From a virus (lineage: Duplodnaviria; Heunggongvirae; Uroviricota; Caudoviricetes): a stretch of DNA of 22,048 nt. The DNA lies in the IMG/VR virus record IMGVR_UViG_3300030444_000103, positions 1 to 22,048 of that record; one strand, written 5' to 3'. Shown here one piece after another: positions 1-22,048 of this stretch. Positions within the stretch are counted from its first letter, which is position 1. Every line of letters starts with the position of its first letter. The translations under genes were made by a program, and so were the position numbers. The notes under the pieces are model-generated. The model saw nothing but the letters and a program-made list of their open reading frames with translations. It had not been told where the DNA came from and did no database searches.

Positions 1-24
1 GATACCGCCAAACGTCACCAGAAA
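1..24 (-). ncRNA. dicF: DicF sRNA, 5' portion only (continues off the left edge)
   Basis: Reverse complement of nt 1-24 is TTTCTGGTGACGTTTGGCGGTATC, which matches the recalled 5' end of E. coli DicF; it lies downstream (minus strand) of the ydfC-like gene as in the dicB operon. Recalled from memory, not searched. Confidence 0.5.
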
Positions 25-364
25 ATTGATAACAGAGGGCGTTGCAGCGGGGTTGTCACTTAAGCGTATGGTCAACCTGACAACCCGGTGTCCTCAACGG
101 GGAAGGAATAACCCCGCCATACTTACCGCCGCGCCATTTCGCGGGTTGCCACAACCGGAAGCGCACGGTCGACGAAAATTTAACGACAGGCTATCTATGA
201 ACCAGCTACCTCGCCGTGCGCTTTCGCGTTATGGTCTGACTTTTCAGGGAAATATCCTTTCAGTAAACTGTCAGTGCCGGATGCTCACCCGTGTCCGGCG
301 CACGCACTCCACCTCACCCGTGGAGAACTCCTTAATTACCAACCTTAGCTTCGTTGGTTAGCTA

Positions 365-583
365 TTAACGCGGGTATGTAATCATTCTGGCAATGCTTAA
401 TGCCGCTGCTTTTTCCAGATTGGTGATATCCTGCTCCAGAGAGAACAGATTTTCAGCCTGCTTAGCCCTGGCTTCATTAGCCCATTTCAGATCCTGCGCT
501 GCATTAATTTTCTGGTGCATCCACTCATAAAGTTCATCATCGGTATAGTCTGGCGCGATGATAACGGGTTCTCGTTTCTGCAT
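365..583 (-). CDS. ydfC: YdfC-like small prophage protein (72 aa)
   Basis: 72-aa ORF on the same strand and upstream of dicF; size and operon position match the K-12 dicA-ydfA-ydfB-ydfC-dicF arrangement. Confidence 0.5.
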   Translation of the reverse strand: MQKREPVIIAPDYTDDELYEWMHQKINAAQDLKWANEARAKQAENLFSLEQDITNLEKAAALSIARMITYPR

Positions 584-612
584 ACTGATTCCTTGCGGTG
601 CTGTTTCGCTTA

Positions 613-741
613 TCAGCCGTTAGATTTTGCCGAACTGGAAAGCGCCTGTTTAAATTCGCTGAAGCTGAGAGCTTCTTCGCCTTCGGCAAGGCCTTCGAAG
701 TATTCTTCGTAAGCCTTTTCCATGATTGTGTCGAAATCCAT
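613..741 (-). CDS. ydfB: YdfB-like small protein (42 aa)
   Basis: Hand translation of the minus strand gives MDFDTIMEKAYEEYFEGLAEGEEALSFSEFKQALSSSAKSNG then stop; below the 60-aa ORF-track cutoff; size and position match ydfB. Confidence 0.45.
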   Translation of the reverse strand: MDFDTIMEKAYEEYFEGLAEGEEALSFSEFKQALSSSAKSNG

Positions 742-742
742 A

Positions 743-898
743 TCACCCACCTGAATTTCTTTCCAGCCAGCGACGCGCTCCAGATTCGGTTTTAAACGTT
801 TTGCTTTTGGTATACGTCATTGCGGTGAACGTGCCGTCCTGGTTTGGAAACACGCCGTACACCAGAGATTCGTTGTTGCCAAGATCGATAGTATCCAT
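743..898 (-). CDS. ydfA: YdfA-like small protein (51 aa)
   Basis: Part of track ORF 743..952; internal ATG at 898 is preceded by GAGG and yields 51 aa (MDTIDLGNNESLVYG...), matching the size and position of ydfA. Confidence 0.45.
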   Translation of the reverse strand: MDTIDLGNNESLVYGVFPNQDGTFTAMTYTKSKTFKTESGARRWLERNSGG

Positions 899-1011
899 GC
901 TGACCTCATTTCCCCTTAACGCCGGGGTAGCGGAACTGTTTGCTGAGAACACCGTGCGGTGTCTTGATGGAAAATAATTTAGAATAACCTAACATGAGAG
1001 GCGAGTGTTTT

Positions 1012-1029
1012 TGTTAGATTGATCTAACA
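1012..1029. promoter_or_regulatory. Operator-like palindrome TGTTAGA-N4-TCTAACA downstream of the repressor gene
   Basis: Near-perfect inverted repeat TTGTTAGATTGATCTAACAA read directly; same half-sites as the site at 1523-1540. Confidence 0.5.
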
Positions 1030-1065
1030 AAAAGGGTGGGCGCAACTAATCACTTGAAAAGAATG

Positions 1066-1473
1066 TTATTTTATTGATTTATTTTTACGCGCTTTAAGCA
1101 TTTCTTCGAAGAGTTTGTTGAAGTTTTCTACTCTTGCGCGCATTTCAGACAGCAAGGCTTCCTGCTCGGAAGATGGAAGAGCATCGAATAATTCGATCAA
1201 TTCTTTGTGGTTGGGAGTTAGCTCTGTTTCCACATGAAGTTCTTGTGCAGGCACTGGTGCCTTGTCTTCGTCACCAAACATTAGCCATGTAGGTGAGCAC
1301 TTCAGAGCATCCGCTAAAGCAAACAATCGTTTTCCGACTGGCTGGGTTTCGTCTCTTTCCCATTGTGAAATTGTGACGTGAGCAACTCCAGCGAGGCGCG
1401 CGGCTTCTCGTTGTGTTAAGCGTAATTCTTTTCGTCGCGCCAGAACTCGCTGGCCCAGGGTTCTTGTATCCAT
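1066..1473 (-). CDS. dicA: XRE-family HTH prophage repressor, DicA-like (135 aa)
   Basis: N-terminal HTH (LRLTQREAARLAGVAHVTISQWE); 135 aa; divergent from a 76-aa Cro-like gene and co-directional with ydfA/B/C-dicF, as for DicA. Confidence 0.7.
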   Translation of the reverse strand: MDTRTLGQRVLARRKELRLTQREAARLAGVAHVTISQWERDETQPVGKRLFALADALKCSPTWLMFGDEDKAPVPAQELHVETELTPNHKELIELFDALPSSEQEALLSEMRARVENFNKLFEEMLKARKNKSIK

Positions 1474-1540
1474 AGTTAGGTAATTCTAATTTTTCTTGAC
1501 TTAGGTATCCCGCGCACAATAATGTTAGAAAAGTCTAACA
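1474..1540. promoter_or_regulatory. Divergent repressor/cro control region with two operator sites
   Basis: Perfect TGTTAGA-aaag-TCTAACA at 1523-1540 and a degenerate copy AGTTAGG-taat-TCTAATT at 1474-1491; TTGACT at 1496-1501 followed 17 nt later by ATAATG gives a candidate rightward promoter overlapping the operator. Confidence 0.5.
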
Positions 1541-1553
1541 AGAGGGGGATTTG

Positions 1554-1781
1554 ATGCTTAAAGTTGACGCAATTACTTTTTTTGGCAGCAAAACAAAGCT
1601 TGCCAATGCCGCAGGAGTGAGGCTGGCAAGTGTTGCTGCTTGGGGGATACTGGTTCCTGAAGGTCGCGCGATGCGTCTACAGGAGGCATCTGGCGGGGAG
1701 CTTCAGTATGATCCCAAAGTTTATGATGAATATCGTAAGACGAAGCGGGCGGGGCGGTTGAACAATGAAAATCACTCCTGA
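1554..1781 (+). CDS. dicC: Cro-like small HTH regulator, DicC / YdaS family
   Basis: Track ORF 1551..1781; ATG at 1554 after GAGGGGGA; divergent from the repressor; start could instead be TTG at 1551. Confidence 0.6.
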   Translation: MLKVDAITFFGSKTKLANAAGVRLASVAAWGILVPEGRAMRLQEASGGELQYDPKVYDEYRKTKRAGRLNNENHS

Positions 1782-2286
1782 ACAGGCTCGTGAGGCTCTG
1801 GATGCCTGGATATGTCGACCAGGAATGACACAGGAGCAGGCGACGATATTAATCACTGAAGCATTCTGGGCTTTGAAAGAGCGCCCGAACATCGATGTTC
1901 AGCGTGTCACAGATGAAGGTGGCGCGGTTGATCAGCGAGCGCTTGGTGTTAATCGAGTGAAGATATTCGAACGCTGGAAGGCTATCGACACCAGGGATAA
2001 GCGTGAAAAGTTCACGGCGCTAGTGCCTGCGATTATGGAGGCTATCCGGATTAGTGATTTCAGGTTGTATCGTGAAATTACTGACGGAAAAAGCATCACG
2101 TGCATGATCGCCGGGTTAAACAAAGAATATGGCGATGTGGTGGAGTCCGGACTGCTTTTTGCTGATCCTGCCGTAGTGGATCGTGAAACTGACGAACTTA
2201 TAGAAAAAGCAATTGCTTTCAAGCTTGCGTATCGACAGCAATACCAACAAAAAGCTGGATGGAATTATGAGCCTTCTTTTTGCTGA
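1765..2286 (+). CDS. YdaT-like prophage protein in the cII position
   Basis: 173-aa ORF overlapping the end of the cro-like gene; family assignment is from weak recalled resemblance only. Confidence 0.5.
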   Translation: MKITPEQAREALDAWICRPGMTQEQATILITEAFWALKERPNIDVQRVTDEGGAVDQRALGVNRVKIFERWKAIDTRDKREKFTALVPAIMEAIRISDFRLYREITDGKSITCMIAGLNKEYGDVVESGLLFADPAVVDRETDELIEKAIAFKLAYRQQYQQKAGWNYEPSFC

Positions 2287-3232
2287 ACGCCCACTGGTTA
2301 TAAACACGCAGCTGGCAATGAAAATTGGCTTAAACGAAGCCATTGTTTTGCAACAACTGCACTACTGGTTGAGAGATACCAACTCCGGCATGGAATGTGA
2401 TGGTGTTCGCTGGATTTATAACACAACGGAACAATGGCTGGAACAGTTCCCATTCTGGTCAGAGTCAACGTTAAAGCGCGCGTTTGCAAGTCTGAAAACG
2501 CTGGGGCTTTTGCGTTGTGAAAAGCTCAATAAATCAAAGCGCGATATGACCAATTTCTACATGATCAACTATGGGAGCGAGCTTTTAGATGGTGGCAAAT
2601 TGAGCGAATCCATCGGTTCAAAATGCGCCGCTCCATCAGGTCAAAATGACACGATGGAAGAGGTCAAAATGAAACGCTCCATTGATTCAAAACGACCCAA
2701 TGTCATCGGGTCAAAATGGCCTGATGATCTTACAGAGAATACAACAGAGATTACTACAGAGAATAAAAACACTTTTCGTCCGGAAGCTTCGCAACCGGAC
2801 CCGCAGACGACTGAACAGGATTTTTTAACCCGGAACTCCGACGCGGTTGTGTTTAGTGCGAAAAAACGCCAGTGGGGTAGCAGGGAGGATTTGGCGTGTG
2901 CGCAGTGGATCTGGGGGCGGATCGTGGGTCTCTACGAACAGGCAGCCAGTGATGATGGCGAGATCATGCGACCAAAAGAGCCTAACTGGACTGCCTGGGC
3001 CAATGACGTGCGCACAATGCGGATGCTGGATGGCAGAAGCCACAGACAAATTTGCGAAATGTTTGGTCGGGTTCAGCGAGATCCATTCTGGGTAAAAAAC
3101 ATCATGAGCCCGTCAAAGCTCCGCGAAAAATGGGACGAACTGGTCATCCGCCTGGGACGTTCACCTGTACAGCGTTGTGTTAATCATATTTCTGAACCGG
3201 ATACAGAAATTCCGCCTGGTTTCAGAGGATAA
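2267..3232 (+). CDS. Phage replication initiator (O-like replisome organiser)
   Basis: Track ORF 2213..3232 with likely ATG at 2267 after GGATGG; N-terminus MSLLFAERPLVINTQLAMKIGLNEAIVLQQLHYWL is typical of replisome-organiser N-domains; iteron-like repeats lie inside the gene. Confidence 0.65.
   Translation: MSLLFAERPLVINTQLAMKIGLNEAIVLQQLHYWLRDTNSGMECDGVRWIYNTTEQWLEQFPFWSESTLKRAFASLKTLGLLRCEKLNKSKRDMTNFYMINYGSELLDGGKLSESIGSKCAAPSGQNDTMEEVKMKRSIDSKRPNVIGSKWPDDLTENTTEITTENKNTFRPEASQPDPQTTEQDFLTRNSDAVVFSAKKRQWGSREDLACAQWIWGRIVGLYEQAASDDGEIMRPKEPNWTAWANDVRTMRMLDGRSHRQICEMFGRVQRDPFWVKNIMSPSKLREKWDELVIRLGRSPVQRCVNHISEPDTEIPPGFRG
2610..2720 (+). repeat. Iteron-like direct repeats (putative ori) inside the replication gene
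   Basis: Five copies of CCATCrGkTCAAAATG-like motifs at about 2610, 2633, 2660, 2681 and 2703, spaced about 22-24 bp. Confidence 0.5.
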
Positions 3233-3272
3233 GTGTTGATTTCAGGTCATGAGGTAATTTTAAGGGGGACTT

Positions 3273-3695
3273 GTGGCAAAAGTTTTTACACAAGAAGAGC
3301 GGGAAAAAATTAAATGGCAGGTGGTGGAACTCGTGCGCCAGAGCGGCCGTGAGACGTTACGGCAACTGGAAGCTAAAACAGGTGCGACTAGATATCTGAT
3401 GAGCGTTCTTGCCAGAGAGCTGGTAGCCAGTGGCGATGTATACAACTCCGGCTACGGGTTATTCCCCTCTGAACAGGCGCGTAAGGACTGGCAAAACGCC
3501 CGCAAAAAACTCTCGAGGGCAAAGGTGAAGAAACCTGCTGTGGTTGATCCGGACCTTATCTGGTCATCACCTGACGGAGAAATACGTCGCTACGACAGTC
3601 GCCTAAACATAATCTGTCGCGAGTGCCGGAAGAGCGAAGTTATGCAGCGCATACTGGCTTTCTATCAGGGTAATTTTCAGGACGTGGCGCAGTGA
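3273..3695 (+). CDS. Hypothetical prophage protein (140 aa), GTG start
   Basis: ORF with AAGGGGGA upstream of a GTG start; its stop overlaps the start of the next gene; no family recognised. Confidence 0.5.
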   Translation: MAKVFTQEEREKIKWQVVELVRQSGRETLRQLEAKTGATRYLMSVLARELVASGDVYNSGYGLFPSEQARKDWQNARKKLSRAKVKKPAVVDPDLIWSSPDGEIRRYDSRLNIICRECRKSEVMQRILAFYQGNFQDVAQ

Positions 3696-4137
3696 GTGCA
3701 CCGGCAACCATTCTTGATATGTGCTGTGGCAGCCGCATGTTCTGGTTCGATAAGTCTGACGAACGGGCGATATTTAGCGATATCAGAAAAGAAGGATACA
3801 CATTACGCAATGGGAGACGCTTGATTATCAGCCCTGACATTATCGCAGATTTTCGTGCATTATCATTTGCAGACGCATCTTTTTCGATGGTTGTATTAGA
3901 CCCTCCGCATCTTGAGCGTGTTGGTGATAACGCCTGGATGGGAAAGAAATATGGACGGCTGAATAAAGATGCCTGGCGTGATGATTTGCGACAGAGATTT
4001 AAAGAAGCTTTTCGGGTGTTGAGGCCGCACGGCGTTCTGATTTTTTAATGGAATGAAACGCAAATACCGGTAAGCCAGATTCTGGCACTGACAGATAGAA
4101 AGCCTGTTATCTGTCAACGAACAGGGAAAAAACGATA
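3692..4137 (+). pseudogene. DNA methyltransferase (DPPY/DPPH-motif type), frameshifted at a T6 run
   Basis: 118-aa ORF containing VVLDPPH ends at TAA within TTTTTT (4041-4046); the next frame continues open (WNETQIPVSQILALTDRKPVICQRTGKKR) to about 4137; no SAM-binding motif follows, so the gene is truncated. Confidence 0.5.
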
Positions 4138-4310
4138 AAACCCACTGGATTATTTTTATGAAAGAGGCATCCAGTGAGTAGATTCGTAAGGTTACAGATA
4201 CGTATATCTGAATAATTAAATTCAGTTCTGTAAATAAAACTTAATCCTTAACCGGATGGATTTCTGCACCCTCAGAACATCAGGAGGCCGCCCGAAAGGG
4301 CGGTAGTGAA

Positions 4311-4493
4311 ATGCGAAAGTTCAAAATTATTATTGAAACGGGAATAGCTGGTGGAGATTTTGAGGATGTATTCGAAGTGGACGATGACGCAACACCTGAT
4401 GAAATTCATGACGGAGCATAAGAAATTTTCTTTAACTACTGCAATTACTCATACCACGAAATAAAAGACGATGAGGAAGAACAAAGTGGCTGA
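4311..4493 (+). pseudogene. Short ORF with an in-frame TAA at 4419-4421
   Basis: Hand translation: MRKFKIIIETGIAGGDFEDVFEVDDDATPDEIHDGA, stop, then EIFFNYCNYSYHEIKDDEEEQSG. Confidence 0.3.
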
Positions 4494-4662
4494 TTTTTGT
4501 TCAGCTAAATATAACATCAGTTTTGAAGAGCGGGATGAACTATTAATGGACTATGGTGAGTTACGCGGTGGAAGTGCTGCTGATGTCGAATCCTAGCGTG
4601 ATGACTATGAAGCGGGAAAAACTCCGGTCGAAGCATATTGTGATGAGTGGGGCGATGAATGA
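4471..4662 (+). pseudogene. Short ORF with an in-frame TAG at 4594-4596
   Basis: Hand translation: MRKNKVADFCSAKYNISFEERDELLMDYGELRGGSAADVES, stop, then RDDYEAGKTPVEAYCDEWGDE; its TGA overlaps the next ATG (ATGA). Confidence 0.3.
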
Positions 4663-4946
4663 GCGAGATTAATTATCAGGAAGGGCATGAAACGGCGGGG
4701 CAAGCAAAACCAGTGACATGGCGATATCGCTACGTGAAAAAAGGCGTTACGGACTTTCAGGGGAAGTAGTGGTCTGGTGACTGGAAATATGTACCGAAAA
4801 AAGAGGATTGTAACGACAGGCCGAACTATCAAATTCAGGCCTTATTCACTGCCTCACCAGTCCCGGTTACATCAGAAGAATTGGTTAAAGCTGTGCACTT
4901 TTATGAACAACTAAAACGCGAAAATCCACCAACATCCGGCAACTAG
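4659..4946 (+). pseudogene. Short ORF with an in-frame TAG at 4767-4769
   Basis: Hand translation: MSEINYQEGHETAGQAKPVTWRYRYVKKGVTDFQGK, stop, then a 58-codon open stretch WSGDWKYVPKKEDCNDRPNYQIQALFTASPVPVTSEELVKAVHFYEQLKRENPPTSGN. Confidence 0.3.
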
Positions 4947-5200
4947 ATTAATGGGTTAACTATGTCGGTTAAACGACCAGCCAACTGAAAAAGCGGAAAC
5001 CTGATTACAGGTTGCCAGATAAGGCAATGAGCTACCTGGCGCGGAACGGACTGATAAGTATGGGGAATGTTTTACGATGAACCTTTAGACTAAAGAGTTT
5101 GTAACGCTATGTAAGTGATTTTTTCTGGTTTAGATATTTATATGTCCGGCCAAATTGAGGTGTGTTTAAATGTAATTGCACATTGATTGTAGGAGGAATA

Positions 5201-5380
5201 ATGAAAAACGCATTGCAGTTTTTGTTTGTTGCGTTCTGGTTGTTCGCATCATGTATGCCCATCATCTTCACAGCAAGGTATATGGAAAAAGTTGATGTTT
5301 TGATATTAATATTTGGATATATAAATGCCCTTTTTTTAGGGGTGTTCATGGCGGTCATGTGCATTGAATACTGGCGGTAA
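5201..5380 (+). CDS. Small hydrophobic (two-helix) membrane protein, 59 aa
   Basis: Strong SD AGGAGG 5 nt before ATG 5201 (inside track ORF 5162..5380); MKNALQFLFVAFWLFASCMPIIFTARYMEKVDVLILIFGYINALFLGVFMAVMCIEYWR; sits in an AT-rich island. Confidence 0.45.
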   Translation: MKNALQFLFVAFWLFASCMPIIFTARYMEKVDVLILIFGYINALFLGVFMAVMCIEYWR

Positions 5381-5559
5381 ATACAGCGAATTCCATTGGT
5401 TTAGTTGGATATTTACTGTGCTGGACAAAAACGGTTTGCGGGGAAATCTTAGTTAAGTAGAATGACTGCGGGTGCTTGAGGCTATCTGCCTCGGGCACGA
5501 ACACCAACGGCAGGTAGAGAAAAGCCCCAGTTAACATTACGCGTCCTGCAAGACGCTTA

Positions 5560-5640
5560 ACATTAATCTGAGGCCAATTTCATGCCAGACACATGTAGGT
5601 TAGCCTCTTACGTGCCGAAAGGCAAGGAGAAGCAGGCTAT
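5560..5640 (+). pseudogene. hok/gef-family 5' region remnant, cut at the start codon
   Basis: GCCTCTTACGTGCCGAAAGGCAAGGAGAAGCAGGCTAT matches the recalled hokC-type leader and SD and resembles the intact hokD start at 8941-8958; the coding sequence is absent after the start-codon position. Confidence 0.4.
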
Positions 5641-7127
5641 TGTTAACACCAAGCTGTAATGTCCCCTTTGAACCATTCTAAAATGTCCCCAGACAATTCT
5701 CTGGGGGATTTTTCATGACCAAAGAAACTGTTACGATGAGTCATAAGGAACTCCACCGACTTCAGATTATTCAGGAGTCAATTAATCGACATATTACTCA
5801 GGAACAAGCTGCGGCACGCATTGGCATTTCTATTCGGCAGGTTAAACGTCTGGTGCAACGGTATAGAAATGAAGGGCCTTCTGGTCTGGTTTCCCACCGA
5901 CGTGGAAAGCGTCCTAATAATTCCTTTTCTACTGAATTCAGAGCAACAGTAATTTTACTCCTCAAAGGCCGTTACGCTGATTTTGGACCTACGTTTGCGT
6001 GCGAAAAATTGCGCGAGATACACGGTTTATCTTTATCCGTTGAAACTCTCAGAAAGTGGATGATAGAAGAGGGGGGTATGGCGTGAACGCCGTCGTAAAA
6101 TTGCCCGTATATATCAACGCCGCATGCGACGACCATCTTACGGTGAACTGATCCAGATTGATGGCTCACCTCATGACTGGTTTGAAAATCGAGGCCCCAG
6201 ATGTACACTGATCGTTTTCATTGATGATGCCACCAGTGCGTTGATGGCGTTGCGTTTTGTGCCTGCTGAAACAACCCGGGCTTACATGGAAACCCTCCGG
6301 GGTTACCTTAATGATCATGGCGTACCGCTCGCTCTCTACTCTGATAGACACAGTATATTCAGGGTAAATAACCCAGAGCGGGAAGGTGAGCTGACCCAGT
6401 TCACTCGTGCGATAAAGACACTGGGCATCGAGCCAATCCATGCCAACAGCCCGCAGGCAAAAGGGCGGGTAGAGCGCGCCAATCAGACACTACAGGACAG
6501 GCTGGTCAAAGAAATGCGGCTTCAGAATATCAGTGATATTGAAACAGCAAATGCATGGTTGCCGACCTTTATTGAAGCCTATAACAACCGGTTCGCTACG
6601 TCGCCTCGTACTACTGATAATGCTCATCTTGATGTGCACCATTCTGAAGAGGAACTGGGTTATATCTTCAGCCTACAGGCGAAGCGCGTTCTGTCTAAAA
6701 ATCTCACTTTCCAGTACAAAAGCAGTGCGTTTCAGGTACGCAGTGAGGGCCGGGGATATCGACTTAGGCATTCGGTTGTTACTGTATGCGAGAACTTTGA
6801 CGGTGAAATTAACGTTCTGTATGACGGGAAAGCGCTGGGCTGGGAAAAGTATGTTGATGGCCCGGAGCCTATACCACTGGATGATGAAAAGAGTGTCCAT
6901 GAACGAGTGGATAATGCCCGTATTGATTTACGCTCAAAATACTATGTTAAACCTAAAGCTGACCATCCCTGGCTTACGCGCCGAACGCAAAGTCATCAGC
7001 AAGTTAAGCCCCCGAAGTTACCTAAAAAGAAGCCTGATCCCGATAAAAAAGATTGAAACCAAGATCGATTCGGTTGAGTGCATATCCATTCATAGGGTAG
7101 ATTCTTAAGTCGCGTTTCTGGTGTTCA
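5641..7127 (+). mobile_element. Insertion sequence with a DDE (rve) transposase, IS481/ISNCY-like; boundaries approximate
   Basis: Begins where hok homology ends; candidate imperfect terminal inverted repeats TGTTAACACCA (left) and TGAACACCA (right, reverse complement); no clear target-site duplication. Confidence 0.4.
5715..7056 (+). pseudogene. DDE transposase split into two ORFs by a frameshift in a G6 run (6071-6076)
   Basis: ORF 5715..6086 carries the N-terminal HTH; ORF 6124..7056 carries the integrase core; the alternative frame across the G run reads ...EEGVWRERRRKIARIYQRRMRRPSYGELIQ..., joining them. Confidence 0.7.
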
Positions 7128-7492
7128 TTTTCGGGTGGTTTGTTACTTGTTTTACCGGGGATATGCCAGAAACGCGCTGAGTCAGTCTGGGCGGTGCGCG
7201 TAATGAGGCGTTATGGTAAATAGCCTATGCTAATGTCCGCTAAGAGCAAGAAGCGGAAGTTGGCAGTTTTGTGGACTGTCCCCACAAAAGTGACTACAGA
7301 AATAGTTGCAATTCATAATTGATCATGGGTTGTCAGTTAAACTCGTGGCGATTTAAATAGACTAATTGGGAGTGCGTCCATTACTTATATCTTGTAATGT
7401 TAACTATCAGAAATGATACAAAGATAATATGTCTTTAAAGAAAAGGCTGATGGCGAAAAGTGGCCCGATGAGGGCCACAATACGGCTGTCAC

Positions 7493-7825
7493 TTAGACGT
7501 AAATATCAATGGTGCCAGCGGTATTTGTATCGTCTTTTTTCTCTTCTTTTTTATCAGGCTGAACTGTCGCGTCTTTATTCTTTTTCTCTGCCTGCTGCCT
7601 TAACAACTGCTCCAGTTGAGCCCTGAGGCTTTCAATTTGCTTCTGTACCAATGCAGCCATTTCTTTTTTCTGCTGTGTCGTCATCCCCTCTTCCGATGAG
7701 ATTTTCCCAAGCTTTTCAGTCAGCACCTGAATTTGTCTTGTGATTTTGGCTATTTCTGATGTTCCTTCCGGGGCGGAGTTGTTTGAAATAACGGTTGAGG
7801 TATTTCCCTGAATTGTGACAGACAT
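7493..7825 (-). CDS. flxA: FlxA-like protein (110 aa)
   Basis: 110-aa coiled-coil-like ORF matching the recalled size and context of Qin flxA; preceded by a sigma-28 promoter match. Confidence 0.65.
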   Translation of the reverse strand: MSVTIQGNTSTVISNNSAPEGTSEIAKITRQIQVLTEKLGKISSEEGMTTQQKKEMAALVQKQIESLRAQLEQLLRQQAEKKNKDATVQPDKKEEKKDDTNTAGTIDIYV

Positions 7826-7848
7826 AGATTTCTCCTTTTAAAAAAGCA

Positions 7849-7875
7849 CTATCGGCATGCACAAAAAAATCTTTA
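7849..7875 (-). promoter_or_regulatory. Sigma-28 (FliA) promoter for flxA
   Basis: Minus strand reads TAAAGATT-N11-GCCGATAG against consensus TAAAGTTT-N11-GCCGATAA, about 25 nt upstream of the start codon. Confidence 0.6.
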
Positions 7876-8320
7876 ATCGTATTTCTTGTGTCATTAATTG
7901 TTTGATGTTCAGATTGTTTTCCTCGCGGGCTGGCGCGCCTCAGAAAGTAAAGCTTGTTGACAGGGGTAAACGTTCGGCAATAATTTTCTGCCGCATGCGG
8001 GTGTTGCATAAAACGTGCTACGTTCCTTTATCGACAGGTCAGGTCACCGCTCACCCGCCGACGAGAAAGCAACACTGACATGCTAAAGCAAAAAATAGAT
8101 GAATAAGTTGAGTTGTGCATATGTAGCCTGACCGTCACAAAGTATATGGTGTCTGTACCAGTAAGATGATGGCCGGACTCTTTAAAAACGAGCTGACCTG
8201 CACAATACAGGATGGACTTAGCAATGGCTGCTCCTGGCACAAAGCGGACAGTGATCACCGTTCTTACGACTACTTTCTGACTTCCTTCGTGACTTGCCCT
8301 AAGCATGTTGTAGTGCGATA

Positions 8321-8346
8321 CTTGTAATGACATTTGTAATTACAAG
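8321..8346 (+). promoter_or_regulatory. relBE operator-like palindrome (relO)
   Basis: CTTGTAATGACATTTGTAATTACAAG just upstream of relB; matches the known pattern of TTGTAAT/ATTACAA repeats. Confidence 0.5.
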
Positions 8347-8357
8347 AGGTGTAAGAC

Positions 8358-8597
8358 ATGGGTAGCATTAACCTGCGTATTGACGATGAACTTAAAGCGC
8401 GTTCTTACGCCGCGCTTGAAAAAATGGGTGTAACTCCTTCTGAAGCGCTTCGTCTCATGCTCGAGTATATCGCTGACAATGAACGCTTGCCGTTCAAACA
8501 GACACTCCTGAGTGATGAAGATGCTGAACTTGTGGAGATAGTGAAAGAACGGCTTCGTAATCCTAAGCCAGTACGTGTGACGCTGGATGAACTCTGA
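8358..8597 (+). CDS. relB: RelB antitoxin
   Basis: 79 aa, MGSINLRIDDELKARSYAALEKMGVTPSEALRLMLEYIADNERLPF...; stop overlaps the relE ATG (TGATG). Confidence 0.85.
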   Translation: MGSINLRIDDELKARSYAALEKMGVTPSEALRLMLEYIADNERLPFKQTLLSDEDAELVEIVKERLRNPKPVRVTLDEL

Positions 8598-8884
8598 TGG
8601 CGTATTTTCTGGATTTTGACGAGCGGGCACTAAAGGAATGGCGAAAGCTGGGCTCGACGGTACGTGAACAGTTGAAAAAGAAGCTGGTTGAAGTACTTGA
8701 GTCACCCCGGATTGAAGCAAACAAGCTCCGTGGTATGCCTGATTGTTACAAGATTAAGCTCCGGTCTTCAGGCTATCGCCTTGTATACCAGGTTATAGAC
8801 GAGAAAGTTGTCGTTTTCGTGATTTCTGTTGGGAAAAGAGAACGCTCGGAAGTATATAGCGAGGCGGTCAAACGCATTCTCTGA
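8597..8884 (+). CDS. relE: RelE mRNA-interferase toxin
   Basis: 95 aa, MAYFLDFDERALKEWRKLGSTVREQLKKKLVEVLESPRIEANKLRGMPDCYKIKLRSSGYRLVYQVIDEKVVVFVISVGKRERSEVY... Confidence 0.85.
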   Translation: MAYFLDFDERALKEWRKLGSTVREQLKKKLVEVLESPRIEANKLRGMPDCYKIKLRSSGYRLVYQVIDEKVVVFVISVGKRERSEVYSEAVKRIL

Positions 8885-8955
8885 ACCAAAGCATGACATC
8901 TCTGTTTCGCACCGAAGGTGACACTTCTGCTTTGCGTTGACAGGAGAAGCAGGCT

Positions 8956-9111
8956 ATGAAGCAGCAAAAGGCGATGTTAATCGCCCTGATCGTCATCTGT
9001 TTAACCGTCATAGTGACGGCACTGGTAACGAGGAAAGACCTCTGCGAGGTACGAATCCGAACCGGCCAGACGGAGGTCGCTGTCTTCACAGCTTACGAAC
9101 CTGAGGAGTAA
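8956..9111 (+). CDS. hokD: HokD (RelF) type I toxin, 51 aa
   Basis: Hand translation: MKQQKAMLIALIVICLTVIVTALVTRKDLCEVRIRTGQTEVAVFTAYEPEE; below the ORF-track cutoff. Confidence 0.85.
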   Translation: MKQQKAMLIALIVICLTVIVTALVTRKDLCEVRIRTGQTEVAVFTAYEPEE

Positions 9112-9178
9112 GAGACCCGGCGGGGGAGAAATCCCTCGCCACCTCTGATGTGGCAGGCATCCTCAACGCACCCGCACT

Positions 9179-9207
9179 TAACCCGCTTCGGCGGGTTTTT
9201 GTTTTTA
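9179..9207 (+). terminator. Rho-independent terminator after hokD
   Basis: ACCCGCTTCGGCGGGT hairpin followed by a T-run. Confidence 0.6.
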
Positions 9208-9327
9208 TTTTCAACGCGTTTGAAGTTCTGGACGGTGCCGGAATAGAATCAAAAATACTTAAGTAGCGCGCAGGGATAAGAGGGATGGTCCCTTAAAGGG
9301 GAGAGCTAATTATCCGGAAGGATTCTG

Positions 9328-9579
9328 ATGATGAACATCGAAGAACTGCGTAAAATTTTTTGTGAAGATGGCCTCTATGCTGTGTGCGTTGAAAATGGAA
9401 ATCTTGTTAGTCATTACCGCATTATGTGTTTGCGAAAGAATGGGGCTGCGTTAATTAATTTTGTGGATGCTCGGGTCACGGACGGATTTATCTTGCGCGA
9501 AGGTGAGTTTGTCACTTCATTACAGGCATTGAAAGAGATCGGAATAAAAGCTGGCTTTTCTGCTTTTTCAGGAGAATAA
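9328..9579 (+). CDS. Rem-like small prophage protein (83 aa)
   Basis: ORF with GGAAGGA SD; size and position after hokD match Qin rem; the rem sequence itself is not recalled. Confidence 0.5.
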   Translation: MMNIEELRKIFCEDGLYAVCVENGNLVSHYRIMCLRKNGAALINFVDARVTDGFILREGEFVTSLQALKEIGIKAGFSAFSGE

Positions 9580-9645
9580 ACTCATCTACAATCTTGCGCG
9601 GGGCTGAACTCCCGCTGAGTAACACCGTGCCACCGGAGAAAACCG

Positions 9646-9924
9646 ATGGCACGCAACGCAAAATATTACAATTCTGATAATTCGCCCGTTCTTGCCTGCA
9701 CGCACGGGCGGTATTCTCACGCATTCAAGTCTGAATGGTTCCAGCACCCTCCATGCACTGCAGAACAGGCCGAATGGCTGATTCATTCTTACCGCAGGCG
9801 CGGGTTCGAGGTTAAGAAAGCTCTCAGTCTCGACTATCGGCACTGGATAATCTCTGTCAGGCTGCCTTATTCCGAACGCCCACCACGTGCGTCCCGCACT
9901 TTCCAGCAACGGATCTGGAGGTAA
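9646..9924 (+). CDS. Hypothetical protein (92 aa), translationally coupled to the next gene
   Basis: GGAGAAAACCG before the ATG; TAA at 9922-9924 is followed 1 nt later by the GTG start of the downstream gene. Confidence 0.4.
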   Translation: MARNAKYYNSDNSPVLACTHGRYSHAFKSEWFQHPPCTAEQAEWLIHSYRRRGFEVKKALSLDYRHWIISVRLPYSERPPRASRTFQQRIWR

Positions 9925-9925
9925 C

Positions 9926-10975
9926 GTGCGGGTATTACTTAGACCTGTTCTGGTGCCTGAGCTTGGGCTGGTGGTCCTTAAGCCGGGCCGTGAATCCATA
10001 CAGATATTTCATAATCCTCGAGTGCTGGTGGAACCGGAACCAAAAAGCATGCGTAATCTGCCATCCGGAGTCGTTCCTGCCGTTCGCCAGCCGCTGGCGG
10101 AAGACAAAACATTGCTGCCGTTTTTTAGTAACGAACGGGTGATTCGTGCTGCTGGCGGCGTTGGCGCATTGTCCGACTGGCTATTACGTCATGTTACATC
10201 CTGCCAGTGGCCTAATGGCGATTACCATCACACTGAAACAGTCATTCACCGTTATGGTACCGGCGCAATGGTGTTGTGCTGGCACTGCGACAACCAACTG
10301 CGTGACCAGACATCGGAATCACTGGAGCTGCTTGCTCAACAAAATCTGACAGCATGGGTGATTGACGTCATCCGTCACGCAATAAGCGGTACGCAGGAGC
10401 GGGAATTATCTTTGGCTGAATTATCCTGGTGGGCGGTCTGCAATCAGGTGGTGGATGCACTACCTGAGGCTGTATCGCGTCGTTCGCTGGGATTACCAGC
10501 GGAAAAAATCTGCTCGGTGTACCGCGAAAGCGACATCGTACCGGGAGAGCAGACCGCCACCAGCATATTGAAACAACGCACAAAAAATCTTGCACCGTTG
10601 CCTTACGCCCACCAGCAACAAAAATCACCACAGGAAAAGACGGTGGTAAGCATCACCGTTGATCCAGAGTCTCCGGAATCTTTCATGAAGCTGCCTAAAC
10701 GTCGCCGCTGGGTTAAGGAGAAATACACACGTTGGGTTAAGACACAGCCGTGTGCTTGCTGCGGTATGCCAGCCGACGATCCGCATCATCTGATTGGTCA
10801 CGGGCAGGGCGGAATGGGAACAAAAGCACATGATCTCTTTGTGTTGCCTTTGTGCAGAAAGCATCACAACGAGCTGCATACGGATACAGTGGCATTTGAA
10901 GATAAGTATGGCTCCCAACTGGAGCTGATATTTCGTTTTATCGATCGCGCGCTGGCAATTGGCGTACTGGCGTAA
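9926..10975 (+). CDS. YdfU-like DUF968 protein with a C-terminal Cys/His (HNH-like) motif, 349 aa
   Basis: Track ORF 9887..10975; GTG at 9926 after GGAGGT; C-terminus ...QPCACCGMPADDPHHLIGHGQGGMGTKAHDLFVLPLCRKHHNELH... Confidence 0.6.
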   Translation: MRVLLRPVLVPELGLVVLKPGRESIQIFHNPRVLVEPEPKSMRNLPSGVVPAVRQPLAEDKTLLPFFSNERVIRAAGGVGALSDWLLRHVTSCQWPNGDYHHTETVIHRYGTGAMVLCWHCDNQLRDQTSESLELLAQQNLTAWVIDVIRHAISGTQERELSLAELSWWAVCNQVVDALPEAVSRRSLGLPAEKICSVYRESDIVPGEQTATSILKQRTKNLAPLPYAHQQQKSPQEKTVVSITVDPESPESFMKLPKRRRWVKEKYTRWVKTQPCACCGMPADDPHHLIGHGQGGMGTKAHDLFVLPLCRKHHNELHTDTVAFEDKYGSQLELIFRFIDRALAIGVLA

Positions 10976-10988
10976 GTGGAGAACGAGC

Positions 10989-11741
10989 ATGAACCTTGAA
11001 GCCTTACCAAAATATTACTCCCCAAAATCTCCAAAATTGAGCGATGACGCTCCAGCGACAGGCACCGGTTGTTTAACAATTACGGATGTAATGGCAGCGC
11101 AGGGGATGGTGCAGTCGAAAGCACCACTTGGGTTGGCCTTATTTCTGGCAAAAGTTGGTGTTCAGGACCCTCAGTTTGCGATTGAAGGCCTGCTAAATTA
11201 CGCGATGGCACTGGATAACCCGACATTGAACAAATTGAGTGAAGAAATCCGGTTACAGATTATTCCTTACCTCGTGAGTTTTGCCTTTGCTGATTACTCC
11301 AGGTCTGCGGCAAGTAAGGCTCGCTGTGAGCATTGTTCAGGTACGGGATTTTATAATGTATTGCGCGAAGTGGTGAAACACTACAGACGCGGGGAATCTG
11401 TAATCAAGGAAGAATGGGTGAAGGAACTATGTCAGCATTGCCATGGTAAGGGCGAAGCCAGCACAGCGTGCAGAGGGTGTAAGGGTAAAGGGATTGTTCT
11501 GGATGAAAAAAGAACCCGGTTTCATGGCGTACCGGTATATAAGATTTGTGGGCGTTGTAATGGAAACCGGTTTAGTCGTTTACCGACCACGCTGGCACGA
11601 CGTCATGTCCAGAAGCTGGTACCAGACCTGACCGATTATCAGTGGTATAAGGGGTATGCGGACGTCATTGGTAAACTGGTAACAAAGTGCTGGCAGGAAG
11701 AAGCATACGCGGAAGCGCAATTGAGGAAGGTGACGAGATAA
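10989..11741 (+). CDS. Late-gene antiterminator Q (phage 82 / QuuQ-like), 250 aa
   Basis: Track ORF 10959..11741 with ATG 10989 after GGAG; several CxxC pairs; size and sequence match the recalled Qin QuuQ. Confidence 0.8.
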   Translation: MNLEALPKYYSPKSPKLSDDAPATGTGCLTITDVMAAQGMVQSKAPLGLALFLAKVGVQDPQFAIEGLLNYAMALDNPTLNKLSEEIRLQIIPYLVSFAFADYSRSAASKARCEHCSGTGFYNVLREVVKHYRRGESVIKEEWVKELCQHCHGKGEASTACRGCKGKGIVLDEKRTRFHGVPVYKICGRCNGNRFSRLPTTLARRHVQKLVPDLTDYQWYKGYADVIGKLVTKCWQEEAYAEAQLRKVTR

Positions 11742-11772
11742 ATGATTTTTGCTGAAGATGGCGACATGATGT

Positions 11773-11801
11773 TTGCATTTTTCAAAAAATATGGATAAAA
11801 T
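11773..11801 (+). promoter_or_regulatory. pR'-like late promoter
   Basis: TTGCAT-N17-TAAAAT immediately downstream of Q. Confidence 0.55.
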
Positions 11802-11846
11802 TTTTTCAACGATGGGCTTTGTATACCCGACGTTAAGAAAAAGTAG

Positions 11847-11872
11847 AAAACCCGCTGATGAGCGGGTTTTGT
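11847..11872 (+). terminator. tR'-like intrinsic terminator
   Basis: AAAACCCGCT-GATG-AGCGGGTTTT hairpin about 45 nt downstream of the promoter -10. Confidence 0.6.
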
Positions 11873-12162
11873 GCTTTAAATGGGGCAATGGTAATGTTGA
11901 ATCTCATCCCGGGACTCATGTCTGTTAACTTATTATTTAGCTGGTGACTTGGTTATTTGCCTGATGTTTAAAATGTTTTCTTCCAGTACAATGTCCCTAA
12001 ACACAATGAGTCTGCTTATTATATTATTAGCAGAGCTATTACGGCCAAAGTACAGCATAAGCTTTTAAAGCCAATCAACCAGTCATCAAGACAGACGGGG
12101 TTATTCATAAAAACTCTCCATGTGTGATCCGATGGGGCCTGAAATTAAAGCTTTAATATAGC

Positions 12163-12375
12163 TCATGAAAGGTAAACATTGGCAGCTGAAGGGCCACGCA
12201 GACCATTTATCCGGCAAAATTCCACGCGTAATCCGGTGGTAATTTCTTCTGCATCGCGGAGATTGAGCGCTGAGACATGAAGCTGGACATCGATACGACC
12301 ATCGGATGGGGTGATAAGACCCTTGCCGCTTTTGCCGTCAAAGGTTTTGACAATTCCTGTCATTTTACGGGACAA
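12163..12375 (-). CDS. cspF: Cold-shock-domain protein, CspF/CspH-like
   Basis: 70 aa, [26 protein letters not shown]...[16 protein letters not shown]. Confidence 0.8.
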
Positions 12376-12675
12376 AAAAATTCCTTAATACTGATAACTT
12401 GGCGCACTATACACACGTTCCTGAAGAAAGCTATAGTTTTTTGATGGGGTTGAAGATGGCTGGATGTCTAAAATAAACATTGCTTCATATGTTCAACTAT
12501 GCGTTAATGATTGCGTCGGTTTGAAGAACAGACGATATACGAAGTAGTTTACTAAAGCAGTTCTCATTTCAGGTGTTATTCACTTATTCCTTCTTTGAGT
12601 CTCTCCAATTAAGTACGAAGTCGTTTCTGTTATGCAAACCATTTATGCCGAAAGGCTCAAGTTAAGGAATGTAGA

Positions 12676-12891
12676 ATGTCAAATAAAATGACTGGTTTAG
12701 TAAAATGGTTTAACGCTGATAAAGGTTTCGGCTTTATTTCTCCTGTTGATGGTAGTAAAGATGTGTTTGTGCATTTTTCTGCGATTCAGAATGATAATTA
12801 TCGAACCTTATTTGAAGGTCAAAAGGTTACCTTCTCTATAGAGAGTGGTGCTAAAGGTCCTGCAGCAGCAAATGTCATCATTACTGATTAA
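12676..12891 (+). CDS. cspB: Cold-shock protein, CspB-like
   Basis: 71 aa, [38 protein letters not shown]...; divergent from the cspF-like gene. Confidence 0.85.
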
Positions 12892-13173
12892 AATTCATCG
12901 CTCGTCTGTATACGATAACGAAGAAGGCTGATGCCTGAGTAGAGATACGGACAGAGTAGTGAATATTGGATCTCTTTAATAAAAAGTAAGGAGGTCCAAT
13001 ACATGAAACAATGGCTAGCATATTTGGCAAAATCTTAATCAGGAAAAGTATGCTAACCATTGTGGTGAAGTGCAGGTTTGCTGCATGAATAGTTTTACAG
13101 CAGAAGCTAACTGCTGGCATGGCAAAACAAAGTGCGTAAGTGGATGACTCCCACAAAAAGCACCACAATCTCA

Positions 13174-13197
13174 AACCCGCTCAGGCGGGTTTTTTAT
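13174..13197 (+). terminator. Intrinsic terminator
   Basis: AACCCGCTCAGGCGGGTT hairpin followed by TTTTTT. Confidence 0.55.
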
Positions 13198-13254
13198 TAT
13201 CTGCTTTAAATATATTATTAAAATATAAAAAATACTTGTTACTAATAAAATCAA

Positions 13255-13425
13255 TCAGGCTACAGCTTTAAGATTTGTCTGGAATACTTTGTTGCAATGA
13301 GGGCAGATCAAAAGGGCACCTTTTTGTACTCTTGAAAAACTGTGTTCTGACTCTTGGGTGCAGTTTGGGCAGGAACATTTAACGAGATAATTACGGCGTG
13401 ATTTTGAGTTTTTACGTTCTGACAT
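13255..13425 (-). CDS. Small zinc-ribbon protein (56 aa)
   Basis: Internal ATG of track ORF 13255..13476 with AGGAAA SD; MSERKNSKSRRNYLVKCSCPNCTQ...ICPHCNKVF carries paired Cys motifs. Confidence 0.4.
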   Translation of the reverse strand: MSERKNSKSRRNYLVKCSCPNCTQESEHSFSRVQKGALLICPHCNKVFQTNLKAVA

Positions 13426-13644
13426 AGGCTTTTCCTGTATAAATGGCCGTATACAGTACACTAAATATGAAAACATTTCTCGTATTATTATTTTATATAT
13501 GACTTTCTTTCAAAATAATTACCCACATTTTTAATGTGTATGTTTTTTTAGCGCCGTTGAGAACAACGTGTGCTGTCAAAACTACCCCGTAGACTCCGAT
13601 CTTTTCAAACATATTGCACCATCCGTGTACATCGGGGTGAGGAT

Positions 13645-13860
13645 ATGAAATCAATGGATAAGTTAACAACAGGTGTTGCCTATGGCACATCGGCGGGTAA
13701 TGCTGGTTTCTGGGCATTGCAGTTACTCGATAAAGTAACTCCGTCACAGTGGGCTGCAATCGGTGTGCTGGGTAGCCTGGTTTTTGGCCTGCTGACGTAT
13801 CTGACAAATCTTTATTTCAAGATTAAAGAAGACAGGCGTAAGGCTGCGAGAGGAGAGTAA
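13645..13860 (+). CDS. Pinholin (phage 21 S-like), 71 aa, dual-start motif
   Basis: [71 protein letters not shown] after GGGGTGAGG; close to recalled S21. Confidence 0.8.
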
Positions 13861-13864
13861 TCCA

Positions 13865-14172
13865 ATGACTCAAGACTATGAACTGGTTGTGAAAGGAGTC
13901 CGTAATTTTGAGAATAAAGTTACGGTAACTGTAGCCTTACAGGACAAAGAACGCTTTGACGGTGAAATTTTTGACCTGGATGTCGCCATGGACCGTGTTG
14001 AAGGAGCTGCGCTGGAGTTTTATGAGGCAGCAGCCAGAAGGAGCGTCCGGCAAGTCTTCCTGGAAGTAGCAGAAAAATTGTCAGAAAAAGTTGAGTCTTA
14101 TCTGCAGCATCAGTACTCCTTTAAGATTGAAAATCCTGCCAATAAGCACGAGCGTCCTCATCATAAATATAT

Positions 14173-14176
<4 letters not shown>
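13865..14176 (+). CDS. YdfR-like hypothetical protein (103 aa) between holin and endolysin
   Basis: 103-aa ORF; its stop overlaps the endolysin ATG (ATGA); same size and position as ydfR in Qin. Confidence 0.55.
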
Positions 14177-15200
<1,024 letters not shown>

Positions 15201-15563
15201 GGTAATATTAAATCGGAACATTTACATCGCGGAATGTAAAATTTAAATAAAAAGGACTCTTCCATGAGCCAAAATTCCTGAAATCTTAAGGGTAAGATAA
15301 AAGGTCTTAATCAGAATGACACGTTATTATTAATAAATAAAGCTATTCTTTCATTGCTGTGTTTTTCTTTACAAAAGTAATCCTTGCTATGGGTGGTTAA
15401 TCATGCGTTAATGGTGTTCTGGTTTGTTACAAATTTATCTGAAGCAGTCATTGTTATAATTTTATTATTTGTACCTCTTGAGATTTCCTTGTTGGTTTTT
15501 CTCTCTGATATTTTTTTTCGGACCATTCTGCCCAAGGGCTAATTTCTTCAAAAGGTAATAATT

Positions 15564-15776
15564 ATGTCTAACAAAATGACTGGTTTAGTGAAATGGTTTA
15601 ACCCTGAAAAAGGTTTTGGTTTCATCACGCCGAAAGATGGCAGCAAAGATGTGTTTGTCCATTTCTCAGCAATTCAGAGCAACGATTTCAAAACATTAAC
15701 TGAGAATCAGGAAGTTGAATTTGGTATTGAGAACGGACCTAAAGGTCCTGCCGCTGTTCATGTAGTGGCGCTTTGA
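15564..15776 (+). CDS. cspI: Cold-shock protein, CspI-like
   Basis: 70 aa, [45 protein letters not shown]...; long AT-rich 5' leader. Confidence 0.8.
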
Positions 15777-15981
15777 GGTAGACAATATTACAAACCATAT
15801 TCACTTTAGATGCCCGTGTTGTCATGGTTCCCAGTATAGAACATCATCTTTTGATGTTTCTGACATGAATCCTTTCGGGGCAAAATGTATCTTTTGTAAA
15901 TCAATGATGATTACATTTGATAATATTTCACAATACTTAAATGCCAGCCGTCTGTCGTTGGATTTAAAAAAGTGAAAATGA

Positions 15982-16003
15982 AGGCTCCTTCGGGAGCTTT
16001 TTT
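15982..16003 (+). terminator. Intrinsic terminator
   Basis: AGGCTCC-TTCG-GGAGCTT hairpin followed by TTTTTT. Confidence 0.5.
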
Positions 16004-16047
16004 GCTTGGTATCTATTCGATGGATACTCACATACTACGGTAACATC

Positions 16048-16278
16048 ATGAAAAAAATCATAGTTTTTTTTAACTCTGAACCTGCAGTGGTAGTGCCAGC
16101 GATGACTGGAGTTAACACCATCATGCGTGAATATCCAAATGGCGAAAAAACACACCTTACTGTAATGGCCGCAGGGTTTCCATCTCTGACCGGAGATCAT
16201 AAAGTCATTTATGTAGCCGCGGATCGACATGTTACTTCAGAAGAAATTCTGGAAGCAGCAATAAGGCTCTTGAGTTGA
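16048..16278 (+). CDS. Hypothetical protein (76 aa)
   Basis: ATG inside track ORF 16006..16278; weak RBS. Confidence 0.35.
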   Translation: MKKIIVFFNSEPAVVVPAMTGVNTIMREYPNGEKTHLTVMAAGFPSLTGDHKVIYVAADRHVTSEEILEAAIRLLS

Positions 16279-16449
16279 TTTGATGCTATTGTATTGATAA
16301 TTCAGGAAAATTTTCTTTGTCTGTTTGTGTAAAATTTAGACTATCGTATGTTGATTATTGCGATGTTTCATCTTATCTTTTACACGTTTGCACCATATAA
16401 TCGACTTACTGTGTAACTGGAAAGTCATAACAGACTAAAAGAGGAAATG

Positions 16450-16623
16450 ATGAATATTGAAAACTTAAAAACAAAAGCAGAAGCAGATATTTCTGAATAT
16501 ATAACAAAAAAAATTATTGAACTTAAGAAAAAGACCGGGAAAGAAGTTACCAGTATTCAGTTTACCGCACGGGAAAAAATGACGGGTCTTGAAAGCTATG
16601 ATGTCAAGATTAATTTAATCTGA
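16450..16623 (+). CDS. gnsB: GnsA/GnsB-family protein (57 aa)
   Basis: Hand translation MNIENLKTKAEADISEYITKKIIELKKKTGKEVTSIQFTAREKMTGLESYDVKINLI, close to recalled GnsB; below the ORF-track cutoff. Confidence 0.75.
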   Translation: MNIENLKTKAEADISEYITKKIIELKKKTGKEVTSIQFTAREKMTGLESYDVKINLI

Positions 16624-16774
16624 TGTATTCAATAATAAAATTTATCCATAAACCTCGTTTTTACGGGGTTTTGTTATATTTGAATGGTTCCGAATATCTA
16701 AATCACAATTGTTGATGGTTTTTATTAAACCAATGCAGTCCGGCTCAGGAGTGAGAGAAGCCGGACGTTATGGT

Positions 16775-17185
16775 TTAGCGTGGTAAGATCTGTGTAGTTT
16801 TCTGGATGCTTTCAGTAAATAGTAATGAATTATCAAAGGTATAGTAATATCTTTTTTGTTCGTGGATATTTGTAACCCACCGAAAAACTCCTGCTTTAGC
16901 AAGGTTTCTTCTGTATTCCTGAAATGTGATCTCTCTGGATTTCAGCTTATTAGAGGTCGTTTCTATAAGATGCCTATCCTTTGAAAATTTGACAGACACA
17001 ATGTTTTTTAGGCCCTTTAATAACACTGTATTATCATTTTTTAATACAATATGAACATTCTCTGTGGCTAAATAGTAAATGTAATGTGAGACATTGTGAC
17101 GTTTTAGCTCAGAATAAAACCATTGATAGTTTAAATCGTTTCGAACTTTATCAAATATTTGTTTAAAAATGACTACCTGATCCAT
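16775..17185 (-). CDS. YdfO/YbcV-like DUF1398 prophage protein
   Basis: Track ORF 16775..17200; internal ATG at 17185 with GGAAGG SD gives 136 aa. Confidence 0.6.
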
Positions 17186-17242
17186 AGATAAACCTTCCAT
17201 GTGATATGAGGGGGCGTAGTCTGCACGATTATCTAAATTGCT

Positions 17243-17476
17243 TCAATCTGGTCTGACCTGTTTTCTGAGCAATTCAGTAATGTCACTCTTTTCTTTGTTT
17301 GCTTCAGAAGAAACTCTTTTTTCTGAGCACAGTCTCCGGCGGCAGGCTTCAATGACCCAGGCTGAGAAATTCCCGGACCCTTTTTGCTCAAGAGCGATGT
17401 TAATTTGTTCAATCATTTGGTTAGGAAAGCGGATGTTGCGGGTTGTTGTTCTGCGGGTTCTGTTCTTCGTTGACAT
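17243..17476 (-). CDS. Ribbon-helix-helix (Arc/MetJ-like) DNA-binding protein, 77 aa, possibly YnfO-like
   Basis: Basic N-terminus followed by NIRFPNQMIEQINIALEQKG, the RHH pattern. Confidence 0.5.
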   Translation of the reverse strand: MSTKNRTRRTTTRNIRFPNQMIEQINIALEQKGSGNFSAWVIEACRRRLCSEKRVSSEANKEKSDITELLRKQVRPD

Positions 17477-17584
17477 GAGGTTGTCCCGTATTCAGTGTCG
17501 CTGATTTGTATTGTCTGAAGTTGTTTTTACGTTAAGTTGATGCAGATCAATTAATACGATATCTGCGTCGGTAATGACTCCAAC

Positions 17585-18088
17585 TTATTGATAGTGTTTT
17601 ATGTTCAGATAATGCCCGATGACTTTGTCATGCAGCTCCACCGATTTTGAGAACGACAGCGACTTCCGTCCCAGCCGTGCCAGGTGCTGCCTCAGATTCA
17701 GGTTATGCCGCTCAATTCGCTGCGTATATCGCTTGCTGATTACGTGCAGCTTTCCCTTCAGGCGGGATTCATACAGTGGCCAGCCATCCGTCATCCATAT
17801 CACCACGTCAAAGGGTGACAGCAGGCTCATAAGACGCCCCAGCGTCGCCATAGTGCGTTCACCGAATACGTGCGCAACAACCGTCTTCCGGAGCCTGTCA
17901 TACGCGTAAAACAGCCAGCGCTGGCGCGATTTAGCCCCGACGTATCCCCACTGTTCGTCCATTTCCGCGCAGACGATGACGTCACTGCCCGGCTGTATGC
18001 GCGAGGTTACCGACTGCGGCCTGAGTTTTTTAAATGGCGGAAAATCGTGTTGAGGCCAACGCCCATAATGCGGGCGGTTGCCCGGCAT
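17585..18088 (-). CDS. insB: IS1 InsB (the -1 frameshift partner that makes InsAB')
   Basis: 167-aa ORF overlapping insA in the -1 frame, the standard IS1 arrangement. Confidence 0.85.
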
Positions 18089-18282
18089 CCAACGCCATTC
18101 ATGGCCATATCAATGATTTTCTGGTGCGTACCGGGTTGAGAAGCGGTGTAAGTGAACTGCAGTTGCCATGTTTTACGGCAGTGAGAGCAGAGATAGCGCT
18201 GATGTCCGGCGGTGCTTTTGCCGTTACGCACCACCCCGTCAGTAGCTGAACAGGAGGGACAGCTGATAGAAACAGAAGCCAC
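18007..18282 (-). CDS. insA: IS1 InsA
   Basis: [91 protein letters not shown]. Confidence 0.9.
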
Positions 18283-18450
18283 TGGAGCACCTCAAAAACA
18301 CCATCATACACTAAATCAGTAAGTTGGCAGCATCACCTAGTTTATGTATCGATCGACACATGGTTTTGCATTAGTGAGACACGACTGATGTACACAAAGC
18401 TTTGTACTGGATTGCAAGGCTTTGTGCTCTTCGATAGTGGTTAAGGCGGA

Positions 18451-19608
18451 TTACTCCACCTTCCCATCAAGCCAGTCCGCCCACCACTGCATCATTTCTC
18501 TGCGCTTATCGAGATACTGAGCATGGTTGTAAATCCCACGCACAGATCCGCCGTTGGCGTGTGCCAGTTGCACTTCAATAGCGTCAGCAGGCCATTCGTG
18601 CTCGTTCATAATCGTGCTGAATTCATGCCTGAATCCGTGACCGCTTTCCAGACCCTCATAGCCGATTTGTTTGATCACAAGCAATACCGCGTTCTCGCAG
18701 ATTGGCTTCTTCTTATCGTTGCGCCCGGCAAAAACAAACTCTGATACTGGTTTGGTGATTGAGCTTAGCGTAGTGAGAAGCTCAACCACCTGGTCCGACA
18801 TCGGTACTACATGAATCTTGCGGCCCTTCATCACACTGGCGTCGATGGTGATAATCCTGTTTTCAAAATCGACGTTCTTCCATAGCATGGAACGAAGCTC
18901 TTTTGTTCTTAGGGCTGTGTAGCGTAAAACTTTGGTCGCAATGAGCGATACGATACTTCCTGAAAATGTTGCCAGTGCTTTGTTGAATGCAGGGATCTGG
19001 TCTGCAGGAAGAAACGGGAAGTTCTTCTTGCGGTATCCTTTCATGGCGTCTGCAAGGTCAGGTGCCGGGTTATATTTAGCCCTTCCGGTGACAATAGCGT
19101 AACGGAAAACCTCTCCGCATCTTCTGCGGGCTTTGTTGGCTCGCTCCATTGCACCGCGATCTTCGAATCTGCGGATTACTTCCAGCAGTTGCATCGGCTC
19201 AATATCCTGAATCTCAAGGCCGCCGATGATGGGTAAAATGTCGTCGTCAAACATTTTGGCAAGTTCGTTTGCATAGCCTACTGACCAGACTTGCTTCTTG
19301 TGCTCGTACCATTCCTTGTAAATCGCACTAAATGAATTGTTGTTAGACGAAGCCTTTTTCGCCTTTACCGGATCGATGCCAACCGAGATGTCTTTCCTCG
19401 CGGTCCATGCTTTATCCCTTGCTTCCTGCAAAGTCATAAGCGGATATTTTCCGACGGTCAGGATTTTCTCCTTACCGTCAATCTTGTAGCGAAGCTGCCA
19501 TACCTTTTTCCCGGATACAGGGACATAAAGGTACAGGCCATTACCATCGAGAAGGCGGTATGGTTTTTCTTTCGGCTTTGCTGCTTCAATCTGCTTAACG
19601 GTGAGCAT
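18451..19608 (-). CDS. intS: P4-family tyrosine integrase, IntS-like (385 aa)
   Basis: Track ORF 18451..19644; ATG at 19608 gives MLTVKQIEAAKPKEKPYRLLDGNGLYLYVPVSGKKVWQLRYKIDGKEK..., matching recalled IntS; lies next to tRNA-Arg. Confidence 0.9.
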   Translation of the reverse strand: MLTVKQIEAAKPKEKPYRLLDGNGLYLYVPVSGKKVWQLRYKIDGKEKILTVGKYPLMTLQEARDKAWTARKDISVGIDPVKAKKASSNNNSFSAIYKEWYEHKKQVWSVGYANELAKMFDDDILPIIGGLEIQDIEPMQLLEVIRRFEDRGAMERANKARRRCGEVFRYAIVTGRAKYNPAPDLADAMKGYRKKNFPFLPADQIPAFNKALATFSGSIVSLIATKVLRYTALRTKELRSMLWKNVDFENRIITIDASVMKGRKIHVVPMSDQVVELLTTLSSITKPVSEFVFAGRNDKKKPICENAVLLVIKQIGYEGLESGHGFRHEFSTIMNEHEWPADAIEVQLAHANGGSVRGIYNHAQYLDKRREMMQWWADWLDGKVE

Positions 19609-19769
19609 GGGTAAAAATCCGGTGGGTAAAATTATTTTATCCACTTTTTACCCGTCATGGAGTGCGGCTGTCAACGATCTGAAGCGAACCATGACGAACT
19701 GTGAATCTACGGAAGGCTTGATATTCAGGGGATTTTGCGGACTGGTACGGATGGGAGCGAACTGATAAA

Positions 19770-19844
19770 TGGTGTCCCCTGCAGGAATCGAACCTGCAAT
19801 TAGCCCTTAGGAGGGGCTCGTTATATCCATTTAACTAAGAGGAC
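19770..19844 (-). tRNA. argW: tRNA-Arg (anticodon CCU)
   Basis: Reverse complement GTCCTCTTAGTTAAATGGATATAACGAGCCCCTCCTAAGGGCTAATTGCAGGTTCGATTCCTGCAGGGGACACCA folds as a cloverleaf with anticodon CCT and an encoded CCA. Confidence 0.9.
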
Positions 19845-19919
19845 AATGCGGCATGAGTATACCCGCTAATGGAGTGCGGGGTAAGTACGCTGCCGCTCGA
19901 TTGCTTAAACCCTCGCCAT

Positions 19920-20852
19920 TTATGCCGGGTTTTTATAATTTTTCTTAATGTTTTCCGCACGTTCTGCTTTTTGGCGTGCTTCTGCTTTACGCTTATTGCT
20001 CATGTCGTTACGAATCTGTGCATGACTCATTAACGCGAAGATAAAGGTGCCGCCGCAGATGTTCCCCGCTAAAGTAGGTAGTGCGAAGGGCCAGATGAAA
20101 TCGCTCCAGTGCAGCGTACCGTTAAACACCAGATAGAGGATTTCAACAGAACCGACCACGATATGGGTGGTGTCACCCAGGGCAATAAGCCAGGTCATCA
20201 ATATAATCACCACAATCTTTGCCGCACCCGCTGCAGGAAACATCCAAACCATAGTGGCGATCAGCCAGCCGGAAATGATCGCGTTGGCAAACATCTCGCT
20301 GGGGGTGTTCTTCATCACATCCATGCCGATTTTGACAAATGCATCGCGAGTTTCTTCATTGAAGATAGGCATATATTCAAATGCCCACGCCGCAATACCT
20401 GTCCCGAGAATATTACCCAGCAGCACGACGCCCCATAACCGTATAAGTAAGCCGACGTTGCTCATTGTCGGTTTTTGCATGACGGGTAGTACCGCAGTCA
20501 CGGTATTTTCGGTAAATAATTGCTGGCGGGCCATAATGACGATAATAAAACCAAAGGTATAACCGAGATTCTCCAGCAAGAAGCTGCCCGGCACACCTTC
20601 CAGTTCGACATGAAATATCCCTTTTGCCAGTAACGAAGCGCCCATCGACAGACCCGCCGCAATGGCTGACCACAGTAGCGCCATTGCGTCGCGTTCCAGC
20701 TCTTTTTCACCATCCTGGCGGATATGCTCATGAATTGCCATCGCCCGGGAGGGGAGTCGGTCTTCATCTATTTCTATTTTTTTGCCGCGCTCTTTTTCTT
20801 CGCTCTCAACTTCAATTTCGTCGCTGTGTTGATCAATTTTGTCGTTGTCCAT
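19920..20852 (-). CDS. yfdC: Inner-membrane protein YfdC (formate/nitrite-transporter-like)
   Basis: 310-aa polytopic membrane protein in the conserved position between argW and mlaA. Confidence 0.85.
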   Translation of the reverse strand: MDNDKIDQHSDEIEVESEEKERGKKIEIDEDRLPSRAMAIHEHIRQDGEKELERDAMALLWSAIAAGLSMGASLLAKGIFHVELEGVPGSFLLENLGYTFGFIIVIMARQQLFTENTVTAVLPVMQKPTMSNVGLLIRLWGVVLLGNILGTGIAAWAFEYMPIFNEETRDAFVKIGMDVMKNTPSEMFANAIISGWLIATMVWMFPAAGAAKIVVIILMTWLIALGDTTHIVVGSVEILYLVFNGTLHWSDFIWPFALPTLAGNICGGTFIFALMSHAQIRNDMSNKRKAEARQKAERAENIKKNYKNPA

Positions 20853-21145
20853 GGTCTCTTCTCTTGAATTAGCACGTATAGCTAAAGCGTAGCGGCTTTT
20901 TTGCTCGCAACTGACGGGAGTTACTCTGAAAATGTAGAAAAGGCTGCGTTTGCCTTTTTCTGTTTCTATAGAATCAAGTAGCCTACAGGGCGGCGATTAC
21001 CAGGCTATGATCAAATCAGCAAATCAGGGCGTCTGGACATCAGTTGACGTGCTGTTACAATCGCCCACACCTAAACAGGCGGATACGGTATCGTTCCGTC
21101 ATGGATGGCAAACTGCATAAGCCATAAAAAAACAGGGAGACATTT

Positions 21146-21901
21146 ATGAAGCTTCGCCTGTCGGCGCTTGCTCTGGGAACTACGCTTCTGGTGGGGTGTG
21201 CGAGTTCCGGTACAGATCAGCAAGGGCGTTCTGACCCGTTAGAAGGGTTCAACCGCACCATGTACAACTTCAACTTCAATGTATTAGACCCGTATATTGT
21301 TCGACCGGTCGCTGTCGCCTGGCGTGATTATGTTCCGCAACCGGCGCGTAACGGTTTGAGCAACTTTACCGGCAACCTTGAAGAACCTGCGGTGATGGTT
21401 AACTACTTCTTGCAGGGCGACCCTTATCAGGGGATGGTCCACTTTACCCGCTTTTTCCTGAACACCATTTTGGGGATGGGCGGCTTTATTGATGTTGCAG
21501 GGATGGCGAACCCGAAACTGCAACGGACTGAACCTCACCGCTTCGGTAGTACGCTTGGTCATTATGGCGTGGGTTATGGGCCGTACGTTCAGTTACCATT
21601 CTACGGTAGCTTCACGCTGCGTGATGACGGTGGTGATATGGCGGATGGTCTTTACCCGGTTCTTTCCTGGTTGACCTGGCCGATGTCTGTGGGTAAATGG
21701 ACGCTTGAAGGGATCGAAACCCGCGCTCAGCTGCTGGATTCCGACGGTCTGCTGCGTCAGTCGTCCGATCCTTATATTATGGTGCGCGAAGCGTACTTCC
21801 AGCGTCATGATTTCATCGCTAATGGCGGCGAACTCAAACCGCAGGAAAATCCGAACGCGCAAGCGATTCAGGATGATTTAAAAGATATCGATTCTGAATA
21901 A
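21146..21901 (+). CDS. mlaA: MlaA (VacJ) outer-membrane lipoprotein
   Basis: 251 aa; signal peptide with lipobox LLVGC; sequence matches recalled VacJ/MlaA. Confidence 0.9.
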   Translation: MKLRLSALALGTTLLVGCASSGTDQQGRSDPLEGFNRTMYNFNFNVLDPYIVRPVAVAWRDYVPQPARNGLSNFTGNLEEPAVMVNYFLQGDPYQGMVHFTRFFLNTILGMGGFIDVAGMANPKLQRTEPHRFGSTLGHYGVGYGPYVQLPFYGSFTLRDDGGDMADGLYPVLSWLTWPMSVGKWTLEGIETRAQLLDSDGLLRQSSDPYIMVREAYFQRHDFIANGGELKPQENPNAQAIQDDLKDIDSE

Positions 21902-21910
21902 GAAATAAAT

Positions 21911-21945
21911 AAAAAAGGTGAGTCGCAAAACTCACCTTTTTTGTT
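21911..21945 (+). terminator. Intrinsic terminator after mlaA
   Basis: AAAAAAGGTGAGT-CGCAAA-ACTCACCTTTTTT hairpin flanked by A and T runs, so possibly bidirectional. Confidence 0.6.
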
Positions 21946-22048
21946 GTTATCCCTCAATTACCACAAGTAAAAGGAGATAAACCGACAATGACCCGGACGT
22001 AATGATGTAAAAATACTGATGTTCGTCATTGACTATTTCCGATATTCA

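What the first reader, a model, noticed from the sequence alone, without database searches (positions are those of the whole stretch)
1012..1540. Operator palindromes on both sides of the repressor gene
TGTTAGA-N4-TCTAACA occurs at 1012-1029 (downstream of the DicA-like gene) and at 1523-1540 (overlapping the cro-side promoter), with a degenerate third copy at 1474-1491. Sites flanking the repressor gene could permit looping or control of a second leftward promoter in front of the ydfA-ydfB-ydfC-dicF(-dicB) operon.
Basis: seen in the sequence. Interest (0 to 1): 0.4.

Follow-up and report, generated by a model that had tools for sequence, protein, structure and literature searches.

The report
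Prophage repressor operators flanking its gene
The two identical palindromes are real and are almost certainly the left and right operator sites of a Qin-like E. coli prophage immunity switch, an arrangement already described for the K-12 dicA/dicC/dicB locus, so this is an ordinary member of a known kind.

Summary
Both exact copies of TGTTAGA-N4-TCTAACA (1012-1029, 1523-1540) exist and are far beyond chance. The window is a Qin-like lambdoid prophage of E. coli. It has a 135-aa DicA-like repressor (1066-1473, minus strand) and a divergent Cro/DicC-like gene. Leftward lie ydfA-ydfB-ydfC and the first 23 nt of DicF.

The right copy covers the start site of the cro-side promoter. The left copy lies 7 bp upstream of the -35 of a leftward promoter homologous to K-12 dicBp.

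Across 12 immunity types this layout is constant, and the left sites change in step with the right operator. Within 76 loci of this type the half-sites are nearly invariant while the first two central bases vary freely, as expected for a P22 c2-type dimer site.

Published work on K-12 reports operators in both regions, DicA repression of dicBp, and DicC ChIP peaks on either side of dicA.

So control of a leftward promoter is supported. Looping is neither supported nor excluded. Verdict: a new allele of a known design; low interest.

The parts
1523..1540 (.). Right (cro-side) strong operator, a perfect 7-N4-7 palindrome equivalent to K-12 Oc. Centred at about +1.5 of the rightward promoter and about -55.5 of the inferred repressor promoter.
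   Evidence: Exact match. Same position as K-12 Oc (TTGTTAGTTATGACTAACAA), which binds DicA in vivo (PMC3441716). Half-sites are almost invariant in 76 same-type loci while the centre varies.
1496..1523 (+). Rightward PR-like promoter for the Cro/DicC-like gene: -35 TTGACT (1496-1501), 16-nt spacer, -10 AATAAT (1518-1523).
   Evidence: Promoter scan, 10 of 12 consensus matches. The same layout is present in K-12 (TTGACT-17-TATCTT, read).
1474..1491 (.). Weak Oa-like site (4 of 14 mismatches) abutting the repressor ATG. It overlaps a candidate -10 (TAGAAT, 1488..1483 on the minus strand) for a near-leaderless repressor mRNA.
   Evidence: Invariant in 76 same-type loci, but the same sequence is shared with the PPompW type, whose strong operator differs. 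K-12 Oa did not bind DicA in vivo (PMC3441716). Its function as an operator is doubtful.
1066..1473 (-). 135-aa DicA-like immunity repressor: an N-terminal P22 c2-like HTH domain plus a short C-terminal domain, with no peptidase/cleavage domain.
   Evidence: ORF. RefSeq WP_000381212.1. 55% identical to K-12 DicA. Matches P22 c2 N-terminal domain structures at E = 1e-18. Pfam HTH_3 only.
1554..1781 (+). Cro/DicC-like gene.
   Evidence: Pfam P22_Cro, E = 5e-12. RefSeq annotation in the near-identical record.
1012..1029 (.). Left distal operator, a perfect palindrome centred about -51.5 from the inferred leftward start site. It ends 7 bp upstream of the -35.
   Evidence: Exact match. The position is conserved in 12 immunity types. 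Half-sites are near-invariant, and the first two of the four central bases differ in 17 and 10 of 37 haplotypes.
999..1004 (-). -35 hexamer of the leftward (dicBp-equivalent, PL-like) promoter. It reads TCGCCT here; relatives have TTGCCT, and K-12 has TTGACC.
   Evidence: Positional homology across types. G at 1003 is private to this window. The promoter is inferred, not mapped.
977..994 (.). Left proximal operator (3 mismatches), covering the promoter spacer and -10 and centred about -16.5.
   Evidence: Nearly invariant in 37 haplotypes while its immediate flanks vary. An equivalent site lies 35-37 bp from the distal one in all 12 types.
976..981 (-). -10 hexamer TAAATT of the leftward promoter, with a 17-nt spacer. 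The predicted start site is about 969.
   Evidence: Conserved TAAATT or TAATCT at the same spacing in most types. Inferred from sequence.
365..898 (-). First genes of the leftward operon: ydfA (743-898), ydfB (613-741), ydfC (365-583).
   Evidence: RefSeq annotation of the 99.9%-identical record. DUF1391 hit for ydfA.
1..23 (-). First 23 nt of the DicF sRNA gene, cut off by the window edge.
   Evidence: Rfam RF00039 partial match. Complete DicF, then dicB and ydfD, in the near-identical locus L002.

Best explanation
The palindromes are the operators of a lambdoid immunity switch of the Qin dicA/dicC type. A dimer of the 135-aa repressor, and probably also the Cro-like protein, recognises 18-bp sites. 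These consist of two 7-bp half-sites (TGTTAGA) around four central bases presumed, by analogy with P22 c2, to be uncontacted. On the right, the perfect site 1523-1540 covers the start point of the cro-side promoter and shuts it off. On the left, two sites 35 bp apart bracket the -35 of a PL-like promoter that drives ydfA-ydfB-ydfC-dicF-dicB. The imperfect proximal site (977-994) covers the spacer and -10 and blocks RNA polymerase. The perfect distal site (1012-1029) is the high-affinity anchor and probably helps fill the weaker proximal site. Shown here: the sites, their significance, their conserved layout, their co-variation with immunity type and their selective conservation. Inferred: binding, the promoter position, cooperativity, and repression of the toxic cell-division genes in the lysogen.
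For: (1) Two exact copies, with none in 100 shuffles. They and the 3-mismatch copy are the only matches with 3 or fewer mismatches in 22 kb, and all three lie in the two regions flanking the repressor gene. (2) The repressor N-terminal domain is P22 c2-like. [quoted passage not shown] (3) In 76 loci (37 haplotypes) with this repressor, operator positions vary less than other intergenic positions (Fisher p = 0.0012, Mann-Whitney p = 1.4e-4), while the first two central bases are the most variable columns. (4) In 12 immunity types from Escherichia, Citrobacter, Enterobacter and others, the order is the same: stop codon, distal site, -35, proximal site over the spacer and -10. The distal-to-proximal distance is 35-37 bp, and the promoter spacer is 17 nt in ten types, 18 in L004 and 12 as computed for L026. 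(5) Left sites co-vary with the right operator: TGTTAG..CTAACA, CCTTAG..CTAAGG, TTGAG..CTCAA and TGTTGAG..TAAACA. The mean best match of a type's right operator is 2.4 mismatches in its own left region and 4.5 in others (no permutation in 100,000 did as well). For four clearly distinct classes the diagonal is the minimum of every row and column. (6) In K-12, both the dicA-dicC and the dicA-dicBp regions are reported to contain operators; dicBp is PL-like and rises 22-fold on dicA deletion (PMC10448788). DicC ChIP-seq infers one site on either side of dicA (PMC11430063). DicA binds Oc, and one base change in CTAACA abolishes binding (PMC3441716).
Against: No binding or transcription data exist for this allele. 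The leftward promoter is weak by consensus (TCGCCT-17-TAAATT) and was not called by the promoter scan; its position rests on homology. The strongest left site lies outside the core promoter, so simple occlusion by that site alone would not explain repression. The immunity types compared are related to one another, so the permutation p-value overstates independence. K-12 is said to have three operators per side, but only two per side are recognisable here.
Confidence: 0.85

Rival explanations
1. Looping: repressor dimers bound at 1012-1029 and 1523-1540 (511 bp apart) contact each other and loop out the repressor gene, giving long-range cooperativity as lambda CI does between OL and OR. This could act on top of local repression.
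For: Two perfect, identical sites flank the gene. The distal left site lies outside the core promoter, so an extra role is conceivable. The same 511-bp distance occurs in K-12 and in two other types. The lambda precedent comes from my own knowledge of Dodd and colleagues' work and was not checked here.
Against: Across 12 types the distance ranges from 502 to 564 bp, with fractional helical turns spread from 0.05 to 0.81. The repeated 511 bp follows simply from shared gene and spacer lengths. In K-12 and several other types the left sites are imperfect. The repressor has only about 65 residues beyond the HTH domain and no known tetramer or octamer interface. No paper on DicA looping was found in the library.
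Confidence: 0.15
2. The left palindrome acts as an RNA hairpin that terminates transcription of the repressor gene, rather than as a protein-binding site.
For: The extended palindrome 1008-1033 folds into an 11-bp stem just downstream of the repressor stop (z = -3.1). No other terminator-like element lies between the stop codon and the leftward promoter.
Against: The stem is A/U-rich and is followed by AAAAACAC, not a U tract. The terminator scan did not call it. Homologous distal sites in K-12 and other types are imperfect palindromes that would fold poorly, yet they keep the operator half-site. Within this type the central bases vary while half-sites are fixed; that matches a protein site, although mutually complementary half-sites would also keep the stem. 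This reading does not explain the identity with the right operator.
Confidence: 0.05
3. The sites are used mainly by the Cro/DicC-like protein to shut off early transcription during lytic development, and the repressor binds only the right operator.
For: DicC ChIP-seq in K-12 gives peaks on both sides of dicA, with a palindromic TT(A/C/T)G...C(G/A/T)AA motif (PMC11430063). Cro co-varies with the immunity module just as the repressor does, so the comparative data cannot separate the two proteins.
Against: dicBp is derepressed 22-fold on dicA deletion, and dicC deletion has no effect (PMC10448788). The 18-bp 7-N4-7 geometry matches the repressor's P22 c2-type domain (PMC4267663). In lambdoid switches the repressor and Cro share operators (established knowledge).
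Confidence: 0.08
4. The second copy is a chance match or a leftover duplication with no function.
For: The 3' flanks of the two copies are also somewhat alike (25 nt, 76% identity), as a duplication would leave.
Against: The expectation is 1.3e-4 per window. Half-sites are conserved while flanks and centre diverge in 37 haplotypes. The sites co-vary across immunity types.
Confidence: 0.02

Closest known systems
Qin cryptic prophage dicA-dicC-dicBp immunity locus of E. coli K-12 (operators Oa/Om/Oc and the dicBp operators; Bejar 1988 as cited in PMC10448788; Yun 2012, PMC3441716)
   Same: Same gene order, and the repressor is also 135 aa (55% identity). The operator geometry is the same and the half-site nearly so (TGTTAGT against TGTTAGA). 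The position of Oc over the cro-side start is the same. Two left sites lie 35 bp apart bracketing the -35 of the promoter in front of ydfA, and the Oc-to-distal distance is the same 511 bp. The downstream ydfABC-dicF-dicB operon is also shared.
   Different: This is a different repressor and Cro allele. Here the distal left site and the right site are perfect and identical, whereas both K-12 left sites carry 3-4 mismatches to Oc. No middle (Om-like) site is recognisable here. The -35 of the leftward promoter is TTGCCT in this type (TCGCCT in this window) against TTGACC in K-12.
Phage P22 c2 repressor with its OL and OR operators
   Same: The N-terminal domain is homologous (E = 1e-18) and the Cro is of the P22_Cro family. 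Operators are 18 bp, rotationally symmetric, with four uncontacted central base pairs, and are present on both sides of the repressor gene (PMC4267663).
   Different: The half-site sequence differs; P22's is ATTTAAG (from my own knowledge). The repressor here lacks the RecA-cleavable C-terminal domain (135 aa against 216 aa, PMC10448788). The left operators are 35 bp apart with the -35 between them, rather than closely packed. Two rather than three sites per side are recognisable.
Phage lambda CI with OL-OR long-range looping
   Same: Operators for one repressor lie on both sides of its gene, controlling PL-like and PR-like promoters.
   Different: The lambda loop spans about 2.4 kb and depends on CI C-terminal domain tetramer and octamer contacts (my own knowledge). 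Here the distance is 0.5 kb, the C-terminal region is unrelated and short, and no phase conservation was found. The resemblance concerns layout, not a demonstrated mechanism.

Membership tests
Lambdoid immunity region with OR-type and OL-type operator clusters (Qin dicA/dicC/dicBp subtype) | Divergent repressor and cro genes, with an operator overlapping the rightward promoter in the intergenic region | tested here: met
   Repressor at 1066-1473 (minus strand), Cro-like gene at 1554-1781 (plus strand), promoter TTGACT-16-AATAAT and the site 1523-1540.
Lambdoid immunity region with OR-type and OL-type operator clusters (Qin dicA/dicC/dicBp subtype) | A second operator cluster beyond the 3' end of the repressor gene, overlapping a leftward early promoter | tested here: met
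   Sites 1012-1029 and 977-994 bracket the -35 (999-1004) and overlap the -10 (976-981). The layout is conserved in 12 types and homologous to K-12 dicBp. The promoter itself is inferred, not mapped.
Lambdoid immunity region with OR-type and OL-type operator clusters (Qin dicA/dicC/dicBp subtype) | Left and right clusters share one recognition sequence that changes with immunity type | tested here: met
   Mismatch matrix: 2.4 on the diagonal against 4.5 off it. For four distinct classes the diagonal is the minimum of every row and column.
Lambdoid immunity region with OR-type and OL-type operator clusters (Qin dicA/dicC/dicBp subtype) | Three operators in each cluster | tested here: not met
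   Only two recognisable sites per side. The middle position on the right (1502-1519) has about 7 of 14 mismatches by eye. The right weak site is at chance level by sequence. This lowers the claim of a full lambda-like tripartite operator, not the claim of operator function.
Lambdoid immunity region with OR-type and OL-type operator clusters (Qin dicA/dicC/dicBp subtype) | The repressor binds the sites and represses both promoters | not testable with these tools
   Shown only for the K-12 homologue: Oc binding (PMC3441716), dicBp repression (PMC10448788) and DicC peaks on both sides of dicA (PMC11430063).
P22 c2-type repressor operator | Repressor HTH domain homologous to P22 c2 | tested here: met
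   phmmer against PDB: 1adr, 2r1j and 3jxb at E = 1e-18 to 1e-17 over residues 1-71.
P22 c2-type repressor operator | 18-bp symmetric site with contacted outer halves and four uncontacted central base pairs | tested here: met
   7-N4-7 palindromes. In 37 haplotypes, half-site columns differ in 0-2 haplotypes and central columns in 17, 10, 1 and 0. The geometry is as described in PMC4267663.
Lambda-type OL-OR DNA looping | The repressor forms higher-order oligomers that bridge distant operators | not testable with these tools
   No family hit for the C-terminal 65 residues. No literature was found.
Lambda-type OL-OR DNA looping | Constraint on the distance or phase between left and right operators | tested here: inconclusive
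   The distance is 502-564 bp with no common helical phase, but phase matters little for loops of about 500 bp.
Intrinsic (Rho-independent) terminator | G+C-rich stem-loop followed by a U tract | tested here: not met
   The stem is A/U-rich with 11 bp and is followed by AAAAACAC. The terminator scan did not report it.

The most novel reading that the evidence does not exclude
The perfect distal operator sits outside the core leftward promoter, only 36 nt after the repressor stop codon, with no terminator in between. It might therefore do more than help fill the proximal site. Bound repressor could act as a roadblock that insulates the toxic ydfA-dicF-dicB operon from read-through of the repressor's own transcript. 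It could also pair with the identical right operator 511 bp away, giving a small loop formed by a short repressor that lacks the usual cleavage domain.
Probability: 0.15. Interest if true: 0.45.

Novelty: new member of a known kind. Interest (0 to 1): 0.15.

Why it matters
The sites give a clean operator definition for one common DicA-type immunity allele. That repressor was found in 565 of 5,426 complete E. coli genomes at 80% or more coverage, and in many viral contigs. [quoted passage not shown] The set of co-varying operator and repressor types could serve as a natural specificity table for P22 c2-like HTH domains. It does not change the understanding of lambdoid switches.

Tried and rejected
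(1) Terminator reading of the left palindrome: folded as RNA and scanned. There is no U tract and no G+C-rich stem, so it was rejected as the main function. (2) Helical-phase test for looping across 12 types: no conserved phase, so uninformative rather than decisive. (3) Search for further operator copies elsewhere in the 22 kb, for example near an antirepressor or late genes: none with 3 or fewer mismatches. (4) A middle, Om-like operator on the right side: not recognisable in this type by eye. (5) Rfam search of the leftward leader at a permissive threshold: only the truncated DicF matched. (6) RNAalifold on a MAFFT alignment of the leader gave a poor, misaligned consensus; the single-sequence folds were more informative. 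(7) Literature searches for DicA looping and for DicA in the ChIP compendium paper found nothing. (8) I did not run structure prediction of the repressor, because a monomer model would not settle its oligomeric state.

Full report
**Observation.** The window carries TGTTAGATTGATCTAACA at 1012-1029 and TGTTAGAAAAGTCTAACA at 1523-1540, both exact matches to TGTTAGA-N4-TCTAACA. None of 100 dinucleotide-preserving shuffles produced even one exact match, and base composition predicts 1.3e-4 per window.

Only one further match with 3 or fewer mismatches exists in the 22 kb: ATTTAGAATAACCTAACA at 977-994, 35 bp left of the first copy. Fifteen such matches occur in the window against 10 expected, so by sequence alone it is not distinguishable from chance.

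**Context.** Window 700-1800 is 99.9% identical to a chromosomal prophage of E. coli GF43, and 565 of 5,426 complete E. coli genomes hold at least 80% of it. RefSeq annotation of that record and my own scans give the following map:

- minus strand: ydfC 365-583, ydfB 613-741, ydfA 743-898 (DUF1391), and a 135-aa helix-turn-helix repressor at 1066-1473
- plus strand: a P22_Cro-family gene at 1554-1781 and a YdaT-family gene at 1765-2286

Window 1-23 (minus strand) is the first 23 nt of DicF, cut by the window edge. The near-identical locus has complete DicF, then dicB and ydfD.

The repressor is 55% identical to K-12 DicA. Its first 70 residues match P22 c2 repressor structures at E = 1e-18, and it has no cleavage domain. 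The region is therefore the immunity region of a Qin-like lambdoid prophage, with a repressor allele different from K-12's.

**Anatomy on the right.** A TTGACT-16-AATAAT promoter (1496-1501 / 1518-1523) points at the cro-like gene. The perfect site begins at the last base of the -10 and is centred at about +1.5. K-12 has the same arrangement, with Oc = TTGTTAGTTATGACTAACAA.

**Anatomy on the left.** Read on the minus strand, the order after the repressor stop codon is:

- 36 nt of spacer, then the perfect site (1029..1012)
- 7 nt, then TCGCCT (1004..999)
- a 17-nt spacer, then TAAATT (981..976)

The imperfect site (994..977) fills the spacer and the -10. Taking 976 as position -7, the start site is about 969. 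The proximal site is then centred at -16.5 and the perfect distal site at -51.5.

K-12 aligns base for base. It has TTGACC-17-TAATCT and two imperfect sites 35 bp apart. That K-12 region is the published dicBp.

**Comparative test 1: layout.** I collected the same region from 13 annotated records and about 100 loci found with a repressor profile.

In 12 immunity types the order is the same: stop codon, distal site, -35, proximal site over the spacer and -10. These types come from Escherichia, Citrobacter, Enterobacter, Superficieibacter and Rahnella. The distal-to-proximal distance is always 35-37 bp. The promoter spacer is 17 nt in ten types, 18 in L004, and 12 as computed for L026, where the -10 assignment is uncertain.

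**Comparative test 2: co-variation.** The strong right operator differs between types, and the left sites follow it:

- TGTTAG..CTAACA in this type, K-12 and the Citrobacter-like types
- CCTTAG..CTAAGG in the PPompW type and Enterobacter
- (A/C)TTGAG..CTCAA in HannyBb and mEp460
- TGTTGAG..TAAACA in two further types

Scoring each type's right operator against every type's left region gives 2.4 mismatches on the diagonal and 4.5 off it. No permutation in 100,000 did as well. The types are related, so this overstates independence. With one representative for each of four clearly distinct classes, the diagonal is still the minimum of every row and column.

**Comparative test 3: selection within this type.** There are 76 loci with this repressor, forming 37 distinct left-region haplotypes. 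The 14 half-site columns of the distal site differ from the majority in 0-2 haplotypes each. The four central columns differ in 17, 10, 1 and 0.

The proximal site is almost invariant, while the 5 nt between it and the -35 and the bases after the -10 vary freely. Operator columns are less variable than other intergenic columns (Fisher p = 0.0012; Mann-Whitney p = 1.4e-4).

Conserved outer halves with a free centre fit what is described for P22 repressor. It binds 18-bp sites as a dimer and does not touch the central four base pairs (PMC4267663).

**Literature.** For K-12 Qin, the dicA-dicC region and the region between dicA and dicBp are each stated to contain three operators like those of lambda PR and PL. 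dicBp is described as PL-like, and deleting dicA raises dicBp-lacZ 22-fold (PMC10448788). [quoted passage not shown] DicA binds Oc in vivo, a single A-to-C change in CTAACA abolishes binding, and the sites called Om and Oa did not bind (PMC3441716).

**Mechanism.** The best-supported reading (0.85) is local operator control on both sides. The right site blocks the cro-side promoter. The left pair controls the PL-like promoter of the ydfA-dicF-dicB operon: the proximal site does the occluding, and the perfect distal site acts as the high-affinity partner.

- Shown: the sites, the layout, the co-variation and the conservation.
- Inferred: binding, promoter position, cooperativity and the physiological outcome.

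**Rivals.** Looping between the two perfect sites is possible but unsupported. The distance between right and distal-left operators is 511 bp here and in K-12, but 502-564 bp across types with no common helical phase. The oligomeric state of the repressor is unknown.

A terminator role for the left palindrome is unlikely. The stem is an 11-bp A/U-rich hairpin without a U tract, and it is not conserved as a hairpin in other types.

An exclusive role for Cro cannot be separated from the repressor by comparative data, but it conflicts with the K-12 genetics.

**Comparison and novelty.** This is a member of the Qin dicA/dicC/dicBp type of lambdoid immunity region, with P22 c2-type operators. It differs from K-12 in three ways:

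- the repressor allele
- one half-site position (A instead of T)
- perfect, identical sites at the right and distal-left positions

Only two recognisable sites are present per side, so the three-operator feature is not met. I rate it a new member of a known kind, of low interest.

**Side observations.**

- *Private base at 1003.* The only difference from strain GF43 in 1,101 bp is G at 1003, which turns the -35 TTGCCT into TCGCCT. No exact match to 978-1035 exists in 5,426 complete genomes or in 75 other loci of this type.
- *Conserved leader.* The transcribed leader between the leftward promoter and ydfA (about 965-905, minus strand) is conserved across immunity types. It contains two hairpins whose stems change in a compensatory way. 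It has no Rfam family, and in the phage collection it occurs only next to these modules or ydfA.
- *No terminator after the repressor gene.* This type and K-12 have no terminator between the repressor gene and the leftward promoter, unlike the PPompW and HannyBb types.
- *Specificity outside helix 3.* This type and the PPompW type have identical third helices, yet their operators differ at the two outer bases. Specificity there tracks helix 2 instead.

Noticed in passing
window 1003 (within the -35 at 999-1004, minus strand): G at 1003 changes the -35 of the leftward dicBp-like promoter from TTGCCT to TCGCCT. It is the only difference from E. coli GF43 over window 700-1800. It is absent from all 260 matching complete genomes and from 75 other loci with this repressor. 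It could be a promoter-down mutation that reduces expression of the toxic dicF/dicB operon, or a sequencing error.
   Followed up: yes
window about 905-965, minus strand (leader between the leftward promoter and ydfA): A conserved leader with two hairpins: GACACC-GCAC-GGTGTT and CCCC-GGCGTTAA-GGGG, separated by CTCAG...GTTCCGC. The stems change in a compensatory way in other immunity types (for example AATCACC/GGTGATT, CCCTG/CAGGG, GCC/GGC). No Rfam family matches, and it is found only beside DicA-type modules or ydfA in phage records. It might be a nut/put-like or RNase-processing element; this is untested.
   Followed up: partly
window 1030-1065; compare L004 and L005 downstream of the repressor stop: No intrinsic terminator lies between the repressor stop codon and the leftward promoter in this type or in K-12. 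The PPompW and HannyBb types have a hairpin plus T-run there. How read-through from the repressor gene into ydfA-dicF-dicB is prevented is unclear.
   Followed up: partly
window 1066-1473 (repressor residues about 20-45), compared with L004: This repressor and the PPompW-type repressor have an identical recognition helix (VAHVTISQWERDETQP), but their operators differ at the two outer bases (TGTTAG against CCTTAG). The difference correlates with helix 2 (TQREAARLAG against SQAALGKLVK, the latter like P22 c2).
   Followed up: no
window 1473-1491, minus strand: The repressor gene has no Shine-Dalgarno sequence. A TAGAAT -10-like hexamer (1488..1483) ends 9 nt before the ATG, suggesting a leaderless or near-leaderless mRNA like lambda cI from PRM.
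   Followed up: no
window 1474-1505, compared with L004 1601-1632: The first 32 nt or so of the repressor-cro intergenic region, including the weak Oa-like site and the -35 TTGACT, are nearly identical between this type and the PPompW type. Their strong operators nevertheless differ, pointing to a recombination junction inside the intergenic region.
   Followed up: no
window 5470-5641 (+), 12515-12907 (+), 15418-15803 (+), 19773-19844 (-): Rfam finds a sok antitoxin RNA, two cspA-type thermoregulator 5' UTRs and one tRNA elsewhere in the prophage window.
   Followed up: no
L003 (Escherichia phage PhiR42_1, PV340562.1): A complete 48.7-kb phage from E. coli ECOR13 carries a repressor identical in protein sequence to K-12 DicA, with the same operators. 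The 'cryptic' Qin immunity module therefore also exists in an apparently intact phage.
   Followed up: no

What the first reader, a model, noticed from the sequence alone, without database searches (positions are those of the whole stretch)
2610..2720. Iteron array inside the replication initiator gene
Five direct repeats of a roughly 16-bp motif (CCATCrGkTCAAAATG) lie at about 23-bp spacing within the coding sequence of the O-like replication protein, as for lambda ori inside gene O. This suggests the origin is intact, so the prophage could still fire replication on induction even though it cannot make virions.
Basis: seen in the sequence. Interest (0 to 1): 0.45.

Follow-up and report, generated by a model that had tools for sequence, protein, structure and literature searches.

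The report
Phage replication origin inside initiator gene
A row of five to six protein-binding repeats and an easily melted A-rich stretch lies in the middle of a prophage's replication-initiator gene: the classic phage-lambda origin layout, in a very common but unstudied variant.

Summary
Five good repeats, plus a sixth degenerate one upstream, lie 23-24 bp apart at 2593-2721. They sit inside an intact 321-aa O-like initiator gene (2267-3232). This is the strongest short-range periodicity in the 22-kb window.

The repeats are not a peptide artefact. The same 10-mer, GGTCAAAATG, is read in three frames. Third codon positions are about 2.4-fold more conserved here than in the N-terminal domain.

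The unit is a roughly 13-bp dyad, GGTCA-AAA-TGACC. Homologues from Enterobacterales to Staphylococcus carry such arrays at the same place in the gene. The variable half-site bases track one residue at the start of the predicted recognition helix: Ser with GGTCA, Lys/Arg with GGACA, Asp with GGGCA/GTGCA.

Directly downstream, 2727-2776 is the least stable duplex in the gene and holds three 12-bp CAGAGAnTAC repeats. The C-terminal half is homologous to lambda O. The N-domain is a different winged helix whose closest fold match is RepA_N.

The array matches plaque-forming relatives except for one base. Firing was not tested, and no P-like loader gene follows.

The parts
2267..3232 (+). O-like replication initiator gene (321 aa, ATG 2267, stop 3230-3232) that contains the origin
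   Evidence: ORF list. PHROG phrog_391 'replication initiation O-like', 2.1e-91 over aa 17-321. 99.8% nt identity to the 'DNA replication protein O' gene of phage PhiR42_1 and 96.5% to that of mEp460_ev081.
2267..2581 (+). Coding sequence of the N-terminal winged-helix domain (aa 1-105), the predicted iteron reader. The recognition helix is aa 66-78 and the specificity residue is Ser67 (nt 2465-2467).
2593..2605 (.). Iteron 0, degenerate (TGGCAAATTGAGC)
   Evidence: One 23-nt period upstream of iteron 1. A perfect dyad GGTCAAAGTGACC occupies the homologous position in L003, L013 and L018. The lag-23 periodicity begins at about 2578.
2616..2628 (.). Iteron 1 (GTTCAAAATGCGC)
2639..2651 (.). Iteron 2 (GGTCAAAATGACA), the best dyad and the most conserved copy
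   Evidence: perfect 4-nt arms GTCA/TGAC. Across 10 homologues, 20 of the 23 columns around it are invariant.
2662..2674 (.). Iteron 3 (GGTCAAAATGAAA)
2685..2697 (.). Iteron 4 (ATTCAAAACGACC). It carries the only difference from PhiR42_1 (G>A at 2685).
   Evidence: The A allele is present in 3 of 27 distinct close-relative sequences.
2709..2721 (.). Iteron 5 (GGTCAAAATGGCC)
2727..2776 (.). A-rich, low-stability element, the predicted unwinding region. It holds three 12-bp repeats of CAGAGAnTAC, at 2733-2744, 2745-2756 and 2757-2768.
   Evidence: Least stable 30-, 40- and 50-nt windows of the gene. GC 0.30-0.375. Repeats D2/D3. Third-codon-position diversity 0.033. 0 of 50 sites polymorphic among close relatives. 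The same element sits 11-12 nt apart downstream of the array in 55 of 78 related loci, against 8 of 1405 background windows. 97.5% identical to a stretch in O genes of Stx phages that have other N-domains.
2705..3148 (+). Coding sequence of the linker plus the lambda-O-like C-terminal domain (aa 147-294)
   Evidence: BLASTP against lambda O aa 135-270: 34% identity, E 1e-26. The same C-domain (74% nt identity) is joined to a different N-domain and a different repeat array in Shigella phage SfIV gp41.
3167..3229 (+). C-terminal tail (aa 301-321, vqRcVNhiSEPDteIPPGFRG) matching the C-terminal tail of the host primosomal protein DnaT
   Evidence: 15 of 21 residues identical to DnaT 159-179 in PDB chains 2RU8, 6AEP and 9ZBT, E 0.014-0.046. 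NCBIfam DnaT positions 160-179, E 0.0057, far below the cut-off.
1496..1523 (+). pR-like promoter (TTGACT-16-AATAAT) between the repressor and cro-like genes. It is the likely source of rightward transcription into the O gene.
   Evidence: Consensus scan, 10 of 12 matches. This is a pattern match only.
1066..1473 (-). cI/DicA-like repressor gene (135 aa)
   Evidence: Pfam HTH_3 1.5e-14. Annotated 'cI' in PhiR42_1.
1551..2286 (+). cro/DicC-like gene (1551-1781) and YdaT/cII-like gene (1765-2286), upstream of O in the same operon
   Evidence: Pfam P22_Cro 5e-12 and YdaT_toxin 5.6e-5. phrog_163 'CII-like' 2.6e-40.
3273..3695 (+). DUF977 / 'Ren-like' gene (140 aa), in the position where lambda has P
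   Evidence: Pfam DUF977 5e-29. phrog_142 'Ren-like exclusion protein' 1.6e-47. The same O-then-DUF977 order is found in PhiR42_1, mEp460_ev081 and HannyBb.

Best explanation
The array is the replication origin of a Qin-like lambdoid prophage, built on the ori-lambda plan.

Shown: five to six phased 13-bp dyads (GGTCA-AAA-TGACC, 23-24 bp apart) lie between the coding regions for the two domains of the O-like initiator. They are followed immediately by the least stable, A-rich stretch of the gene.

Inferred: dimers of the protein's own N-terminal winged-helix domain bind the dyads. Residue 67 at the start of the recognition helix reads the variable bases of each half-site. Occupation of the phased, A-tract-centred sites wraps and bends the DNA into an O-some-like complex. 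The resulting stress is released in the adjacent CAGAGAnTAC-repeat element, which melts.

More speculative: the lambda-O-like C-terminal domain and the DnaT-like tail then bring the host DnaB helicase to the opened strands. This would go through host DnaC or the restart primosome, because no phage P-type loader is encoded. Transcription from the pR-like promoter after loss of the DicA-like repressor would supply the initiator and might also activate the origin.
For: 1. Real and non-random. It is the strongest periodicity in the 22 kb: 58 of 92 matches at lag 23, against a shuffle maximum of 50.

2. DNA-level constraint, not protein-level. The same 10-mer is read in 3 frames. In a colinear alignment of 10 enterobacterial homologues, third-codon-position diversity is 0.443 in the N-domain (cp1 0.137, cp2 0.061). 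In the array it is 0.185, about equal to cp1 at 0.181. In the A-rich element it is 0.033.

3. Conserved with the N-domain across great distances. GGTCAAAATG(ACC) at 22-24-nt phasing, at the same place in the gene, occurs in Trabulsiella, Edwardsiella, Xenorhabdus, Morganella, Serratia and Klebsiella phage Kp4882-3. It also occurs in Staphylococcus caprae and Fructilactobacillus. Other branches carry GGACA..TGTCC, GGGCA..TGCCC, GTGCA..TGCAC or GATCA..TGATC, and both half-sites change together.

4. Protein-DNA covariation. Across 60 loci, residue 67 carries 0.74 of the half-site class entropy and is the top column. Ser goes with GGTCA in 21 of 24 loci, Lys/Arg with GGACA in 8 of 8, Asp with G[GT]GCA in 17 of 17, and Asn with CCCA in 3 of 3. 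The switch recurs independently. Staphylococcus L052 (Ser, GGTCA) and L079 (Lys, GGACA) have 77% identical N-domains. The window and L052 are only 51% identical yet share the site.

5. Modular inheritance. Kp4882-3 shares the N-domain and iterons but has a different C-domain (Phg_2220_C) and a different downstream gene. SfIV gp41 shares the C-domain but has an HTH_36 N-domain and a different array, GTCAAAATCTGAC at a 15-nt period, at the same gene position.

7. Lambda anatomy. The lambda iterons lie at nt 349-433 of O, followed by the AT-rich tract (PMC7466680), and the C-domains are homologous.

8. The unwinding element sits at the expected place.

9. The same module occurs in deposited phage genomes, including HannyBb from an environmental sample.
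Against: - There is no experimental evidence for binding, unwinding or initiation at this sequence in any member of this family. I found no paper on it.
- The A-rich element is only moderately AT-rich (GC 0.30-0.375). About 3% of all windows in the 22 kb are at least as unstable.
- Only iteron 2 has a clean dyad in this window. The other copies keep one good half-site.
- No helicase-loader gene accompanies the initiator, so the step after unwinding is conjecture. I inspected only the early-right regions of the related phages, not their whole genomes.
- The covariation analysis uses related sequences and an automatic class call, so it rests on a handful of independent switches rather than 60 independent points.
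- Diversity values are dominated by one between-clade split.
Confidence: 0.85

Rival explanations
1. The array is an origin by descent but is dead in this prophage. It is inherited intact in sequence but cannot fire here, because of the G>A change in iteron 4, the lack of a dedicated helicase loader, or the surrounding decay (IS insertions, a truncated late region).
For: - There is one substitution relative to PhiR42_1, at the outer base of the left half-site of iteron 4. It also changes Gly to Asp. It is a minority allele, in 3 of 27 distinct sequences.
- The prophage is decayed. An IS element lies at about 5715-7056, a methyltransferase gene is truncated at 3692-4048, and IS1 at 17585 cuts off the late genes.
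- No P-like or DnaC-like gene is present.
Against: - The O ORF, repressor, cro-like gene, pR-like promoter, the other five repeats and the A-rich element are all intact.
- For lambda, the two iterons next to the AT-rich tract suffice in vitro (PMC7466680). Here those are iterons 4 and 5, and iteron 5 is unchanged.
- The loader-less arrangement is also that of the complete phage genomes, so it is not a defect of this copy.
Confidence: 0.2
2. The repeats are binding sites for the O-like protein or another phage protein, but they act as an autoregulatory, exclusion or copy-control element rather than as the site where replication starts.
For: - The covariation proves only a protein-DNA partnership, not initiation.
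- Iterons in plasmids also serve copy control (general knowledge).
- Cloned lambda ori iterons cause an inhibition phenotype against superinfecting phage (PMC3349717, abstract listed).
Against: - The array is always coupled to a conserved low-stability element with helically phased repeats, in 55 of 78 loci. A pure operator would not need this.
- The position and layout equal those of ori-lambda.
- The host protein belongs to an initiator family.
- A regulatory role would most likely be additional to, not instead of, the origin role.
Confidence: 0.06
3. The dyads work as hairpins in single-stranded DNA or mRNA, for example a primosome-assembly site or a translational or stability element, and not as duplex binding sites.
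For: - Both half-sites change together across homologues, which would also preserve a hairpin.
- The 196-nt region folds somewhat better than shuffles as ssDNA (z -2.2; 5 of 200 shuffles do as well).
Against: - In this window only one of six copies has even 4 perfectly paired arm bases.
- The predicted fold pairs different copies with each other, not each dyad with itself.
- All copies within one genome share the same half-site sequence, and that sequence tracks an amino acid in a recognition helix. This indicates sequence-specific reading, not mere pairing.
- No Rfam family matches the region.
Confidence: 0.03
4. The repeats are a codon-level by-product of a repeated peptide motif.
For: Three of the copies encode [GD]-S-K in the same frame, and the peptide across the array is fairly conserved among homologues.
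Against: - Spacing of 23 nt puts successive copies in different frames. GGTCAAAATG is read as G-Q-N, V-K-M and G-S-K.
- Third codon positions are as constrained as first positions.
- The same DNA motif is kept in Staphylococcus, where the surrounding peptide differs.
Confidence: 0.01

Closest known systems
ori-lambda inside gene O of phage lambda, and the 6-iteron origins of Stx phages 933W and P27
   Same: - The iteron array lies in the middle of the initiator gene, between the DNA-binding and partner-binding domains: lambda gene nt 349-433, here 327-455.
- It has 4-6 copies at 20-24 bp spacing, and each copy is an imperfect dyad around an A-tract. The central TCAAAAYG is even shared: lambda TCCCTCAAAACGAGGGA, here GGTCAAAATGACC.
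- An AT-rich tract lies immediately to the right.
- The C-terminal domains are homologous (34% identity, E 1e-26).
- Gene order is cI / cro / cII-like / O / ... / ren-like (PMC7466680).
   Different: - The N-terminal domain is not the Phage_rep_O domain: PF04492 hits lambda O at 5.7e-36 and does not hit this protein.
- The half-sites differ (GGTCA against TCCCTC).
- The unit is shorter, 13 bp against 18-19 bp.
- No P gene is present.
- The protein has an added DnaT-like tail.
- The A-rich element is organised as 12-bp CAGAGAnTAC repeats.
RepA_N plasmid initiators of Gram-positive bacteria (pSK41 and pTZ2162 RepA; also Vibrio PLE RepA)
   Same: [quoted passage not shown] That describes GGTCA-AAA-TGACC exactly.
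- It has a two-domain design with an exchangeable, host-specific C-terminal domain.
- From my own knowledge (Weaver et al. 2009), the origin of these plasmids also lies inside repA.
   Different: - The C-domain here is lambda-O-like.
- The element is a lambdoid prophage of a Gram-negative host.
O-like 'primosomal protein' gp41 of Shigella phage SfIV and relatives (vB_EcoM-720R4, SKA5 and others)
   Same: The same C-terminal domain at 73-75% nt identity, the same overall gene length, and a repeat array at the same place in the gene (L167 1344-1500, gene nt 289-445).
   Different: A different N-domain (HTH_36 / DnaD_N-like). A different repeat, GTCAAAATCTGAC at a 15-nt period. No CAGAGA element.
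Intragenic origins of Gram-positive phage replisome organisers (SPP1 G38P/oriL; lactococcal TP901-1 and Tuc2009 rep genes). Recalled from memory, not tested here.
   Same: The initiator binds direct repeats located within its own gene. Members of the present N-domain family occur in Staphylococcus, Bacillus, Listeria and Lactobacillus phages annotated 'DnaD-like' or 'replication initiation protein'.
   Different: I did not compare sequences or repeats with these systems. SPP1 encodes its own helicase and loader.

Membership tests
Lambda-type intragenic phage origin (ori-lambda kind) | Four or more phased direct repeats, each an imperfect dyad, inside the initiator gene between its two domains | tested here: met
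   Six copies at 2593-2721 with a 23-24 nt period, at gene nt 327-455. Lambda iterons lie at gene nt 349-433.
Lambda-type intragenic phage origin (ori-lambda kind) | AT-rich, easily unwound tract directly flanking the iterons on the C-terminal side | tested here: met
   2727-2776 is the least stable window of the gene, about 3 sd below the gene mean, with GC 0.30-0.375. The richness is moderate.
Lambda-type intragenic phage origin (ori-lambda kind) | The iterons are bound by the N-terminal domain of the protein that the gene encodes | tested here: inconclusive
The indirect evidence is strong: the iteron half-site covaries with residue 67 of the recognition helix, and iterons travel with the N-domain through domain swaps.
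Lambda-type intragenic phage origin (ori-lambda kind) | The fragment supports initiator-dependent replication | not testable with these tools
   Requires cloning and an in vivo or in vitro replication assay.
Lambda O protein family | C-terminal domain homologous to the lambda O C-terminal (P-binding) domain | tested here: met
   aa 147-294 against lambda O 135-270: 34% identity, E 1e-26. phrog_391, phrog_9773 and phrog_277 'O-like'.
Lambda O protein family | N-terminal Phage_rep_O domain (PF04492) | tested here: not met
   No Pfam hit for the whole protein at E <= 0.01, nor for aa 1-110 at E <= 10. Lambda O hits PF04492 at 5.7e-36 in the same call.
Lambda O protein family | Partner P-type (or DnaC-type) helicase loader encoded immediately downstream | tested here: not met
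   The next genes are DUF977/Ren-like and a methyltransferase. The same holds in PhiR42_1, mEp460_ev081 and HannyBb.
RepA_N initiators (PF06970) | Match to the RepA_N sequence profile | tested here: not met
   No hit at E <= 10.
RepA_N initiators (PF06970) | Winged-helix N-terminal domain with the RepA_N / DnaD-N-terminal-domain fold | tested here: met
   [not shown]
RepA_N initiators (PF06970) | [quoted passage not shown] | tested here: met
   GGTCA-AAA-TGACC and its variants. The definition is taken from PMC7145576.
Primosomal protein DnaT | Full-length match to the DnaT equivalog model (NF002770, cut-off 201 bits) | tested here: not met
   16.3 bits, covering only the last 20 residues. PDB DnaT chains match only aa 301-321. 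The GenBank label 'primosomal protein I' on relatives reflects this tail alone.

The most novel reading that the evidence does not exclude
The module is a self-contained, loader-less lambda-type replicon. Its initiator combines a RepA_N-like winged helix with a simple, re-programmable one-residue recognition code (Ser/Lys/Asp/Asn67 matched to the half-site bases). It combines this with a lambda-O-like domain and a mimic of the DnaT C-terminal tail that hijacks the host restart primosome or DnaB-DnaC directly, replacing P. Because at least 80% of the gene is present in about a third of complete E. coli genomes, many 'cryptic' Qin-like prophages would retain an origin able to amplify flanking chromosome on derepression.
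Probability: 0.2. Interest if true: 0.6.

Novelty: new member of a known kind. Interest (0 to 1): 0.35.

Why it matters
A phage origin inside an O-like gene is textbook biology, so the finding itself is ordinary. This version, however, is uncharacterised and very common. At least 80% of the gene is present in 1849 of 5426 complete E. coli genomes, where RefSeq mostly labels it 'hypothetical protein'.

Knowing where the origin lies helps in three ways:
- It helps interpret copy-number bumps at cryptic prophages in sequencing data.
- It helps judge whether defective prophages can still amplify neighbouring DNA after SOS induction.
- It allows these genes to be annotated correctly.

The family-wide comparison also gives testable predictions. 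A single residue in the recognition helix should set iteron specificity. A conserved CAGAGAnTAC repeat should be the unwinding or loading site. An initiator without a P partner carries a DnaT-like tail, which is a lead on how host helicase is recruited.

Tried and rejected
- Pfam on the whole O-like protein and on each half found nothing useful. The only hits were spurious (Slx4, YLR146W-A) and below cut-off. NCBIfam gave only the weak DnaT tail hit.
- The bare 10-mer with 2 mismatches is not enriched window-wide. Enrichment appears only for the longer motif and the phasing.
- Full-text searches for iterons with lambdoid prophages, for Qin prophage origins, for replisome-organiser repeats and for the literal motif GGTCAAAATGAC found no description of this origin. 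The motif hits were unrelated human papers. A search for the source of the PhiR phages (ECOR13) also gave nothing.
- I looked in a review and in the 2026 preprimosome structure paper for what the DnaT C-terminal tail binds. Neither states it.
- The second protein search, with the N-domain alone, returned only fragments shorter than 200 aa. These were usable as an alignment for structure prediction but not for context.
- Rfam has no family at the array. ssDNA folding is only mildly better than shuffles and pairs different copies with each other, so I rejected the hairpin reading.
- A generic count of 4-nt-arm dyads is only 1.7-fold enriched in array regions over background (13.1 against 7.9 per kb). 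The signal is in the specific xxxCA-W3-TGxxx class, not in palindromes in general.
- I considered a packaging or partition site and rejected it, because of the position inside an initiator gene and the linkage to the N-domain.
Full report
**Context.** The window is part of a Qin-like lambdoid prophage of Escherichia.

- Positions 1-17569 match Escherichia phage PhiR42_1 at 99.2%.
- The early-right operon reads: DicA/cI-like repressor (1066-1473, minus strand), DicC/cro-like (1551-1781), YdaT/cII-like (1765-2286), an O-like gene (2267-3232), a DUF977/'Ren-like' gene (3273-3695), and a truncated methyltransferase.
- The O-like protein matches phrog_391 'replication initiation O-like' over its full length (2e-91). 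It has no Pfam domain.

**The observation.** The repeats are there.

- The repeat finder gives five in-register copies with spacing 23, 23, 23 and 24 nt.
Shuffles give 0.87 hits, and none of 100 reaches 5.
- A lag-23 self-comparison scores 58 of 92 at 2578-2580. This is the highest value for any lag from 8 to 60 anywhere in the window, and well above the maximum of 200 shuffles (43.2 +/- 1.4, largest 50).
- A sixth, degenerate copy lies one period upstream at 2593-2605.
- The copies fall in three reading frames. GGTCAAAATG is translated as G-Q-N, V-K-M and G-S-K, which by itself excludes a repeated-peptide origin.

**Constraint at the DNA level.** Ten enterobacterial homologues are colinear through this part of the gene.

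- In the N-terminal domain, diversity per codon position is 0.137 / 0.061 / 0.443, the normal signature of protein-level selection.
- In the array it is 0.181 / 0.108 / 0.185, so third positions are as constrained as first positions.
- In the A-rich stretch that follows, third-position diversity is 0.033.
- Among 27 distinct near-identical sequences from viral contigs, the A-rich 50-mer has no polymorphism at all.
- Caveat: the ten sequences form essentially two clades, so these are relative comparisons within one data set.

**What the unit is.** I fetched 80 genomic loci encoding relatives of the N-terminal domain.

- Arrays with 22-24-nt phasing sit at the same place in the gene in Trabulsiella, Edwardsiella, Xenorhabdus, Morganella, Serratia, Citrobacter, Raoultella, Enterobacter and a Klebsiella phage.
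- With the very same core GGTCAAAATGACC, they also occur in Staphylococcus caprae and Fructilactobacillus.
- The unit is a 13-bp dyad, xxxCA-(A/T)3-TGxxx.
- Other branches carry GGACAATTTGTCC, GGGCAAATTGCCC, GTGCAAATTGCAC, GATCAAAATGATC, TATCAAAATGATA or CCCAAAATGGG. The outer bases of both half-sites change together.

**Who reads it.** An AlphaFold model of aa 1-112 (pLDDT 84) is a winged helix.

- RepA_N iterons are described as semi-palindromic direct repeats whose inverted repeats converge on a poly-A tract (PMC7145576). That is the architecture seen here.
- Across 60 loci with a callable half-site class, the alignment column most informative about the class is residue 67. It carries 0.74 of the class entropy and lies at the start of the predicted recognition helix, in the motif W-S-x-X-T-[LIV]-K-R.
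- The pairings are: Ser with GGTCA (21 of 24), Lys/Arg with GGACA (8 of 8), Asp with G[GT]GCA (17 of 17), and Asn with CCCA (3 of 3).
- This is not only shared ancestry. Two Staphylococcus proteins with 77% identical N-domains differ at residue 67 (Ser against Lys) and in their iterons (GGTCA against GGACA). The window protein and the Staphylococcus Ser protein are 51% identical and share the site.
- I take this as strong indirect evidence that the repeats are the binding sites of the protein encoded around them. It is not a binding assay.

**Modularity.**

- Klebsiella phage Kp4882-3 shares the N-domain, the iterons and the A-rich element (76% nt identity over gene nt 58-535). It has a different C-terminal domain (Phg_2220_C) and a different downstream gene.
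- Shigella phage SfIV gp41 shares the C-terminal domain (74% nt identity over nt 497-875). It has an HTH_36-type N-domain and a different array, GTCAAAATCTGAC at a 15-nt period, at the same place in its gene.
- An Stx1 phage O gene has yet another N-domain and G-rich repeats, but the same CAGAGAATAC element at 97.5% identity.
- The layout is therefore [N-domain + cognate iterons] | [A-rich element] | [C-domain], with exchange points at the A-rich element.

**The unwinding element.**

- 2727-2776, starting six bases after the last iteron, is the least stable 30-, 40- and 50-nt window of the gene. It scores -56.4 against -69.1 +/- 4.2 kcal/mol for 50-mers, and GC falls to 0.30.
- It consists of three 12-bp repeats, CAGAGAATACAA / CAGAGATTACTA / CAGAGAATAAAA (2733-2768).
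- Such repeats, 11-12 nt apart, follow the array in 55 of 78 related loci, against 8 of 1405 background windows.
- In several Gram-positive relatives the spacing is 11 nt, so the repeat is not locked to the reading frame.
- The AT-richness is moderate. About 3% of all windows in the 22 kb are as unstable.

**Comparison with lambda.**

- In lambda the four annotated iterons lie at nt 349-433 of gene O (spacing 20, 24, 23), followed by the AT-rich tract. Here the array spans nt 327-455.
- Lambda iterons (TCCCTCAAAACGAGGGA) and these (GGTCAAAATGACC) are both dyads around an A-tract, and they share the central TCAAAAYG.
- The C-terminal halves are homologous (34% identity, E 1e-26).
- The N-terminal domains are not detectably related by sequence. 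PF04492 hits lambda O at 5.7e-36 and does not hit this protein.
- In lambda and Stx phages the iterons bind O and the AT-rich tract is needed for unwinding (PMC7466680).
- By analogy, I propose that dimers of the N-domain fill the phased sites and bend the DNA. The adjacent CAGAGA element then melts, and the C-terminal part brings in the helicase.

**How the helicase arrives is open.**

- No P-like or DnaC-like gene follows the initiator, either here or in the early-right regions of PhiR42_1, mEp460_ev081 and HannyBb. I did not inspect the whole genomes of those phages.
- The last 21 residues (vqRcVNhiSEPDteIPPGFRG) match the C-terminal tail of the host primosomal protein DnaT in 15 of 21 positions. 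Related phage initiators end in similar xPxGFRG/S tails.
- The papers I could read do not say what this tail of DnaT contacts.
- A role in recruiting host DnaB-DnaC or the restart primosome is speculation, but it can be tested.

**Is this copy intact?**

- The ORF is full length.
- Over 2585-2785 the window is identical to PhiR42_1 except for G>A at 2685, at the outer base of the left half-site of iteron 4. The change also turns Gly into Asp. mEp460_ev081 and HannyBb differ at one to three further bases. The 2685 A is a minority allele, in 3 of 27 distinct sequences.
- A pR-like promoter (TTGACT-16-AATAAT, 1496-1523) and the repressor gene are present.
- The prophage as a whole is decayed. An IS element lies at about 5715-7056. 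IS1 at 17585-18088 ends the phage sequence just after the lysis genes, and it is followed by a P4-type integrase, tRNA-Arg(CCT) and host genes for an FNT-family transporter and MlaA.
- No structural genes lie in the window.
I put about 0.6 on this copy being functional.

**Rivals.**

- A peptide-repeat artefact is excluded by the frames.
- A hairpin function is unlikely. Only one of the six copies in the window has a clean dyad. The predicted ssDNA fold pairs different copies rather than each dyad (z -2.2). No Rfam family matches.
- A purely regulatory binding array cannot be excluded. It would not explain the constant coupling to a low-stability, helically phased element, and it would most likely be an added role.

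**Verdict.** This is a lambda-type intragenic origin with a new iteron/N-domain specificity: a new member of a known kind.

- At least 80% of the gene is present in 1849 of 5426 complete E. coli genomes, mostly labelled hypothetical. I found no paper describing its origin.
- Interest is modest for the finding as stated.
- The recognition code, the conserved CAGAGA element and the DnaT-like tail on a P-less initiator are the parts worth following up.

Noticed in passing
window 3167-3229 (aa 301-321 of the O-like protein): The C-terminal tail RcVNhiSEPDteIPPGFRG matches the last 21 residues of host primosomal protein DnaT in 15 of 21 positions. Related initiators with other C-domains end in similar xPxGFRG/S tails. 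No P-like or DnaC-like loader gene follows the initiator here, nor in the early-right regions of three related phage genomes.
   Followed up: partly
window 2465-2467 (Ser67); loci L003-L083: Across 60 relatives, one residue at the start of the predicted recognition helix tracks the variable bases of the iteron half-site. Ser goes with GGTCA, Lys/Arg with GGACA, Asp with GGGCA/GTGCA, and Asn with CCCA. The switch has occurred independently in Enterobacterales and in Staphylococcus.
   Followed up: yes
window 2733-2768; L168 1508-1552; 55 of 78 related loci: A CAGAGAnTAC repeat at 11-12 nt spacing is conserved at the DNA level from E. coli to Staphylococcus and Limosilactobacillus. It is shared between O-like genes that have unrelated N-domains and iterons. 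Its exact role (unwinding element, loading site or single-strand binding site) is unknown.
   Followed up: partly
L167 1344-1500 (Shigella phage SfIV gp41): This O-like gene has the same C-domain as the window protein but an HTH_36 N-domain. At the same place in the gene it carries a different array, about six copies of GTCAAAATCTGAC at a 15-nt period. It is probably another uncharacterised origin type.
   Followed up: partly
window 17585-22048: The phage sequence ends at an IS1 transposase gene (17585-18088, minus strand). It is followed by a P4-type integrase (18451-19644, minus strand), tRNA-Arg(CCT) (19770-19844, minus strand), an FNT-family transporter gene and mlaA. The late genes of the Qin-like prophage appear to have been deleted at an IS1 junction next to an integrase at a tRNA-Arg site.
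   Followed up: partly
window 5470-7056: A sok antitoxin RNA (Rfam RF01794, 5470-5641) lies directly next to an IS element with two ORFs (5715-6086 and 6124-7056, weak rve_3 hit). The same arrangement is present in PhiR42_1.
   Followed up: no
window 12515-12907 and 15418-15803: There are two cspA-type thermoregulator leaders (Rfam RF01766, 159 and 113 bits). They presumably lie upstream of the prophage cold-shock genes of the cspB/cspI kind.
   Followed up: no
window 3692-4048: The methyltransferase ORF after the DUF977 gene is short (118 aa, partial Methyltransf_11/25 hits). It appears truncated relative to what a full enzyme would need, and the same short form is annotated in PhiR42_1.
   Followed up: no
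loci L005, L007, L057, L060: E. coli-type copies of this gene (95-97% aa identity) sit in metagenome bins labelled Bacillota and Veillonella parvula. Two 41,200-bp contigs labelled Nocardioides and Micromonospora carry matching Staphylococcus-phage-like initiator regions (same TATCAAAATGATA dyads at the same positions). These look like binning or contamination errors in public assemblies.
   Followed up: no
E. coli complete genomes: At least 80% of the O-like gene is present in 1849 of 5426 complete E. coli genomes, with up to 4 matching places per genome. RefSeq mostly annotates it as 'hypothetical protein'.
   Followed up: no

What the first reader, a model, noticed from the sequence alone, without database searches (positions are those of the whole stretch)
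4140..5100. Three tandem, translationally coupled short ORFs, each broken by exactly one in-frame stop codon
In an otherwise gene-dense rightward operon there is about 1 kb with no plus-strand ORF of 60 aa or more. Hand translation shows three consecutive ORFs (4311-4493, 4471-4662, 4659-4946), each with a single mid-ORF nonsense codon (TAA 4419, TAG 4594, TAG 4767), spaced about 174 nt apart. The frames stay open after each stop (23, 21 and 58 codons), and the second ORF's TGA overlaps the third's ATG (ATGA). There are no frameshifts, which is atypical for ordinary pseudogene decay. Alternatives are three independent nonsense mutations, three real 36-41 aa peptides, or stop-codon read-through. 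A GNRA-loop hairpin (GCCGCCC-GAAA-GGGCGG, about 4284-4303) sits just before the first ATG.
Basis: seen in the sequence. Interest (0 to 1): 0.6.

Follow-up and report, generated by a model that had tools for sequence, protein, structure and literature searches.

The report
Decayed accessory genes in Qin prophage
The three "interrupted" short reading frames are ordinary dead genes (already flagged as pseudogenes in RefSeq) in the defective Qin prophage of E. coli; intact copies with normal codons at those positions exist in many other prophages and phages.

Summary
The stops are real: TAA 4419, TAG 4594 and TAG 4767, with open frames after each. The window is an E. coli Qin-type cryptic lambdoid prophage. 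RefSeq already marks 4311-4493 (DUF7167, internal stop) and 4659-5080 (frameshifted; internal stop) as pseudogenes.

Intact homologues of 60, 58 and 171 aa in other E. coli prophages carry AAA (Lys), TGG (Trp) and CAG/CCG/ATG/TCG/CTG at these positions. The post-stop segments alone still match the C-terminal parts of phrog_1997, phrog_519 and phrog_660.

The "no frameshifts" claim fails. The upstream methyltransferase gene has its own nonsense codon and a +1 frameshift.

The stops arose at different times. ORF3-TAG also occurs where ORF1 and ORF2 are intact, and the Qin lineage keeps adding indels. No suppressor tRNA, Rfam element or unusual RNA structure supports read-through.

Verdict: ordinary, already annotated pseudogene decay of dispensable nin-region-like genes.

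Two curiosities remain. All three stops fall at ancestral codon 37 (naive chance about 7e-5, post hoc). The GNRA hairpin sits between a strong Shine-Dalgarno and the ORF1 ATG, like the T4 gene 38/25 split ribosome-binding site.

The parts
3692..4181 (+). SAM-dependent (DNA) methyltransferase pseudogene. It carries the nonsense codon TAA at 4046-4048 (AAA/Lys119 in the intact 157-aa homologue) and a +1 G insertion near 4125.
   Evidence: PGAP pseudogene 'frameshifted; internal stop'. Alignment with the intact O111 RM9322 gene. Matches phrog_954.
4210..4310 (+). Conserved intergenic module of about 100 nt that precedes ORF1. The same module is found behind different upstream genes and, in RM9322, in front of a different downstream gene.
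   Evidence: Alignments.
4282..4287 (+). Shine-Dalgarno-like AGGAGG. It lies 23 nt upstream of the ORF1 ATG, or 7 nt if the hairpin is folded out.
   Evidence: Sequence. Invariant or nearly invariant in 18 variants.
4287..4304 (+). GC-rich hairpin: 7-bp stem (the closing pair is G.U) with a GAAA (GNRA) tetraloop.
   Evidence: Present in both the MFE and centroid folds. Across 18 variants 94% of cells are paired, loops are GAAA or GGCA, and there is one compensatory G-C>A-U change, but covariation does not exceed shuffles.
4311..4493 (+). ORF1: pseudogene of a 60-aa DUF7167 / phrog_1997 protein. The nonsense codon TAA at 4419-4421 replaces AAA (Lys37).
4486..4662 (+). ORF2: pseudogene of a 58-aa phrog_519 protein. 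The ancestral start codon ATG is GTG here. The nonsense codon TAG at 4594-4596 replaces TGG (Trp37). An in-frame ATG at 4471 is lineage-specific.
4659..5080 (+). ORF3: pseudogene of a 171-aa phrog_660 protein. Lesions: TAG at 4767-4769 (codon 37; CAG/CCG/ATG/TCG/CTG elsewhere), a 90-nt in-frame deletion at 4932|4933, a second nonsense codon TAG at 4944-4946 (CAG elsewhere), and a 4-nt deletion at 4977|4978. The original stop is TGA 5078-5080.
   Evidence: PGAP 'frameshifted; internal stop'. Alignments and translations. Population data.

Best explanation
The region holds three small early-operon accessory genes of a lambdoid prophage that have been inactivated: a DUF7167/phrog_1997 gene, a phrog_519 gene and a phrog_660 gene. 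They lie between the replication genes and the hok/Q region, and they overlap at their start and stop codons like lambda nin-region genes (that comparison is from established knowledge of lambda).

In the Qin cryptic-prophage lineage each gene acquired a nonsense substitution. ORF3 additionally acquired deletions, a second nonsense codon and a frameshift. The methyltransferase gene just upstream was broken in the same way.

Inferred consequences: ribosomes terminate at the first stop, only 36-residue N-terminal fragments can be made (if any), and no full-length product is produced. The genes are dispensable for the host and for the prophage, so the lesions are neutral, or mildly favoured, and are simply inherited clonally.

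Shown here: the homology, the ancestral sense codons, the additional lesions, the lineage restriction and the staggered origin of the stops. Inferred: the absence of function and of read-through.
For: 1. Source and annotation. Window 2-17569 is 99.97% identical to E. coli 07-4299, a Qin-type prophage with ydfABC, relBE, hokD, rem, ydfU and ydfT. There PGAP marks 4311-4493 as 'DUF7167, internal stop' and 4659-5080 as 'frameshifted; internal stop'.

2. Intact homologues. Copies of 60, 58 and 171 aa exist in E. coli R12, EC332 and P15-385. They carry AAA, TGG and CCG/ATG/CAG at the three positions.

3. Post-stop homology. The post-stop peptides alone match the C-terminal profile positions of phrog_1997 (E 3.6e-7), phrog_519 (4e-6) and phrog_660 (1e-14).

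4. Further lesions. ORF3 has a 90-nt deletion, a second TAG and a 4-nt deletion. The methyltransferase gene has K119* and a +1 G.

5. Staggered origin. ORF3-TAG occurs in 27 distinct IMG/VR regions where the ORF1 and ORF2 positions still read AAA and TGG, and also in strain MRSN352231. ORF1-TAA and ORF2-TAG are seen only together, in 13 distinct regions.

6. Other lineages decay differently. ORF1 has Q58*, Y46* and frameshifts; ORF2 has G44* and frameshifts; ORF3 has A6>A7/A8 slippage and other stops. Only about 29 of 112 ORF3 copies are intact.

7. Continuing decay inside the Qin lineage. There is a 1-nt deletion at 4743 in 6 haplotypes, A6>A8 in one, and ORF2 TAG>TAA in one.

8. Not an assembly error. 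The exact stop-bearing 81-mers occur in 104, 457 and 487 complete genomes. Most 1-mismatch ORF1 hits also carry TAA.

9. No recoding signals. The only tRNA in the window is argW (CCT). Rfam finds nothing in 4050-5250. Folds downstream of the stops are unremarkable, with z-scores of -0.69, +1.02 and +0.35.
Against: All three stops lie exactly 36 codons after the ancestral start of their gene. The naive chance of this is about 7e-5. It is post hoc, but unexplained.

The 21 residues after the ORF2 stop are identical to those of intact alleles. Mosaic recombination near that point explains this equally well.

Polymorphism within the lineage is too sparse (3 nonsynonymous, 3 synonymous changes) to demonstrate relaxed selection directly.

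Expression was not measured.
Confidence: 0.93

Rival explanations
1. Programmed stop-codon read-through or suppression: the stops are decoded at a useful rate, so full-length ORF1 and ORF2 (and the ORF3 N-terminal part) are still made at a low, regulated level.
For: The frames stay open after each stop. The ORF2 post-stop peptide is 100% conserved.
Against: The stops are present in only one lineage; homologues have sense codons. ORF3 has further disabling lesions downstream. The window encodes no suppressor tRNA. There is no Rfam element and no unusual structure after the stops. One haplotype has ORF2 TAG>TAA, and sub-lineages add frameshifts. TAA is the most efficiently terminated stop codon in E. 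coli (established knowledge).
Confidence: 0.02
2. The three 36-residue N-terminal fragments are themselves functional small proteins, selected as truncated forms.
For: All three truncations leave exactly 36 residues counted from the ancestral start (chance estimate). The ORF1 translation-initiation region (Shine-Dalgarno plus hairpin) is intact.
Against: ORF2 has lost its ATG (GTG now) and carries 9-10 replacements at residues that are invariant or nearly so in intact alleles. ORF3-TAG arose separately from the other two stops. In 6 Qin haplotypes a 1-nt deletion at 4743 destroys the ORF3 36-mer. Within-lineage variants in the ORF1 fragment are nonsynonymous. There is no known precedent or mechanism.
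Confidence: 0.03
3. Sequencing or assembly error: the stops are not in the real genome.
For: None found.
Against: The identical stop-bearing sequences recur in hundreds of independently assembled complete genomes, in IMG/VR contigs and in phage record PV340562.
Confidence: 0

Closest known systems
Pseudogenes of cryptic lambdoid prophages of E. coli (Qin/Kim, Rac, DLP12), as annotated by NCBI PGAP
   Same: Same element: a Qin-type prophage with ydfABC, relBE-hokD, rem, ydfU and cspB/F/I. The genes are broken by nonsense codons, indels and IS insertions. Two of the three ORFs and the methyltransferase gene are already tagged as pseudogenes in RefSeq.
   Different: ORF2 is left unannotated in RefSeq records of this lineage ('none' under the match). 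The shared codon index of the three stops has not been remarked on.
Lambda nin-region genes: small, dispensable, translationally coupled ORFs between the replication genes and Q (established knowledge)
   Same: Same position in the rightward early operon: after the O-like and DUF977 genes and before hok, ydfU and the Q-like ydfT. The genes are short and have overlapping stop/start codons (an 8-nt overlap and ATGA). They are dispensable.
   Different: They are not sequence homologues of lambda nin genes. They belong to DUF7167/phrog_1997, phrog_519 and phrog_660, all of unknown function.
Split Shine-Dalgarno / structured translation-initiation region of T4 genes 38 and 25 (review PMC3014915, citing Nivinskas 1999 and Malys & Nivinskas 2009)
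   Same: A strong Shine-Dalgarno sequence lies too far from the AUG (23 nt here; 22 and 27 nt in T4). A stable hairpin sits wholly between the two and would bring the spacing to 7 nt (5 and 11 nt in T4).
   Different: Unrelated sequence and phage type. There is no experimental support here, and covariation is inconclusive. The hairpin could instead be an RNA-stability or processing element.

Membership tests
Pseudogene by nonsense mutation | Intact homologues carry sense codons at the stop positions | tested here: met
   AAA, TGG and CAG/CCG/ATG/TCG/CTG in R12, EC332, P15-385, 2A and IMG/VR contigs.
Pseudogene by nonsense mutation | Sequence after the stop is homologous to the C-terminal part of the intact protein | tested here: met
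   The post-stop peptides alone hit phrog_1997 positions 38-57, phrog_519 positions 117-137 and phrog_660 positions 72-118.
Pseudogene by nonsense mutation | The stop is derived and restricted to a lineage; other lesions accumulate | tested here: met
   The ORF1 and ORF2 stops occur only in the Qin lineage. ORF3 carries four lesions here. Sub-lineages add a 1-nt deletion, A6>A8 and TAG>TAA.
Pseudogene by nonsense mutation | No full-length product is made | not testable with these tools
   Needs proteomics, Ribo-seq or reporter fusions.
Programmed stop-codon read-through / recoding | The stop codon is conserved at the same position across homologues | tested here: not met
   Sense codons in all homologues outside one lineage.
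Programmed stop-codon read-through / recoding | A cognate suppressor tRNA or a stimulatory downstream RNA element | tested here: not met
   The only tRNA in the window is argW, tRNA-Arg(CCT). No Rfam hit in 4050-5250. Downstream folds have z-scores of -0.69, +1.02 and +0.35. Host-encoded suppressors outside the window could not be checked.
Programmed stop-codon read-through / recoding | Purifying selection on the post-stop segment after the stop arose | tested here: inconclusive
   Only 6 substitutions segregate in the lineage (3 nonsynonymous, 3 synonymous). In ORF3, frameshifts arise.
Pfam PF23768 (DUF7167), for ORF1 | Score above the Pfam gathering threshold | tested here: met
   The intact R12 homologue scores 52.1 bits against a cut-off of 24.4. 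The window copy with X at the stop scores 98.8 bits to phrog_1997. PGAP gives the same name.
Split Shine-Dalgarno translation-initiation region (T4 gene 38/25 type) | Strong Shine-Dalgarno at a non-functional linear distance from the AUG, with a hairpin wholly between them that restores a spacing of 5-11 nt | tested here: met
   AGGAGG at 4282-4287, ATG at 4311 (23 nt apart). The predicted 7-bp hairpin at 4287-4304 leaves 6-7 nt. The T4 spacings come from PMC3014915.
Split Shine-Dalgarno translation-initiation region (T4 gene 38/25 type) | The hairpin is maintained by compensatory change | tested here: inconclusive
   94% of cells are paired. There is one G-C>A-U double change, several G.U changes, and both loops are GNRA. 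But 7 cells are unpaired, and 284-299 of 500 shuffles do as well.
Split Shine-Dalgarno translation-initiation region (T4 gene 38/25 type) | Destabilising the stem lowers translation | not testable with these tools
   Needs a lacZ or GFP fusion with stem mutants.

The most novel reading that the evidence does not exclude
The placement of the three nonsense codons is not random. Each lies exactly 36 codons after the ancestral start of its gene (4311>4419, 4486>4594, 4659>4767). This would reflect an unknown position-specific mutational or selective process, for example selection for co-ordinated truncation of three coupled small proteins. The alternative is three unrelated hits.
Probability: 0.03. 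Interest if true: 0.55.

Novelty: already known. Interest (0 to 1): 0.08.

Why it matters
It matters little. The finding is a textbook case of gene decay in a defective prophage that about a tenth of sequenced E. coli carry. The annotation pipeline already flags most of it.

Three small points are useful:
- ORF2 is an unannotated pseudogene of a phrog_519 gene.
- The apparent natural end of ORF3 is a second nonsense codon.
- The A6 run in ORF3 is a recurrent slippage site.

The Shine-Dalgarno / GNRA hairpin / AUG cassette would be a neat lambdoid example of a split ribosome-binding site if confirmed, but that is a minor extension of a known mechanism.

Tried and rejected
1. Paralogy of the three genes, which could have explained the regular 174-nt spacing. 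BLASTP finds no similarity between them.

2. Read-through signals. The tRNA scan, the Rfam searches (gathering threshold on the whole window, E-value 1 or below on 4050-5250) and folds of the 72 nt from each stop codon onward found nothing.

3. dN/dS of the window alleles against intact alleles. ORF2 is 0.18-0.27, against 0.05-0.11 among intact alleles. This is suggestive, but it is confounded by a deeply divergent mosaic 5' segment, so I did not use it as proof.

4. Within-lineage polymorphism. Too few sites.

5. Covariation test of the hairpin. It does not exceed shuffles.

6. Function of the intact proteins. Pfam gives only DUF7167. PHROGs gives families of unknown function. NCBIfam gives nothing. 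PDB sequence search with ORF3 returns only spurious designed-protein hits.

7. I first assumed the whole window equals strain 07-4299. That is wrong beyond 17.57 kb, so the terminase and portal annotations do not apply to the window.

8. The large protein-database searches, structure prediction and fold search were not used. The answer did not depend on them.

Full report
**Observation**

ORF1 (4311-4493) has TAA at 4419. The frame 4471-4662 has TAG at 4594. The frame 4659-4946 has TAG at 4767. The frames remain open for 23, 21 and 58 codons after the stops, and there is an ATGA overlap at 4659-4662. No plus-strand ORF of 50 aa or more lies between 4048 and 5162. The hairpin exists: a 7-bp stem at 4287-4293 / 4298-4304 with a GAAA loop, present in both the MFE and centroid folds.

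**Where the window comes from**

The 1-kb region is 100% identical to E. coli 07-4299 (NZ_CP027462.1). At 80% coverage or more it is found in 1,202 of 5,426 complete E. coli genomes.

Window 2-17569 is 99.97% identical to that record. It is a Qin-type cryptic lambdoid prophage, with these genes in order:
- ydfC, ydfB and ydfA
- a CI-like repressor and a Cro-like regulator
- YdaT-like, O-like and DUF977 genes
- the methyltransferase gene, then the region in question
- an IS remnant, flxA, ydfV, relBE, hokD and rem
- ydfU and ydfT (Q-like), then the csp genes and the lysis genes

Beyond 17.57 kb the window differs from that strain. There it continues into IS1, intS, argW, yfdC and mlaA.

In RefSeq, PGAP already annotates three pseudogenes here:
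- 4311-4493: 'DUF7167 family protein, internal stop'
- 4659-5080: 'hypothetical protein, frameshifted; internal stop'
- 3737-4181: 'SAM-dependent methyltransferase, frameshifted; internal stop'

**Intact homologues**

In E. coli R12, EC332 and P15-385 the same three genes are intact and arranged in the same way: 60 aa, 58 aa and 171 aa, with an 8-nt overlap and an ATGA overlap. Alignment gives the ancestral codons:

| Gene | Stop in window | Codon in intact homologues |
|---|---|---|
| ORF1 | TAA 4419 | AAA (Lys37) |
| ORF2 | TAG 4594 | TGG (Trp37) |
| ORF3 | TAG 4767 | hypervariable codon 37: CAG, CCG, ATG, TCG or CTG |

The true start of ORF2 is the codon at 4486, which is ATG in homologues and GTG here.

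ORF3 did not end at 4946. That TAG replaces CAG. The window copy also lacks 90 nt (junction 4932|4933) and 4 nt (4977|4978). The original stop is TGA 5078-5080. So the claims of 'one stop each' and 'no frameshifts' do not hold for ORF3.

The gene upstream is broken too. The methyltransferase has AAA>TAA at 4046 (K119*) and a +1 G near 4125, compared with the intact 157-aa gene of O111 RM9322.

**Families**

The intact proteins, and the window copies with X at the stop, belong to families of unknown function:
- ORF1: PF23768 (DUF7167) and phrog_1997
- ORF2: phrog_519
- ORF3: phrog_660

The post-stop peptides alone still match the C-terminal profile positions of these families, with E-values of 3.6e-7, 4e-6 and 1e-14. 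The three proteins are not paralogues of one another. NCBIfam and a PDB sequence search add nothing.

**Population picture**

The exact 81-mers around the stops occur in complete genomes as follows:
- ORF1: 104 genomes. Most of a further 519 one-mismatch hits differ at 4400, not at the stop.
- ORF2: 457 genomes.
- ORF3: 487 genomes.

So these are not assembly errors. The phage record PhiR42_1 (from ECOR13) carries the same three stops at 99.3% identity.

Counts below are distinct IMG/VR regions: 112 scored for lesions, 104 for the codon cross-tabulation.
- ORF1-TAA and ORF2-TAG always occur together, in 13 regions.
- ORF3-TAG also occurs in 27 regions where the ORF1 and ORF2 positions still read AAA and TGG. 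This is also the case in strain MRSN352231.

The stops therefore arose at different times.

Other lineages are broken elsewhere:
- ORF1: Q58*, Y46* and frameshifts
- ORF2: G44* and frameshifts
- ORF3: A6>A7/A8 slippage at 4737-4742, stops at codon 120, and others
- Only about 29 of 112 ORF3 copies are intact.

Inside the Qin lineage decay continues. There is a 1-nt deletion at 4743 in 6 haplotypes, A6>A8 in one, and ORF2 TAG>TAA in one.

**Read-through**

- The only tRNA in the window is argW, tRNA-Arg(CCT).
- Rfam finds nothing in 4050-5250 even at E-value 1.
- Folds of the 72 nt from each stop codon onward are no more stable than shuffled controls.
- Together with the lineage restriction of the stops and the extra lesions in ORF3, this gives no support for recoding.
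- dN/dS is higher for the window's ORF2 (0.18-0.27 against 0.05-0.11), but it is confounded by a divergent mosaic segment.
- Within-lineage polymorphism is too sparse to be informative.

**Mechanism**

The best explanation is ordinary pseudogenisation of dispensable, nin-region-like accessory genes in a defective prophage.

Shown:
- homology to intact phage genes
- the ancestral sense codons
- multiple lesions in ORF3 and the neighbouring gene
- staggered origin of the stops
- continuing decay inside the lineage

Inferred:
- termination at the first stop of each gene
- at most 36-residue fragments
- no function

**Unexplained coincidence**

Counted from the ancestral starts, all three stops are at codon 37, exactly 108 nt after each start. 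I modelled one random stop-creating substitution per gene. Under that model the chance that all three share a codon index is about 7e-5, or about 8e-4 if a tolerance of one codon is allowed. This is a post hoc pattern. ORF3-TAG clearly arose separately from the other two, and I know of no mechanism that would produce it. I therefore treat it as coincidence and record it as the only odd feature.

**The hairpin**

AGGAGG (4282-4287) lies 23 nt from the ORF1 ATG. The 16-18-nt hairpin fills the gap and would leave about 7 nt between the two. This is the geometry of the split Shine-Dalgarno sites of T4 genes 38 and 25, where spacings of 22 and 27 nt are reduced to 5 and 11 nt (PMC3014915).

Across 18 sequence variants:
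- 94% of cells are paired.
- The loops are GAAA or GGCA, both GNRA.
- There is one G-C>A-U double change and several U.G changes. U.G pairs are allowed only in plus-strand RNA.
- Some variants carry A.C mismatches, and the counts do not exceed shuffles.

The roughly 100-nt module that contains the hairpin also precedes a different gene in RM9322, and it follows different upstream genes elsewhere. A translational-enhancer role is plausible but unproven.

**Verdict**

The feature is real but ordinary, and it is already annotated. Interest is low.

Noticed in passing
window 3692-4181 (+): The methyltransferase gene just upstream is also a pseudogene. It has an in-frame nonsense codon (AAA>TAA at 4046-4048, K119*) and a +1 G near 4125. 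An intact 157-aa homologue exists in E. coli O111 RM9322. Other RefSeq records annotate the truncated 118-aa ORF as an intact protein.
   Followed up: yes
window 4210-4310 (+); L214 about 1010-1110: The roughly 100-nt intergenic module with AGGAGG and the GNRA hairpin is a portable cassette. It precedes a different gene in RM9322 and follows different upstream genes in R12 and MRSN352231, with the mosaic joint at the start codon. The geometry matches a T4 gene 38/25-type split Shine-Dalgarno (23 nt reduced to about 7 nt).
   Followed up: partly
window 5470-5641 (+) and 8942-9206 (+): The hok/sok locus is split. Rfam sok (RF01794, 99.8 bits) lies at 5470-5641, but hokD is at 8956-9111. The two halves are contiguous in MRSN352231. 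A 3.3-kb insert (5641-8941) carries an IS1202-like remnant, ydfW, flxA, ydfV and relBE. This separates hokD from its sok/mok control region and places it behind relBE.
   Followed up: partly
window 5201-5380 (+): An unannotated 59-aa hydrophobic ORF (MKNALQFLFVAFWLFAS...) with an AGGAGG Shine-Dalgarno 6 nt upstream. It is conserved downstream of ORF3 in related prophages and has no PHROG or NCBIfam hit. Phage record PhiR42_1 instead annotates an ORF on the opposite strand here.
   Followed up: partly
window 17570-22048: The Qin prophage sequence ends at an IS1 and continues into intS, argW (tRNA-Arg CCT, 19773-19844, minus strand), yfdC and mlaA. This is the CPS-53/KpLE1 attachment region. No complete genome in the collection contains this junction in one piece, so it is probably an IS1-mediated rearrangement in the source strain.
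   Followed up: partly
window 4737-4742 (+): The A6 run in ORF3 is a recurrent slippage site. A7 and A8 alleles are the commonest way this gene is broken in other E. coli prophages, for example MRSN352231 and many IMG/VR contigs.
   Followed up: yes
window 4767-4769 (ORF3 codon 37): This codon is hypervariable among intact homologues (Gln, Pro, Met, Ser, Leu), and the neighbouring residues also vary (K/E/N at codon 36). The nonsense allele sits at an unconstrained site.
   Followed up: partly
window 12515-12907 and 15418-15803 (+): Two full-length cspA-type thermoregulator 5' UTR matches (RF01766), upstream of cspB and cspI. This is as expected for Qin.
   Followed up: no

What the first reader, a model, noticed from the sequence alone, without database searches (positions are those of the whole stretch)
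5107..5400. AT-rich island with a strongly ribosome-bound small two-helix membrane protein next to a hok remnant
A 59-aa very hydrophobic ORF (5201-5380) has a near-consensus AGGAGG at ideal spacing and sits in a locally AT-rich stretch, typical of a horizontally acquired moron. Small membrane proteins of this type in prophages are often toxins or membrane modulators, and it lies directly upstream of a decapitated hok locus. I do not recognise the family.
Basis: partly seen in the sequence, partly recalled or inferred. Interest (0 to 1): 0.45.

Follow-up and report, generated by a model that had tools for sequence, protein, structure and literature searches.

The report
Unannotated small prophage membrane protein gene
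The 59-codon reading frame is very probably a real but uncharacterised gene for a tiny two-helix membrane protein that travels with a hok toxin cassette in E. coli prophages; it is a modest find whose function is unknown.

Summary
The ORF is there: + strand 5201-5380, 59 aa, GRAVY 1.27, two predicted helices, AGGAGG 4 nt before the ATG. ORF length, AT-richness and hydrophobicity are all within chance. An ORF this long turns up in 17% of random segments of the same composition. What makes it a gene is a second branch of the family, found by exhaustive phmmer. That paralog is also 59 aa, aligns without gaps with the same start and stop, and is 41% identical in protein and 59% in DNA. Identity by codon position is 58/72/48% and dN/dS is about 0.19. 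The antisense ORF that phage records annotate is closed in the paralog. The family occurs only in Escherichia/Shigella. Branch 1 is in 1569 and branch 2 in 1045 of 5426 complete genomes. It was unannotated in every RefSeq genome sampled, is absent from K-12 MG1655, and matches no Pfam, PHROG, NCBIfam, PADLOC or PDB family. No promoter, terminator or antisense RNA was found, so the 'moron' reading is unsupported. Both branches sit directly upstream of a hok cassette. The neighbouring hok remnant is not decapitated. It is the intact head (promoter, leader, sok, mok start), cut at the hok ATG by a 3.3-kb IS-bounded unit carrying relBE; the body is hokD at 8956. Function remains unknown.

The parts
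5191..5196 (+). Shine-Dalgarno core AGGAGG, 4-nt spacer (AATA) to the ATG
   Evidence: Sequence. It is one of 2 AGGAGG+start sites in the window. Two haplotypes carry A5194G. The paralog has only AGGGA 7 nt upstream of its ATG.
5201..5380 (+). ORF59 coding sequence (59 codons plus TAA): MKNALQFLFVAFWLFASCMPIIFTARYMEKVDVLILIFGYINALFLGVFMAVMCIEYWR
   Evidence: Paralog P0044 is 59 aa and aligns without gaps at 41% identity. Codon-position identity is 58/72/48% and pN 0.34 against pS 0.72. Random-placement test. tblastn of the paralog against this ORF in phage genomes gives E 3e-11. The ATG at 5201, not the GTG at 5162, is the shared start, because the paralog has an in-frame TAA 6 codons upstream of its ATG.
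5204..5272 (+). Helix 1 / transmembrane segment 1 (aa 2-24), with invariant W13, S17, C18, P20, I21, I22, T24
   Evidence: Hydropathy, AF2 model, alignment A1
5288..5374 (+). Helix 2 / transmembrane segment 2 (aa 30-58), with F38, G39, N42, A43, L44, V48 and F49 invariant, G47 nearly so (V in one branch-2 variant), and the C-terminal E56-x-W58-R59
5331..5337 (+). T7 homopolymer inside codons 44-46; site of the frameshifted 55-aa variants
   Evidence: Sequence. Variants P0019, P0022, P0024 and P0025 end ...FFRGVHGGHVH.
5107..5364 (-). Antisense 85-aa ORF, annotated in phage GenBank records as 'hornerin' or hypothetical protein; rejected as a gene
   Evidence: This frame has stop codons in the paralog. 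No family hit.
5436..5463 (+). Inferred hok promoter (TTGCGG, 16 nt, TAGAAT), 56 nt after the ORF59 stop
   Evidence: Read from the sequence. It is placed just 5' of the Rfam leader match that starts at 5470. Inference only; the consensus scan did not flag it.
5470..5641 (+). hok mRNA leader (the 'head' of the hok/sok locus), including the mok start at 5582; ends at the hok start codon, here ATT
   Evidence: Rfam RF01794, 99.8 bits, model positions 1-157 of 157. It is colinear with the intact locus of phage vB_EcoS-640R1 and with mokW/hokW of 933W.
5520..5590 (-). sok antisense RNA homologue (orphan, because its hok target body is displaced)
   Evidence: Position transferred from the sokW annotation of phage 933W, L178 2094-2164, where L178 2001 corresponds to window 5427. 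Approximate.
5625..5640 (.). Left copy of a perfect 16-nt direct repeat, AGGAGAAGCAGGCTAT
   Evidence: family D10; the second copy is at 8942-8957
5642..8941 (+). 3.3-kb unit bounded by imperfect inverted ends (5642-5667 against 8916-8941, 19 of 26). It holds a frameshifted ISNCY/IS1202-type (ISEsa1-family) transposase (5715-6086 and 6124-7056), flxA, ydfV, relB and relE
8942..8957 (.). Right copy of the 16-nt direct repeat, overlapping the hokD start codon
8956..9111 (+). hokD (relF) coding sequence: the displaced 'body' of the same ancestral hok locus
   Evidence: Pfam HOK_GEF, E 1.2e-23. Intact-phage L002 4627-4890 matches window 8942-9206 at 98%, and L002 3995-4642 matches window 4994-5640.

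Best explanation
ORF59 (5201-5380, + strand) is a genuine protein-coding gene for a 59-residue inner-membrane protein. The protein forms a helical hairpin, probably with both termini in the cytoplasm. It belongs to an unnamed two-branch family confined to Escherichia/Shigella prophage DNA, where it always sits directly upstream of a hok/sok cassette. Shown: both branches keep the same start, stop and length without indels at 59% DNA identity, and the substitution pattern is that of a coding sequence. Inferred: the gene has no promoter of its own. It lies in the rightward early operon, in the order dicC/cro, replication genes, nin-like genes, ORF59, hok, rem, ydfU, Q. It would therefore be made when that operon is derepressed, not as a lysogen-expressed moron. 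Also inferred, and weakly: the protein acts inside the membrane through helix-helix packing, using the conserved small/polar face of helix 2 (G39-x3-A43-x3-G47 with N42) and the S17-C18-x-P20 kink of helix 1. It could self-associate and perturb the membrane, or bind a host or phage membrane partner. In the window's defective Qin-type prophage the gene is intact but probably under relaxed constraint. I put about 0.85 on it being a real membrane-protein gene and about 0.25 on the mechanistic part.
For: Exhaustive phmmer over 1.84 billion representatives found a second branch: 59 aa, 41% identity over residues 1-59, E 1.2e-8. That branch sits on more than 3700 collection blocks. The codon alignment has no gaps, and identity by codon position is 58/72/48%. 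pN is 0.34 against pS 0.72, giving dN/dS of about 0.19, and the antisense frame is closed in the paralog. When the 73 differences are placed at random, ATG, stop and open frame all survive in 0.135% of trials, and amino-acid identity reaches 24/59 in 0.5%. Both happened together in 0 of 20,000 trials. Twenty-one columns are invariant, including polar and small residues inside the helices. tblastn of the paralog against 2.3 Gb of phage DNA hits ORF59 at E 3e-11. Hydropathy and AF2 give two helices, 2-24 and 30-58, at mean pLDDT 71. The N-terminus carries K2 (branch 1) or R2-K3 (branch 2), and the loop is neutral or acidic, which favours an N-in topology (inference). The perfect SD is described. 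The ORF is present in inducible or complete phage records. Of 142 branch-1 loci with enough sequence, 141 have the hok leader immediately downstream, 75 of them with an intact hok. The paralog is followed 55 nt later by a fragment 80% identical to the interior of hok. No promoter or terminator flanks the ORF.
Against: RefSeq/PGAP annotates nothing here in 40 of 40 sampled genomes for branch 1 and 30 of 30 for branch 2. Within-branch polymorphism is 7 nonsynonymous to 1 synonymous in branch 1 and 3 to 0 in branch 2, which fits neutrality better than omega 0.2. Frameshifted alleles at the T7 run and junction-truncated alleles exist. Only two branches are known, so the evolutionary test rests on one pairwise comparison with saturated dS. 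The paralog was also found through predicted proteins, which is an ascertainment bias. ORF length and hydrophobicity alone are within chance. There are no expression data. The fold is a generic hairpin with no informative structural neighbour.
Confidence: 0.6

Rival explanations
1. Chance ORF: a non-functional open frame in a T-rich, AT-rich spacer between a decayed early gene and the hok promoter. It is not translated to any purpose, and its hydrophobicity is a by-product of T at codon position 2.
For: An ATG ORF of at least 59 aa arises in 17% of random segments of this composition, and about 36 are expected per 22 kb of random sequence. T is 52% at codon position 2. PGAP never calls it. Polymorphism is 10 nonsynonymous to 1 synonymous. 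Frameshift alleles exist. There is no promoter and no family hit.
Against: The only diverged homologue keeps the same ATG, stop and length with no indel at 59% DNA identity, while the flanks need gaps. Position 3 is the least conserved and position 2 the most. Random placement of the differences keeps the frame in 0.135% of trials. A perfect SD sits at the shared start. GC3 is 50% against GC1 34% and GC2 28%.
Confidence: 0.12
2. Accessory component of the hok module: ORF59 is functionally coupled to Hok. It might be a membrane partner that tempers or potentiates Hok when the phage early operon is on. Alternatively, its transcription into the hok promoter might alter hok mRNA processing.
For: Linkage is near-invariant: 141 of 142 branch-1 loci have the hok leader 90 nt downstream. 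The 41%-identical paralog is also followed by a hok fragment. There is no terminator between ORF59 and the hok promoter. Both products are small inner-membrane proteins.
Against: The same hok cassette occurs without ORF59 in 76 of 79 phage records, with homology starting at window position 5417-5428, and in 933W an unrelated 156-aa ORF lies upstream. Linkage in two branches can be plain inherited synteny. ORF59 stays intact where hok is split (56 loci) or decapitated (branch 2). No protein partner of Hok is known (own knowledge).
Confidence: 0.1
3. Autonomous toxin or moron: a self-contained, horizontally acquired cassette with its own promoter, expressed in the lysogen. It could be a type I-like toxin kept in check by an antisense RNA.
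For: The product is small, hydrophobic and under 60 aa, with a strong SD and locally low GC. Many cryptic-prophage small proteins are toxic when overproduced (own knowledge).
Against: No sigma-70-like promoter on either strand and no terminator around the ORF, in the window, the intact phage or the paralog, above shuffle expectation. No Rfam hit apart from the hok leader. No unusual RNA structure on either strand, z -0.83 and -0.35. It has two transmembrane helices rather than the single helix typical of type I toxins. It is co-oriented with the early operon.
Confidence: 0.08
4. The real gene is the antisense 85-aa ORF (5364 to 5107, minus strand), as annotated in three phage GenBank records.
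For: Gene callers chose it in ON470612, ON470619 and PV340562. It is longer than ORF59.
Against: The corresponding frame carries stop codons in the paralog. No SD-like sequence precedes its ATG. It is on the strand opposite to all neighbouring early genes. No family hit. Four of five polymorphisms are nonsynonymous in that frame as well.
Confidence: 0.02

Closest known systems
Hok/Gef family type I toxins (PF01848), the neighbouring gene family
   Same: A small (50-60 aa) hydrophobic inner-membrane protein encoded in prophage or plasmid DNA, physically adjacent to a hok cassette.
   Different: No sequence similarity to HokD (BLASTP finds no alignment at E <= 100) and no PF01848 match. It has two helices rather than one transmembrane helix plus a periplasmic tail. 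The mok/sok/fbi regulatory architecture does not cover it, since the Rfam hit starts at 5470.
Class II holins / pinholins (for example phage 21 S68; two transmembrane domains, N-in and C-in; own knowledge)
   Same: Phage-encoded, about 60-70 aa, a two-helix hairpin with a small-residue (glycine-zipper-like) face on helix 2.
   Different: It is not in the lysis cassette, which lies at 13865-15200 downstream of Q. There is no charged C-terminal tail (it ends in EYWR) and no dual-start motif. Helix 1 is Phe-rich rather than Gly/Ala-rich. No holin PHROG or Pfam hit.
Small toxic or regulatory proteins of E. coli cryptic prophages (YdfD and DicB of Qin, KilR of Rac; own knowledge)
   Same: Short ORFs of defective lambdoid prophages, expressed only when the prophage repressor is relieved; some act on the membrane or on division.
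   Different: No homology to any of them. ORF59 is absent from K-12 MG1655, where those proteins were defined. No phenotype is known.
Small two-transmembrane superinfection-exclusion or immunity proteins of phages (for example T4 Imm, HK97 gp15; own knowledge)
   Same: Small helical-hairpin inner-membrane proteins carried by phages as accessory genes.
   Different: No sequence or profile similarity. Those are lysogen- or early-expressed from defined promoters, and none is seen here. Function was not tested.

Membership tests
Hok/Gef type I toxin | Match to the Pfam HOK_GEF profile or similarity to Hok proteins | tested here: not met
   No Pfam hit at E <= 10. BLASTP against HokD finds no alignment. 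The control, hokD at 8956-9111, matches at E 1.2e-23.
Hok/Gef type I toxin | A single N-terminal transmembrane helix with a periplasmic C-terminal domain | tested here: not met
   Two hydrophobic helices span nearly the whole protein.
Hok/Gef type I toxin | An overlapping mok frame, sok antisense RNA and a folded leader controlling translation | tested here: not met
   The Rfam sok/hok-leader match covers 5470-5641 only, downstream of ORF59.
Type I toxin-antitoxin toxin (generic) | A hydrophobic peptide under about 60 aa | tested here: met
   59 aa, GRAVY 1.27
Type I toxin-antitoxin toxin (generic) | A cognate antisense or divergent small RNA with its own promoter | tested here: inconclusive
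   No promoter-like site on either strand, no Rfam family and no stable structure. A consensus scan cannot exclude weak promoters.
Type I toxin-antitoxin toxin (generic) | Growth arrest or membrane damage on expression | not testable with these tools
   Needs inducible expression.
Phage moron | An own promoter upstream and a terminator downstream, making an autonomous transcription unit | tested here: not met
   0 promoter-like sites in 4800-5800 against 2.6 expected. The only terminator-like sites are a minus-strand one at 5013-4998 and one at 5686-5707 inside the IS. The intact phage has none either.
Phage moron | Composition distinct from neighbouring phage genes | tested here: inconclusive
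   GC is 35.7% against a mean of 45.5%, but 7.8% of windows are as low. Neighbouring windows starting between 4100 and 4400 are 38-41%.
Phage moron | Expression from the repressed prophage | not testable with these tools
   Needs a transcriptome or Ribo-seq of a lysogen.
Class II holin / pinholin | Two transmembrane domains, N-in and C-in | tested here: met
   Two helices. Orientation is inferred from the charge distribution.
Class II holin / pinholin | Position in the lysis cassette next to the endolysin, under late (Q-dependent) control | tested here: not met
   Q is at 10959-11741, the lysozyme at 14173-14706 and DUF1327 at 13865-14176. ORF59 lies 5.6 kb upstream of Q.
Class II holin / pinholin | A charged cytoplasmic C-terminal tail, and a profile match to holin families | tested here: not met
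   The C-terminus is IEYWR. No PHROG or Pfam holin hit.
ORF59 family (defined here: branch 1 is the window type, branch 2 is P0044) | 59 aa with the pattern M1..L5..L8....W13...S17-C18-x-P20-I-I-x-T24 ... F38-G39-x-x-N42-A-L44-x-x-G47-V-F49 ... E56-x-W58-R59 | tested here: met
   Alignment A1 has 21 invariant columns and no gaps. G47 is V in one branch-2 variant (P0046), so that position is near-invariant.
ORF59 family (defined here: branch 1 is the window type, branch 2 is P0044) | Location immediately upstream of a hok cassette in lambdoid-prophage-derived DNA of Escherichia/Shigella | tested here: met

The most novel reading that the evidence does not exclude
ORF59 is a protein component of an extended hok module. 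In this reading it is a two-helix membrane protein, co-inherited with hok over a long divergence, that binds Hok in the inner membrane (or shares its target) and gates Hok killing when the phage early operon is switched on. That would add a protein partner to what is considered a purely RNA-controlled type I toxin-antitoxin system.
Probability: 0.08. Interest if true: 0.7.

Novelty: new member of a known kind. Interest (0 to 1): 0.35.

Why it matters
If correct, up to half of the sequenced complete E. coli genomes carry an unannotated gene for a small membrane protein. Branch 1 is in 1569 and branch 2 in 1045 of 5426 genomes; overlap between the two sets was not determined. The gene has been overlooked for three reasons. 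It is missing from K-12 MG1655. RefSeq did not call it in any genome sampled. Phage annotators call the wrong strand. It adds one more case to the under-counted small membrane proteome of prophages. Its constant position in front of hok gives a concrete, cheap hypothesis to test, namely membrane toxicity or modulation of Hok. The surrounding anatomy also clarifies a textbook locus. The relBE-hokD 'operon' of Qin appears to have arisen when an IS-bounded unit carrying relBE landed on the hok start codon. That left an orphan hok promoter, leader and sok next to ORF59.

Tried and rejected
- Family searches with ORF59 and with the two-branch alignment gave nothing significant. Pfam, PHROGs, NCBIfam and PADLOC were tried. 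The only hits were DUF4212 at E 0.03 and phrog_6298 at E 0.02, for branch 2 alone and below any cut-off. The PDB sequence profile gave 0 hits at E <= 10.
- Foldseek of the AF2 model against BFVD and PDB returned only generic helical hairpins, with no hit at E <= 1e-3.
- I looked for a third, more distant branch in four ways: a profile search of 5.8 billion proteins, a degenerate-pattern scan of metagenome contigs, tblastn of both branches against 50,697 phage genomes and a scan of GTDB species genomes. None turned up.
- L006, a 90%-identical copy with a broken frame and a disrupted SD, was set aside. Its differences are mostly 1-nt indels, several of them in base runs, which suggests assembly error.
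- SNP density is lower inside the ORF than in the flanks. I did not use this as evidence, because the loci were selected by protein identity.
- Within-branch dN/dS was uninformative or contrary, at 10 nonsynonymous to 1 synonymous.
- A structured-RNA reading was rejected, with z-scores of -0.83 and -0.35.
- Hok duplication was rejected as an origin.
- A literature search for the peptide strings found no papers.

Full report
**Where the window comes from**

The window is a Qin-type defective lambdoid prophage of E. coli. Positions 5000-5700 are 99.9% identical to E. coli IAI1 and many other strains. In IAI1 the annotated order is dicA, dicC, ydaT-like gene, replication gene, DUF977 gene, a frameshifted methyltransferase and two further pseudogenes. 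After these comes an unannotated stretch, then an ISEsa1-family transposase, ydfW, flxA, ydfV, relB, relE, hokD, rem and ydfU. Further right in the window lie Q (10959-11741) and the lysis genes (13865-15200).

**The observation**

The ORF is real: ATG 5201 to TAA 5380 on the + strand, 59 aa. AGGAGG sits at 5191-5196 with a 4-nt spacer, a perfect core at a slightly short distance. Only two AGGAGG sites in the window precede a start codon. The product has GRAVY 1.27 and two hydrophobic stretches. AF2 models it as a hairpin, with helices 2-24 and 30-58 at pLDDT 71.

None of this is beyond chance.
- An ATG ORF of at least 59 aa appears in 17% of random 390-nt segments of the same composition.
- T makes up 52% of codon position 2, which by itself yields a hydrophobic peptide.
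- The GC of 35.7% is matched or undercut by 7.8% of equal-sized windows.
- RefSeq annotates nothing here in 40 of 40 sampled genomes.
- Three phage GenBank records annotate the antisense 85-aa ORF instead, as 'hornerin' or hypothetical protein.

**Close copies do not settle it**

The DNA is present in 1569 of 5426 complete E. coli genomes, always at 95% identity or more. The word-indexed protein search found only E. coli/Shigella sequences. Full-length copies were at least 92% identical. It also found frameshifted alleles at the T7 run (5331-5337) and alleles truncated at rearrangement junctions. Across 151 loci there are 9 ORF haplotypes, with 7 nonsynonymous changes and 1 synonymous. That gives no sign of recent purifying selection, although the changes are conservative (A16V, V31I, I37M, Y40H and others). 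One 90%-identical copy with a broken frame (L006) has many 1-nt indels, several in base runs, and I treat it as assembly error.

**A diverged paralog does settle it**

Exhaustive phmmer against 1.84 billion representatives found a second branch, P0039/P0044. It is 59 aa and 41% identical over residues 1-59, at E 1.2e-8. The alignment has no gaps, and start and stop coincide.

At the DNA level the two ORFs are 59% identical. Identity by codon position is 58/72/48%, pN is 0.34 against pS 0.72, and dN/dS is about 0.19 with dS saturated. The antisense 85-aa frame carries stops in the paralog.

I placed the 73 differences at random and asked how often the coding features survive.
- ATG, stop and open frame all survive in 0.135% of trials.
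- Amino-acid identity reaches 24/59 in 0.5% of trials.
- Both happened together in 0 of 20,000 trials.

An independent tblastn of the paralog against 2.3 Gb of phage DNA hits ORF59 at E 3e-11. The paralog has an in-frame TAA six codons before its ATG. The shared start is therefore the ATG at 5201, not the GTG at 5162 used in older 72-aa annotations.

Twenty-one columns are invariant: M1, L5, L8, W13, S17, C18, P20, I21, I22, T24, L36, F38, G39, N42, A43, L44, V48, F49, E56, W58 and R59. G47 is near-invariant, being V in one branch-2 variant. Several branch-1 polymorphisms (I37M, Y40H, Y57C) are the residues found in the paralog. I conclude the + strand ORF is a real gene, at about 0.85, and the antisense annotation is wrong.

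The caveats are these. There is only one pairwise comparison. The paralog was ascertained through predicted proteins. No third branch was found despite four searches.

**Distribution and context of the family**

Branch 2 lies in the E. coli chromosome between ttcA (plus an integrase fragment) and uspF/ompN. This is the Rac attachment site. It is present in 1045 of 5426 complete genomes, including Nissle 1917, LF82 and the type strain, and is again unannotated in RefSeq.

K-12 MG1655 lacks both branches. In its Qin prophage ydfX abuts ydfW. That is consistent with a deletion running from the gene after dicC into the transposase, which removes ORF59 and the hok leader. Its ttcA site holds Rac. 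This explains why the family has never been studied. Sources that name the protein call it 'hypothetical' or 'uncharacterized membrane protein'.

No Pfam, PHROG, NCBIfam, PADLOC or PDB relationship exists. Fold searches return only generic hairpins.

**Linkage to hok**

In 141 of 142 branch-1 loci with enough sequence, the hok leader follows 90 nt after the ORF59 stop. Of these, 75 carry an intact hok and 56 the IS-split form seen in the window. The paralog is followed 55 nt later by a fragment 80% identical to the interior of the hok coding sequence, a truly decapitated hok.

The same hok cassette occurs without ORF59 in 76 of 79 phage records, with homology starting at window position 5417-5428. 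In 933W an unrelated ORF lies upstream of it. The linkage is therefore old, but it may be simple synteny. ORF59 is not related to Hok.

**Expression signals**

There is no sigma-70-like promoter on either strand and no terminator flanking the ORF. This holds in the window, in the intact phage and at the paralog, none exceeding shuffle expectation. Neither strand folds unusually well. Rfam finds only the hok leader. The ORF is co-oriented with the early rightward genes.

The best reading is a delayed-early gene expressed by read-through, not a moron and not a type I pair. The charge distribution favours an N-in/C-in hairpin: K2 or R2-K3 at the N-terminus and a neutral or acidic loop. The conserved G39-x3-A43-x3-G47 face with N42, and the S17-C18-x-P20 motif, suggest helix packing or oligomerisation in the membrane. 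This mechanistic part is inference, at about 0.25.

**The hok remnant**

Rfam RF01794 matches 5470-5641 over its full length at 99.8 bits and ends at the hok start codon, which here reads ATT. Mapping from 933W places sok at about 5520-5590 on the minus strand and the mok start at 5582. A plausible hok promoter, TTGCGG-16-TAGAAT, lies at 5436-5463 (read). So the regulatory head is intact and the toxin body is missing, the reverse of 'decapitated'.

The intact phage vB_EcoS-640R1 shows the uninterrupted locus. Its positions 3995-4642 match window 4994-5640, and its positions 4627-4890 match window 8942-9206, which is hokD. A perfect 16-nt direct repeat, AGGAGAAGCAGGCTAT, flanks the intervening 3.3 kb at 5625-5640 and 8942-8957. 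The best inverted match to the left end anywhere in 5700-9300 is 8916-8941 (19 of 26), abutting the right repeat. The probability of 18 or more matches at a random position is 2.8e-4.

The unit holds a frameshifted ISNCY/IS1202-type transposase, flxA, ydfV, relB and relE. It looks like one transposition event of an IS-bounded unit carrying relBE into the hok start codon, which created the relBE-hokD arrangement. That relBE integrated into the hok locus has been noted before (PMC6379469). ISEsa1 itself is listed with no detectable target duplication (PMC10132070), so the 16-nt repeat may be informative for that subgroup.

**Verdict**

This is a probably genuine, previously uncharacterised small membrane-protein gene of narrow distribution and unknown function. 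It is of moderate interest. The 'moron' and 'decapitated hok' interpretations do not hold.

Noticed in passing
window 5625-5640, 5642-8941, 8942-8957, 8956-9111: A perfect 16-nt direct repeat flanks a 3.3-kb unit with imperfect inverted ends (19 of 26). The unit carries an ISEsa1-family (ISNCY/IS1202) transposase, flxA, ydfV and relBE, and is inserted exactly at the hok start codon. hokD is the displaced body of the hok locus whose head lies at 5470-5641. This suggests relBE arrived as cargo of an IS-bounded unit and so created the relBE-hokD operon. ISEsa1 is listed in the literature as having no detectable target duplication.
   Followed up: partly
window 5436-5641 (both strands): An orphan hok promoter, hok leader, mok start and sok antisense gene survive without the toxin coding sequence. 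The sok promoter, read by eye on the minus strand at about 5593-5621, lies left of the IS junction, so Sok RNA could still be made.
   Followed up: partly
window 6907-7056 (within ORF 6124-7056): The K-12 'protein YdfW' (49 aa) shares its stop and frame with the 310-aa ISNCY transposase ORF, so it is the C-terminal remnant of that transposase. K-12 ydfX abuts it, consistent with a deletion that removed the segment between them (including ORF59 and the hok leader).
   Followed up: partly
L002 4108-4359 (-), L003 4108-4359 (-); window 5107-5364 (-): Three phage GenBank records (ON470612, ON470619, PV340562) annotate the antisense 85-aa ORF, two of them as 'hornerin'. That frame is closed in the paralog, so these look like wrong-strand calls.
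   Followed up: yes
L088 6001-6310 (E. coli chromosome between ttcA and uspF): Branch 2 of the family sits in a decayed island at the Rac attachment site. The island holds an integrase fragment, the 59-aa ORF, a truly decapitated hok fragment (80% identical to the hok interior) and fragments of ABC-3 permease genes. It is present in 1045 of 5426 complete genomes (Nissle 1917, LF82, ATCC 11775) and is unannotated in RefSeq.
   Followed up: partly
window 3692-5080: The genes just upstream of ORF59 are decayed: a frameshifted SAM-dependent methyltransferase, a DUF7167 gene with an internal stop, and a frameshifted hypothetical gene ending at 5080 (PGAP annotation of IAI1). The window also has a 57-nt insertion at about 4937-4993 relative to phage vB_EcoS-640R1.
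   Followed up: no
L006 2371-2790 (E. coli ECMA0423, CP178302): A 90%-identical copy with a disrupted SD and several 1-nt indels in the ORF. The pattern suggests long-read assembly error rather than real divergence, and the genome serves as a GTDB species representative.
   Followed up: partly
window 5648-5713: The left end of the IS carries a 19-nt subterminal direct repeat (5648-5666 and 5672-5690) and a terminator-like hairpin (5686-5707) just before the transposase start. These may be transposase-binding or read-through-blocking elements.
   Followed up: no

What the first reader, a model, noticed from the sequence alone, without database searches (positions are those of the whole stretch)
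5560..7127. hok-family locus cut at its start codon by an IS whose transposase is frameshifted in a G6 run
The hok leader and SD (GGCAAGGAGAAGCAGGCTAT) are preserved up to the start-codon position, then replaced by an IS481/ISNCY-like element, and no hok coding remnant is found beyond the IS. IS-inactivated hok genes are known in K-12. The transposase is split at GGGGGG (6071-6076); a homopolymer slip could restore or abolish activity.
Basis: partly seen in the sequence, partly recalled or inferred. Interest (0 to 1): 0.4.

Follow-up and report, generated by a model that had tools for sequence, protein, structure and literature searches.

The report
hok-targeting transposon that carries relBE
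A toxin gene (hok) is not destroyed by a small insertion sequence: it is split from its control region by a 3.3-kb transposon carrying a second toxin-antitoxin pair (relBE), and this insertion created the well-known relBE-hokD gene cluster of E. coli.

Summary
The finding is half right. A hok/sok leader (Rfam RF01794, 5470-5641) stops inside the hok ATG at 5640. It is followed by an IS1202-family (ISNCY, 'ISEsa1-family') transposase gene split by one extra G in a G run (6071-6076). Intact relatives have G5 or G4TT and one 446-447-aa ORF; 50 of 789 E. coli records share the G6 allele.

The element does not end at 7127, and the hok gene is not lost. The inserted unit is 3,302 bp (5641-8942): IRL, transposase gene, a cer-type XerCD site (7079-7221), flxA, ydfV, relB, relE and IRR (8919-8942). 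It is flanked by a 15-bp target duplication, GGAGAAGCAGGCTAT (5626-5640 and 8943-8957). The intact hok coding sequence, hokD (8956-9111), starts in the right-hand copy.

Strains without the element have leader and hokD contiguous. The same element sits at the SD-ATG of other hok genes (IncI pndA, an IncHI2 hok) with different matching 15-bp duplications, and both empty sites exist at 100% identity. Of 48 distinct left flanks, 34 are hok-type.

K-12's relBE-hokD cluster is a truncated remnant of this insertion. The frameshift itself is an ordinary, clonally inherited inactivating mutation.

The parts
5470..5640 (+). Orphaned hok/sok leader (promoter-proximal hok mRNA leader with the sok antisense region), ending inside the hok ATG
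   Evidence: Rfam RF01794 matches 5470-5641 at 99.8 bits, model positions 1-157 of 157. It is contiguous with hokD in ATCC 11303 and Iso00041.
5626..5640 (.). Left copy of the 15-bp target-site duplication GGAGAAGCAGGCTAT (hok SD through the AT of the ATG)
   Evidence: Identical 15-mer at 8943-8957; a single copy in the empty sites.
5641..8942 (+). Whole inserted transposon (3,302 bp), an IS1202-family transporter IS
   Evidence: Bounded by IRL and IRR and by the TSD. Removing it together with one TSD copy recreates the empty site without gaps. The same unit lies in IncI plasmids with a different TSD.
5641..5664 (+). IRL, TGTTAACACCAAGCTGTAATGTCC, with a second AATGTCCCC repeat at about 5682-5690
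   Evidence: All homologous copies begin exactly here in many different contexts.
5715..7056 (+). Transposase pseudogene: ORF1 5715-6086 (HTH part) and ORF2 in the +1 frame to 7056 (DDE part). The last 49 codons (6907-7056) are annotated 'ydfW'
   Evidence: The repaired protein of 446 aa matches NF033594 ISNCY_2 at 1e-138, and Pfam HTH_28/HTH_32 plus rve_3. Annotation.
6071..6076 (+). G6 run holding the +1G frameshift
   Evidence: The window has G6. IncI plasmid copies have G5, and most chromosomal copies have G4TT; both are intact. The G6 allele is in 50 of 789 E. coli records and 3 metagenome contigs.
7079..7221 (+). cer-type XerCD site: ARG-box-like TGCATATCCATTCAT (7079-7093), accessory region, and core GGTGCGCGTAA-TGAGGCG-TTATGGTAAAT (7193-7221)
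   Evidence: Aligns with ColE1 cer, including the ARG box and both Xer arms. The core is identical in the IS-less plasmid pDAM_2. Core located.
7493..7825 (-). flxA (cargo)
   Evidence: RefSeq annotation of the identical IAI1 sequence; ORF.
8028..8333 (-). ydfV (cargo); its 5' part from 8230 belongs to the conserved right module
   Evidence: Module boundary at 8230.
8358..8884 (+). relB (8358-8597) and relE (8597-8884), a type II toxin-antitoxin pair: the constant cargo next to IRR
   Evidence: The 8230-8942 block is 98.8-100% identical in every complete copy examined and lies on 784 plasmids.
8919..8942 (+). IRR, TGACACTTCTGCTTTGCGTTGACA (reverse complement TGTCAACGCAAAGCAGAAGTGTCA)
   Evidence: 17 of 24 match to IRL, TGT termini, and a subterminal (A/G)TGTC(C/A) repeat as in IRL. 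It has the same terminal sequence as the IRRs about 100 nt after the transposase stop in compact relatives.
8943..8957 (.). Right copy of the 15-bp target-site duplication; it supplies the SD and the AT of the hokD ATG
8956..9111 (+). hokD: the intact Hok toxin coding sequence (51 aa) that belongs to the leader at 5470-5640
   Evidence: Translation MKQQKAML...YEPEE. Annotated HokD WP_000813254.1. Contiguous with the leader in the empty-site strains.

Best explanation
A 3,302-bp IS1202-family transposon (5641-8942) inserted into the hok/sok locus of a Qin-type lambdoid prophage. Its order is IRL, transposase gene, cer-type XerCD site, flxA, ydfV, relB, relE, IRR.

Shown:
- The staggered cut duplicated 15 bp running from the hok Shine-Dalgarno sequence to the AT of the ATG. 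The left copy stays with the hok/sok leader, which now reads into IRL and the transposase gene.
- The right copy gives the displaced hok coding sequence (hokD) back its SD and start codon, directly downstream of relBE.
- hokD is therefore intact but cut off from its own promoter, mok and the Sok target.
- In the IAI1 lineage one extra G in a G5 run then broke the transposase gene.
- K-12 has lost the leader, IRL and the first 1.2 kb through a 4.8-kb deletion.

Inferred:
- The frameshift leaves this copy non-autonomous, although its ends are intact.
- hokD is now part of the relBE transcription unit.
- The element prefers this site. It is found again and again, in one orientation, at the SD-ATG of different hok-family genes.
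- The probable determinant is the conserved GGCAA that lies 15-16 bp upstream of the insertion point in hok leaders.
For: Ends and duplication:
- IRL and IRR match at 17 of 24 positions, both begin TGT, and both carry subterminal ATGTC repeats.
- IRR has the same terminal sequence (..TTTGCGTTGACA) as the IRRs about 100 nt after the transposase gene in compact relatives from Rhabdochlamydiaceae, Castellaniella and Chromatiales. One of these has a 15-bp duplication of its own.
- Identical 15-mers lie at 5626-5640 and 8943-8957.

Empty sites:
- E. coli ATCC 11303 and Iso00041 have leader and hokD contiguous with a single 15-mer. The window minus 5641-8957 aligns to them without gaps across the junction: 98.9% over 634 nt and 96.5% over 692 nt.

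Independent insertions with matching but different duplications:
- IncI plasmids: 3,301 bp, TGGAGGGGCTATGAT, in pndA.
- IncHI2 pR47-309: 6,093 bp, GGAGAAGAAGGCCAT.
- Klebsiella pA_F11: 4,661 bp, GGAGAAAAAGGCTAT.
- The reconstructed IncI and IncHI2 empty sites exist at 100% identity and coverage in other plasmids.

Target preference:
- 34 of 48 distinct left flanks carry GGAG 14-17 nt before IRL.
- 30 of 48 carry GCA[AT] 15-16 nt before IRL, including 5 of the 14 non-hok flanks (chance about 1.6% per flank).
- The Rfam hok/sok model ends at IRL in 10 of 19 other loci with diverged leaders.

Other points:
- Left and right modules have the same genus distribution on 831 and 784 plasmids.
- Frameshift.
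- K-12 deletion of window 2045-6871, with IRR, duplication and hokD retained.
- Published family traits agree: a single 400-500-aa ORF, TGT termini, a conserved block near position 20, and 15-17-bp duplications in the ISTde1 subgroup.
Against: - No experiment shows movement. Everything rests on comparative sequence.
- The IR match is moderate (17 of 24), though typical for the family (15/22 to 25/25 in Harmer & Hall).
- ISfinder could not be consulted. Its ISEsa1 entry is 1,609 bp with 'no TSD', which on its face conflicts with a 3.3-kb unit.
- Fourteen of 48 left flanks are not hok-type.
- Several 'distinct' flanks differ only by point changes, so the number of independent events is smaller than 34.
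- In some copies (ncr nickel-resistance cargo) no IRR was found within 7 kb.
- Co-transcription of hokD with relBE in this strain is inferred, not shown here.
Confidence: 0.88

Rival explanations
1. One reading: a simple IS of about 1.49 kb (5641-7127) replaced the hok coding region, and hok is lost.
For: A weak inverted match lies near 7112-7127 (TGAACACCAGAAACG against TGTTAACACCAAGCTG). No Hok-like frame follows 7127 directly.
Against: Positions 7075-7221 are a cer-type site shared with IS-less ColE1-type plasmids and ColE1 itself, and this includes the supposed repeat. No duplication is present at 7127. The genuine IRR and a 15-bp duplication are at 8919-8957, followed by an intact hokD. 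Empty sites join the leader directly to hokD.
Confidence: 0.02
2. The leader and hokD were separated by a non-transpositional rearrangement, such as prophage recombination or integration of a plasmid segment through hok homology. The association with hok in other replicons would then reflect shared descent and homologous recombination, not target choice.
For: One metagenome copy has non-matching flanks (left GGAGAAGCAGGCTAT, right GGAGTTGTATGGGTCC), so recombination between copies does occur. Left and right modules are mosaic, 91% against 99% identity.
Against: Three or more loci have perfect 15-bp duplications that differ from each other and equal the local native hok sequence, and the empty sites are 100% identical. 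The ends are family-typical inverted repeats. Five non-hok insertions share the GCAA-N15-16 spacing.
Confidence: 0.06
3. The G6 run is functional (programmed +1 frameshifting or a phase-variable switch) or is a sequencing error, rather than a fixed inactivating mutation.
For: It is a homopolymer, and loss of a single G restores the frame.
Against: - Relatives at 30-99% identity encode one continuous ORF, and the family is described as single-ORF.
- Most E. coli copies have G4TT at this spot, so there is no conserved slippery site.
- The G6 allele recurs at 100% identity in 50 independent assemblies and 3 metagenome contigs, so it is neither an error nor visibly switching.
Confidence: 0.04

Closest known systems
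IS1202 family (formerly ISNCY/IS1202 group), ISTde1-type subgroup, including the ISfinder entry ISEsa1
   Same: - HTH plus DDE transposase in one ORF of about 446 aa (NF033594); RefSeq names it 'IS1202-like element ISEsa1 family transposase'.
- Imperfect 24-bp inverted repeats starting TGT, with a conserved block near position 20, and 15-17-bp target duplications.
   Different: - ISEsa1 is catalogued as 1,609 bp, 439-aa transposase, TIR 15/22, no TSD detected (Harmer & Hall 2023).
- Here the unit is 3.3-6.1 kb, has clear 15-bp duplications, and carries cargo.
- The figure 1,609 bp equals the distance from IRL to the end of the conserved left module (5641 + 1609 - 1 = 7249; module ends observed at 7247-7261). 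The catalogued right end may therefore be a module boundary. This is inference; the ISfinder sequence was not seen.
Transporter IS (tIS) of the same family, e.g. ISKpn21, ISKpn65, ISRel10
   Same: Passenger DNA sits between the transposase gene and IRR.
   Different: Those carry one hypothetical ORF and belong to the 5-bp-duplication subgroup. This element carries a toxin-antitoxin pair, a cer-type site and variable further cargo: flxA-ydfV, a CDF transporter, ncr nickel resistance.
ISAjo2/ISAba32 subgroup elements that target XerCD (dif/pdif) sites
   Same: Same IS family; strongly oriented, sequence-specific insertion; some link to Xer sites.
   Different: Those insert 5 bp from the XerC arm of an external site, with IRL facing it. 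Here the Xer site is inside the element, 137 bp past the transposase stop, and the target is the hok SD-ATG, not a Xer site.
IS-inactivated chromosomal hok loci of E. coli K-12 (hokA, hokC, hokE) and the 'rearranged' hokD/relF (Pedersen & Gerdes 1999, from my own knowledge, not re-read here)
   Same: A chromosomal hok locus disabled by a mobile element. hokD lacks its upstream regulatory part and sits behind relBE in K-12.
   Different: hokA, hokC and hokE carry IS150 or IS186 downstream of hok. Here the insertion is at the start codon, by a different family. The IAI1-type window still holds both halves, which shows how the K-12 hokD arrangement arose.
ColE1 cer and related plasmid multimer-resolution sites
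   Same: XerC arm, 7-bp centre and XerD arm, plus an ARG-box-like element about 110 bp upstream, alignable with ColE1 cer. The core is identical to that of a small ColE1-type plasmid.
   Different: It lies inside a transposon in a chromosome. The central region is 7 bp against 8 bp in cer. Activity is untested.

Membership tests
IS1202 family (ISNCY) | Single-ORF transposase of 400-500 aa with an N-terminal HTH and a DDE catalytic core | tested here: met
   The repaired protein matches NF033594 at 462.5 bits (cut-off 250), covering model positions 1-365 of 368. Pfam gives HTH_28/29/23/32 and rve_3. Intact 446-447-aa ORFs occur in relatives. In the window itself the ORF is broken by +1G.
IS1202 family (ISNCY) | Imperfect terminal inverted repeats of about 22-28 bp beginning 5'-TGT, with a second conserved block near position 20 | tested here: met
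   IRL TGTTAACACCAAGCTGTAATGTCC against IRR (reverse complement) TGTCAACGCAAAGCAGAAGTGTCA: 17 of 24, TGT at both ends, ATGTCC/GTGTCA at positions 19-24. Published description.
IS1202 family, ISTde1-type subgroup | Target-site duplication of 15-17 bp | tested here: met
   15-bp duplications in the window and in three other loci, and a 15-bp duplication around a compact relative. Empty sites.
IS1202 family, ISTde1-type subgroup | [quoted passage not shown] | not tested
   No alignment with reference ISTde1-group transposases was made.
IS1202 family, ISAba32/ISAjo2 subgroup | 5-6-bp duplication and insertion 5 bp from the XerC arm of a dif-like site | tested here: not met
   The duplication is 15 bp. 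The left flank is a hok leader, not a Xer site. The only Xer site is internal, at 7193-7221.
ISEsa1 (ISfinder entry) | At least 95% DNA identity to the 1,609-bp reference, with the same ends | not testable with these tools
   ISfinder is not available. Only the RefSeq label 'ISEsa1 family' and the published table values are known. Transposase length differs (446-447 aa against 439 aa).
[quoted passage not shown] | hok mRNA leader with the sok antisense region | tested here: met
   RF01794 at 99.8 bits (gathering score 59), full-length match, 5470-5641.
[quoted passage not shown] | Hok/Gef toxin ORF of about 50 aa directly downstream of the leader, overlapped by mok | tested here: not met
   The toxin ORF (hokD, 8956-9111) is intact but lies 3.3 kb from its leader. 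It is contiguous only in the empty-site strains. The mok frame was not analysed.
cer-type XerCD multimer-resolution site | 11-bp XerC arm, 6-8-bp central region, 11-bp XerD arm | tested here: met
   GGTGCGCGTAA-TGAGGCG-TTATGGTAAAT at 7193-7221. ColE1 cer reads GGTGCGTACAA-TTAAGGGA-TTATGGTAAAT. Published dif-like arms.
cer-type XerCD multimer-resolution site | About 180 bp of accessory sequence with an ArgR box on the XerC side, and ArgR/PepA-dependent recombination | tested here: inconclusive
   The sequence aligns with ColE1 cer through the ARG-box region and with IS-less ColE1-type plasmids. Protein binding and recombination cannot be tested here.
Programmed-frameshift transposases (IS1/IS3 type) | Two-ORF layout and a slippery site conserved among relatives | tested here: not met
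   All relatives have one ORF. The site reads G4TT in most copies.

The most novel reading that the evidence does not exclude
ISEsa1-type elements may be 'stability transposons' that seek out the start codon of hok toxin genes. Each insertion disconnects Hok from Sok antisense control and places it behind relBE. The internal cer-type site may act as a Xer-dependent docking point where cargo blocks are swapped (flxA-ydfV, ncr nickel resistance, a CDF transporter). That would be an enterobacterial counterpart of the Acinetobacter pdif modules, but housed inside a transposon.

The hok-targeting and relBE-cargo parts are well supported. The Xer-mediated cargo exchange is only suggested, by three observations:
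- Cargo changes begin within 0-40 bp of the XerD arm.
- One copy has a second Xer core 1.1 kb downstream.
- Left and right modules have discordant identity.
Probability: 0.2. Interest if true: 0.75.

Novelty: new variant of a known kind. Interest (0 to 1): 0.55.

Why it matters
- **Origin of relBE-hokD.** It gives a concrete origin for a textbook arrangement. The relB-relE-hokD cluster of E. coli K-12 is the right-hand stump of a transposon that landed in the hokD start codon. K-12 lost the telltale left half through a 4.8-kb deletion.
- **A catalogued IS may be too short.** ISEsa1, recorded with 'no detectable target duplication', may be a 3-6-kb cargo-carrying unit with 15-bp duplications. 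That would explain the missing duplication reported in 2023.
- **A new target preference in the family.** Other members are known to target Xer sites. This one targets the SD-ATG of hok-family toxin genes, probably through a GGCAA motif 15-16 bp away. The preference is testable.
- **Plasmid biology.** The element is on roughly 800 sequenced enterobacterial plasmids. It carries a toxin-antitoxin pair and a multimer-resolution-type site, and sometimes metal-resistance genes.
- **Annotation.** 'YdfW' is the last 49 codons of the transposase. In E. coli RefSeq records the transposase is labelled 'missing C-terminus' next to that ydfW call, whereas a plasmid record with no ydfW call annotates it full-length.

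Tried and rejected
- **Right end at 7127.** Rejected after the right flank matched small IS-less plasmids from 7111 onward and aligned with cer.
- **Degenerate hok remnant after 7127.** Read in all three frames; nothing Hok-like was found. The question became moot once hokD was identified as the partner.
- **Break at 7110 in locus L019 as the IS end.** It is an IS1 insertion there (recognised from memory of the IS1 terminal sequence), so it says nothing about the end.
- **Right end at about 7250-7260, where homology among genera stops.** Rejected as the transposon end. No inverted repeat or duplication is there, and the family-type IRR plus duplication lie at 8919-8957.
- **First assumption that left flanks vary (trbA, DUF977, KwaB).** Wrong. 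All these copies have a hok-type leader in the last 30 nt or more before IRL.
- **Xer-mediated exchange of cargo.** The breakpoints are spread over 7221-7261 instead of falling in the 7-bp central region, so this stays a speculation.
- **Technical limits.** An Rfam scan of 20 loci exceeded the size limit and was rerun with 19. The genome-collection loci had only 1.5-kb flanks, so IRR could not be located in most of them. Plasmid records with 7-kb flanks were used instead.
- **Literature.** Searches for IS1202 or ISNCY together with hok found nothing relevant. The IS1202-family supplement holds no element with this IRL or IRR.
Full report
**Provenance and setting.** The window is 100% identical to Escherichia coli IAI1 (NC_011741.1). 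It lies in a Qin-type cryptic lambdoid prophage with the order dicB, dicA, dicC, ydaT-like, DUF977, [region of interest], flxA, ydfV, relB, relE, hokD, rem, ydfU, ydfT.

Rfam's hok/sok leader model RF01794 matches 5470-5641 on the + strand at 99.8 bits (gathering score 59) over its full length. The stretch is 92-98% identical to leaders that sit directly upstream of genes annotated hokD in thousands of E. coli genomes.

The leader ends ...GGCAAGGAGAAGCAGGCTAT at 5640 and is followed by TGTTAACACC....

The next gene encodes a transposase in two frames: ORF1 5715-6086, and ORF2 to 7056. Removing one G from the run at 6071-6076 gives a 446-aa protein. That protein matches NCBIfam NF033594 (ISNCY family transposase) at 462.5 bits against a cut-off of 250. 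It scores below cut-off for IS481. Pfam gives HTH and rve_3 domains.

Other copies read GAGGGGGTATGG (IncI plasmid pDEC9B-1) or GAGGGGTTATGG (most chromosomal copies). These encode one uninterrupted ORF of 447 aa, or 438 aa in an in-frame deletion allele.

A 71-nt probe across the run matches at 100% in 50 of 789 E. coli records. The other 739 carry the intact alleles. Three metagenome contigs also carry G6. The frameshift is therefore real, inherited and confined to one lineage.

The family is described as single-ORF (Siguier et al.). Relatives down to 30% identity are continuous. This is a plain inactivating mutation, not a programmed frameshift.

The sequence from about 7111 onward matches small ColE1-type plasmids that carry no such transposase. 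Aligned with those plasmids and with ColE1 itself, 7075-7221 is a cer-type site:
- an ARG-box-like TGCATATCCATTCAT at 7079-7093 (ColE1: TGCATAGGTATTCAT);
- the conserved GGGTGGTTTGTT...TTTTACC block;
- a core GGTGCGCGTAA-TGAGGCG-TTATGGTAAAT at 7193-7221 (ColE1 cer: GGTGCGTACAA-TTAAGGGA-TTATGGTAAAT; pDAM_2: identical core).

The weak inverted match that suggested an end at 7127 lies inside this site.

**The true element.** The segment just upstream of hokD reads ...TGACACTTCTGCTTTGCGTTGACA|GGAGAAGCAGGCTATGAAGCAG.
- Its reverse complement, TGTCAACGCAAAGCAGAAGTGTCA, matches IRL, TGTTAACACCAAGCTGTAATGTCC, at 17 of 24 positions.
- Both ends begin TGT.
- Both carry an (A/G)TGTC(C/A) block at about position 19-24 and a second one about 25 nt further in. 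This is the architecture published for the IS1202 family and is visible in ISKpn21 ends in that paper's supplement.
- Compact relatives from Rhabdochlamydiaceae, Castellaniella and Chromatiales have the same terminal sequence (GGACATTTCTATTTTGCGTTGACA) about 100 nt after the transposase stop. One of them is flanked by a 15-bp duplication.

The 15 bp GGAGAAGCAGGCTAT occur at 5626-5640 and again at 8943-8957. The inserted unit is therefore 5641-8942, 3,302 bp. It holds the transposase gene, the cer-type site, flxA, ydfV, relB and relE.

**Empty sites.** In E. coli ATCC 11303 and Iso00041 the same leader runs ...GGCAAGGAGAAGCAGGCTATGAAGCAGCAA... straight into hokD, with a single copy of the 15-mer. 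The window with 5641-8957 removed aligns without gaps across the junction: 98.9% over 634 nt and 96.5% over 692 nt.

The 'missing' hok coding sequence is hokD (8956-9111, MKQQKAML...YEPEE). It is intact and uses the right-hand duplicate for its SD and the AT of its ATG.

**It is a transposon, and it favours hok start sites.**
- IncI plasmids (pDEC9B-1; Salmonella pSA20064858.1) carry the same 3,301-bp unit between trbA and pndA. It is flanked by TGGAGGGGCTATGAT on both sides.
- IncHI2 pR47-309 carries a 6,093-bp version flanked by GGAGAAGAAGGCCAT.
- Klebsiella pA_F11 carries a 4,661-bp version flanked by GGAGAAAAAGGCTAT. In both, a different hok gene follows IRR.
- Sequences rebuilt by deleting the element plus one duplicate are found at 100% identity and coverage in other plasmids, ColIb-P9 among them.

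Across genome, plasmid and metagenome copies (99 IRL instances) I found 48 distinct 26-nt left flanks:
- 34 have GGAG 14-17 nt before IRL.
- 30 have GCA[AT] 15-16 nt before IRL, including 5 of the 14 non-hok flanks, where chance would give about 0.2.
- Only one copy shows the opposite orientation relative to hok (L024).

RF01794 ends at IRL in 10 of 19 further loci, with bit scores from 81 to 128. These are diverged, independent hok leaders.

My inference is that the transposase recognises the GGCAA that precedes the SD in hok leaders and cuts 15-16 bp away. The motif loosely resembles the element's own TTGACA terminus. Multi-copy compact relatives in Hahella show a similar (T/G)CAA about 16 nt from IRL.

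**Modular build.**
- The left module (IRL, transposase gene, cer-type site; 5641 to about 7250) occurs on 831 plasmids, in a roughly 99% and a roughly 91% allele.
- The right module (8230-8942: 5' part of ydfV, relB, relE, IRR) occurs on 784 plasmids with the same genus distribution. It is 98.8-100% identical in every copy compared, even where the left module is only 91%.
- The middle varies: flxA-ydfV here; ISEsa2, cytochrome b and a CDF transporter in pR47-309; and ncrYCBA nickel resistance directly after the cer-type site in Klebsiella and Enterobacter plasmids, where IRR was not found within 7 kb.
- Homology among copies stops between 7221 and 7261, which is 0-40 bp past the XerD arm.
- One Citrobacter copy has a second Xer core 1.1 kb downstream.

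This hints at Xer-linked cargo exchange. The breakpoints are not in the central region, so I leave that as a possibility only.

**Relation to K-12.** MG1655 matches window 1643-2044 and then, without a gap, 6872-11000 at 99.9%. It keeps IRR, the right duplicate and hokD.
- K-12 therefore has a 4,827-bp deletion. It removed the hok leader, IRL and the first 1.2 kb of the element.
- What remains is 'ydfX', 'ydfW', flxA, ydfV and relBE-hokD.
- 'ydfW' is the last 49 codons of the transposase, 6907-7056.

From my own knowledge, Pedersen & Gerdes (1999) described hokD as disabled by a major rearrangement. The IAI1-type sequence shows what that rearrangement was.

**Comparison with the literature.** Harmer & Hall 2023 (PMC10132070) list ISEsa1 as 1,609 bp, TIR 15/22, transposase 439 aa and no TSD detected. 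They place it apart from the short-TSD, dif-targeting ISAjo2 group.

Siguier et al. place the name ISEsa1 in their ISTde1 (15-17-bp DR) sheet without data. Their tables contain no element with this IRL or IRR.

Counting 1,609 bp from IRL ends at 7249, which is exactly where the conserved left module ends. I infer that the catalogued right end is a module boundary, which would explain the missing TSD. I could not see the ISfinder sequence, so this is unverified.

Searches of the held library found no paper linking IS1202 or ISNCY elements to hok. A recent survey of Hok diversity does not mention such an element. The library is incomplete, so prior description elsewhere cannot be excluded.

**Mechanism: shown and inferred.**
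- Shown by sequence: the ends, the duplication, the empty sites, repeated independent insertions at hok SD-ATG, the cargo, the frameshift and the K-12 deletion.
- Inferred:
  - The transposase recognises GGCAA-N15-16.
  - The G6 copy is non-autonomous but could be mobilised in trans, because both ends are intact.
  - The orphan leader can still make Sok and now transcribes into the transposase gene.
  - hokD is expressed only as the distal gene of the relBE unit and has escaped Sok control.
  - The cer-type site is a working Xer substrate.

**Verdict.** The frameshifted transposase is ordinary. The corrected anatomy is the interesting part: a hok-start-targeting, relBE- and cer-carrying member of the IS1202 family, and the origin of the relBE-hokD cluster. 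I rate it a new variant of a known kind, of moderate interest.

Noticed in passing
window 7079-7221 (core 7193-7221); hairpin 7235-7257: A complete cer-type XerCD site lies inside the transposon, directly after the transposase gene. It has an ARG-box-like element, an accessory region and the core GGTGCGCGTAA-TGAGGCG-TTATGGTAAAT. A conserved hairpin follows (ATGTCCGCTAAGAGC.AGAAGCGGA). More diverged relatives in Scandinavium carry the exact ColE1 cer arms.
   Followed up: yes
window 6907-7056; K-12 MG1655 b1567: The annotated protein 'YdfW' is the last 49 codons of the transposase (GTG start, same frame). In E. coli RefSeq records the ORF-intact transposase copies examined are labelled 'incomplete, missing C-terminus' next to it. 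The same gene on a Salmonella plasmid with no ydfW call is annotated full-length (1,341 nt including stop, 446 aa).
   Followed up: partly
window 2045-6871 against NC_000913.3 (L002 5358/5359): K-12 MG1655 has a clean 4,827-bp deletion relative to this window. It joins a truncated ydaT-like gene ('ydfX') to the 3' end of the transposase gene and removes the hok leader and IRL.
   Followed up: yes
L079 and L080 (Klebsiella and Enterobacter plasmids), 8620 onward: The nickel-resistance cluster ncrY-ncrC-ncrB-ncrA begins right after the cer-type site of the element. No IRR was found within 7 kb, so the element may carry metal-resistance cargo or may be truncated there.
   Followed up: partly
L081 and L082 against window 5641-7251 and 8230-8942: Mosaicism: the left module is 91% identical to the window and the right module (relBE plus IRR) about 99%. 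This implies recombination between element variants somewhere between the cer-type site and ydfV.
   Followed up: partly
L024 (Citrobacter portucalensis) 1427 and 3006-4172; L025 (Leclercia) 1393-1440: In L024, IRL abuts the reverse complement of a hok SD-ATG (opposite orientation), and a second Xer core lies 1.1 kb after the first. In L025, an IRR is followed after only 10 nt (GAAGGCTATG) by the IRL of a 72%-diverged relative, which looks like tandem targeting of the regenerated hok start site.
   Followed up: no
L006 (E. coli E597) and other ~1,459-bp copies among hits H40-H56; corresponds to window about 5778-5804: A common chromosomal allele has a 27-bp in-frame deletion in the HTH region of the transposase (loses 9 aa, e.g. 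SINRHITQE). RefSeq then labels it 'ISNCY family transposase'.
   Followed up: no
window 5162-5380 (+): A 72-aa hydrophobic small ORF (MKNALQFLFVAFWLF...) lies just upstream of the hok leader. It is not annotated in IAI1, and the sequence is also present upstream of the intact hokD locus in Iso00041.
   Followed up: no
window 12515-12907, 15418-15803 (+); 19773-19844 (-): Rfam finds two cspA-type thermoregulator leaders (the first covers the annotated cspB gene; the gene behind the second was not checked) and one tRNA gene further along the prophage.
   Followed up: no

What the first reader, a model, noticed from the sequence alone, without database searches (positions are those of the whole stretch)
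7849..7875. Near-consensus sigma-28 promoter driving a prophage gene
TAAAGATT-N11-GCCGATAG upstream of the flxA-like ORF matches the FliA consensus at 14 of 16 positions, placing a prophage gene in the flagellar regulon.
Basis: partly seen in the sequence, partly recalled or inferred. Interest (0 to 1): 0.35.

Follow-up and report, generated by a model that had tools for sequence, protein, structure and literature searches.

The report
Known FliA promoter of prophage flxA

Summary
The motif TAAAGATT-N11-GCCGATAG is present on the minus strand at 7875-7849. It matches the sigma-28 consensus TAAAGTTT-N11-GCCGATAA at 14 of 16 positions. It is the only such site in the window (0.02 expected by chance). 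It ends 23 nt before the ATG of a 110-aa FlxA (PF14282) ORF, which has a GGAG ribosome-binding site.

The window is a Qin-like lambdoid prophage of E. coli. About 250 nt spanning the promoter and the flxA start differ from K-12 MG1655 at one base, 169 nt upstream of the -10 element. In K-12 this exact 28-mer is a published FliA ChIP-seq site: flxA RNA falls from 280 to 2 in a fliA deletion, by 28-fold in a second study, and the site is bound by the sigma-28 holoenzyme alone in genomic SELEX. The promoter was first described by Ide and Kutsukake in 1997. Observation confirmed, interpretation supported, already known.

- Promoter, ORF and a hairpin terminator look like a self-contained cassette.
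- Orthologues 63-66% identical, in non-prophage chromosomal settings, keep a sigma-28 promoter at the same offset. TAAA and CCGATA are invariant while the spacer has diverged.

The transcription start was not verified here, and FlxA's function remains unknown.

The parts
7868..7875 (-). -35 element TAAAGATT of the sigma-28 (FliA) promoter flxAp
   Evidence: Sequence read. It matches the consensus TAAAGTTT at 7/8. The same TAAAGATT octamer is the -35 of the class 3 flgMN promoter in PMC4183435 Table 2. TAAA is invariant in five diverged orthologous upstream regions.
7857..7867 (-). 11-nt spacer TTTTTGTGCAT
   Evidence: The length of 11 is kept in all five diverged upstream regions aligned, while only 2 of 11 bases are invariant. 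One of the surveyed loci, L078, has a 12-nt spacer.
7849..7856 (-). -10 element GCCGATAG of flxAp
   Evidence: It matches the consensus GCCGATAA at 7/8. CCGATA is invariant in the orthologue alignment. It is part of the 28-mer listed as the FliA motif for flxA in PMC4183435 Table 2.
7839..7843 (-). predicted transcription start region (inferred, not verified)
   Evidence: Inferred from the usual 6-10 nt distance between the end of the -10 element and +1. It would give a 5' leader of about 14-18 nt. No start-site data for this promoter could be retrieved.
7832..7835 (-). Shine-Dalgarno GGAG (within AAAAGGAGAAA), 6 nt before the ATG
   Evidence: Sequence read. AGG is invariant and the full AGGAG is kept in four of the five diverged upstream regions aligned; L087 reads AGGGAG.
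7493..7825 (-). flxA ORF, 110 aa, FlxA-like family, function unknown
   Evidence: ORF list. Pfam PF14282, E 1.9e-14. phrog_11044, unknown function. 108/110 identical to K-12 b1566. Listed as uncharacterised in PMC11551758.
7456..7478 (-). terminator-like hairpin GUGGCCC-UCAUC-GGGCCAC followed by UUUU, 14 nt after the flxA stop codon
   Evidence: Sequence. RNA fold -15.6 kcal/mol, z -2.9 against shuffles. Stem and T-run are conserved in the 66%-identical orthologue locus L087 but not in L074. The consensus terminator scan missed it because the T-run has only four T.

Best explanation
This is flxAp, the sigma-28 (FliA)-dependent promoter of the Qin-prophage gene flxA. RNA polymerase carrying FliA recognises TAAAGATT (-35) and GCCGATAG (-10), which are 11 nt apart. 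It starts transcription about 15 nt before the flxA start codon (position inferred) and makes a short monocistronic mRNA that ends at a hairpin terminator just after the stop codon. FliA is made only when FlhDC is active, and it is released from its anti-sigma factor FlgM only when the hook-basal body is complete. flxA is therefore expressed as a late (class 3-type) member of the flagellar regulon, although it sits in a prophage and is dispensable for motility. What is shown: the sequence anatomy in this window; near-identity of the promoter region to K-12 (one difference in about 250 nt, outside the promoter); and, from published K-12 work on that sequence, FliA binding in vivo and in vitro and near-total FliA dependence of the mRNA. 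What is inferred: the exact start site, the function of the terminator, and that the promoter is active in the unknown strain this window comes from.
For: Motif at 7875-7849 on the minus strand, 14/16 to consensus, unique in the window, 0.02 expected by chance. It ends 23 nt upstream of the ATG of a PF14282 FlxA ORF with a GGAG ribosome-binding site. The aligned ~250 nt around the promoter differs from K-12 MG1655 at one base, far upstream of the promoter. The identical 28-mer TAAAGATTTTTTTGTGCATGCCGATAGT is listed as the FliA ChIP-seq motif for flxA, with FAT score 16 and RNA 280 in motile MG1655 against 2 in the fliA deletion, marked significant (PMC4183435 Table 2). flxA changes by -28.4-fold in a fliA deletion and +8.2-fold 5 min after sigma-28 induction (PMC1935009 Table 2). 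A genomic SELEX peak for the sigma-28 holoenzyme alone lies in the ydfV/flxA spacer, intensity 23.2 (PMC5493296). flxA is induced 35-fold together with flagellar and chemotaxis genes in motility-activated flhDC-upstream mutants (PMC11237407) and tracks flagellar genes in other transcriptomes (PMC9068703). TAAA and CCGATA are invariant, against 2 of 11 spacer positions. 66 of the loci surveyed (E. coli, Shigella and viral contigs, including the K-12 reference and phage PhiR42_1) carry the identical promoter.
Against: No transcription start-site data for this promoter could be read. Ide and Kutsukake 1997 is not held, and the held Cappable-seq supplements had no entry near the predicted position. 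One K-12 start-site compendium lists only a sigma-70/sigma-S start about 259 nt upstream, inside ydfV, for flxA and no sigma-28 start (PMC3923258 supplement). The motility of that culture is not known, and the stored file is truncated. The strain of origin is unknown. The window carries an IS1-mediated junction seen in none of 5,426 complete E. coli genomes. If the host lacks a working FlhDC/FliA cascade, as Shigella does (background knowledge), the promoter would be intact but silent.
Confidence: 0.95

Rival explanations
1. flxA is mainly transcribed from an upstream sigma-70/sigma-S promoter inside ydfV, by read-through, and the sigma-28 match is secondary.
For: PMC3923258 supplement file 7 lists a start site at U00096.2 1644170 (+), classed sigma-70/sigma-S and assigned to the flxA transcription unit. 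By my coordinate conversion this is about window 8084 on the minus strand, 259 nt upstream of the ATG.
Against: flxA RNA drops from 280 to 2 in a fliA deletion and by 28-fold in another study, so any FliA-independent route gives about 1% or less of expression in motile cells. No sigma-70-like site was found on the minus strand between ydfV and flxA.
Confidence: 0.03
2. The promoter is intact but not used in this particular host, because the flagellar cascade is defective (a Shigella-like or non-motile lineage). It would then be a relic.
For: The window's IS1 junction between the Qin-like prophage and the argW/intS locus is absent from all 5,426 complete E. coli genomes searched. IS-driven rearrangement of this kind is typical of Shigella and other IS-rich lineages (background knowledge). 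A Shigella flexneri genome carries the same flxA locus (L005). Natural -10 variants (GTCGATAG, ACCGATAG), an IS5 insertion and a damaged start codon occur in some loci, which shows that selection is not absolute.
Against: The first 17.5 kb of the window is 100% identical to motile-type E. coli genomes such as WAT and NCTC11129, and the promoter is unmutated. Nothing in the window bears on flhDC or fliA status.
Confidence: 0.15
3. The match is a chance occurrence in A+T-rich intergenic DNA and has no promoter function.
For: Two of 100 shuffles of the window gave one site with <=2 mismatches.
Against: The position and orientation relative to the ATG are right. TAAA and CCGATA are conserved across diverged orthologues while the spacer has drifted. 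Published ChIP-seq, SELEX and expression data exist for the identical sequence.
Confidence: 0.01

Closest known systems
flxAp of E. coli K-12 MG1655 (b1566, Qin cryptic prophage); Ide and Kutsukake 1997, Gene 199:19-23
   Same: Identical promoter and leader; the ~250 nt aligned around them differ at one base, far upstream of the promoter. The protein is 108/110 identical. The neighbours are the same: ydfV, relBE and hokD on one side, ydfW on the other. This is the same feature in another strain.
   Different: The prophage here is more complete than K-12 Qin (replication genes, methyltransferase and a longer ISEsa1-like transposase ORF). At its far end it is joined through IS1 to the argW/intS locus. 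The FlxA protein has two substitutions, R68W and K84E, relative to K-12.
Class 3 flagellar promoters of E. coli and Salmonella (fliC, tar, motA, flgMN, flgKL), consensus TAAAGTTT-N11-GCCGATAA
   Same: The same two octamers and 11-nt spacing. flgMN has the identical -35 octamer TAAAGATT. Same dependence on FliA.
   Different: The gene it drives is not needed for flagellar assembly or motility (title of Ide and Kutsukake 1997, cited) and lies in a prophage. The last base of the -10 element is G instead of A.
Other non-flagellar FliA targets in E. coli (modA, ves, ynjH, ykfB in the CP4-6 prophage, yjdA-yjcZ)
   Same: FliA-bound and FliA-dependent genes with no clear role in motility. ykfB is also a prophage gene.
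   Different: flxA is among the strongest and cleanest of these (280 to 2). Its promoter is intergenic with a canonical layout, whereas several of the others are intragenic or weakly regulated.
Phage morons (self-contained promoter-gene-terminator inserts in lambdoid phages)
   Same: It has its own promoter and a hairpin terminator. It lies between the replication and Q-antiterminator modules and is transcribed against the neighbouring phage genes. Its promoter depends on a host sigma factor. The cassette is shared with non-phage chromosomal loci.
   Different: Termination was not tested. The direction of transfer (host to phage or phage to host) is unknown. No fitness effect on the lysogen is known.

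Membership tests
sigma-28 (FliA) dependent promoter | -35 octamer resembling TAAAGTTT, with the critical TAAA | tested here: met
   TAAAGATT, 7/8. In the aer promoter, single changes at positions 1, 3 or 5 of the octamer (T->C, A->T, G->A) abolish FliA-dependent activity (PMC2859248 table); here all three positions match the consensus.
sigma-28 (FliA) dependent promoter | -10 octamer resembling GCCGATAA | tested here: met
   GCCGATAG, 7/8; only the last base differs.
sigma-28 (FliA) dependent promoter | 11-nt spacer between the octamers | tested here: met
   Exactly 11 nt. The length is kept in the diverged orthologues aligned.
sigma-28 (FliA) dependent promoter | Upstream of, and co-oriented with, a gene, at a workable distance | tested here: met
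   The -10 element ends 23 nt before the flxA ATG on the same strand, with GGAG in between.
sigma-28 (FliA) dependent promoter | Occupied by FliA-RNA polymerase | not testable with these tools
   Taken from the literature on the identical K-12 sequence: ChIP-seq FAT score 16 (PMC4183435) and genomic SELEX with the sigma-28 holoenzyme alone (PMC5493296). Near-identity of the region was tested here.
sigma-28 (FliA) dependent promoter | Expression lost without FliA | not testable with these tools
   Literature on the identical K-12 sequence: 280 to 2, -28.4-fold.
sigma-28 (FliA) dependent promoter | Transcription start 6-10 nt downstream of the -10 element | not tested
   The 1997 paper that first described the promoter is not held. 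The other start-site sources gave nothing at this position.
FlxA-like protein family (Pfam PF14282) | Score above the Pfam gathering threshold over most of the model | tested here: met
   54.1 bits against a cut-off of 26.3; residues 7-101 match model positions 2-96 of 101.
Phage moron | Own promoter and own terminator flanking a gene that is not part of the phage core | tested here: inconclusive
   The promoter is met. A hairpin plus UUUU is present and is conserved in L087, but termination is not shown. DNA homology to the chromosomal orthologue L087 starts 10 nt upstream of the -35 element and ends about 80 nt past the hairpin. Presence or absence among sister phages was not surveyed.

The most novel reading that the evidence does not exclude
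The sigma-28 promoter, flxA and the terminator form one portable cassette that predates its residence in Qin-type phages. Orthologues only 63-66% identical sit in ordinary chromosomal neighbourhoods of other Enterobacteriaceae (next to LysR, MFS and acetyltransferase genes) with the same promoter architecture. On this reading FlxA is an old, conserved member of the flagellar regulon that a lambdoid phage captured, or that escaped from one, and not a phage gene that happened to acquire a FliA site. Conservation of FliA control over that distance would argue that FlxA has a real, still unknown, motility-linked role.
Probability: 0.5. Interest if true: 0.3.

Novelty: already known. Interest (0 to 1): 0.1.

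Why it matters
It matters little as a discovery. The promoter has been in the literature since 1997 and has been reconfirmed by ChIP-seq, RNA-seq, microarrays and genomic SELEX. It is a good positive control for the first-stage reader, which recognised a genuine alternative-sigma promoter from sequence alone. The residual interest is in FlxA itself.

Tried and rejected
- Reading Ide and Kutsukake 1997 for the mapped start site: not held.
- Thomason 2015 dRNA-seq supplements: not held.
- Cappable-seq supplements, searched by coordinate prefix: no hits.
- Text search for flxA plus 'transcription start site': nothing new.
- The Cho 2014 supplement gave only an upstream sigma-70/sigma-S start and no sigma-28 start. 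I treated this as uninformative, because the culture's motility is unknown and the stored file is truncated.
- Function of FlxA: the profile search against PDB sequences gave only weak coiled-coil-type matches (HAMP/EnvZ chimeras, SNARE; E >= 0.006), which I judged to be noise. PHROGs gives 'unknown function'.
- A structure prediction was considered and skipped. A short coiled-coil protein with a shallow alignment would give uninformative fold matches.
- Reaching more distant PF14282 members: two database searches were saturated by more than 100 near-identical E. coli clusters, so family-wide promoter conservation beyond about 63% identity could not be tested.
- The consensus terminator scan found nothing on the minus strand; the hairpin was found by reading the sequence and by folding.
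- The ORF 7857-8078 (+), which overlaps the promoter on the opposite strand, and the ORF 7716-8009 (-) have no support and were treated as spurious.

Full report
**Observation.** The + strand of window 7849-7875 reads CTATCGGCATGCACAAAAAAATCTTTA. Its reverse complement is TAAAGATT-TTTTTGTGCAT-GCCGATAG. The motif therefore lies on the minus strand, with the -35 element at 7875-7868, an 11-nt spacer, and the -10 element at 7856-7849. The published sigma-28 consensus is TAAAGTTT-n11-GCCGATAA (PMC2859248). A search of both strands of the window with that consensus finds this site and no other, at up to 2 or up to 3 mismatches. Dinucleotide-preserving shuffles give 0.02 sites at <=2 mismatches and 0.20 at <=3.

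**Anatomy.** After the -10 element the minus strand reads TGCTTTTTTAAAAGGAGAAATCT and then ATG at 7825.
- The -10 element ends 23 nt before the start codon.
- A GGAG ribosome-binding site (7835-7832) lies 6 nt before the ATG.
- The ORF 7825-7493 encodes 110 aa. It matches Pfam FlxA (PF14282) at 54.1 bits, against a gathering score of 26.3, and a PHROG of unknown function.
- Fourteen nucleotides after the stop codon there is a hairpin, GUGGCCC-UCAUC-GGGCCAC, followed by UUUU (7478-7456). It folds at -15.6 kcal/mol, z -2.9 against shuffles. The consensus terminator scan missed it because the T-run is short.
- The predicted start, about 7839-7843, is inferred from usual promoter geometry and was not verified.

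**Context.** The 1-kb stretch around the site is >=99% identical in 1,294 E. coli records from 1,283 of 5,426 complete genomes, where it is annotated flxA, ydfV and relB. The gene order in E. coli IAI1 and K-12 shows a Qin-type lambdoid prophage. On one side of flxA are dicB, dicA, dicC, the replication genes and an ISEsa1-like transposase. On the other are ydfV, relBE, hokD, rem, ydfU, the Q antiterminator, the csp genes and the lysis genes. An isolated 48.7-kb phage, PhiR42_1 from ECOR13, carries the same module, with the gene annotated 'FlxA (FliA regulated)'. 'Prophage gene' is therefore correct.

**Identity with the studied promoter.** The aligned ~250 nt, from 207 nt upstream of the ATG to 44 nt into flxA, differs from K-12 MG1655 at one base, 169 nt upstream of the -10 element; the promoter and leader are identical. 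The protein is 108/110 identical. Experiments in K-12 therefore apply to this sequence.
- Fitzgerald et al. 2014 (PMC4183435, Table 2) list the 28-mer TAAAGATTTTTTTGTGCATGCCGATAGT as the FliA ChIP-seq motif for flxA. The peak score is 16. Normalised RNA is 280 in motile MG1655 and 2 in the fliA deletion, marked significant. They call flxA one of the 'well-characterized FliA-dependent promoters' and cite Ide and Kutsukake 1997.
- Zhao et al. 2007 (PMC1935009) report -28.4-fold in a fliA deletion and +8.2-fold 5 min after sigma-28 induction.
- Shimada et al. 2017 (PMC5493296) find a genomic SELEX peak for the sigma-28 holoenzyme alone in the ydfV/flxA spacer.
- flxA also rises 35-fold with the flagellar and chemotaxis genes in motility-activating flhDC-upstream mutants (PMC11237407). 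It moves with flagellar genes in other transcriptomes (PMC9068703).

**Mechanism.** FliA-RNA polymerase binds the two octamers and transcribes a short monocistronic flxA mRNA. FliA itself needs FlhDC for its synthesis and needs export of FlgM to be freed (established knowledge of the flagellar cascade). flxA therefore behaves as a late, class 3-type gene.
- The -35 octamer TAAAGATT is identical to that of the class 3 flgMN promoter.
- Changes at positions 1, 3 and 5 of the -35 octamer, and in the -10 core, abolish activity in the aer sigma-28 promoter. Those positions all match the consensus here.

I collected flxA loci from species-representative genomes and from viral contigs, and the encoding contigs of two diverged homologues.
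- Of the loci surveyed, 66 have the identical promoter, including K-12 and phage PhiR42_1. Seven have single spacer changes, two have GTCGATAG, one has ACCGATAG, and one has a 12-nt spacer.
- One locus has an IS5 end abutting the ATG, and one has a damaged start region.
- More informative are four diverged lineages. All four promoter matches end 23-24 nt before the ATG:
  - L074, 88% protein identity: TAAAGATA-N11-GCCGATAG.
  - L087, 66%: TAAAGTCT-N11-GCCGATAC.
  - L006, 63%: TAAATTTC-N11-GCCGATAT.
  - L083, 65%: TAAATTTA-N11-ACCGATAT.
- In the five-way alignment TAAA and CCGATA are invariant, only 2 of 11 spacer bases are, and the spacer length is constant.
- L083 and L006 lie among MFS transporter and LysR regulator genes (plus acetyltransferase and ArsC genes in L083) with no phage genes nearby, and the short L087 contig shows no phage gene either.
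- BLASTN homology between the window and L087 begins 10 nt upstream of the -35 element and ends about 80 nt past the hairpin. The hairpin is conserved in L087.

Promoter, gene and terminator therefore look like one cassette found both in phages and in chromosomes. This rests on only four diverged lineages, and the direction of transfer is unknown.

**Caveats.** I could not read any start-site mapping for this promoter. One compendium (PMC3923258 supplement) lists only a sigma-70/sigma-S start inside ydfV, about 259 nt upstream, for flxA. Given the 280-to-2 drop without FliA, that route is minor at most. The source strain is unknown. The window's far end joins the prophage through IS1 to intS, argW, yfdC and mlaA, a junction not found in any complete E. 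coli genome searched. If the host is non-motile the promoter would be silent. FlxA's function remains unknown (PMC11551758; no informative PDB relatives).

**Verdict.** The feature is already known and interest is low. The cassette conservation is a small extension worth a systematic check.

Noticed in passing
window 7957-7984 (+), start near 7995 (+): A near-consensus sigma-70 promoter, TTGACA-16-AATAAT (11/12), points towards relB and runs antisense to ydfV. A published K-12 start site assigned to relBE-hokD (U00096.2 1644259, minus strand) converts to about window 7995, just downstream of it. It would be a distal relBE promoter, about 360 nt upstream of relB, or an antisense transcript of ydfV.
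   Followed up: partly
window ~8084 (-), inside ydfV (8028-8333 -): A published sigma-70/sigma-S start site (U00096.2 1644170, + strand) assigned to flxA lies inside the ydfV ORF. ydfV has no Pfam or PHROG match, so whether it is a real gene is open.
   Followed up: no
window 5715-7056 (+): An ISEsa1-like (IS1202/ISNCY-type) transposase is present as two ORFs: 123 aa with HTH domains and 310 aa with an rve_3 core. The 310-aa ORF is continuous here. Its last 49 codons correspond to the separately annotated small protein 'YdfW' of K-12 and IAI1, so ydfW looks like the tail of a decayed transposase gene.
   Followed up: partly
window 17570-22048: A 768-bp IS1 (about 17570-18337; InsB ORF 17585-18088 -) joins the end of the Qin-like prophage (ydfO, ynfO) to intS (18451-19644 -), tRNA-Arg(CCU) argW (19770-19844 -), yfdC (19920-20852 -) and mlaA (21146-21901 +). 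Each junction exists separately in E. coli genomes, but none of 5,426 complete genomes has both together. This suggests an IS1-IS1 recombination, most likely a large inversion, in the source strain.
   Followed up: partly
L022 (IMGVR_UViG_2619619129_000006), bases ~668-737, just upstream of the flxA ATG at 738: Sequence I recognise from memory as an IS5 end (...TTGTTCGCACCTTCC) abuts the flxA start codon, cutting the gene off from its sigma-28 promoter and ribosome-binding site.
   Followed up: no
L023, L080, L072, L078, L007 (promoter regions): Natural promoter variants: GTCGATAG (L023, L080), ACCGATAG (L072) and a 12-nt spacer (L078). L007 has an intact promoter but a damaged flxA start region. 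They could serve as natural tests of promoter strength or as signs of decay.
   Followed up: no
window 12676-12875 and 15564-15763 (+): A 200-nt direct repeat at 73% identity. By position these are the paralogous cold-shock genes cspB and cspI of the prophage.
   Followed up: no
L083 3482-6321 and L006 3364-5599: Chromosomal flxA orthologues are followed by a convergent LysR-family regulator in both L006 and L083, with ArsC and an IS110 in between in L083. This suggests a conserved non-phage home locus for flxA in some Enterobacteriaceae.
   Followed up: partly

What the first reader, a model, noticed from the sequence alone, without database searches (positions are those of the whole stretch)
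8321..9207. Adjacent type II (relBE) and type I (hokD) toxin systems
relB, relE and hokD are intact, with a relO-like operator and a terminator; a second hok-type locus at 5.6 kb is inactivated. These are known systems, but their integrity in a decaying prophage suggests ongoing selection.
Basis: partly seen in the sequence, partly recalled or inferred. Interest (0 to 1): 0.35.

Follow-up and report, generated by a model that had tools for sequence, protein, structure and literature searches.

The report
Transposon-borne relBE splitting a hok locus
The relB, relE and hokD genes are intact and identical to E. coli K-12, but they are not two neighbouring toxin systems: relBE is the right arm of a 3.3-kb transposon that landed on the ribosome-binding site of one hok/sok locus, cutting hokD off from its own control region, which is the "second hok locus" at 5.6 kb.

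Summary
The gene calls are correct. relB (8358-8597), relE (8597-8884), hokD (8956-9111), the relO operator (8321-8346) and the terminator (9180-9205) are intact and 100% identical to K-12.

The interpretation needs revising. The "inactivated second hok locus" (5470-5641) is the 5' half of the same hokD locus: promoter, leader, mok start and the Sok region. Joining 5420-5640 to 8958-9215 gives a contiguous hokD locus that exists at 99.4% identity in other E. coli.

The 3301 bp in between (5641-8941) is a transposon flanked by a 16-bp target duplication (AGGAGAAGCAGGCTAT). It has an ISEsa1-type (IS1202-family) transposase on the left, frameshifted here. The middle is cargo (flxA). relBE reads outward across the right end.

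Elements with the same two arms, 3.3 to 12.8 kb long, sit at the same position in about a dozen different hok loci. Six sequence-distinct flanking duplications were found, and empty sites were recovered for two of them. So relB-relE-hok is a repeated product of targeted transposition.

hokD here is an orphan toxin ORF, most likely transcribed from the relBE promoter and out of Sok's reach. Copies are nearly identical across genera, so intactness may reflect youth rather than selection.

I found no description of this element or its hok targeting, but key sources were unavailable.

The parts
5470..5641 (+). 5' half of the hokD locus. This is the hok mRNA leader from +1 to the former hok start codon, which now reads ATT. 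It holds the tac element (5470-5481), a mok-type SD (GAGG, 5570-5573) and a mok-type ATG (5582). A putative hok promoter -10 (TAGAAT, 5458-5463) lies just upstream.
   Evidence: Rfam RF01794 matches at 99.8 bits over model positions 1-157. The stretch is contiguous with hokD in E. coli CP53 and many other genomes. tac pairs with fbi in the rejoined RNA. The promoter and mok assignments come from reading the sequence and from position, so they are inferred.
5520..5625 (-). Inferred orphan Sok antisense gene: RNA at about 5590 to 5520, -10 TAACCT (5597-5602) and -35 TTGCCT (5620-5625).
   Evidence: Assigned by positional equivalence to Sok of plasmid R1, which I recalled from memory, and by reading. 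The consensus promoter scan did not list it. It is inferred, not tested.
5613..5624 (.). Conserved hok-leader hairpin TGCC-GAAA-GGCA. This is the proposed anchor for target recognition, and it overlaps the inferred Sok -35.
   Evidence: 16 of 20 distinct left flanks carry (T/C)GCC-N4-GGCA, with the element end 16-17 nt to its 3' side. This holds even where the duplicated sequence differs (L020, L024).
5625..5640 (.). Left copy of the 16-bp target-site duplication AGGAGAAGCAGGCTAT.
   Evidence: (family D17).
5641..8941 (+). A 3301-bp ISEsa1-type (IS1202-family) transposon. It has a left arm, cargo and a relBE right arm.
   Evidence: It is absent from the empty site in CP53. It is 99.88% identical to a copy in a Salmonella IncI plasmid that has a different duplication.
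5641..5707 (+). Left terminal inverted repeat (TGTTAACACCAAGCTGTAATGTCCCC) with a second AATGTCCCC sub-repeat 24 nt further in. A terminator-like hairpin at 5686-5707 sits just before the transposase gene.
   Evidence: family D12; 20 of 27 identity to the reverse complement of the right end.
5715..7056 (+). Transposase gene with HTH and rve/DDE domains. It is broken by a +1 G in a G-run at 6066-6071. The annotated 'ydfW' (6907-7056) is its C-terminal tail.
   Evidence: The intact 446-aa version is in L004, and the single-base difference is shown.
7251..8229 (.). Variable cargo segment. Here it holds flxA (7493-7825, minus strand) and most of the doubtful ORF 'ydfV' (8028-8333, minus strand).
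   Evidence: The arm boundaries come from comparing elements with different cargo. FlxA has a Pfam match and ydfV has none.
8230..8941 (+). Conserved 712-bp right arm. It holds the relBE promoter region, relO, relB, relE and a 57-bp right end.
   Evidence: Element positions 2590-3301 are retained at 93-99% identity in elements with other cargo. The arm is present in 784 of 72,556 plasmids.
8294..8346 (+). relBE promoter (-35 TTGCCC at 8294-8299, -10 GATACT at 8317-8322) and the relO operator (8321-8346).
   Evidence: The inverted repeats and the unique operator match are. The sequence is identical to K-12. The role of relO is described in PMC3507626. The hexamer positions are my own reading.
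8358..8597 (+). relB antitoxin gene (79 aa).
8597..8884 (+). relE toxin gene (95 aa). Its start codon overlaps the relB stop codon by one base.
8885..8941 (+). Right end of the transposon, with a terminal inverted repeat ending ...GGTGACACTTCTGCTTTGCGTTGAC. No terminator lies between relE and hokD.
   Evidence: The same end is followed by different duplications. The terminator scan is.
8942..8957 (.). Right copy of the target-site duplication. It supplies the hokD Shine-Dalgarno sequence (AGGAG) and the first two bases (AT) of its ATG.
8956..9111 (+). hokD ORF (51 aa, Hok/Gef family).
9112..9205 (+). hok mRNA 3' UTR. It holds the fbi element (9161-9173), which is complementary to tac at 5470-5481, and the terminator hairpin (9180-9197) with its T-run.

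Best explanation
SHOWN
- Window 8321-9207 is the junction between two things. One is the right arm of an ISEsa1-type (IS1202-family) transposon that carries relBE. The other is the 3' half of the prophage's single hokD locus.
- The transposon (5641-8941) inserted about 16 nt downstream of a conserved hairpin in the hok leader. It duplicated 16 bp that hold the hok Shine-Dalgarno sequence and the first two bases of the start codon.
- The left product keeps the leader matched by the Rfam hok-leader/sok model, ending at a destroyed start codon (ATT).
- The right product puts an intact hokD ORF, with its ribosome-binding site restored by the duplication, 71 nt after relE with no terminator between them.
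- The same insertion geometry recurs in many different hok loci.

KNOWN FOR THE IDENTICAL K-12 SEQUENCE
- RelB2E complexes bind relO and repress the promoter by conditional cooperativity.
- relB, relE and hokD (formerly relF) are co-transcribed.

INFERRED
- The left product also keeps the hok promoter, the mok start and a Sok gene with its promoter. These are assigned by position only.
- hokD is no longer subject to fold-back inhibition (tac/fbi), mok coupling or Sok. Its level follows relBE autoregulation.
- The transposase reads the hairpin-plus-AGGAG region of the hok leader. That steers the element to plasmids and prophages and replaces their RNA-controlled addiction module with its own protein-controlled one.
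- The copy in this window can no longer move on its own, because its transposase is frameshifted.
For: Split locus and empty sites
- Joining 5420-5640 to 8958-9215 matches one contiguous annotated hokD locus at 99.4% identity. The exact joints and the 16-bp overlap are seen in CP53.
- The first 12 nt of the leader pair with 9161-9173 in the rejoined RNA. This is the tac/fbi fold-back typical of hok mRNAs (PMC9841398).
- A second empty site exists. Removing the element and one duplicate from the IncI plasmid copy gives a 100% match over 420 nt to ColIb-P9-type plasmids.

Transposon features
- The transposase has HTH and rve domains and is annotated as ISEsa1 family.
- The ends are 20 of 27 identical as inverted repeats, with sub-repeats at equal spacing.
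- Six sequence-distinct duplications flank elements that share these two arms:
  - 3301 bp here, AGGAGAAGCAGGCTAT
  - 3300 bp in a Salmonella IncI plasmid, ATGGAGGGGCTATGAT
  - 6092 bp, AGGAGAAGAAGGCCAT
  - 4486 bp, 14 nt
  - 7693 bp, 17 nt
  - 12,842 bp with ncr and chr cargo, AGGAGAAGTCAGCTAT
  The 4599-bp elements carry the same or a 17-nt version of the third sequence.

Targeting
- 11 of 15 left ends in species-representative genomes abut a hok leader in the same orientation, and one more in the inverse orientation.
- The Rfam hok-leader model ends exactly at the element in six loci.
- At least 10 different intact Hok proteins follow the right end.

hokD and its neighbours
- No leader or sok match, and no terminator, lies between relE and hokD.
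- Co-transcription of relB, relE and relF in K-12 is reported in PMC5120126, citing Gotfredsen and Gerdes 1998.
- K-12 lacks window 2044-6872 and has no hok-leader match in this region.
Against: - ISfinder lists ISEsa1 as a 1609-bp IS with 15/22 inverted repeats and no detectable duplication (PMC10132070). I could not inspect that entry, so a separately mobile 1.6-kb form cannot be excluded.
- Three of 15 species-representative copies have flanks unrelated to hok.
- The exact element ends are ambiguous by one base. With TGT...ACA ends the duplication would be 15 bp.
- No experiment here shows transposition, read-through transcription in this strain, or HokD translation.
- Predicted accessibility of the hokD ribosome-binding site is similar in the fused and native RNAs, which is uninformative.
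- The Sok promoter and hok promoter assignments rest on position only.
Confidence: 0.85

Rival explanations
1. Two independent, complete toxin-antitoxin systems (relBE of type II, hokD of type I) happen to be neighbours. A separate second hok locus at 5.6 kb has decayed, and selection keeps the first two intact.
For: All three ORFs are intact. A hok-type leader with a destroyed start codon lies at 5470-5641. The surrounding prophage holds several pseudogenes.
Against: - hokD has no leader, mok or sok of its own.
- The two hok pieces join into one known locus with no overlap beyond the 16-bp duplication.
- The 5' end of one piece pairs with the 3' end of the other.
- Near-identity of copies across genera means intactness needs no selection.
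Confidence: 0.03
2. The 3.3-kb segment arrived by illegitimate or microhomology-mediated recombination from a plasmid, not by transposition. The 16-bp repeat would then be a recombination scar.
For: Earlier work described relBE as integrated into hokD from plasmids without naming a vehicle (PMC6379469, citing Ramisetty and Santhosh 2016). The window's transposase is frameshifted.
Against: - Six sequence-distinct flanking repeats of 14-17 bp sit at the same two element ends, in different hok loci and in elements of different size.
- The ends are inverted repeats next to a DDE transposase.
- Precise empty sites exist for two targets.
- The IS1202 family includes members with 16-17-bp duplications.
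Confidence: 0.04
3. The autonomous unit is a 1.6-kb ISEsa1. The relBE arm would be neighbouring DNA with a surrogate right end that the transposase sometimes uses, as in ISEcp1-type mobilisation. relBE would then be captured cargo, not a built-in arm.
For: ISfinder defines ISEsa1 as 1609 bp. That matches the roughly 1607-1610-bp conserved left arm. The right inverted repeat is imperfect (20 of 27).
Against: - No 1.6-kb copy with a flanking duplication was seen among the loci examined, and the cited paper also found none.
- The boundary between left arm and cargo is staggered (element positions 1607, 1611, 1621-1632), so it is not a defined end.
- Every complete element ends at the same relBE-proximal end.
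- That end has the same two sub-repeats at the same spacing as the left end.
- Plasmids with the left arm at 90% identity or more (752) and plasmids with the right arm (784) are similar in number.
Confidence: 0.1

Closest known systems
relBEF (relB-relE-hokD) operon of the E. coli K-12 Qin prophage
   Same: Window 6872-17569 is 99.85% identical to K-12, and 8200-9300 is 100% identical. The genes, the relO operator and the terminator are the same. The RelBE biochemistry known for K-12 applies directly.
   Different: K-12 has lost window 2044-6872, that is the hok leader and sok region, the transposon's left end and most of the transposase. This strain keeps both halves and both transposon ends, so the origin of the operon can be read from it.
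hok/sok (parB) of plasmid R1 and the hok mRNA family
   Same: The rejoined locus has the family's layout: a leader matched by Rfam RF01794, a mok-type start, 5'-3' tac/fbi pairing, a Hok ORF and a 3' terminator (PMC9841398).
   Different: Here the locus is cut at the hok ribosome-binding site. hokD sits on a different transcript from its leader and the Sok target. In the rejoined locus the mok-type ATG is in frame with hokD, which is my own reading of the sequence.
IS1202 family of insertion sequences, including the ISAjo2 group that targets dif/pdif sites and members with 16-17-bp duplications
   Same: It has a large HTH plus DDE transposase annotated as ISEsa1 family and a TGT start at the left end. 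It has a sub-terminal repeat of the inner part of the inverted repeat, a 14-17-bp duplication, and orientation-specific insertion at a fixed distance from a short conserved site (PMC10132070).
   Different: The target is the hok leader hairpin and ribosome-binding site, not a Xer site. The unit that moves carries relBE as a fixed right arm plus variable cargo of 1 to 10.5 kb. The database entry gives 1609 bp and no duplication.
IS-disrupted hok loci of K-12 (hokA, hokC and hokE with IS150 or IS186 nearby; Pedersen and Gerdes 1999, recalled from memory because the paper is not in the held library)
   Same: Chromosomal hok loci inactivated by mobile elements inserted close to the hok reading frame but not inside it.
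   Different: Here the element is site-specific for hok loci. It leaves the toxin ORF with a working ribosome-binding site and supplies a new upstream promoter and a second toxin-antitoxin pair.
Tn7 (TnsB-type transposase, insertion at a fixed distance from a recognised site)
   Same: IS1202-family transposases are modelled on TnsB, with TGT/ACA ends. Insertion occurs at a set distance from a recognised sequence, in one orientation.
   Different: No TnsC, TnsD or TnsE-like genes are present in the element. How the target is selected is unknown.

Membership tests
RelBE type II toxin-antitoxin system (E. coli K-12 type) | RelB antitoxin of the RHH type and RelE toxin of the RelE/ParE fold, encoded as antitoxin then toxin with overlapping stop and start codons | tested here: met
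   Pfam RelB at 1e-32 and ParE_toxin at 2e-13. Both match the full length of the 4FXE chains. The relB stop and relE start share base 8597.
RelBE type II toxin-antitoxin system (E. coli K-12 type) | relO operator overlapping the promoter, for autoregulation | tested here: met
   TTGTAATGACATTTGTAATTACAA lies at 8322-8345, is unique in the window with 0 expected by chance, and forms inverted repeats. It is identical to K-12.
RelBE type II toxin-antitoxin system (E. coli K-12 type) | RelE toxicity neutralised by RelB, and Lon-dependent activation | not testable with these tools
   Taken from the literature for the identical proteins (PMC3507626).
[quoted passage not shown] | Hok/Gef-family toxin ORF | tested here: met
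   Pfam HOK_GEF at 1.2e-23. The protein is identical to annotated HokD.
[quoted passage not shown] | Leader (tac, ucb, mok start, Sok target) contiguous with and upstream of hok on the same mRNA | tested here: not met
   No RF01794 match in 8200-9400 even at E<=10. The 71 nt upstream of hokD are the transposon end plus the duplication. The leader lies at 5470-5641.
[quoted passage not shown] | A cis-encoded Sok antisense RNA overlapping the toxin mRNA | tested here: not met
   Nothing is detected opposite the relE-hokD transcript. The inferred Sok gene lies at about 5520-5625, opposite the orphan leader.
[quoted passage not shown] | 5' tac to 3' fbi fold-back pairing within one mRNA | tested here: not met
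   fbi (9161-9173) is present, but its partner (5470-5481) is 3.7 kb away on another transcription unit. The two pair over 12 bp only in the rejoined RNA. The ancestral, rejoined locus does meet this feature and the two above.
IS1202-family transposable element (ISEsa1 type) | Large transposase with N-terminal HTH domains and a DDE (rve) core | tested here: met
   HTH_28, HTH_29, HTH_32 and rve_3 match the intact 446-aa protein. The window copy is split by a +1 frameshift. PGAP names it ISEsa1 family.
IS1202-family transposable element (ISEsa1 type) | Imperfect terminal inverted repeats with TGT/ACA ends and an inner repeated binding site | tested here: met
   Identity is 20 of 27, anchored at the ends. 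The local alignment score is 13, against a background of 6.8 +/- 1.6. Sub-repeats lie 24 nt apart at both ends. The right-end ACA depends on assigning one ambiguous A to the element.
IS1202-family transposable element (ISEsa1 type) | Target-site duplication flanking the element, with precise empty sites | tested here: met
   Duplications of 14-17 bp, six distinct in sequence. Empty sites are shown.
IS1202-family transposable element (ISEsa1 type) | Agreement with the database definition of ISEsa1 (1609 bp, no cargo) | tested here: not met
   The unit bounded by duplications is 3.3-12.8 kb and always ends beyond relBE. No 1.6-kb unit with a duplication was seen. The ISfinder entry is known only through PMC10132070.
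IS1202-family transposable element (ISEsa1 type) | Demonstrated transposition | not testable with these tools
   Inferred from independent insertions only.

The most novel reading that the evidence does not exclude
ISEsa1-type elements are transposons that seek hok loci and have relBE as a built-in arm reading outward. Each insertion disarms a resident hok/sok module and rewires its toxin gene into a relB-relE-hok operon. In that operon Hok would be made when RelB is degraded, so the product is a working two-toxin addiction or defence cassette, not a dead hok gene. The K-12 relBEF operon would be the eroded footprint of one such event. The structural half of this reading is very likely, at about 0.85. 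The probability given here is for the functional half, that Hok is expressed and useful under relBE control, together with this being undescribed.
Probability: 0.3. Interest if true: 0.75.

Novelty: new variant of a known kind. Interest (0 to 1): 0.6.

Why it matters
relBE of E. coli K-12 is a reference type II toxin-antitoxin system, and hokD (relF) was the first chromosomal relative of Hok to be found. Their odd three-gene operon has been treated as a K-12 peculiarity.

This window keeps the parts K-12 has lost. It shows that the operon is the product of a transposon that repeatedly inserts at the ribosome-binding site of hok loci on plasmids and prophages in many enterobacterial genera.

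If this holds up, it would do four things:
1. Add a new target specificity, a type I toxin leader, to the IS1202 family, whose known specific targets are Xer sites.
2. Explain why no target duplication was found for ISEsa1, because the listed right end would be wrong.
3. Give an example of a toxin-antitoxin pair built into a transposon arm. The arm reads out across the element end and most likely carries transcription into the target gene. The element can also carry metal-resistance cargo.
4. Warn that deletions or phenotypes assigned to relBE or hokD in K-12 concern one transcription unit of mobile origin.

For the finding as originally written, the systems themselves are already known.

Tried and rejected
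- Sok or hok-leader search upstream of hokD. An Rfam scan of 8200-9400 at E<=10 returned only weak matches driven by the terminator (isrK and others), which I rejected. The consensus promoter scan found nothing on the minus strand there.
- Direct homology between the 5.6-kb element and the hokD upstream region. Only the 16-bp repeat aligns. This ruled out two paralogous loci.
- A right inverted repeat near window 7250-7260, where a 1.6-kb IS would end. Local alignment to the left end is no better than background (scores 5-8). The boundary is staggered between elements.
- RNA folding to ask whether the hokD ribosome-binding site is more exposed in the fused transcript. Mean unpaired probability was 0.37 against 0.34, which is uninformative.
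- A substitution-pattern test for selection on relBE. I abandoned it because RelE is identical in 56 of 63 copies readable at the expected offset, and RelB in 50 of 63, so there is too little divergence.
- Looking for the reference ISEsa1 on Cronobacter plasmid pESA2. It is not there.
- Literature. Ramisetty and Santhosh 2016, Pedersen and Gerdes 1999 and Fozo 2008 are not held. One paper search was wasted on a bad term. No held paper links ISEsa1, relBE and hok targeting.
- The sequence TGTATGGGTCC... next to some right ends looked like a possible non-Hok toxin. It is the end of another IS, with a DDE transposase on the opposite strand.
Full report
**1. What is at the coordinates**

The window is a Qin-type lambdoid prophage of E. 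coli. It is 100% identical over 2000-9300 to strain NCTC11129. Over 6872-17569 it is 99.85% identical to K-12 MG1655.

Within 8321-9207 the three ORFs are intact:
- relB, 8358-8597, 79 aa, Pfam RelB 1e-32
- relE, 8597-8884, 95 aa, ParE_toxin 2e-13
- hokD, 8956-9111, 51 aa, HOK_GEF 1e-23

Window 8200-9300 is 100% identical to K-12, where these genes are annotated. RelB and RelE match the crystallised E. coli proteins over their full length. The relO operator TTGTAATGACATTTGTAATTACAA lies at 8322-8345 and is unique in the window, with 0 expected by chance. A terminator hairpin with a T-run follows hokD at 9180-9197. So the descriptive part of the finding is correct, and re-translation shows no frameshift or nonsense change.

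**2. hokD has no control region of its own**

The full-window Rfam scan found the hok-leader/sok model (RF01794) once, at 5470-5641, not near hokD. A permissive scan of 8200-9400 found no trace of it. The 71 nt between relE and hokD hold no terminator and no minus-strand promoter.

At 5470-5641 the model aligns end to end. Its last three positions, the hok AUG, read AUU and are followed by unrelated sequence. The only similarity between this element and the hokD upstream region is a perfect 16-mer, AGGAGAAGCAGGCTAT, at 5625-5640 and 8942-8957.

**3. One locus, split**

I joined 5420-5640 to 8958-9215 and searched complete E. coli genomes. The composite matches a single contiguous annotated hokD locus at 99.4% identity over all 479 nt in many strains, at the Qin position.

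In strain CP53 the joints are exact. CP53 locus positions 5575-6220 equal window 4994-5640, and positions 6205-6593 equal window 8942-9330. The two matches overlap by the 16-mer. So window 5641-8941 (3301 bp) is an insertion with a 16-bp target-site duplication.

The rejoined RNA folds with its first 12 nt (5470-5481) paired to 9161-9173. This is the tac/fbi fold-back that defines hok mRNAs (PMC9841398).

K-12 has a deletion of window 2044-6872 and has no hok-leader match. That is why this structure cannot be seen in the reference strain.

**4. The insertion is a transposon with relBE as its right arm**

The insert has these parts:
- It begins TGTTAACACCAAGCTGTAATGTCCCC, with a second AATGTCCCC 24 nt further in.
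- It encodes an ISEsa1-family (IS1202-family) transposase with HTH and rve domains. In this window the gene carries a +1 G in a G-run at 6066-6071. A plasmid copy encodes an intact 446-aa protein. The annotated "ydfW" is the tail of this ORF.
- Next comes flxA, then the doubtful ORF ydfV.
- A 712-bp block (8230-8941) follows, with the relBE promoter, relO, relB, relE and 57 bp ending ...GGTGACACTTCTGCTTTGCGTTGAC. The reverse complement of that end is 20 of 27 identical to the left end and has two sub-repeats at the same spacing.

The decisive evidence is recurrence of the same element with different duplications:

| Source | Element length | Duplication |
|---|---|---|
| This window | 3301 bp | AGGAGAAGCAGGCTAT |
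| Salmonella IncI plasmid (99.88% identical element, different hok locus) | 3300 bp | ATGGAGGGGCTATGAT |
| L008, L018 | 6092 bp | AGGAGAAGAAGGCCAT |
| L009 | 4486 bp | 14 nt |
| L070, L086 | 4599 bp | same sequence as the 6092-bp elements, or a 17-nt version of it |
| L024 | 7693 bp | 17 nt |
| Phytobacter IncF plasmid, with nickel (ncr) and chromate (chr) resistance genes | 12,842 bp | AGGAGAAGTCAGCTAT |

For the IncI copy, removing the element and one duplicate restores a sequence found at 100% identity over 420 nt in ColIb-P9-type plasmids. All these elements share the roughly 1.6-kb transposase arm and the relBE arm. Only the middle cargo differs.

**5. Target specificity**

- A scan of one genome per species for the left end gave 15 copies with a readable flank. 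Eleven abut a hok leader in the same orientation, one abuts a hok start in the inverse orientation, and three have unrelated flanks.
- The Rfam hok-leader model ends exactly at the element in six further loci.
- A metagenome scan for the right end showed it followed by at least 10 different intact Hok proteins: hokD-type, R1-type, MKMPNQP-type and the IncI type.
- Across 20 distinct left flanks, 16 carry the hairpin (T/C)GCC-N4-GGCA, with the element 16-17 nt to its 3' side.
- That spacing holds where the start codon is closer to the hairpin (L020). It also holds where another IS already occupied the site (L024). This suggests the hairpin region, not the duplicated bases, is what the transposase recognises. 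This last step is inference.

**6. How the region most likely works**

Shown: the right arm carries the relBE promoter and reads outward across the transposon end. The duplication restores the hok Shine-Dalgarno sequence and ATG 71 nt after relE.

Known for the identical K-12 sequence: relB, relE and hokD are co-transcribed (PMC5120126, citing Gotfredsen and Gerdes 1998). RelB2E complexes repress through relO by conditional cooperativity. Loss of RelB through Lon frees RelE to cleave mRNA on the ribosome (PMC3507626).

Inferred:
- The hokD message lacks tac, mok and the Sok target, so none of the hok-family controls can act on it.
- Its transcription follows relBE autoregulation.
- Whether HokD is translated from this message is unknown. 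The folding comparison was uninformative.
- On the left side, the hok promoter, leader and inferred Sok gene remain as an orphan pair. A terminator-like hairpin at 5686-5707 sits in front of the transposase gene.

**7. Selection**

The element differs from the plasmid copy by about 0.12%. RelE is identical in 56, and RelB in 50, of 63 copies readable at the expected offset, from many genera and metagenomes. The right arm is at 99% identity or more in 653 plasmids.

At this divergence, less than one substitution is expected in the 684 coding bases. Intact ORFs therefore do not show selection in this prophage. Losses do occur elsewhere: a nonsense codon in relE in a Kluyvera copy, and deletions running into hokD in two metagenome contigs.

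Prevalence in complete E. coli genomes:
- relBE-hokD in 1162 of 5426 genomes
- the left junction in 686
- the long form seen in this window in 399

**8. Comparison with what is known**

The genes and their biochemistry are already known. That relBE integrated into hokD from plasmids has been stated before (PMC6379469, citing Ramisetty and Santhosh 2016). From memory, Pedersen and Gerdes 1999 attributed hokD inactivation in K-12 to a major rearrangement.

I did not find any description of the vehicle, its duplication or its preference for hok leaders. The IS1202-family survey lists ISEsa1 as 1609 bp with no detectable duplication (PMC10132070). That length equals the conserved left arm, which suggests the listed right end is not the true one. 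A recent Hok survey notes IS elements near hok loci but not this element.

Caveats: the key older papers and ISfinder could not be read, so priority is uncertain. No experiment supports mobility or expression.

**9. Verdict**

- As filed, the finding concerns known systems.
- As resolved, it is a split hok/sok locus carrying a relBE-armed, hok-targeting IS1202-family transposon, which is a new variant of a known kind.
- Confidence in the structural account is about 0.85.
- Confidence in the functional rewiring is about 0.3.

Noticed in passing
window 6907-7056 (ydfW) and 8028-8333 (ydfV): 'ydfW' is only the C-terminal tail of the transposase ORF 6124-7056. 'ydfV' straddles the boundary at 8230 between variable cargo and the conserved relBE arm, and has no Pfam match. 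Both are probably annotation artefacts that K-12 has passed on.
   Followed up: partly
window 5582-5640 joined to 8958 onward: In the rejoined hokD locus the mok-type ATG (5582) is in frame with the hokD ATG, 57 nt upstream. This gives a 70-codon ORF. As I recall it, mok of plasmid R1 is out of frame with hok. This probably explains the '70-codon ancestral hokD' mentioned in PMC6379469.
   Followed up: partly
window 5686-5707: A terminator-like hairpin with a T-run lies inside the transposon's left end, 8 nt before the transposase ATG. It could shield the transposase gene from the hok promoter outside the element.
   Followed up: no
L022, L024, L027, L030, L057, L067, L082, L083, L087, L093 (right flank of the relBE arm): In about a dozen metagenome contigs the hok ribosome-binding site is already occupied by another IS that starts TGTATGGGTCCACC... 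and has a DDE transposase on the opposite strand. The relBE element sits inside its first bases. The hok start region may be a hotspot for more than one element.
   Followed up: partly
L095 (plasmid NZ_AP018757), L008, L070, L009: The cargo between the two arms varies. It is ncrABCY plus chrBA (nickel and chromate resistance) in L095. It is a CDF cation-efflux protein plus cytochrome b561 in L008 and L070, with an IS110-family transposase as well in L008. It is a LysR regulator with YdcZ-type exporters in L009. The boundary between left arm and cargo is staggered (element positions 1607, 1611, 1621-1632), so how cargo is exchanged is unclear.
   Followed up: partly
L009 (Kluyvera); L056 and L058: The Kluyvera copy has a nonsense codon in relE. 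Two metagenome contigs have a deletion running from the transposon's right end into hokD at about codon 29. The module does decay in some lineages.
   Followed up: no
L006, L012, L021: Three of 15 species-representative ISEsa1-type left ends lie in flanks unrelated to hok. One is next to an isrO match. These could reflect relaxed targeting or later rearrangement.
   Followed up: no
window 12515-12907, 15418-15803 and 19770-19844: Two cspA-type thermoregulator leaders were found at positions that correspond to the cspB and cspI genes of K-12 Qin. A tRNA-Arg(CCT) gene on the minus strand lies in the part of the window (beyond 17569) that is not shared with K-12.
   Followed up: no
window 2044-6872 compared with K-12: K-12 has a 4.8-kb deletion relative to this strain, between ydfX and ydfW. 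It removes prophage genes that PGAP annotates as YdaT-family toxin, DUF977 and a methyltransferase pseudogene. It also removes the hok leader and most of the transposase.
   Followed up: partly

What the first reader, a model, noticed from the sequence alone, without database searches (positions are those of the whole stretch)
9646..10975. DUF968 protein with an HNH-like Cys/His cluster, coupled to an upstream small ORF, just before Q
The 349-aa protein ends in CxCC...HH...H...C...HH, resembling a metal-dependent nuclease fold; its GTG start lies 1 nt after the stop of a 92-aa ORF. Its function is unknown.
Basis: partly seen in the sequence, partly recalled or inferred. Interest (0 to 1): 0.35.

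Follow-up and report, generated by a model that had tools for sequence, protein, structure and literature searches.

The report
Prophage YdfU: uncharacterised HNH nuclease
This is the known but never tested E. coli prophage gene ydfU, which very probably encodes a zinc-dependent DNA-nicking enzyme that lambda-like phages make just before switching on their late genes; the small gene in front of it is not a dedicated partner.

Summary
A 349-aa ORF (9926-10975, GTG) starts 1 nt after the stop of a 92-aa ORF (9646-9924) and ends 13 nt before antiterminator Q (10989-11741). It is ydfU of a Qin-type prophage, 100% identical to E. coli K-12 strains, Pfam DUF968 (E 1e-76).

The C-terminal Cys/His cluster is a zinc-finger HNH (His-Me finger) module. 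This was already published: Jablonska 2017 names YdfU. Its profile aligns with three relatives: phage PhiNM1 Gp16, an experimentally shown RecA-dependent nickase (hhalign 94.5%, E 8e-8, all seven residues that paper mutated or named match); YbcO/3G27; and P1 Ref.

Four points go beyond the finding:
- Residues 1-225 form a confidently modelled domain with a second, fully conserved zinc tetrad (C93, C/H101, C118, H/C121) and no detectable fold relative.
- P1 PdcB is a full-length homologue whose catalytic histidines are lost.
- Across 37 dereplicated homologue groups, a late-gene activator (Q of at least four Pfam families, or P1 Lpa) lies downstream in 26. RusA lies nearby in 22 and NinG in none.
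- The small ORF's 66-aa core family precedes NinG, YbcO+RusA or RusA+YdfU elsewhere.

Most likely function: a delayed-early nickase acting on recombination or replication intermediates. No experiment exists. Low novelty.

The parts
9560..9920 (+). C-rich, G-poor stretch covering the leader and the 92-aa ORF. It is a candidate loading region for the Rho-dependent terminator reported upstream of ydfU.
   Evidence: The C/G ratio is 1.3-1.65 here, against about 0.5 in rem and about 0.7 in the 5' part of ydfU. PMC9160355 ranks the terminator upstream of Qin ydfU among the strongest Rho-dependent terminators in vivo. Its supplement shows ydfU, but not rem, higher in a five-column data table. The exact terminator position was not read, so the link is an inference.
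9646..9924 (+). 92-aa ORF, annotated as a hypothetical protein (WP_012304870.1).
   Evidence: ATG start with GGAGA 7 nt upstream. RefSeq annotates it. The 90-92-aa form is kept in frame across Escherichia/Shigella variants at 63-99% identity. It matches PHROG 1212 at E 1.7e-35, function unknown.
9724..9924 (+). Conserved 66-aa core of the small ORF (residues 27-92). It is modelled as a beta-alpha-beta-beta mini-domain followed by a basic tail.
   Evidence: Only residues 26/27-92 align with homologues outside Escherichia, which are 66-68-aa proteins in Salmonella, Citrobacter, Klebsiella, Yersinia and Edwardsiella phages. In the AF2 model residues 28-75 have pLDDT about 89 and residues 1-23 are below 50. 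No significant PDB fold match was found; the best E is 0.18.
9918..9922 (+). Shine-Dalgarno GGAGG for ydfU, lying inside the last codons of the upstream ORF.
   Evidence: Read directly from the sequence. The junction is conserved in 83 of 83 Qin-type loci.
9926..10975 (+). ydfU: 349 aa, GTG start, member of the DUF968 family.
   Evidence: Pfam PF06147 E 1.4e-76. The DNA is 100% identical to the ydfU region of K-12-derived strains C600 and J53. The start is fixed by the alignment of 28 homologues.
9926..10600 (+). N-terminal domain, residues 1-225. It is family-specific and has no recognisable fold relative.
   Evidence: AF2 pLDDT is mostly 82-94. No Pfam model covers residues 1-159. The only PDB and BFVD matches of any weight were to the C-terminal module. 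hhalign against YbcO, Ref, NinG, RusA and Gp16 gave nothing. The median pI is 6.5.
10202..10288 (+). Second zinc-type ligand tetrad, with ligands C93, H101, C118 and C121, inside a beta-hairpin plus helix.
   Evidence: In 39 aligned homologues: C93 in 38 of 38 ungapped sequences, position 101 is C or H in 38 of 39, C118 in 39 of 39, position 121 is H or C in 39 of 39, W119 in 38 of 39 and D122 in 36 of 39. Position 102 is variable. The model has strands at 105-110 and 113-118 and a helix at 119-125.
10601..10690 (+). Flexible linker, residues 226-255.
   Evidence: pLDDT is below 50 for residues 228-240 and pTM is 0.55. Homologue alignments are length-variable here.
10691..10972 (+). C-terminal zinc-finger HNH (His-Me finger) nuclease module, residues 256-349.
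   Evidence: hhalign of the family profile: Gp16 94.5%, E 8e-8; YbcO/3G27 84.9%, E 6e-6; Ref 76.3%, E 2e-5. BFVD fold matches to about 110-aa stand-alone DUF968 proteins reach E 2.6e-7 with TM 0.76. The median pI is 8.8.
10751..10879 (+). HNH core motifs: C276xxC279, H287-H288, D303, C310xxH313, H314 and H318.
   Evidence: Conservation in 39 homologues: C276 39, C279 30, H287 35, H288 36, D303 39, C310 32, position 313 H or C 30, H314 35, H318 35. The motifs are collinear with Gp16 C145/C148, H157, C181, H184, H185 and H189, the residues named and (all but C145) mutated in PMC12817073.
10989..11741 (+). ydfT/quuQ, the late-gene antiterminator Q. It is the conserved downstream neighbour.
   Evidence: Pfam PF03589 E 3.6e-54. 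A late-gene activator lies within 1.9 kb downstream in 26 of 37 homologue clusters.

Best explanation
The ORF is ydfU of a Qin-type lambdoid prophage, and it encodes a two-domain, probably two-zinc protein.

Supported directly by computation here (no experiment was done):
- The C-terminal 94 residues are a zinc-finger HNH/His-Me-finger nuclease module with every catalytic and zinc-binding residue intact.
- This module is homologous to three known modules: S. aureus phage PhiNM1 Gp16 (a RecA-stimulated nickase), P1 Ref (a RecA-dependent nuclease that cuts D-loops) and YbcO (PDB 3G27).
- A disordered linker ties it to a 225-residue N-terminal domain. That domain has its own conserved Cys/His zinc tetrad and no detectable fold relative.

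Inferred:
- The protein is a delayed-early (nin-region) function made from the rightward early transcript just before the late-gene activator.
- The HNH module nicks or cleaves DNA. H288 would be the general base, and H314/H318 would hold the catalytic metal.
- The substrate is branched or recombination-type DNA (D-loops, forks, junctions). This would help phage replication, recombination and clearing of branches before packaging.
- It works alongside RusA rather than replacing it.
- The N-terminal domain supplies the substrate or partner specificity.

Expression and the small ORF:
- In the lysogen the gene is kept silent by a strong Rho-dependent terminator upstream.
- The 92-aa ORF in front is a separate nin-region gene. 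It is translationally coupled to whatever gene follows it.
For: Identity:
- 100% DNA identity to ydfU of K-12 strains.
- Pfam DUF968 at E 1.4e-76.

HNH module:
- PHROG 96 'HNH endonuclease', E 3e-171.
- Pfam HNHc_6 E 6.3e-6 and RecA_dep_nuc E 3.7e-3.
- Profile against Gp16: 94.5%, E 8e-8 over 65 columns. The mapping is C145/C148/H157/C181/H184/H185/H189 to C276/C279/H288/C310/H313/H314/H318.
- Gp16 itself passes the DUF968 gathering cut-off, 29.1 bits against 27.8.
- Gp16 is experimentally a nickase stimulated by RecA, is expressed early, and is needed for efficient phage DNA replication (PMC12817073).
- Profile against YbcO/3G27: 84.9%, E 6e-6. Against Ref: 76.3%, E 2e-5.
- The AF2 model (pLDDT 86) has strands 285-288 and 306-309 followed by helix 311-319.
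- BFVD matches to small DUF968/HNH proteins reach E 2.6e-7.
- Every PDB match with probability above 0.1 is an HNH nuclease: IscB, HNH-Cascade, Cap5 and Gme.
- The catalytic residues are conserved in 35-36 of 39 homologues.
- Published classification: His-Me finger group 7, naming YdfU.

Genomic context:
- In 37 clusters at 85% identity, Q or P1 Lpa lies within 1.9 kb downstream in 26. The Q proteins match PF03589, PF06323, PF06530 and DUF1133.
- RusA lies within the flanks in 22 of 37 clusters, often with 1-4-nt start/stop overlaps in either gene order.
- NinG was found in 0 of 37 clusters.
- The same small ORF family is followed by NinG in Gifsy-2, by YbcO+RusA in mEp237 and by RusA+YdfU in Chris1. 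This places YdfU in the recombination-nuclease slot of the nin region.

Silencing: PMC9160355 reports a strong Rho-dependent terminator upstream of ydfU. The 9560-9920 stretch is C-rich and G-poor.
Against: - No experiment on YdfU, PdcB or YbcO was found in the searchable literature. Nuclease activity and substrate are therefore inferred.
- PDB fold matches to HNH domains are not significant (best E 0.69), and 3G27 was not retrieved.
- PDB sequence and profile searches found no homologue; the single phmmer match (E 0.32, peptide N-glycanase) is chance.
- The P1 PdcB clade keeps the whole architecture but has lost H287/H288 and H314/H318. At least part of the family therefore works without HNH catalysis.
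- P1 pdcB is dispensable for plaque formation.
- YdfU frequently coexists with RusA, so it is not simply an alternative resolvase.
- The N-domain gives no clue to the substrate.
- The NinG exclusion rests on a single NinG seed sequence.
- In 11 of 37 clusters no late activator was recognised downstream with my seed set.
Confidence: 0.55

Rival explanations
1. YdfU is specifically a RecA-dependent nuclease of the Ref/Gp16 type. It would cut only DNA bound by, or invaded through, RecA filaments. This would include the host chromosome, so it would suppress host replication and feed phage replication.
For: The only two characterised relatives of this HNH module are both RecA-dependent: Ref (PMC4330346 and PMC3973344, found) and Gp16. 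Profile similarity is 94.5% to Gp16 and 76% to Ref. Pfam RecA_dep_nuc gives E 3.7e-3.
Against: The parts of Ref and Gp16 outside the HNH core are absent. Ref has a basic, disordered N-terminus and Gp16 has a NinB/Orf-like N-domain. YdfU has a different, near-neutral 225-aa domain with no similarity to either. The Pfam scores for both families fall below their gathering cut-offs. Nothing here tests RecA binding.
Confidence: 0.2
2. The family's conserved role is non-catalytic, for example DNA binding, scaffolding or regulation ahead of late transcription. On this view the HNH site is an ancestral feature that is dispensable.
For: P1 PdcB and related representatives (P0211, P0266) keep full-length homology (E 1e-40) but lack the HH and H..H motifs. 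The position next to unrelated late activators is more conserved than any neighbouring recombination gene. The N-domain zinc tetrad is more strictly conserved than the HNH zinc ligands.
Against: The catalytic histidines are kept in 35-36 of 39 diverse homologues, including the window copy. That argues for selection on catalysis in the lambdoid branch. No helix-turn-helix or other regulatory domain was detected. Stand-alone HNH-only DUF968 proteins exist in many phages.
Confidence: 0.1
3. YdfU is a prophage-encoded conflict nuclease. It would act in superinfection exclusion, in anti-phage or anti-satellite defence, or as a toxin, and the lysogen would retain it for its own benefit.
For: In this window it sits downstream of the relBE and hokD toxin-antitoxin modules. 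Homologous DNA is in 91% of complete E. coli genomes, with up to 11 places per genome. PMC9160355 groups the terminator before ydfU with those that suppress toxic prophage genes.
Against: PADLOC found no defence-system model; the best hit has E 0.078. The gene is silenced by Rho in the lysogen rather than expressed. Its constant place inside the early-to-late operon of functional phages such as mEp460, Stx phages and P1 points to a lytic-cycle role. The toxin-antitoxin neighbours are peculiar to the Qin type: other clusters have antirepressors, methylases or RusA upstream.
Confidence: 0.08
4. The 92-aa ORF is a dedicated partner of YdfU, such as an inhibitor, an immunity protein or a specificity subunit, and that is why the two are translationally coupled.
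For: The stop and start are 1 nt apart, and the SD lies inside the upstream ORF in 83 of 83 Qin-type loci. The small ORF is conserved and in frame across 63-99% identity.
Against: The core family is directly adjacent to a YdfU homologue in only 2 of 37 clusters. In the six clusters where it was placed upstream within 1.6 kb, RusA lies between them; a ninth cluster carries it elsewhere in the flank. It precedes NinG in Gifsy-2, YbcO+RusA in mEp237, and unrelated genes in PY54. Most YdfU homologues, including P1 PdcB, have no such neighbour. PdcA shows no similarity to it.
Confidence: 0.05
5. YdfU is a terminase-associated HNH factor, like HK97 gp74, that assists cos or pac cleavage during packaging.
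For: HNH proteins are known to act with TerL (introduction of PMC12817073). In P1, pdcB lies two genes upstream of pacA/pacB.
Against: In the window and in lambdoid relatives the gene lies upstream of Q, separated from the terminase by the lysis cassette. The P1 copy near pac is the one that has lost the catalytic histidines. No similarity to gp74-type HNH proteins came up in any search.
Confidence: 0.02

Closest known systems
E. coli K-12 YdfU (Qin prophage), Pfam DUF968 (PF06147), His-Me finger group 7 of Jablonska et al. 2017
   Same: It is the same gene. The DNA is 100% identical over 9300-11000 to K-12 derivatives, with the same annotation. The published prediction of a His-Me finger names YdfU.
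   Different: Nothing differs in sequence. The published classification covers only the C-terminal module. It says nothing on the 225-aa N-domain, its zinc tetrad, the PdcB relationship or the late-activator synteny.
Staphylococcus phage PhiNM1 Gp16 (Pfam HNHc_6, PF16784), a RecA-dependent nickase (PMC12817073)
   Same: The zinc-finger HNH module is homologous (hhalign 94.5%, E 8e-8). CxxC, the catalytic His, CxxH, and the H and H positions all match. Gp16 also scores above the DUF968 cut-off. Both are early or delayed-early phage genes in DNA-metabolism neighbourhoods that include RusA.
   Different: Gp16 is 223 aa with a NinB/Orf-like N-domain. YdfU is 349 aa with an unrelated N-domain. The YdfU score for HNHc_6 is 26.3 bits, just under the 26.6 cut-off, and covers only 58 residues.
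Bacteriophage P1 Ref (Pfam RecA_dep_nuc, PF16786; PDB 3PLW), a RecA-dependent HNH endonuclease
   Same: The HNH core is homologous (hhalign 76%, E 2e-5). It includes PC..C, HH and LPLCR.HH.
   Different: Ref has a 76-residue basic, disordered N-terminus (PMC4330346 abstract) in place of a folded domain. The Pfam score is 17.8 bits against a cut-off of 26.9. Ref sits elsewhere in the P1 genome.
YbcO of prophages DLP12 and 82 (Pfam YbcO/DUF1364, PF07102; PDB 3G27)
   Same: The HNH module is homologous (hhalign 84.9%, E 6e-6, 71 columns). Both sit in the nin region next to RusA and Q.
   Different: YbcO is the 96-aa HNH module alone. YdfU adds a 255-residue N-terminal part. Pfam detects no cross-hit between them.
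Bacteriophage P1 PdcB
   Same: It is homologous over its full length (26% identity, E 1e-40, 347 against 349 aa). It is a DUF968 member (E 3.6e-50). It also sits directly upstream of the late-gene activator, Lpa in P1, and downstream of a toxin-antitoxin pair, phd-doc.
   Different: PdcB lacks the HH pair and the H..H pair of the HNH site, and has CxxC where YdfU has CxxH. It is non-essential and of unknown function.
Lambda Rap/NinG, the branch-specific HNH-type endonuclease of the nin region
   Same: It occupies the same genomic slot: after the small 66-aa-family ORF and before Q, in Gifsy-2. It was never found together with a YdfU homologue in 37 clusters. It belongs to the same superfamily in the published classification.
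   Different: There is no significant sequence similarity (hhalign E 0.023 over 18 columns). The architectures differ.

Membership tests
Pfam DUF968 (PF06147) | Score above the curated gathering cut-off of the family HMM. | tested here: met
   256.8 bits against a cut-off of 27.8, E 1.4e-76, covering residues 160-346 and profile positions 1-171 of 171. All 39 aligned homologues also match.
HNH / His-Me finger superfamily | A beta-beta-alpha metal fold: a beta-hairpin followed by a helix that carries the metal ligands. | tested here: inconclusive
   The AF2 model has strands 285-288 and 306-309 and helix 311-319, with pLDDT 94-97 in most of this region. BFVD matches to small DUF968/HNH proteins are significant, E 2.6e-7. 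PDB matches to solved HNH domains are not: the best is IscB at E 0.69, and 3G27 was not retrieved.
HNH / His-Me finger superfamily | A general-base histidine at the end of strand 1, and metal-binding His or Asn residues on the helix. | tested here: met
   H287-H288 are conserved in 35 and 36 of 39 homologues. H314 and H318 are each conserved in 35 of 39. They align with Gp16 H157, H185 and H189.
HNH / His-Me finger superfamily | Metal-dependent nuclease activity. | not testable with these tools
   No biochemical data on YdfU, PdcB or YbcO were found.
HNHc_6 (PF16784) / Gp16-type RecA-dependent nickases | Score above the Pfam gathering cut-off over the whole model. | tested here: not met
   26.3 bits against a cut-off of 26.6. 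Only residues 271-328 match, to profile positions 123-184 of 204.
HNHc_6 (PF16784) / Gp16-type RecA-dependent nickases | A NinB/Orf-like N-terminal domain. | tested here: not met
   The N-domain profile against Gp16 gives E 0.011 over 10 columns. No fold match to NinB 1PC6 appeared among the PDB hits.
HNHc_6 (PF16784) / Gp16-type RecA-dependent nickases | The zinc-finger residues C148, C181 and H184 and the nuclease-centre residues H157, H185 and H189 that PMC12817073 mutated, plus C145 of its CxxC motif. | tested here: met
   C145, C148, H157, C181, H184, H185 and H189 align with C276, C279, H288, C310, H313, H314 and H318.
HNHc_6 / Ref-type nucleases | Dependence on, or stimulation by, RecA. 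| not testable with these tools
   This needs biochemistry or interaction assays.
RecA_dep_nuc (PF16786; P1 Ref) | Score above the Pfam gathering cut-off. | tested here: not met
   17.8 bits against a cut-off of 26.9. Profile-to-sequence similarity of the core only is 76%, E 2e-5.
YbcO / DUF1364 (PF07102) | A Pfam match, with the stand-alone architecture of about 96 aa. | tested here: not met
   No Pfam hit. The architecture differs: 349 aa in two domains. The module-level homology is 84.9%, E 6e-6.
NinG / Rap (PF05766) | Sequence membership in the family. | tested here: not met
   No Pfam hit. hhalign against Gifsy-2 NinG gives E 0.023 over 18 columns.
P1 PdcB orthologous group | Collinear homology over the full length, and position upstream of the late activator. 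| tested here: met
   BLASTP E 1e-40 over residues 1-348. The P1 gene order is phd-doc-pdcA-pdcB-lpa. The HNH catalytic residues differ.
Known anti-phage defence systems (PADLOC) | A match to any defence-protein model. | tested here: not met
   The best hit is PglZ at E 0.078 with no matched stretch.

The most novel reading that the evidence does not exclude
YdfU and PdcB would define a widespread, untested 'pre-late' phage module. In this reading, an orphan zinc-containing N-terminal domain recognises a particular DNA structure or partner such as RecA, RusA or SSB. It delivers a tethered HNH nickase to that target. The gene's near-constant placement directly before late-gene activators of at least four unrelated families (Q types and P1 Lpa) would reflect a functional link. 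For example, the nick could switch replication to the rolling-circle mode, or clear branched DNA just as late genes and packaging begin. The PdcB branch would have kept the targeting function after losing catalysis.
Probability: 0.15. Interest if true: 0.55.

Novelty: already known. Interest (0 to 1): 0.22.

Why it matters
ydfU is one of the still uncharacterised 'y-genes' of E. coli K-12 (PMC11551758). Related DNA is in about 91% of complete E. coli genomes, including many Shiga-toxin phages. The 2026 Gp16 work now provides a characterised relative of its nuclease module. That turns 'DUF968' into a concrete, testable hypothesis: a zinc-dependent nickase acting on recombination or replication intermediates, possibly RecA-guided. 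If confirmed, it would fill in a common accessory function of the lambdoid nin region and of P1. It might also bear on induction and replication of Stx phages. The finding is a re-identification of a known gene with a previously published fold prediction, so it is not in itself a discovery.

Tried and rejected
1. PDB sequence searches with the single protein and with a 39-sequence profile found no homologue. The single-protein search gave one chance match at E 0.32, and the profile search gave none.
2. Foldseek of the full model against the PDB gave nothing at E<=0.001, and nothing for the N-domain. BFVD matched only the C-terminal module.
3. I tested whether the N-terminal C..[CH]H..LCWH[HC]DN block is a duplicated, degenerate copy of the C-terminal HNH. 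hhalign aligned the two collinearly, but with P 0.06-0.08 and probability about 1%. This is not supported.
4. Database proteins that join the YdfU N-domain to other domains might have revealed its role. Instead they carry tail-fibre, tip-attachment J, capsid or portal fragments. They are chimeras from prophage deletions or assembly, not real architectures.
5. NCBIfam and PADLOC gave no informative hit.
6. P1 PdcA shows no similarity to the 92-aa ORF.
7. The AF2 model of the 92-aa ORF searched against the PDB gave only generic beta-alpha-beta-beta matches, E>=0.18.
8. The search for related loci with the diverse alignment failed because it had no conserved 7-10-column stretch. I used single-protein scans instead.
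9. Literature searches for DUF968, ydfU, pdcB, ybcO and DUF1364 found no functional study of this family.
10. The alternative upstream GTG at 9887 (362 aa) was rejected because all homologues start at the 9926 position.
Full report
**1. What is there**

The window carries a Qin-type lambdoid prophage. Positions 6872-17569 are 99.86% identical to the Qin region of E. coli C600. The query 9300-11000 is 100% identical to K-12 derivatives C600 and J53, among others.

The gene order on the + strand is as follows:

| Gene | Coordinates |
|---|---|
| relB | 8358-8597 |
| relE | 8597-8884 |
| hokD | 8956-9111 |
| rem | 9328-9579 |
| 92-aa hypothetical ORF | 9646-9924 |
| ydfU | 9926-10975 |
| ydfT/quuQ (antiterminator Q) | 10989-11741 |

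Every detail in the finding is correct:
- The upstream ORF stops at TAA 9922-9924. One base follows, then GTG at 9926. GGAGG at 9918-9922 lies just upstream.
- The 349-aa start, rather than the earlier in-frame GTG at 9887, is fixed by 28 homologues that all begin M[RK]xLL at that position.
- The junction GGAG(G/A)TAA(C/T)GTG, almost always GGAGGTAACGTG, is kept in all 83 Qin-type loci examined.
- Pfam gives DUF968 at E 1.4e-76.
- The terminal cluster is C276-x-C278-C279, H287-H288, H292, H302, C310, H313-H314 and H318.

**2. The C-terminal cluster is a zinc-finger HNH module, and this was already known**

Pfam gives sub-threshold hits to HNHc_6 (E 6e-6) and RecA_dep_nuc (E 4e-3). PHROG 96 'HNH endonuclease' matches the whole protein at E 3e-171.

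The systematic His-Me finger classification (PMC5714182) places DUF968 and DUF1364 together in its group 7. It names Qin YdfU and YbcO (PDB 3G27), and proposes a role in recombination and repair because the neighbours are RusA, Q and antirepressors.

I aligned 39 homologues at 26-90% identity, drawn from the representative library, and compared the C-terminal profile (residues 245-349) with candidate relatives:

| Compared with | hhalign probability | E-value | Columns |
|---|---|---|---|
| PhiNM1 Gp16 | 94.5% | 8e-8 | 65 |
| YbcO / 3G27 | 84.9% | 6e-6 | 71 |
| P1 Ref | 76.3% | 2e-5 | 55 |
| NinG | not significant | 0.023 | 18 |
| RusA | not significant | 0.17 | 11 |

Gp16 matters because it is experimentally characterised (PMC12817073):
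- It is an early protein and a nickase whose activity RecA enhances.
- It is needed for efficient phage DNA replication.
- Mutating C148, C181 or H184 abolished growth inhibition. Mutations at H157, H185 and H189 weakened the effect but did not abolish it.

These six residues, together with C145 of Gp16's CxxC motif, align one-to-one with YdfU C276, C279, H288, C310, H313, H314 and H318. Gp16 itself clears the DUF968 gathering cut-off.

In the 39 homologues, H287, H288, H314 and H318 are present in 35-36 sequences, and D303, K258 and C276 in all 39.

The AlphaFold2 model has mean pLDDT 86. It shows strand 285-288, strand 306-309 and helix 311-319, which is the beta-beta-alpha arrangement. It matches about 110-aa stand-alone DUF968/HNH phage proteins in BFVD at E 2.6e-7 with TM 0.76. 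Matches to solved HNH domains in the PDB (IscB, HNH-Cascade, Cap5, Gme) are the only ones with appreciable probability, but none is significant; the best E is 0.69. The fold assignment therefore rests mainly on sequence profiles.

**3.

Residues 1-225 are modelled confidently, with pLDDT mostly 82-94. They are joined to the HNH module by a disordered linker (residues 228-240 have pLDDT below 50; pTM is 0.55).

This N-domain contains a second Cys/His set with near-perfect conservation:

| Position | Residue in homologues | Count |
|---|---|---|
| 93 | C | 38 of 38 |
| 101 | C or H | 38 of 39 |
| 118 | C | 39 of 39 |
| 121 | H or C | 39 of 39 |
| 119 | W | 38 of 39 |
| 122 | D | 36 of 39 |

The neighbouring position 102 varies. 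The Cys/His interchange at two positions is what a structural zinc site looks like. The tetrad sits on a hairpin (105-110, 113-118) followed by a helix (119-125).

I asked whether this block is a degenerate duplicate of the C-terminal HNH. hhalign aligns the two collinearly, but with P 0.06-0.08, so this is not supported.

The N-domain has no Pfam, NCBIfam, PDB or BFVD relative. It shows no similarity to NinB/Orf-type domains as represented by Gp16. Database 'fusions' of this domain to other domains are chimeras with tail, capsid or portal fragments. The N-domain is near-neutral (median pI 6.5) and the HNH module is basic (median pI 8.8).

**4. Relatives and context**

P1 PdcB is a full-length homologue: 26% identity, E 1e-40, 347 aa. 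It is a DUF968 member. The P1 gene order is phd-doc-pdcA-pdcB-lpa. So in P1, too, the gene follows a toxin-antitoxin pair and precedes the late-gene activator.

PdcB and its close representatives have lost both histidine pairs of the HNH site. pdcB is dispensable and of unknown function.

I collected about 180 loci, called the YdfU-like ORFs, and clustered them at 85% identity into 37 groups. Neighbours were classified with seed sequences and Pfam:
- **Late-gene activator.** One lies within 1.9 kb downstream in 26 of 37 groups. These belong to PF03589, PF06323, PF06530 and DUF1133-type Q proteins, or to P1 Lpa.
- **RusA.** It is in the flanks in 22 of 37 groups, upstream or downstream, often with 1-4-nt start/stop overlaps.
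- **NinG.** It was found in 0 of 37 groups, using a single seed sequence.
- **Other upstream neighbours.** These are KilA-N, ANT or Rha antirepressors, or DNA methylases.

The conserved feature is therefore the slot: the last or second-last delayed-early gene of the nin region. No particular partner gene is conserved.

**5. The 92-aa ORF**

Only residues 27-92 are conserved outside Escherichia. They correspond to a family of 66-68-aa proteins, PHROG 1212, function unknown.

The 25-residue N-terminal extension is specific to Escherichia and Shigella. It is variable, contains an in-frame 2-codon indel, and is predicted to be disordered. No start codon exists at the position where the short homologues begin, so the long form is the only one that can be translated here.

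The core folds as beta-alpha-beta-beta with pLDDT about 89, and has no significant PDB match.

The family precedes different genes in different phages:

| Phage | Genes after the small ORF |
|---|---|
| Gifsy-2 | NinG |
| mEp237 | YbcO orthologue, then RusA |
| Citrobacter phage Chris1 | RusA, then YdfU |
| PY54 | unrelated genes |

It is directly adjacent to a YdfU homologue in only 2 of 37 clusters. It is a nin-region gene coupled to whatever follows it, not a YdfU partner.

A side observation: 9560-9920 is C-rich and G-poor, with a C/G ratio up to 1.65 against about 0.5 in rem. PMC9160355 lists the terminator upstream of Qin ydfU among the strongest Rho-dependent terminators measured in vivo. 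Its supplementary table shows higher values for ydfU than for rem. This stretch may be the Rho loading region. That would also explain how ydfU and Q are kept silent in the lysogen. The terminator's exact position was not read.

**6. Most likely mechanism**

Established here by computation only:
- The HNH zinc-finger module is intact.
- It is homologous to two nucleases proven to depend on, or be stimulated by, RecA, and to YbcO.
- The protein has a two-domain tethered architecture.
- It holds a conserved delayed-early position next to RusA and the late activator.

Inferred:
- YdfU nicks or cleaves DNA, with H288 as the general base and H314/H318 holding the metal.
- It acts on branched or recombination-type DNA during the lytic cycle, alongside RusA.
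- The N-domain provides targeting.

I put about 0.9 on 'HNH-type nuclease module' and about 0.55 on the whole statement. RecA dependence specifically gets about 0.2. The parts of Ref and Gp16 outside the HNH core are absent from YdfU, and it is not known which parts of Gp16 contact RecA.

The catalytically degenerate PdcB branch is the main warning that the family's conserved role might not be cleavage. Defence, packaging and dedicated-partner readings are less likely for the reasons given under the rival explanations.

**7. Novelty**

The gene, its Pfam family and its HNH/His-Me assignment are all published, so the finding re-identifies a known y-gene. The additions made here are:
- the N-domain zinc tetrad;
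- the PdcB homology, with loss of the active site;
- the residue-level match to the newly characterised Gp16;
- quantified synteny with unrelated late activators;
- decoupling of the small ORF from YdfU.

These sharpen a testable hypothesis but do not change the category. Interest is low to moderate.

Noticed in passing
window 10202-10288 (YdfU residues 93-121): A second Cys/His tetrad (C93, C/H101, C118, H/C121, with W119 and D122) is conserved in essentially all 39 homologues. It is more strictly conserved than the zinc ligands of the HNH module. The domain that carries it has no fold relative.
   Followed up: yes
window 9560-9920: A C-rich, G-poor stretch (C/G up to 1.65) covers the leader and the 92-aa ORF, flanked by G-rich rem and the 5' part of ydfU. 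It coincides with the strong Rho-dependent terminator that PMC9160355 reports upstream of Qin ydfU. The DNA may serve both as a coding region and as a Rho loading site.
   Followed up: partly
L004:2905-3948 (phage P1 pdcB): P1 PdcB is a full-length YdfU homologue (E 1e-40) sitting between phd-doc and lpa. It has lost both histidine pairs of the HNH active site. Two further representatives, P0211 and P0266, show the same loss.
   Followed up: partly
loci L014, L017, L021, L023, L088, L107, L126, L153, L168 (ORF immediately or second downstream of the YdfU homologue): The gene downstream of YdfU homologues is an antiterminator Q from several different Pfam families (PF03589, PF06323, PF06530, DUF1133), or Lpa in P1. 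The position before the late activator is kept although the activator itself is swapped.
   Followed up: yes
phage records behind H63 (LR595868.1) and H69 (KF030445.1): In these records the feature under the YdfU match is annotated 'antitermination protein Q'. This is probably an annotation transferred from the neighbouring gene.
   Followed up: no
proteins P0125, P0145, P0156, P0173, P0187, P0189, P0190, P0256: These database proteins join the YdfU N-terminal region in frame to tail-fibre, tip-attachment J, capsid or portal fragments. They look like deletion junctions in decaying prophages, or assembly chimeras.
   Followed up: partly
window 1-6872 and 17569-22048: The window is not K-12 itself. 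Outside 6872-17569 it departs from the C600 Qin region. Only 1-1146 and 1643-2044 align on the left, and nothing aligns beyond 17569.
   Followed up: partly
window 18451-19844, - strand: A 397-aa ORF (18451-19644) lies next to a tRNA-Arg(CCT) gene (19770-19844). This looks like a prophage end, with an integrase-sized gene beside a tRNA attachment site. The ORF itself was not identified.
   Followed up: no
window 5470-5641, + strand: An Rfam sok antitoxin RNA (99.8 bits) lies in the segment that is absent from the K-12 Qin region. It implies a second hok/sok-type module besides hokD at 8956-9111.
   Followed up: no
window 12515-12907 and 15418-15803, + strand: There are two cspA-type thermoregulator 5' leaders (Rfam RF01766, 158.8 and 112.8 bits). 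They lie in front of the prophage cold-shock genes that correspond to cspB and cspI.
   Followed up: no
L002:2619-4015; also L022, L166, L168, L181, L187; L088, L178 and L183 in the reverse gene order: RusA and the YdfU homologue abut with 0-4-nt spacing or overlaps, or an 11-nt overlap in L178 and L183, in either gene order. A 447-aa database protein (P0055) carries both Pfam domains. This suggests tight co-expression and occasional fusion.
   Followed up: partly
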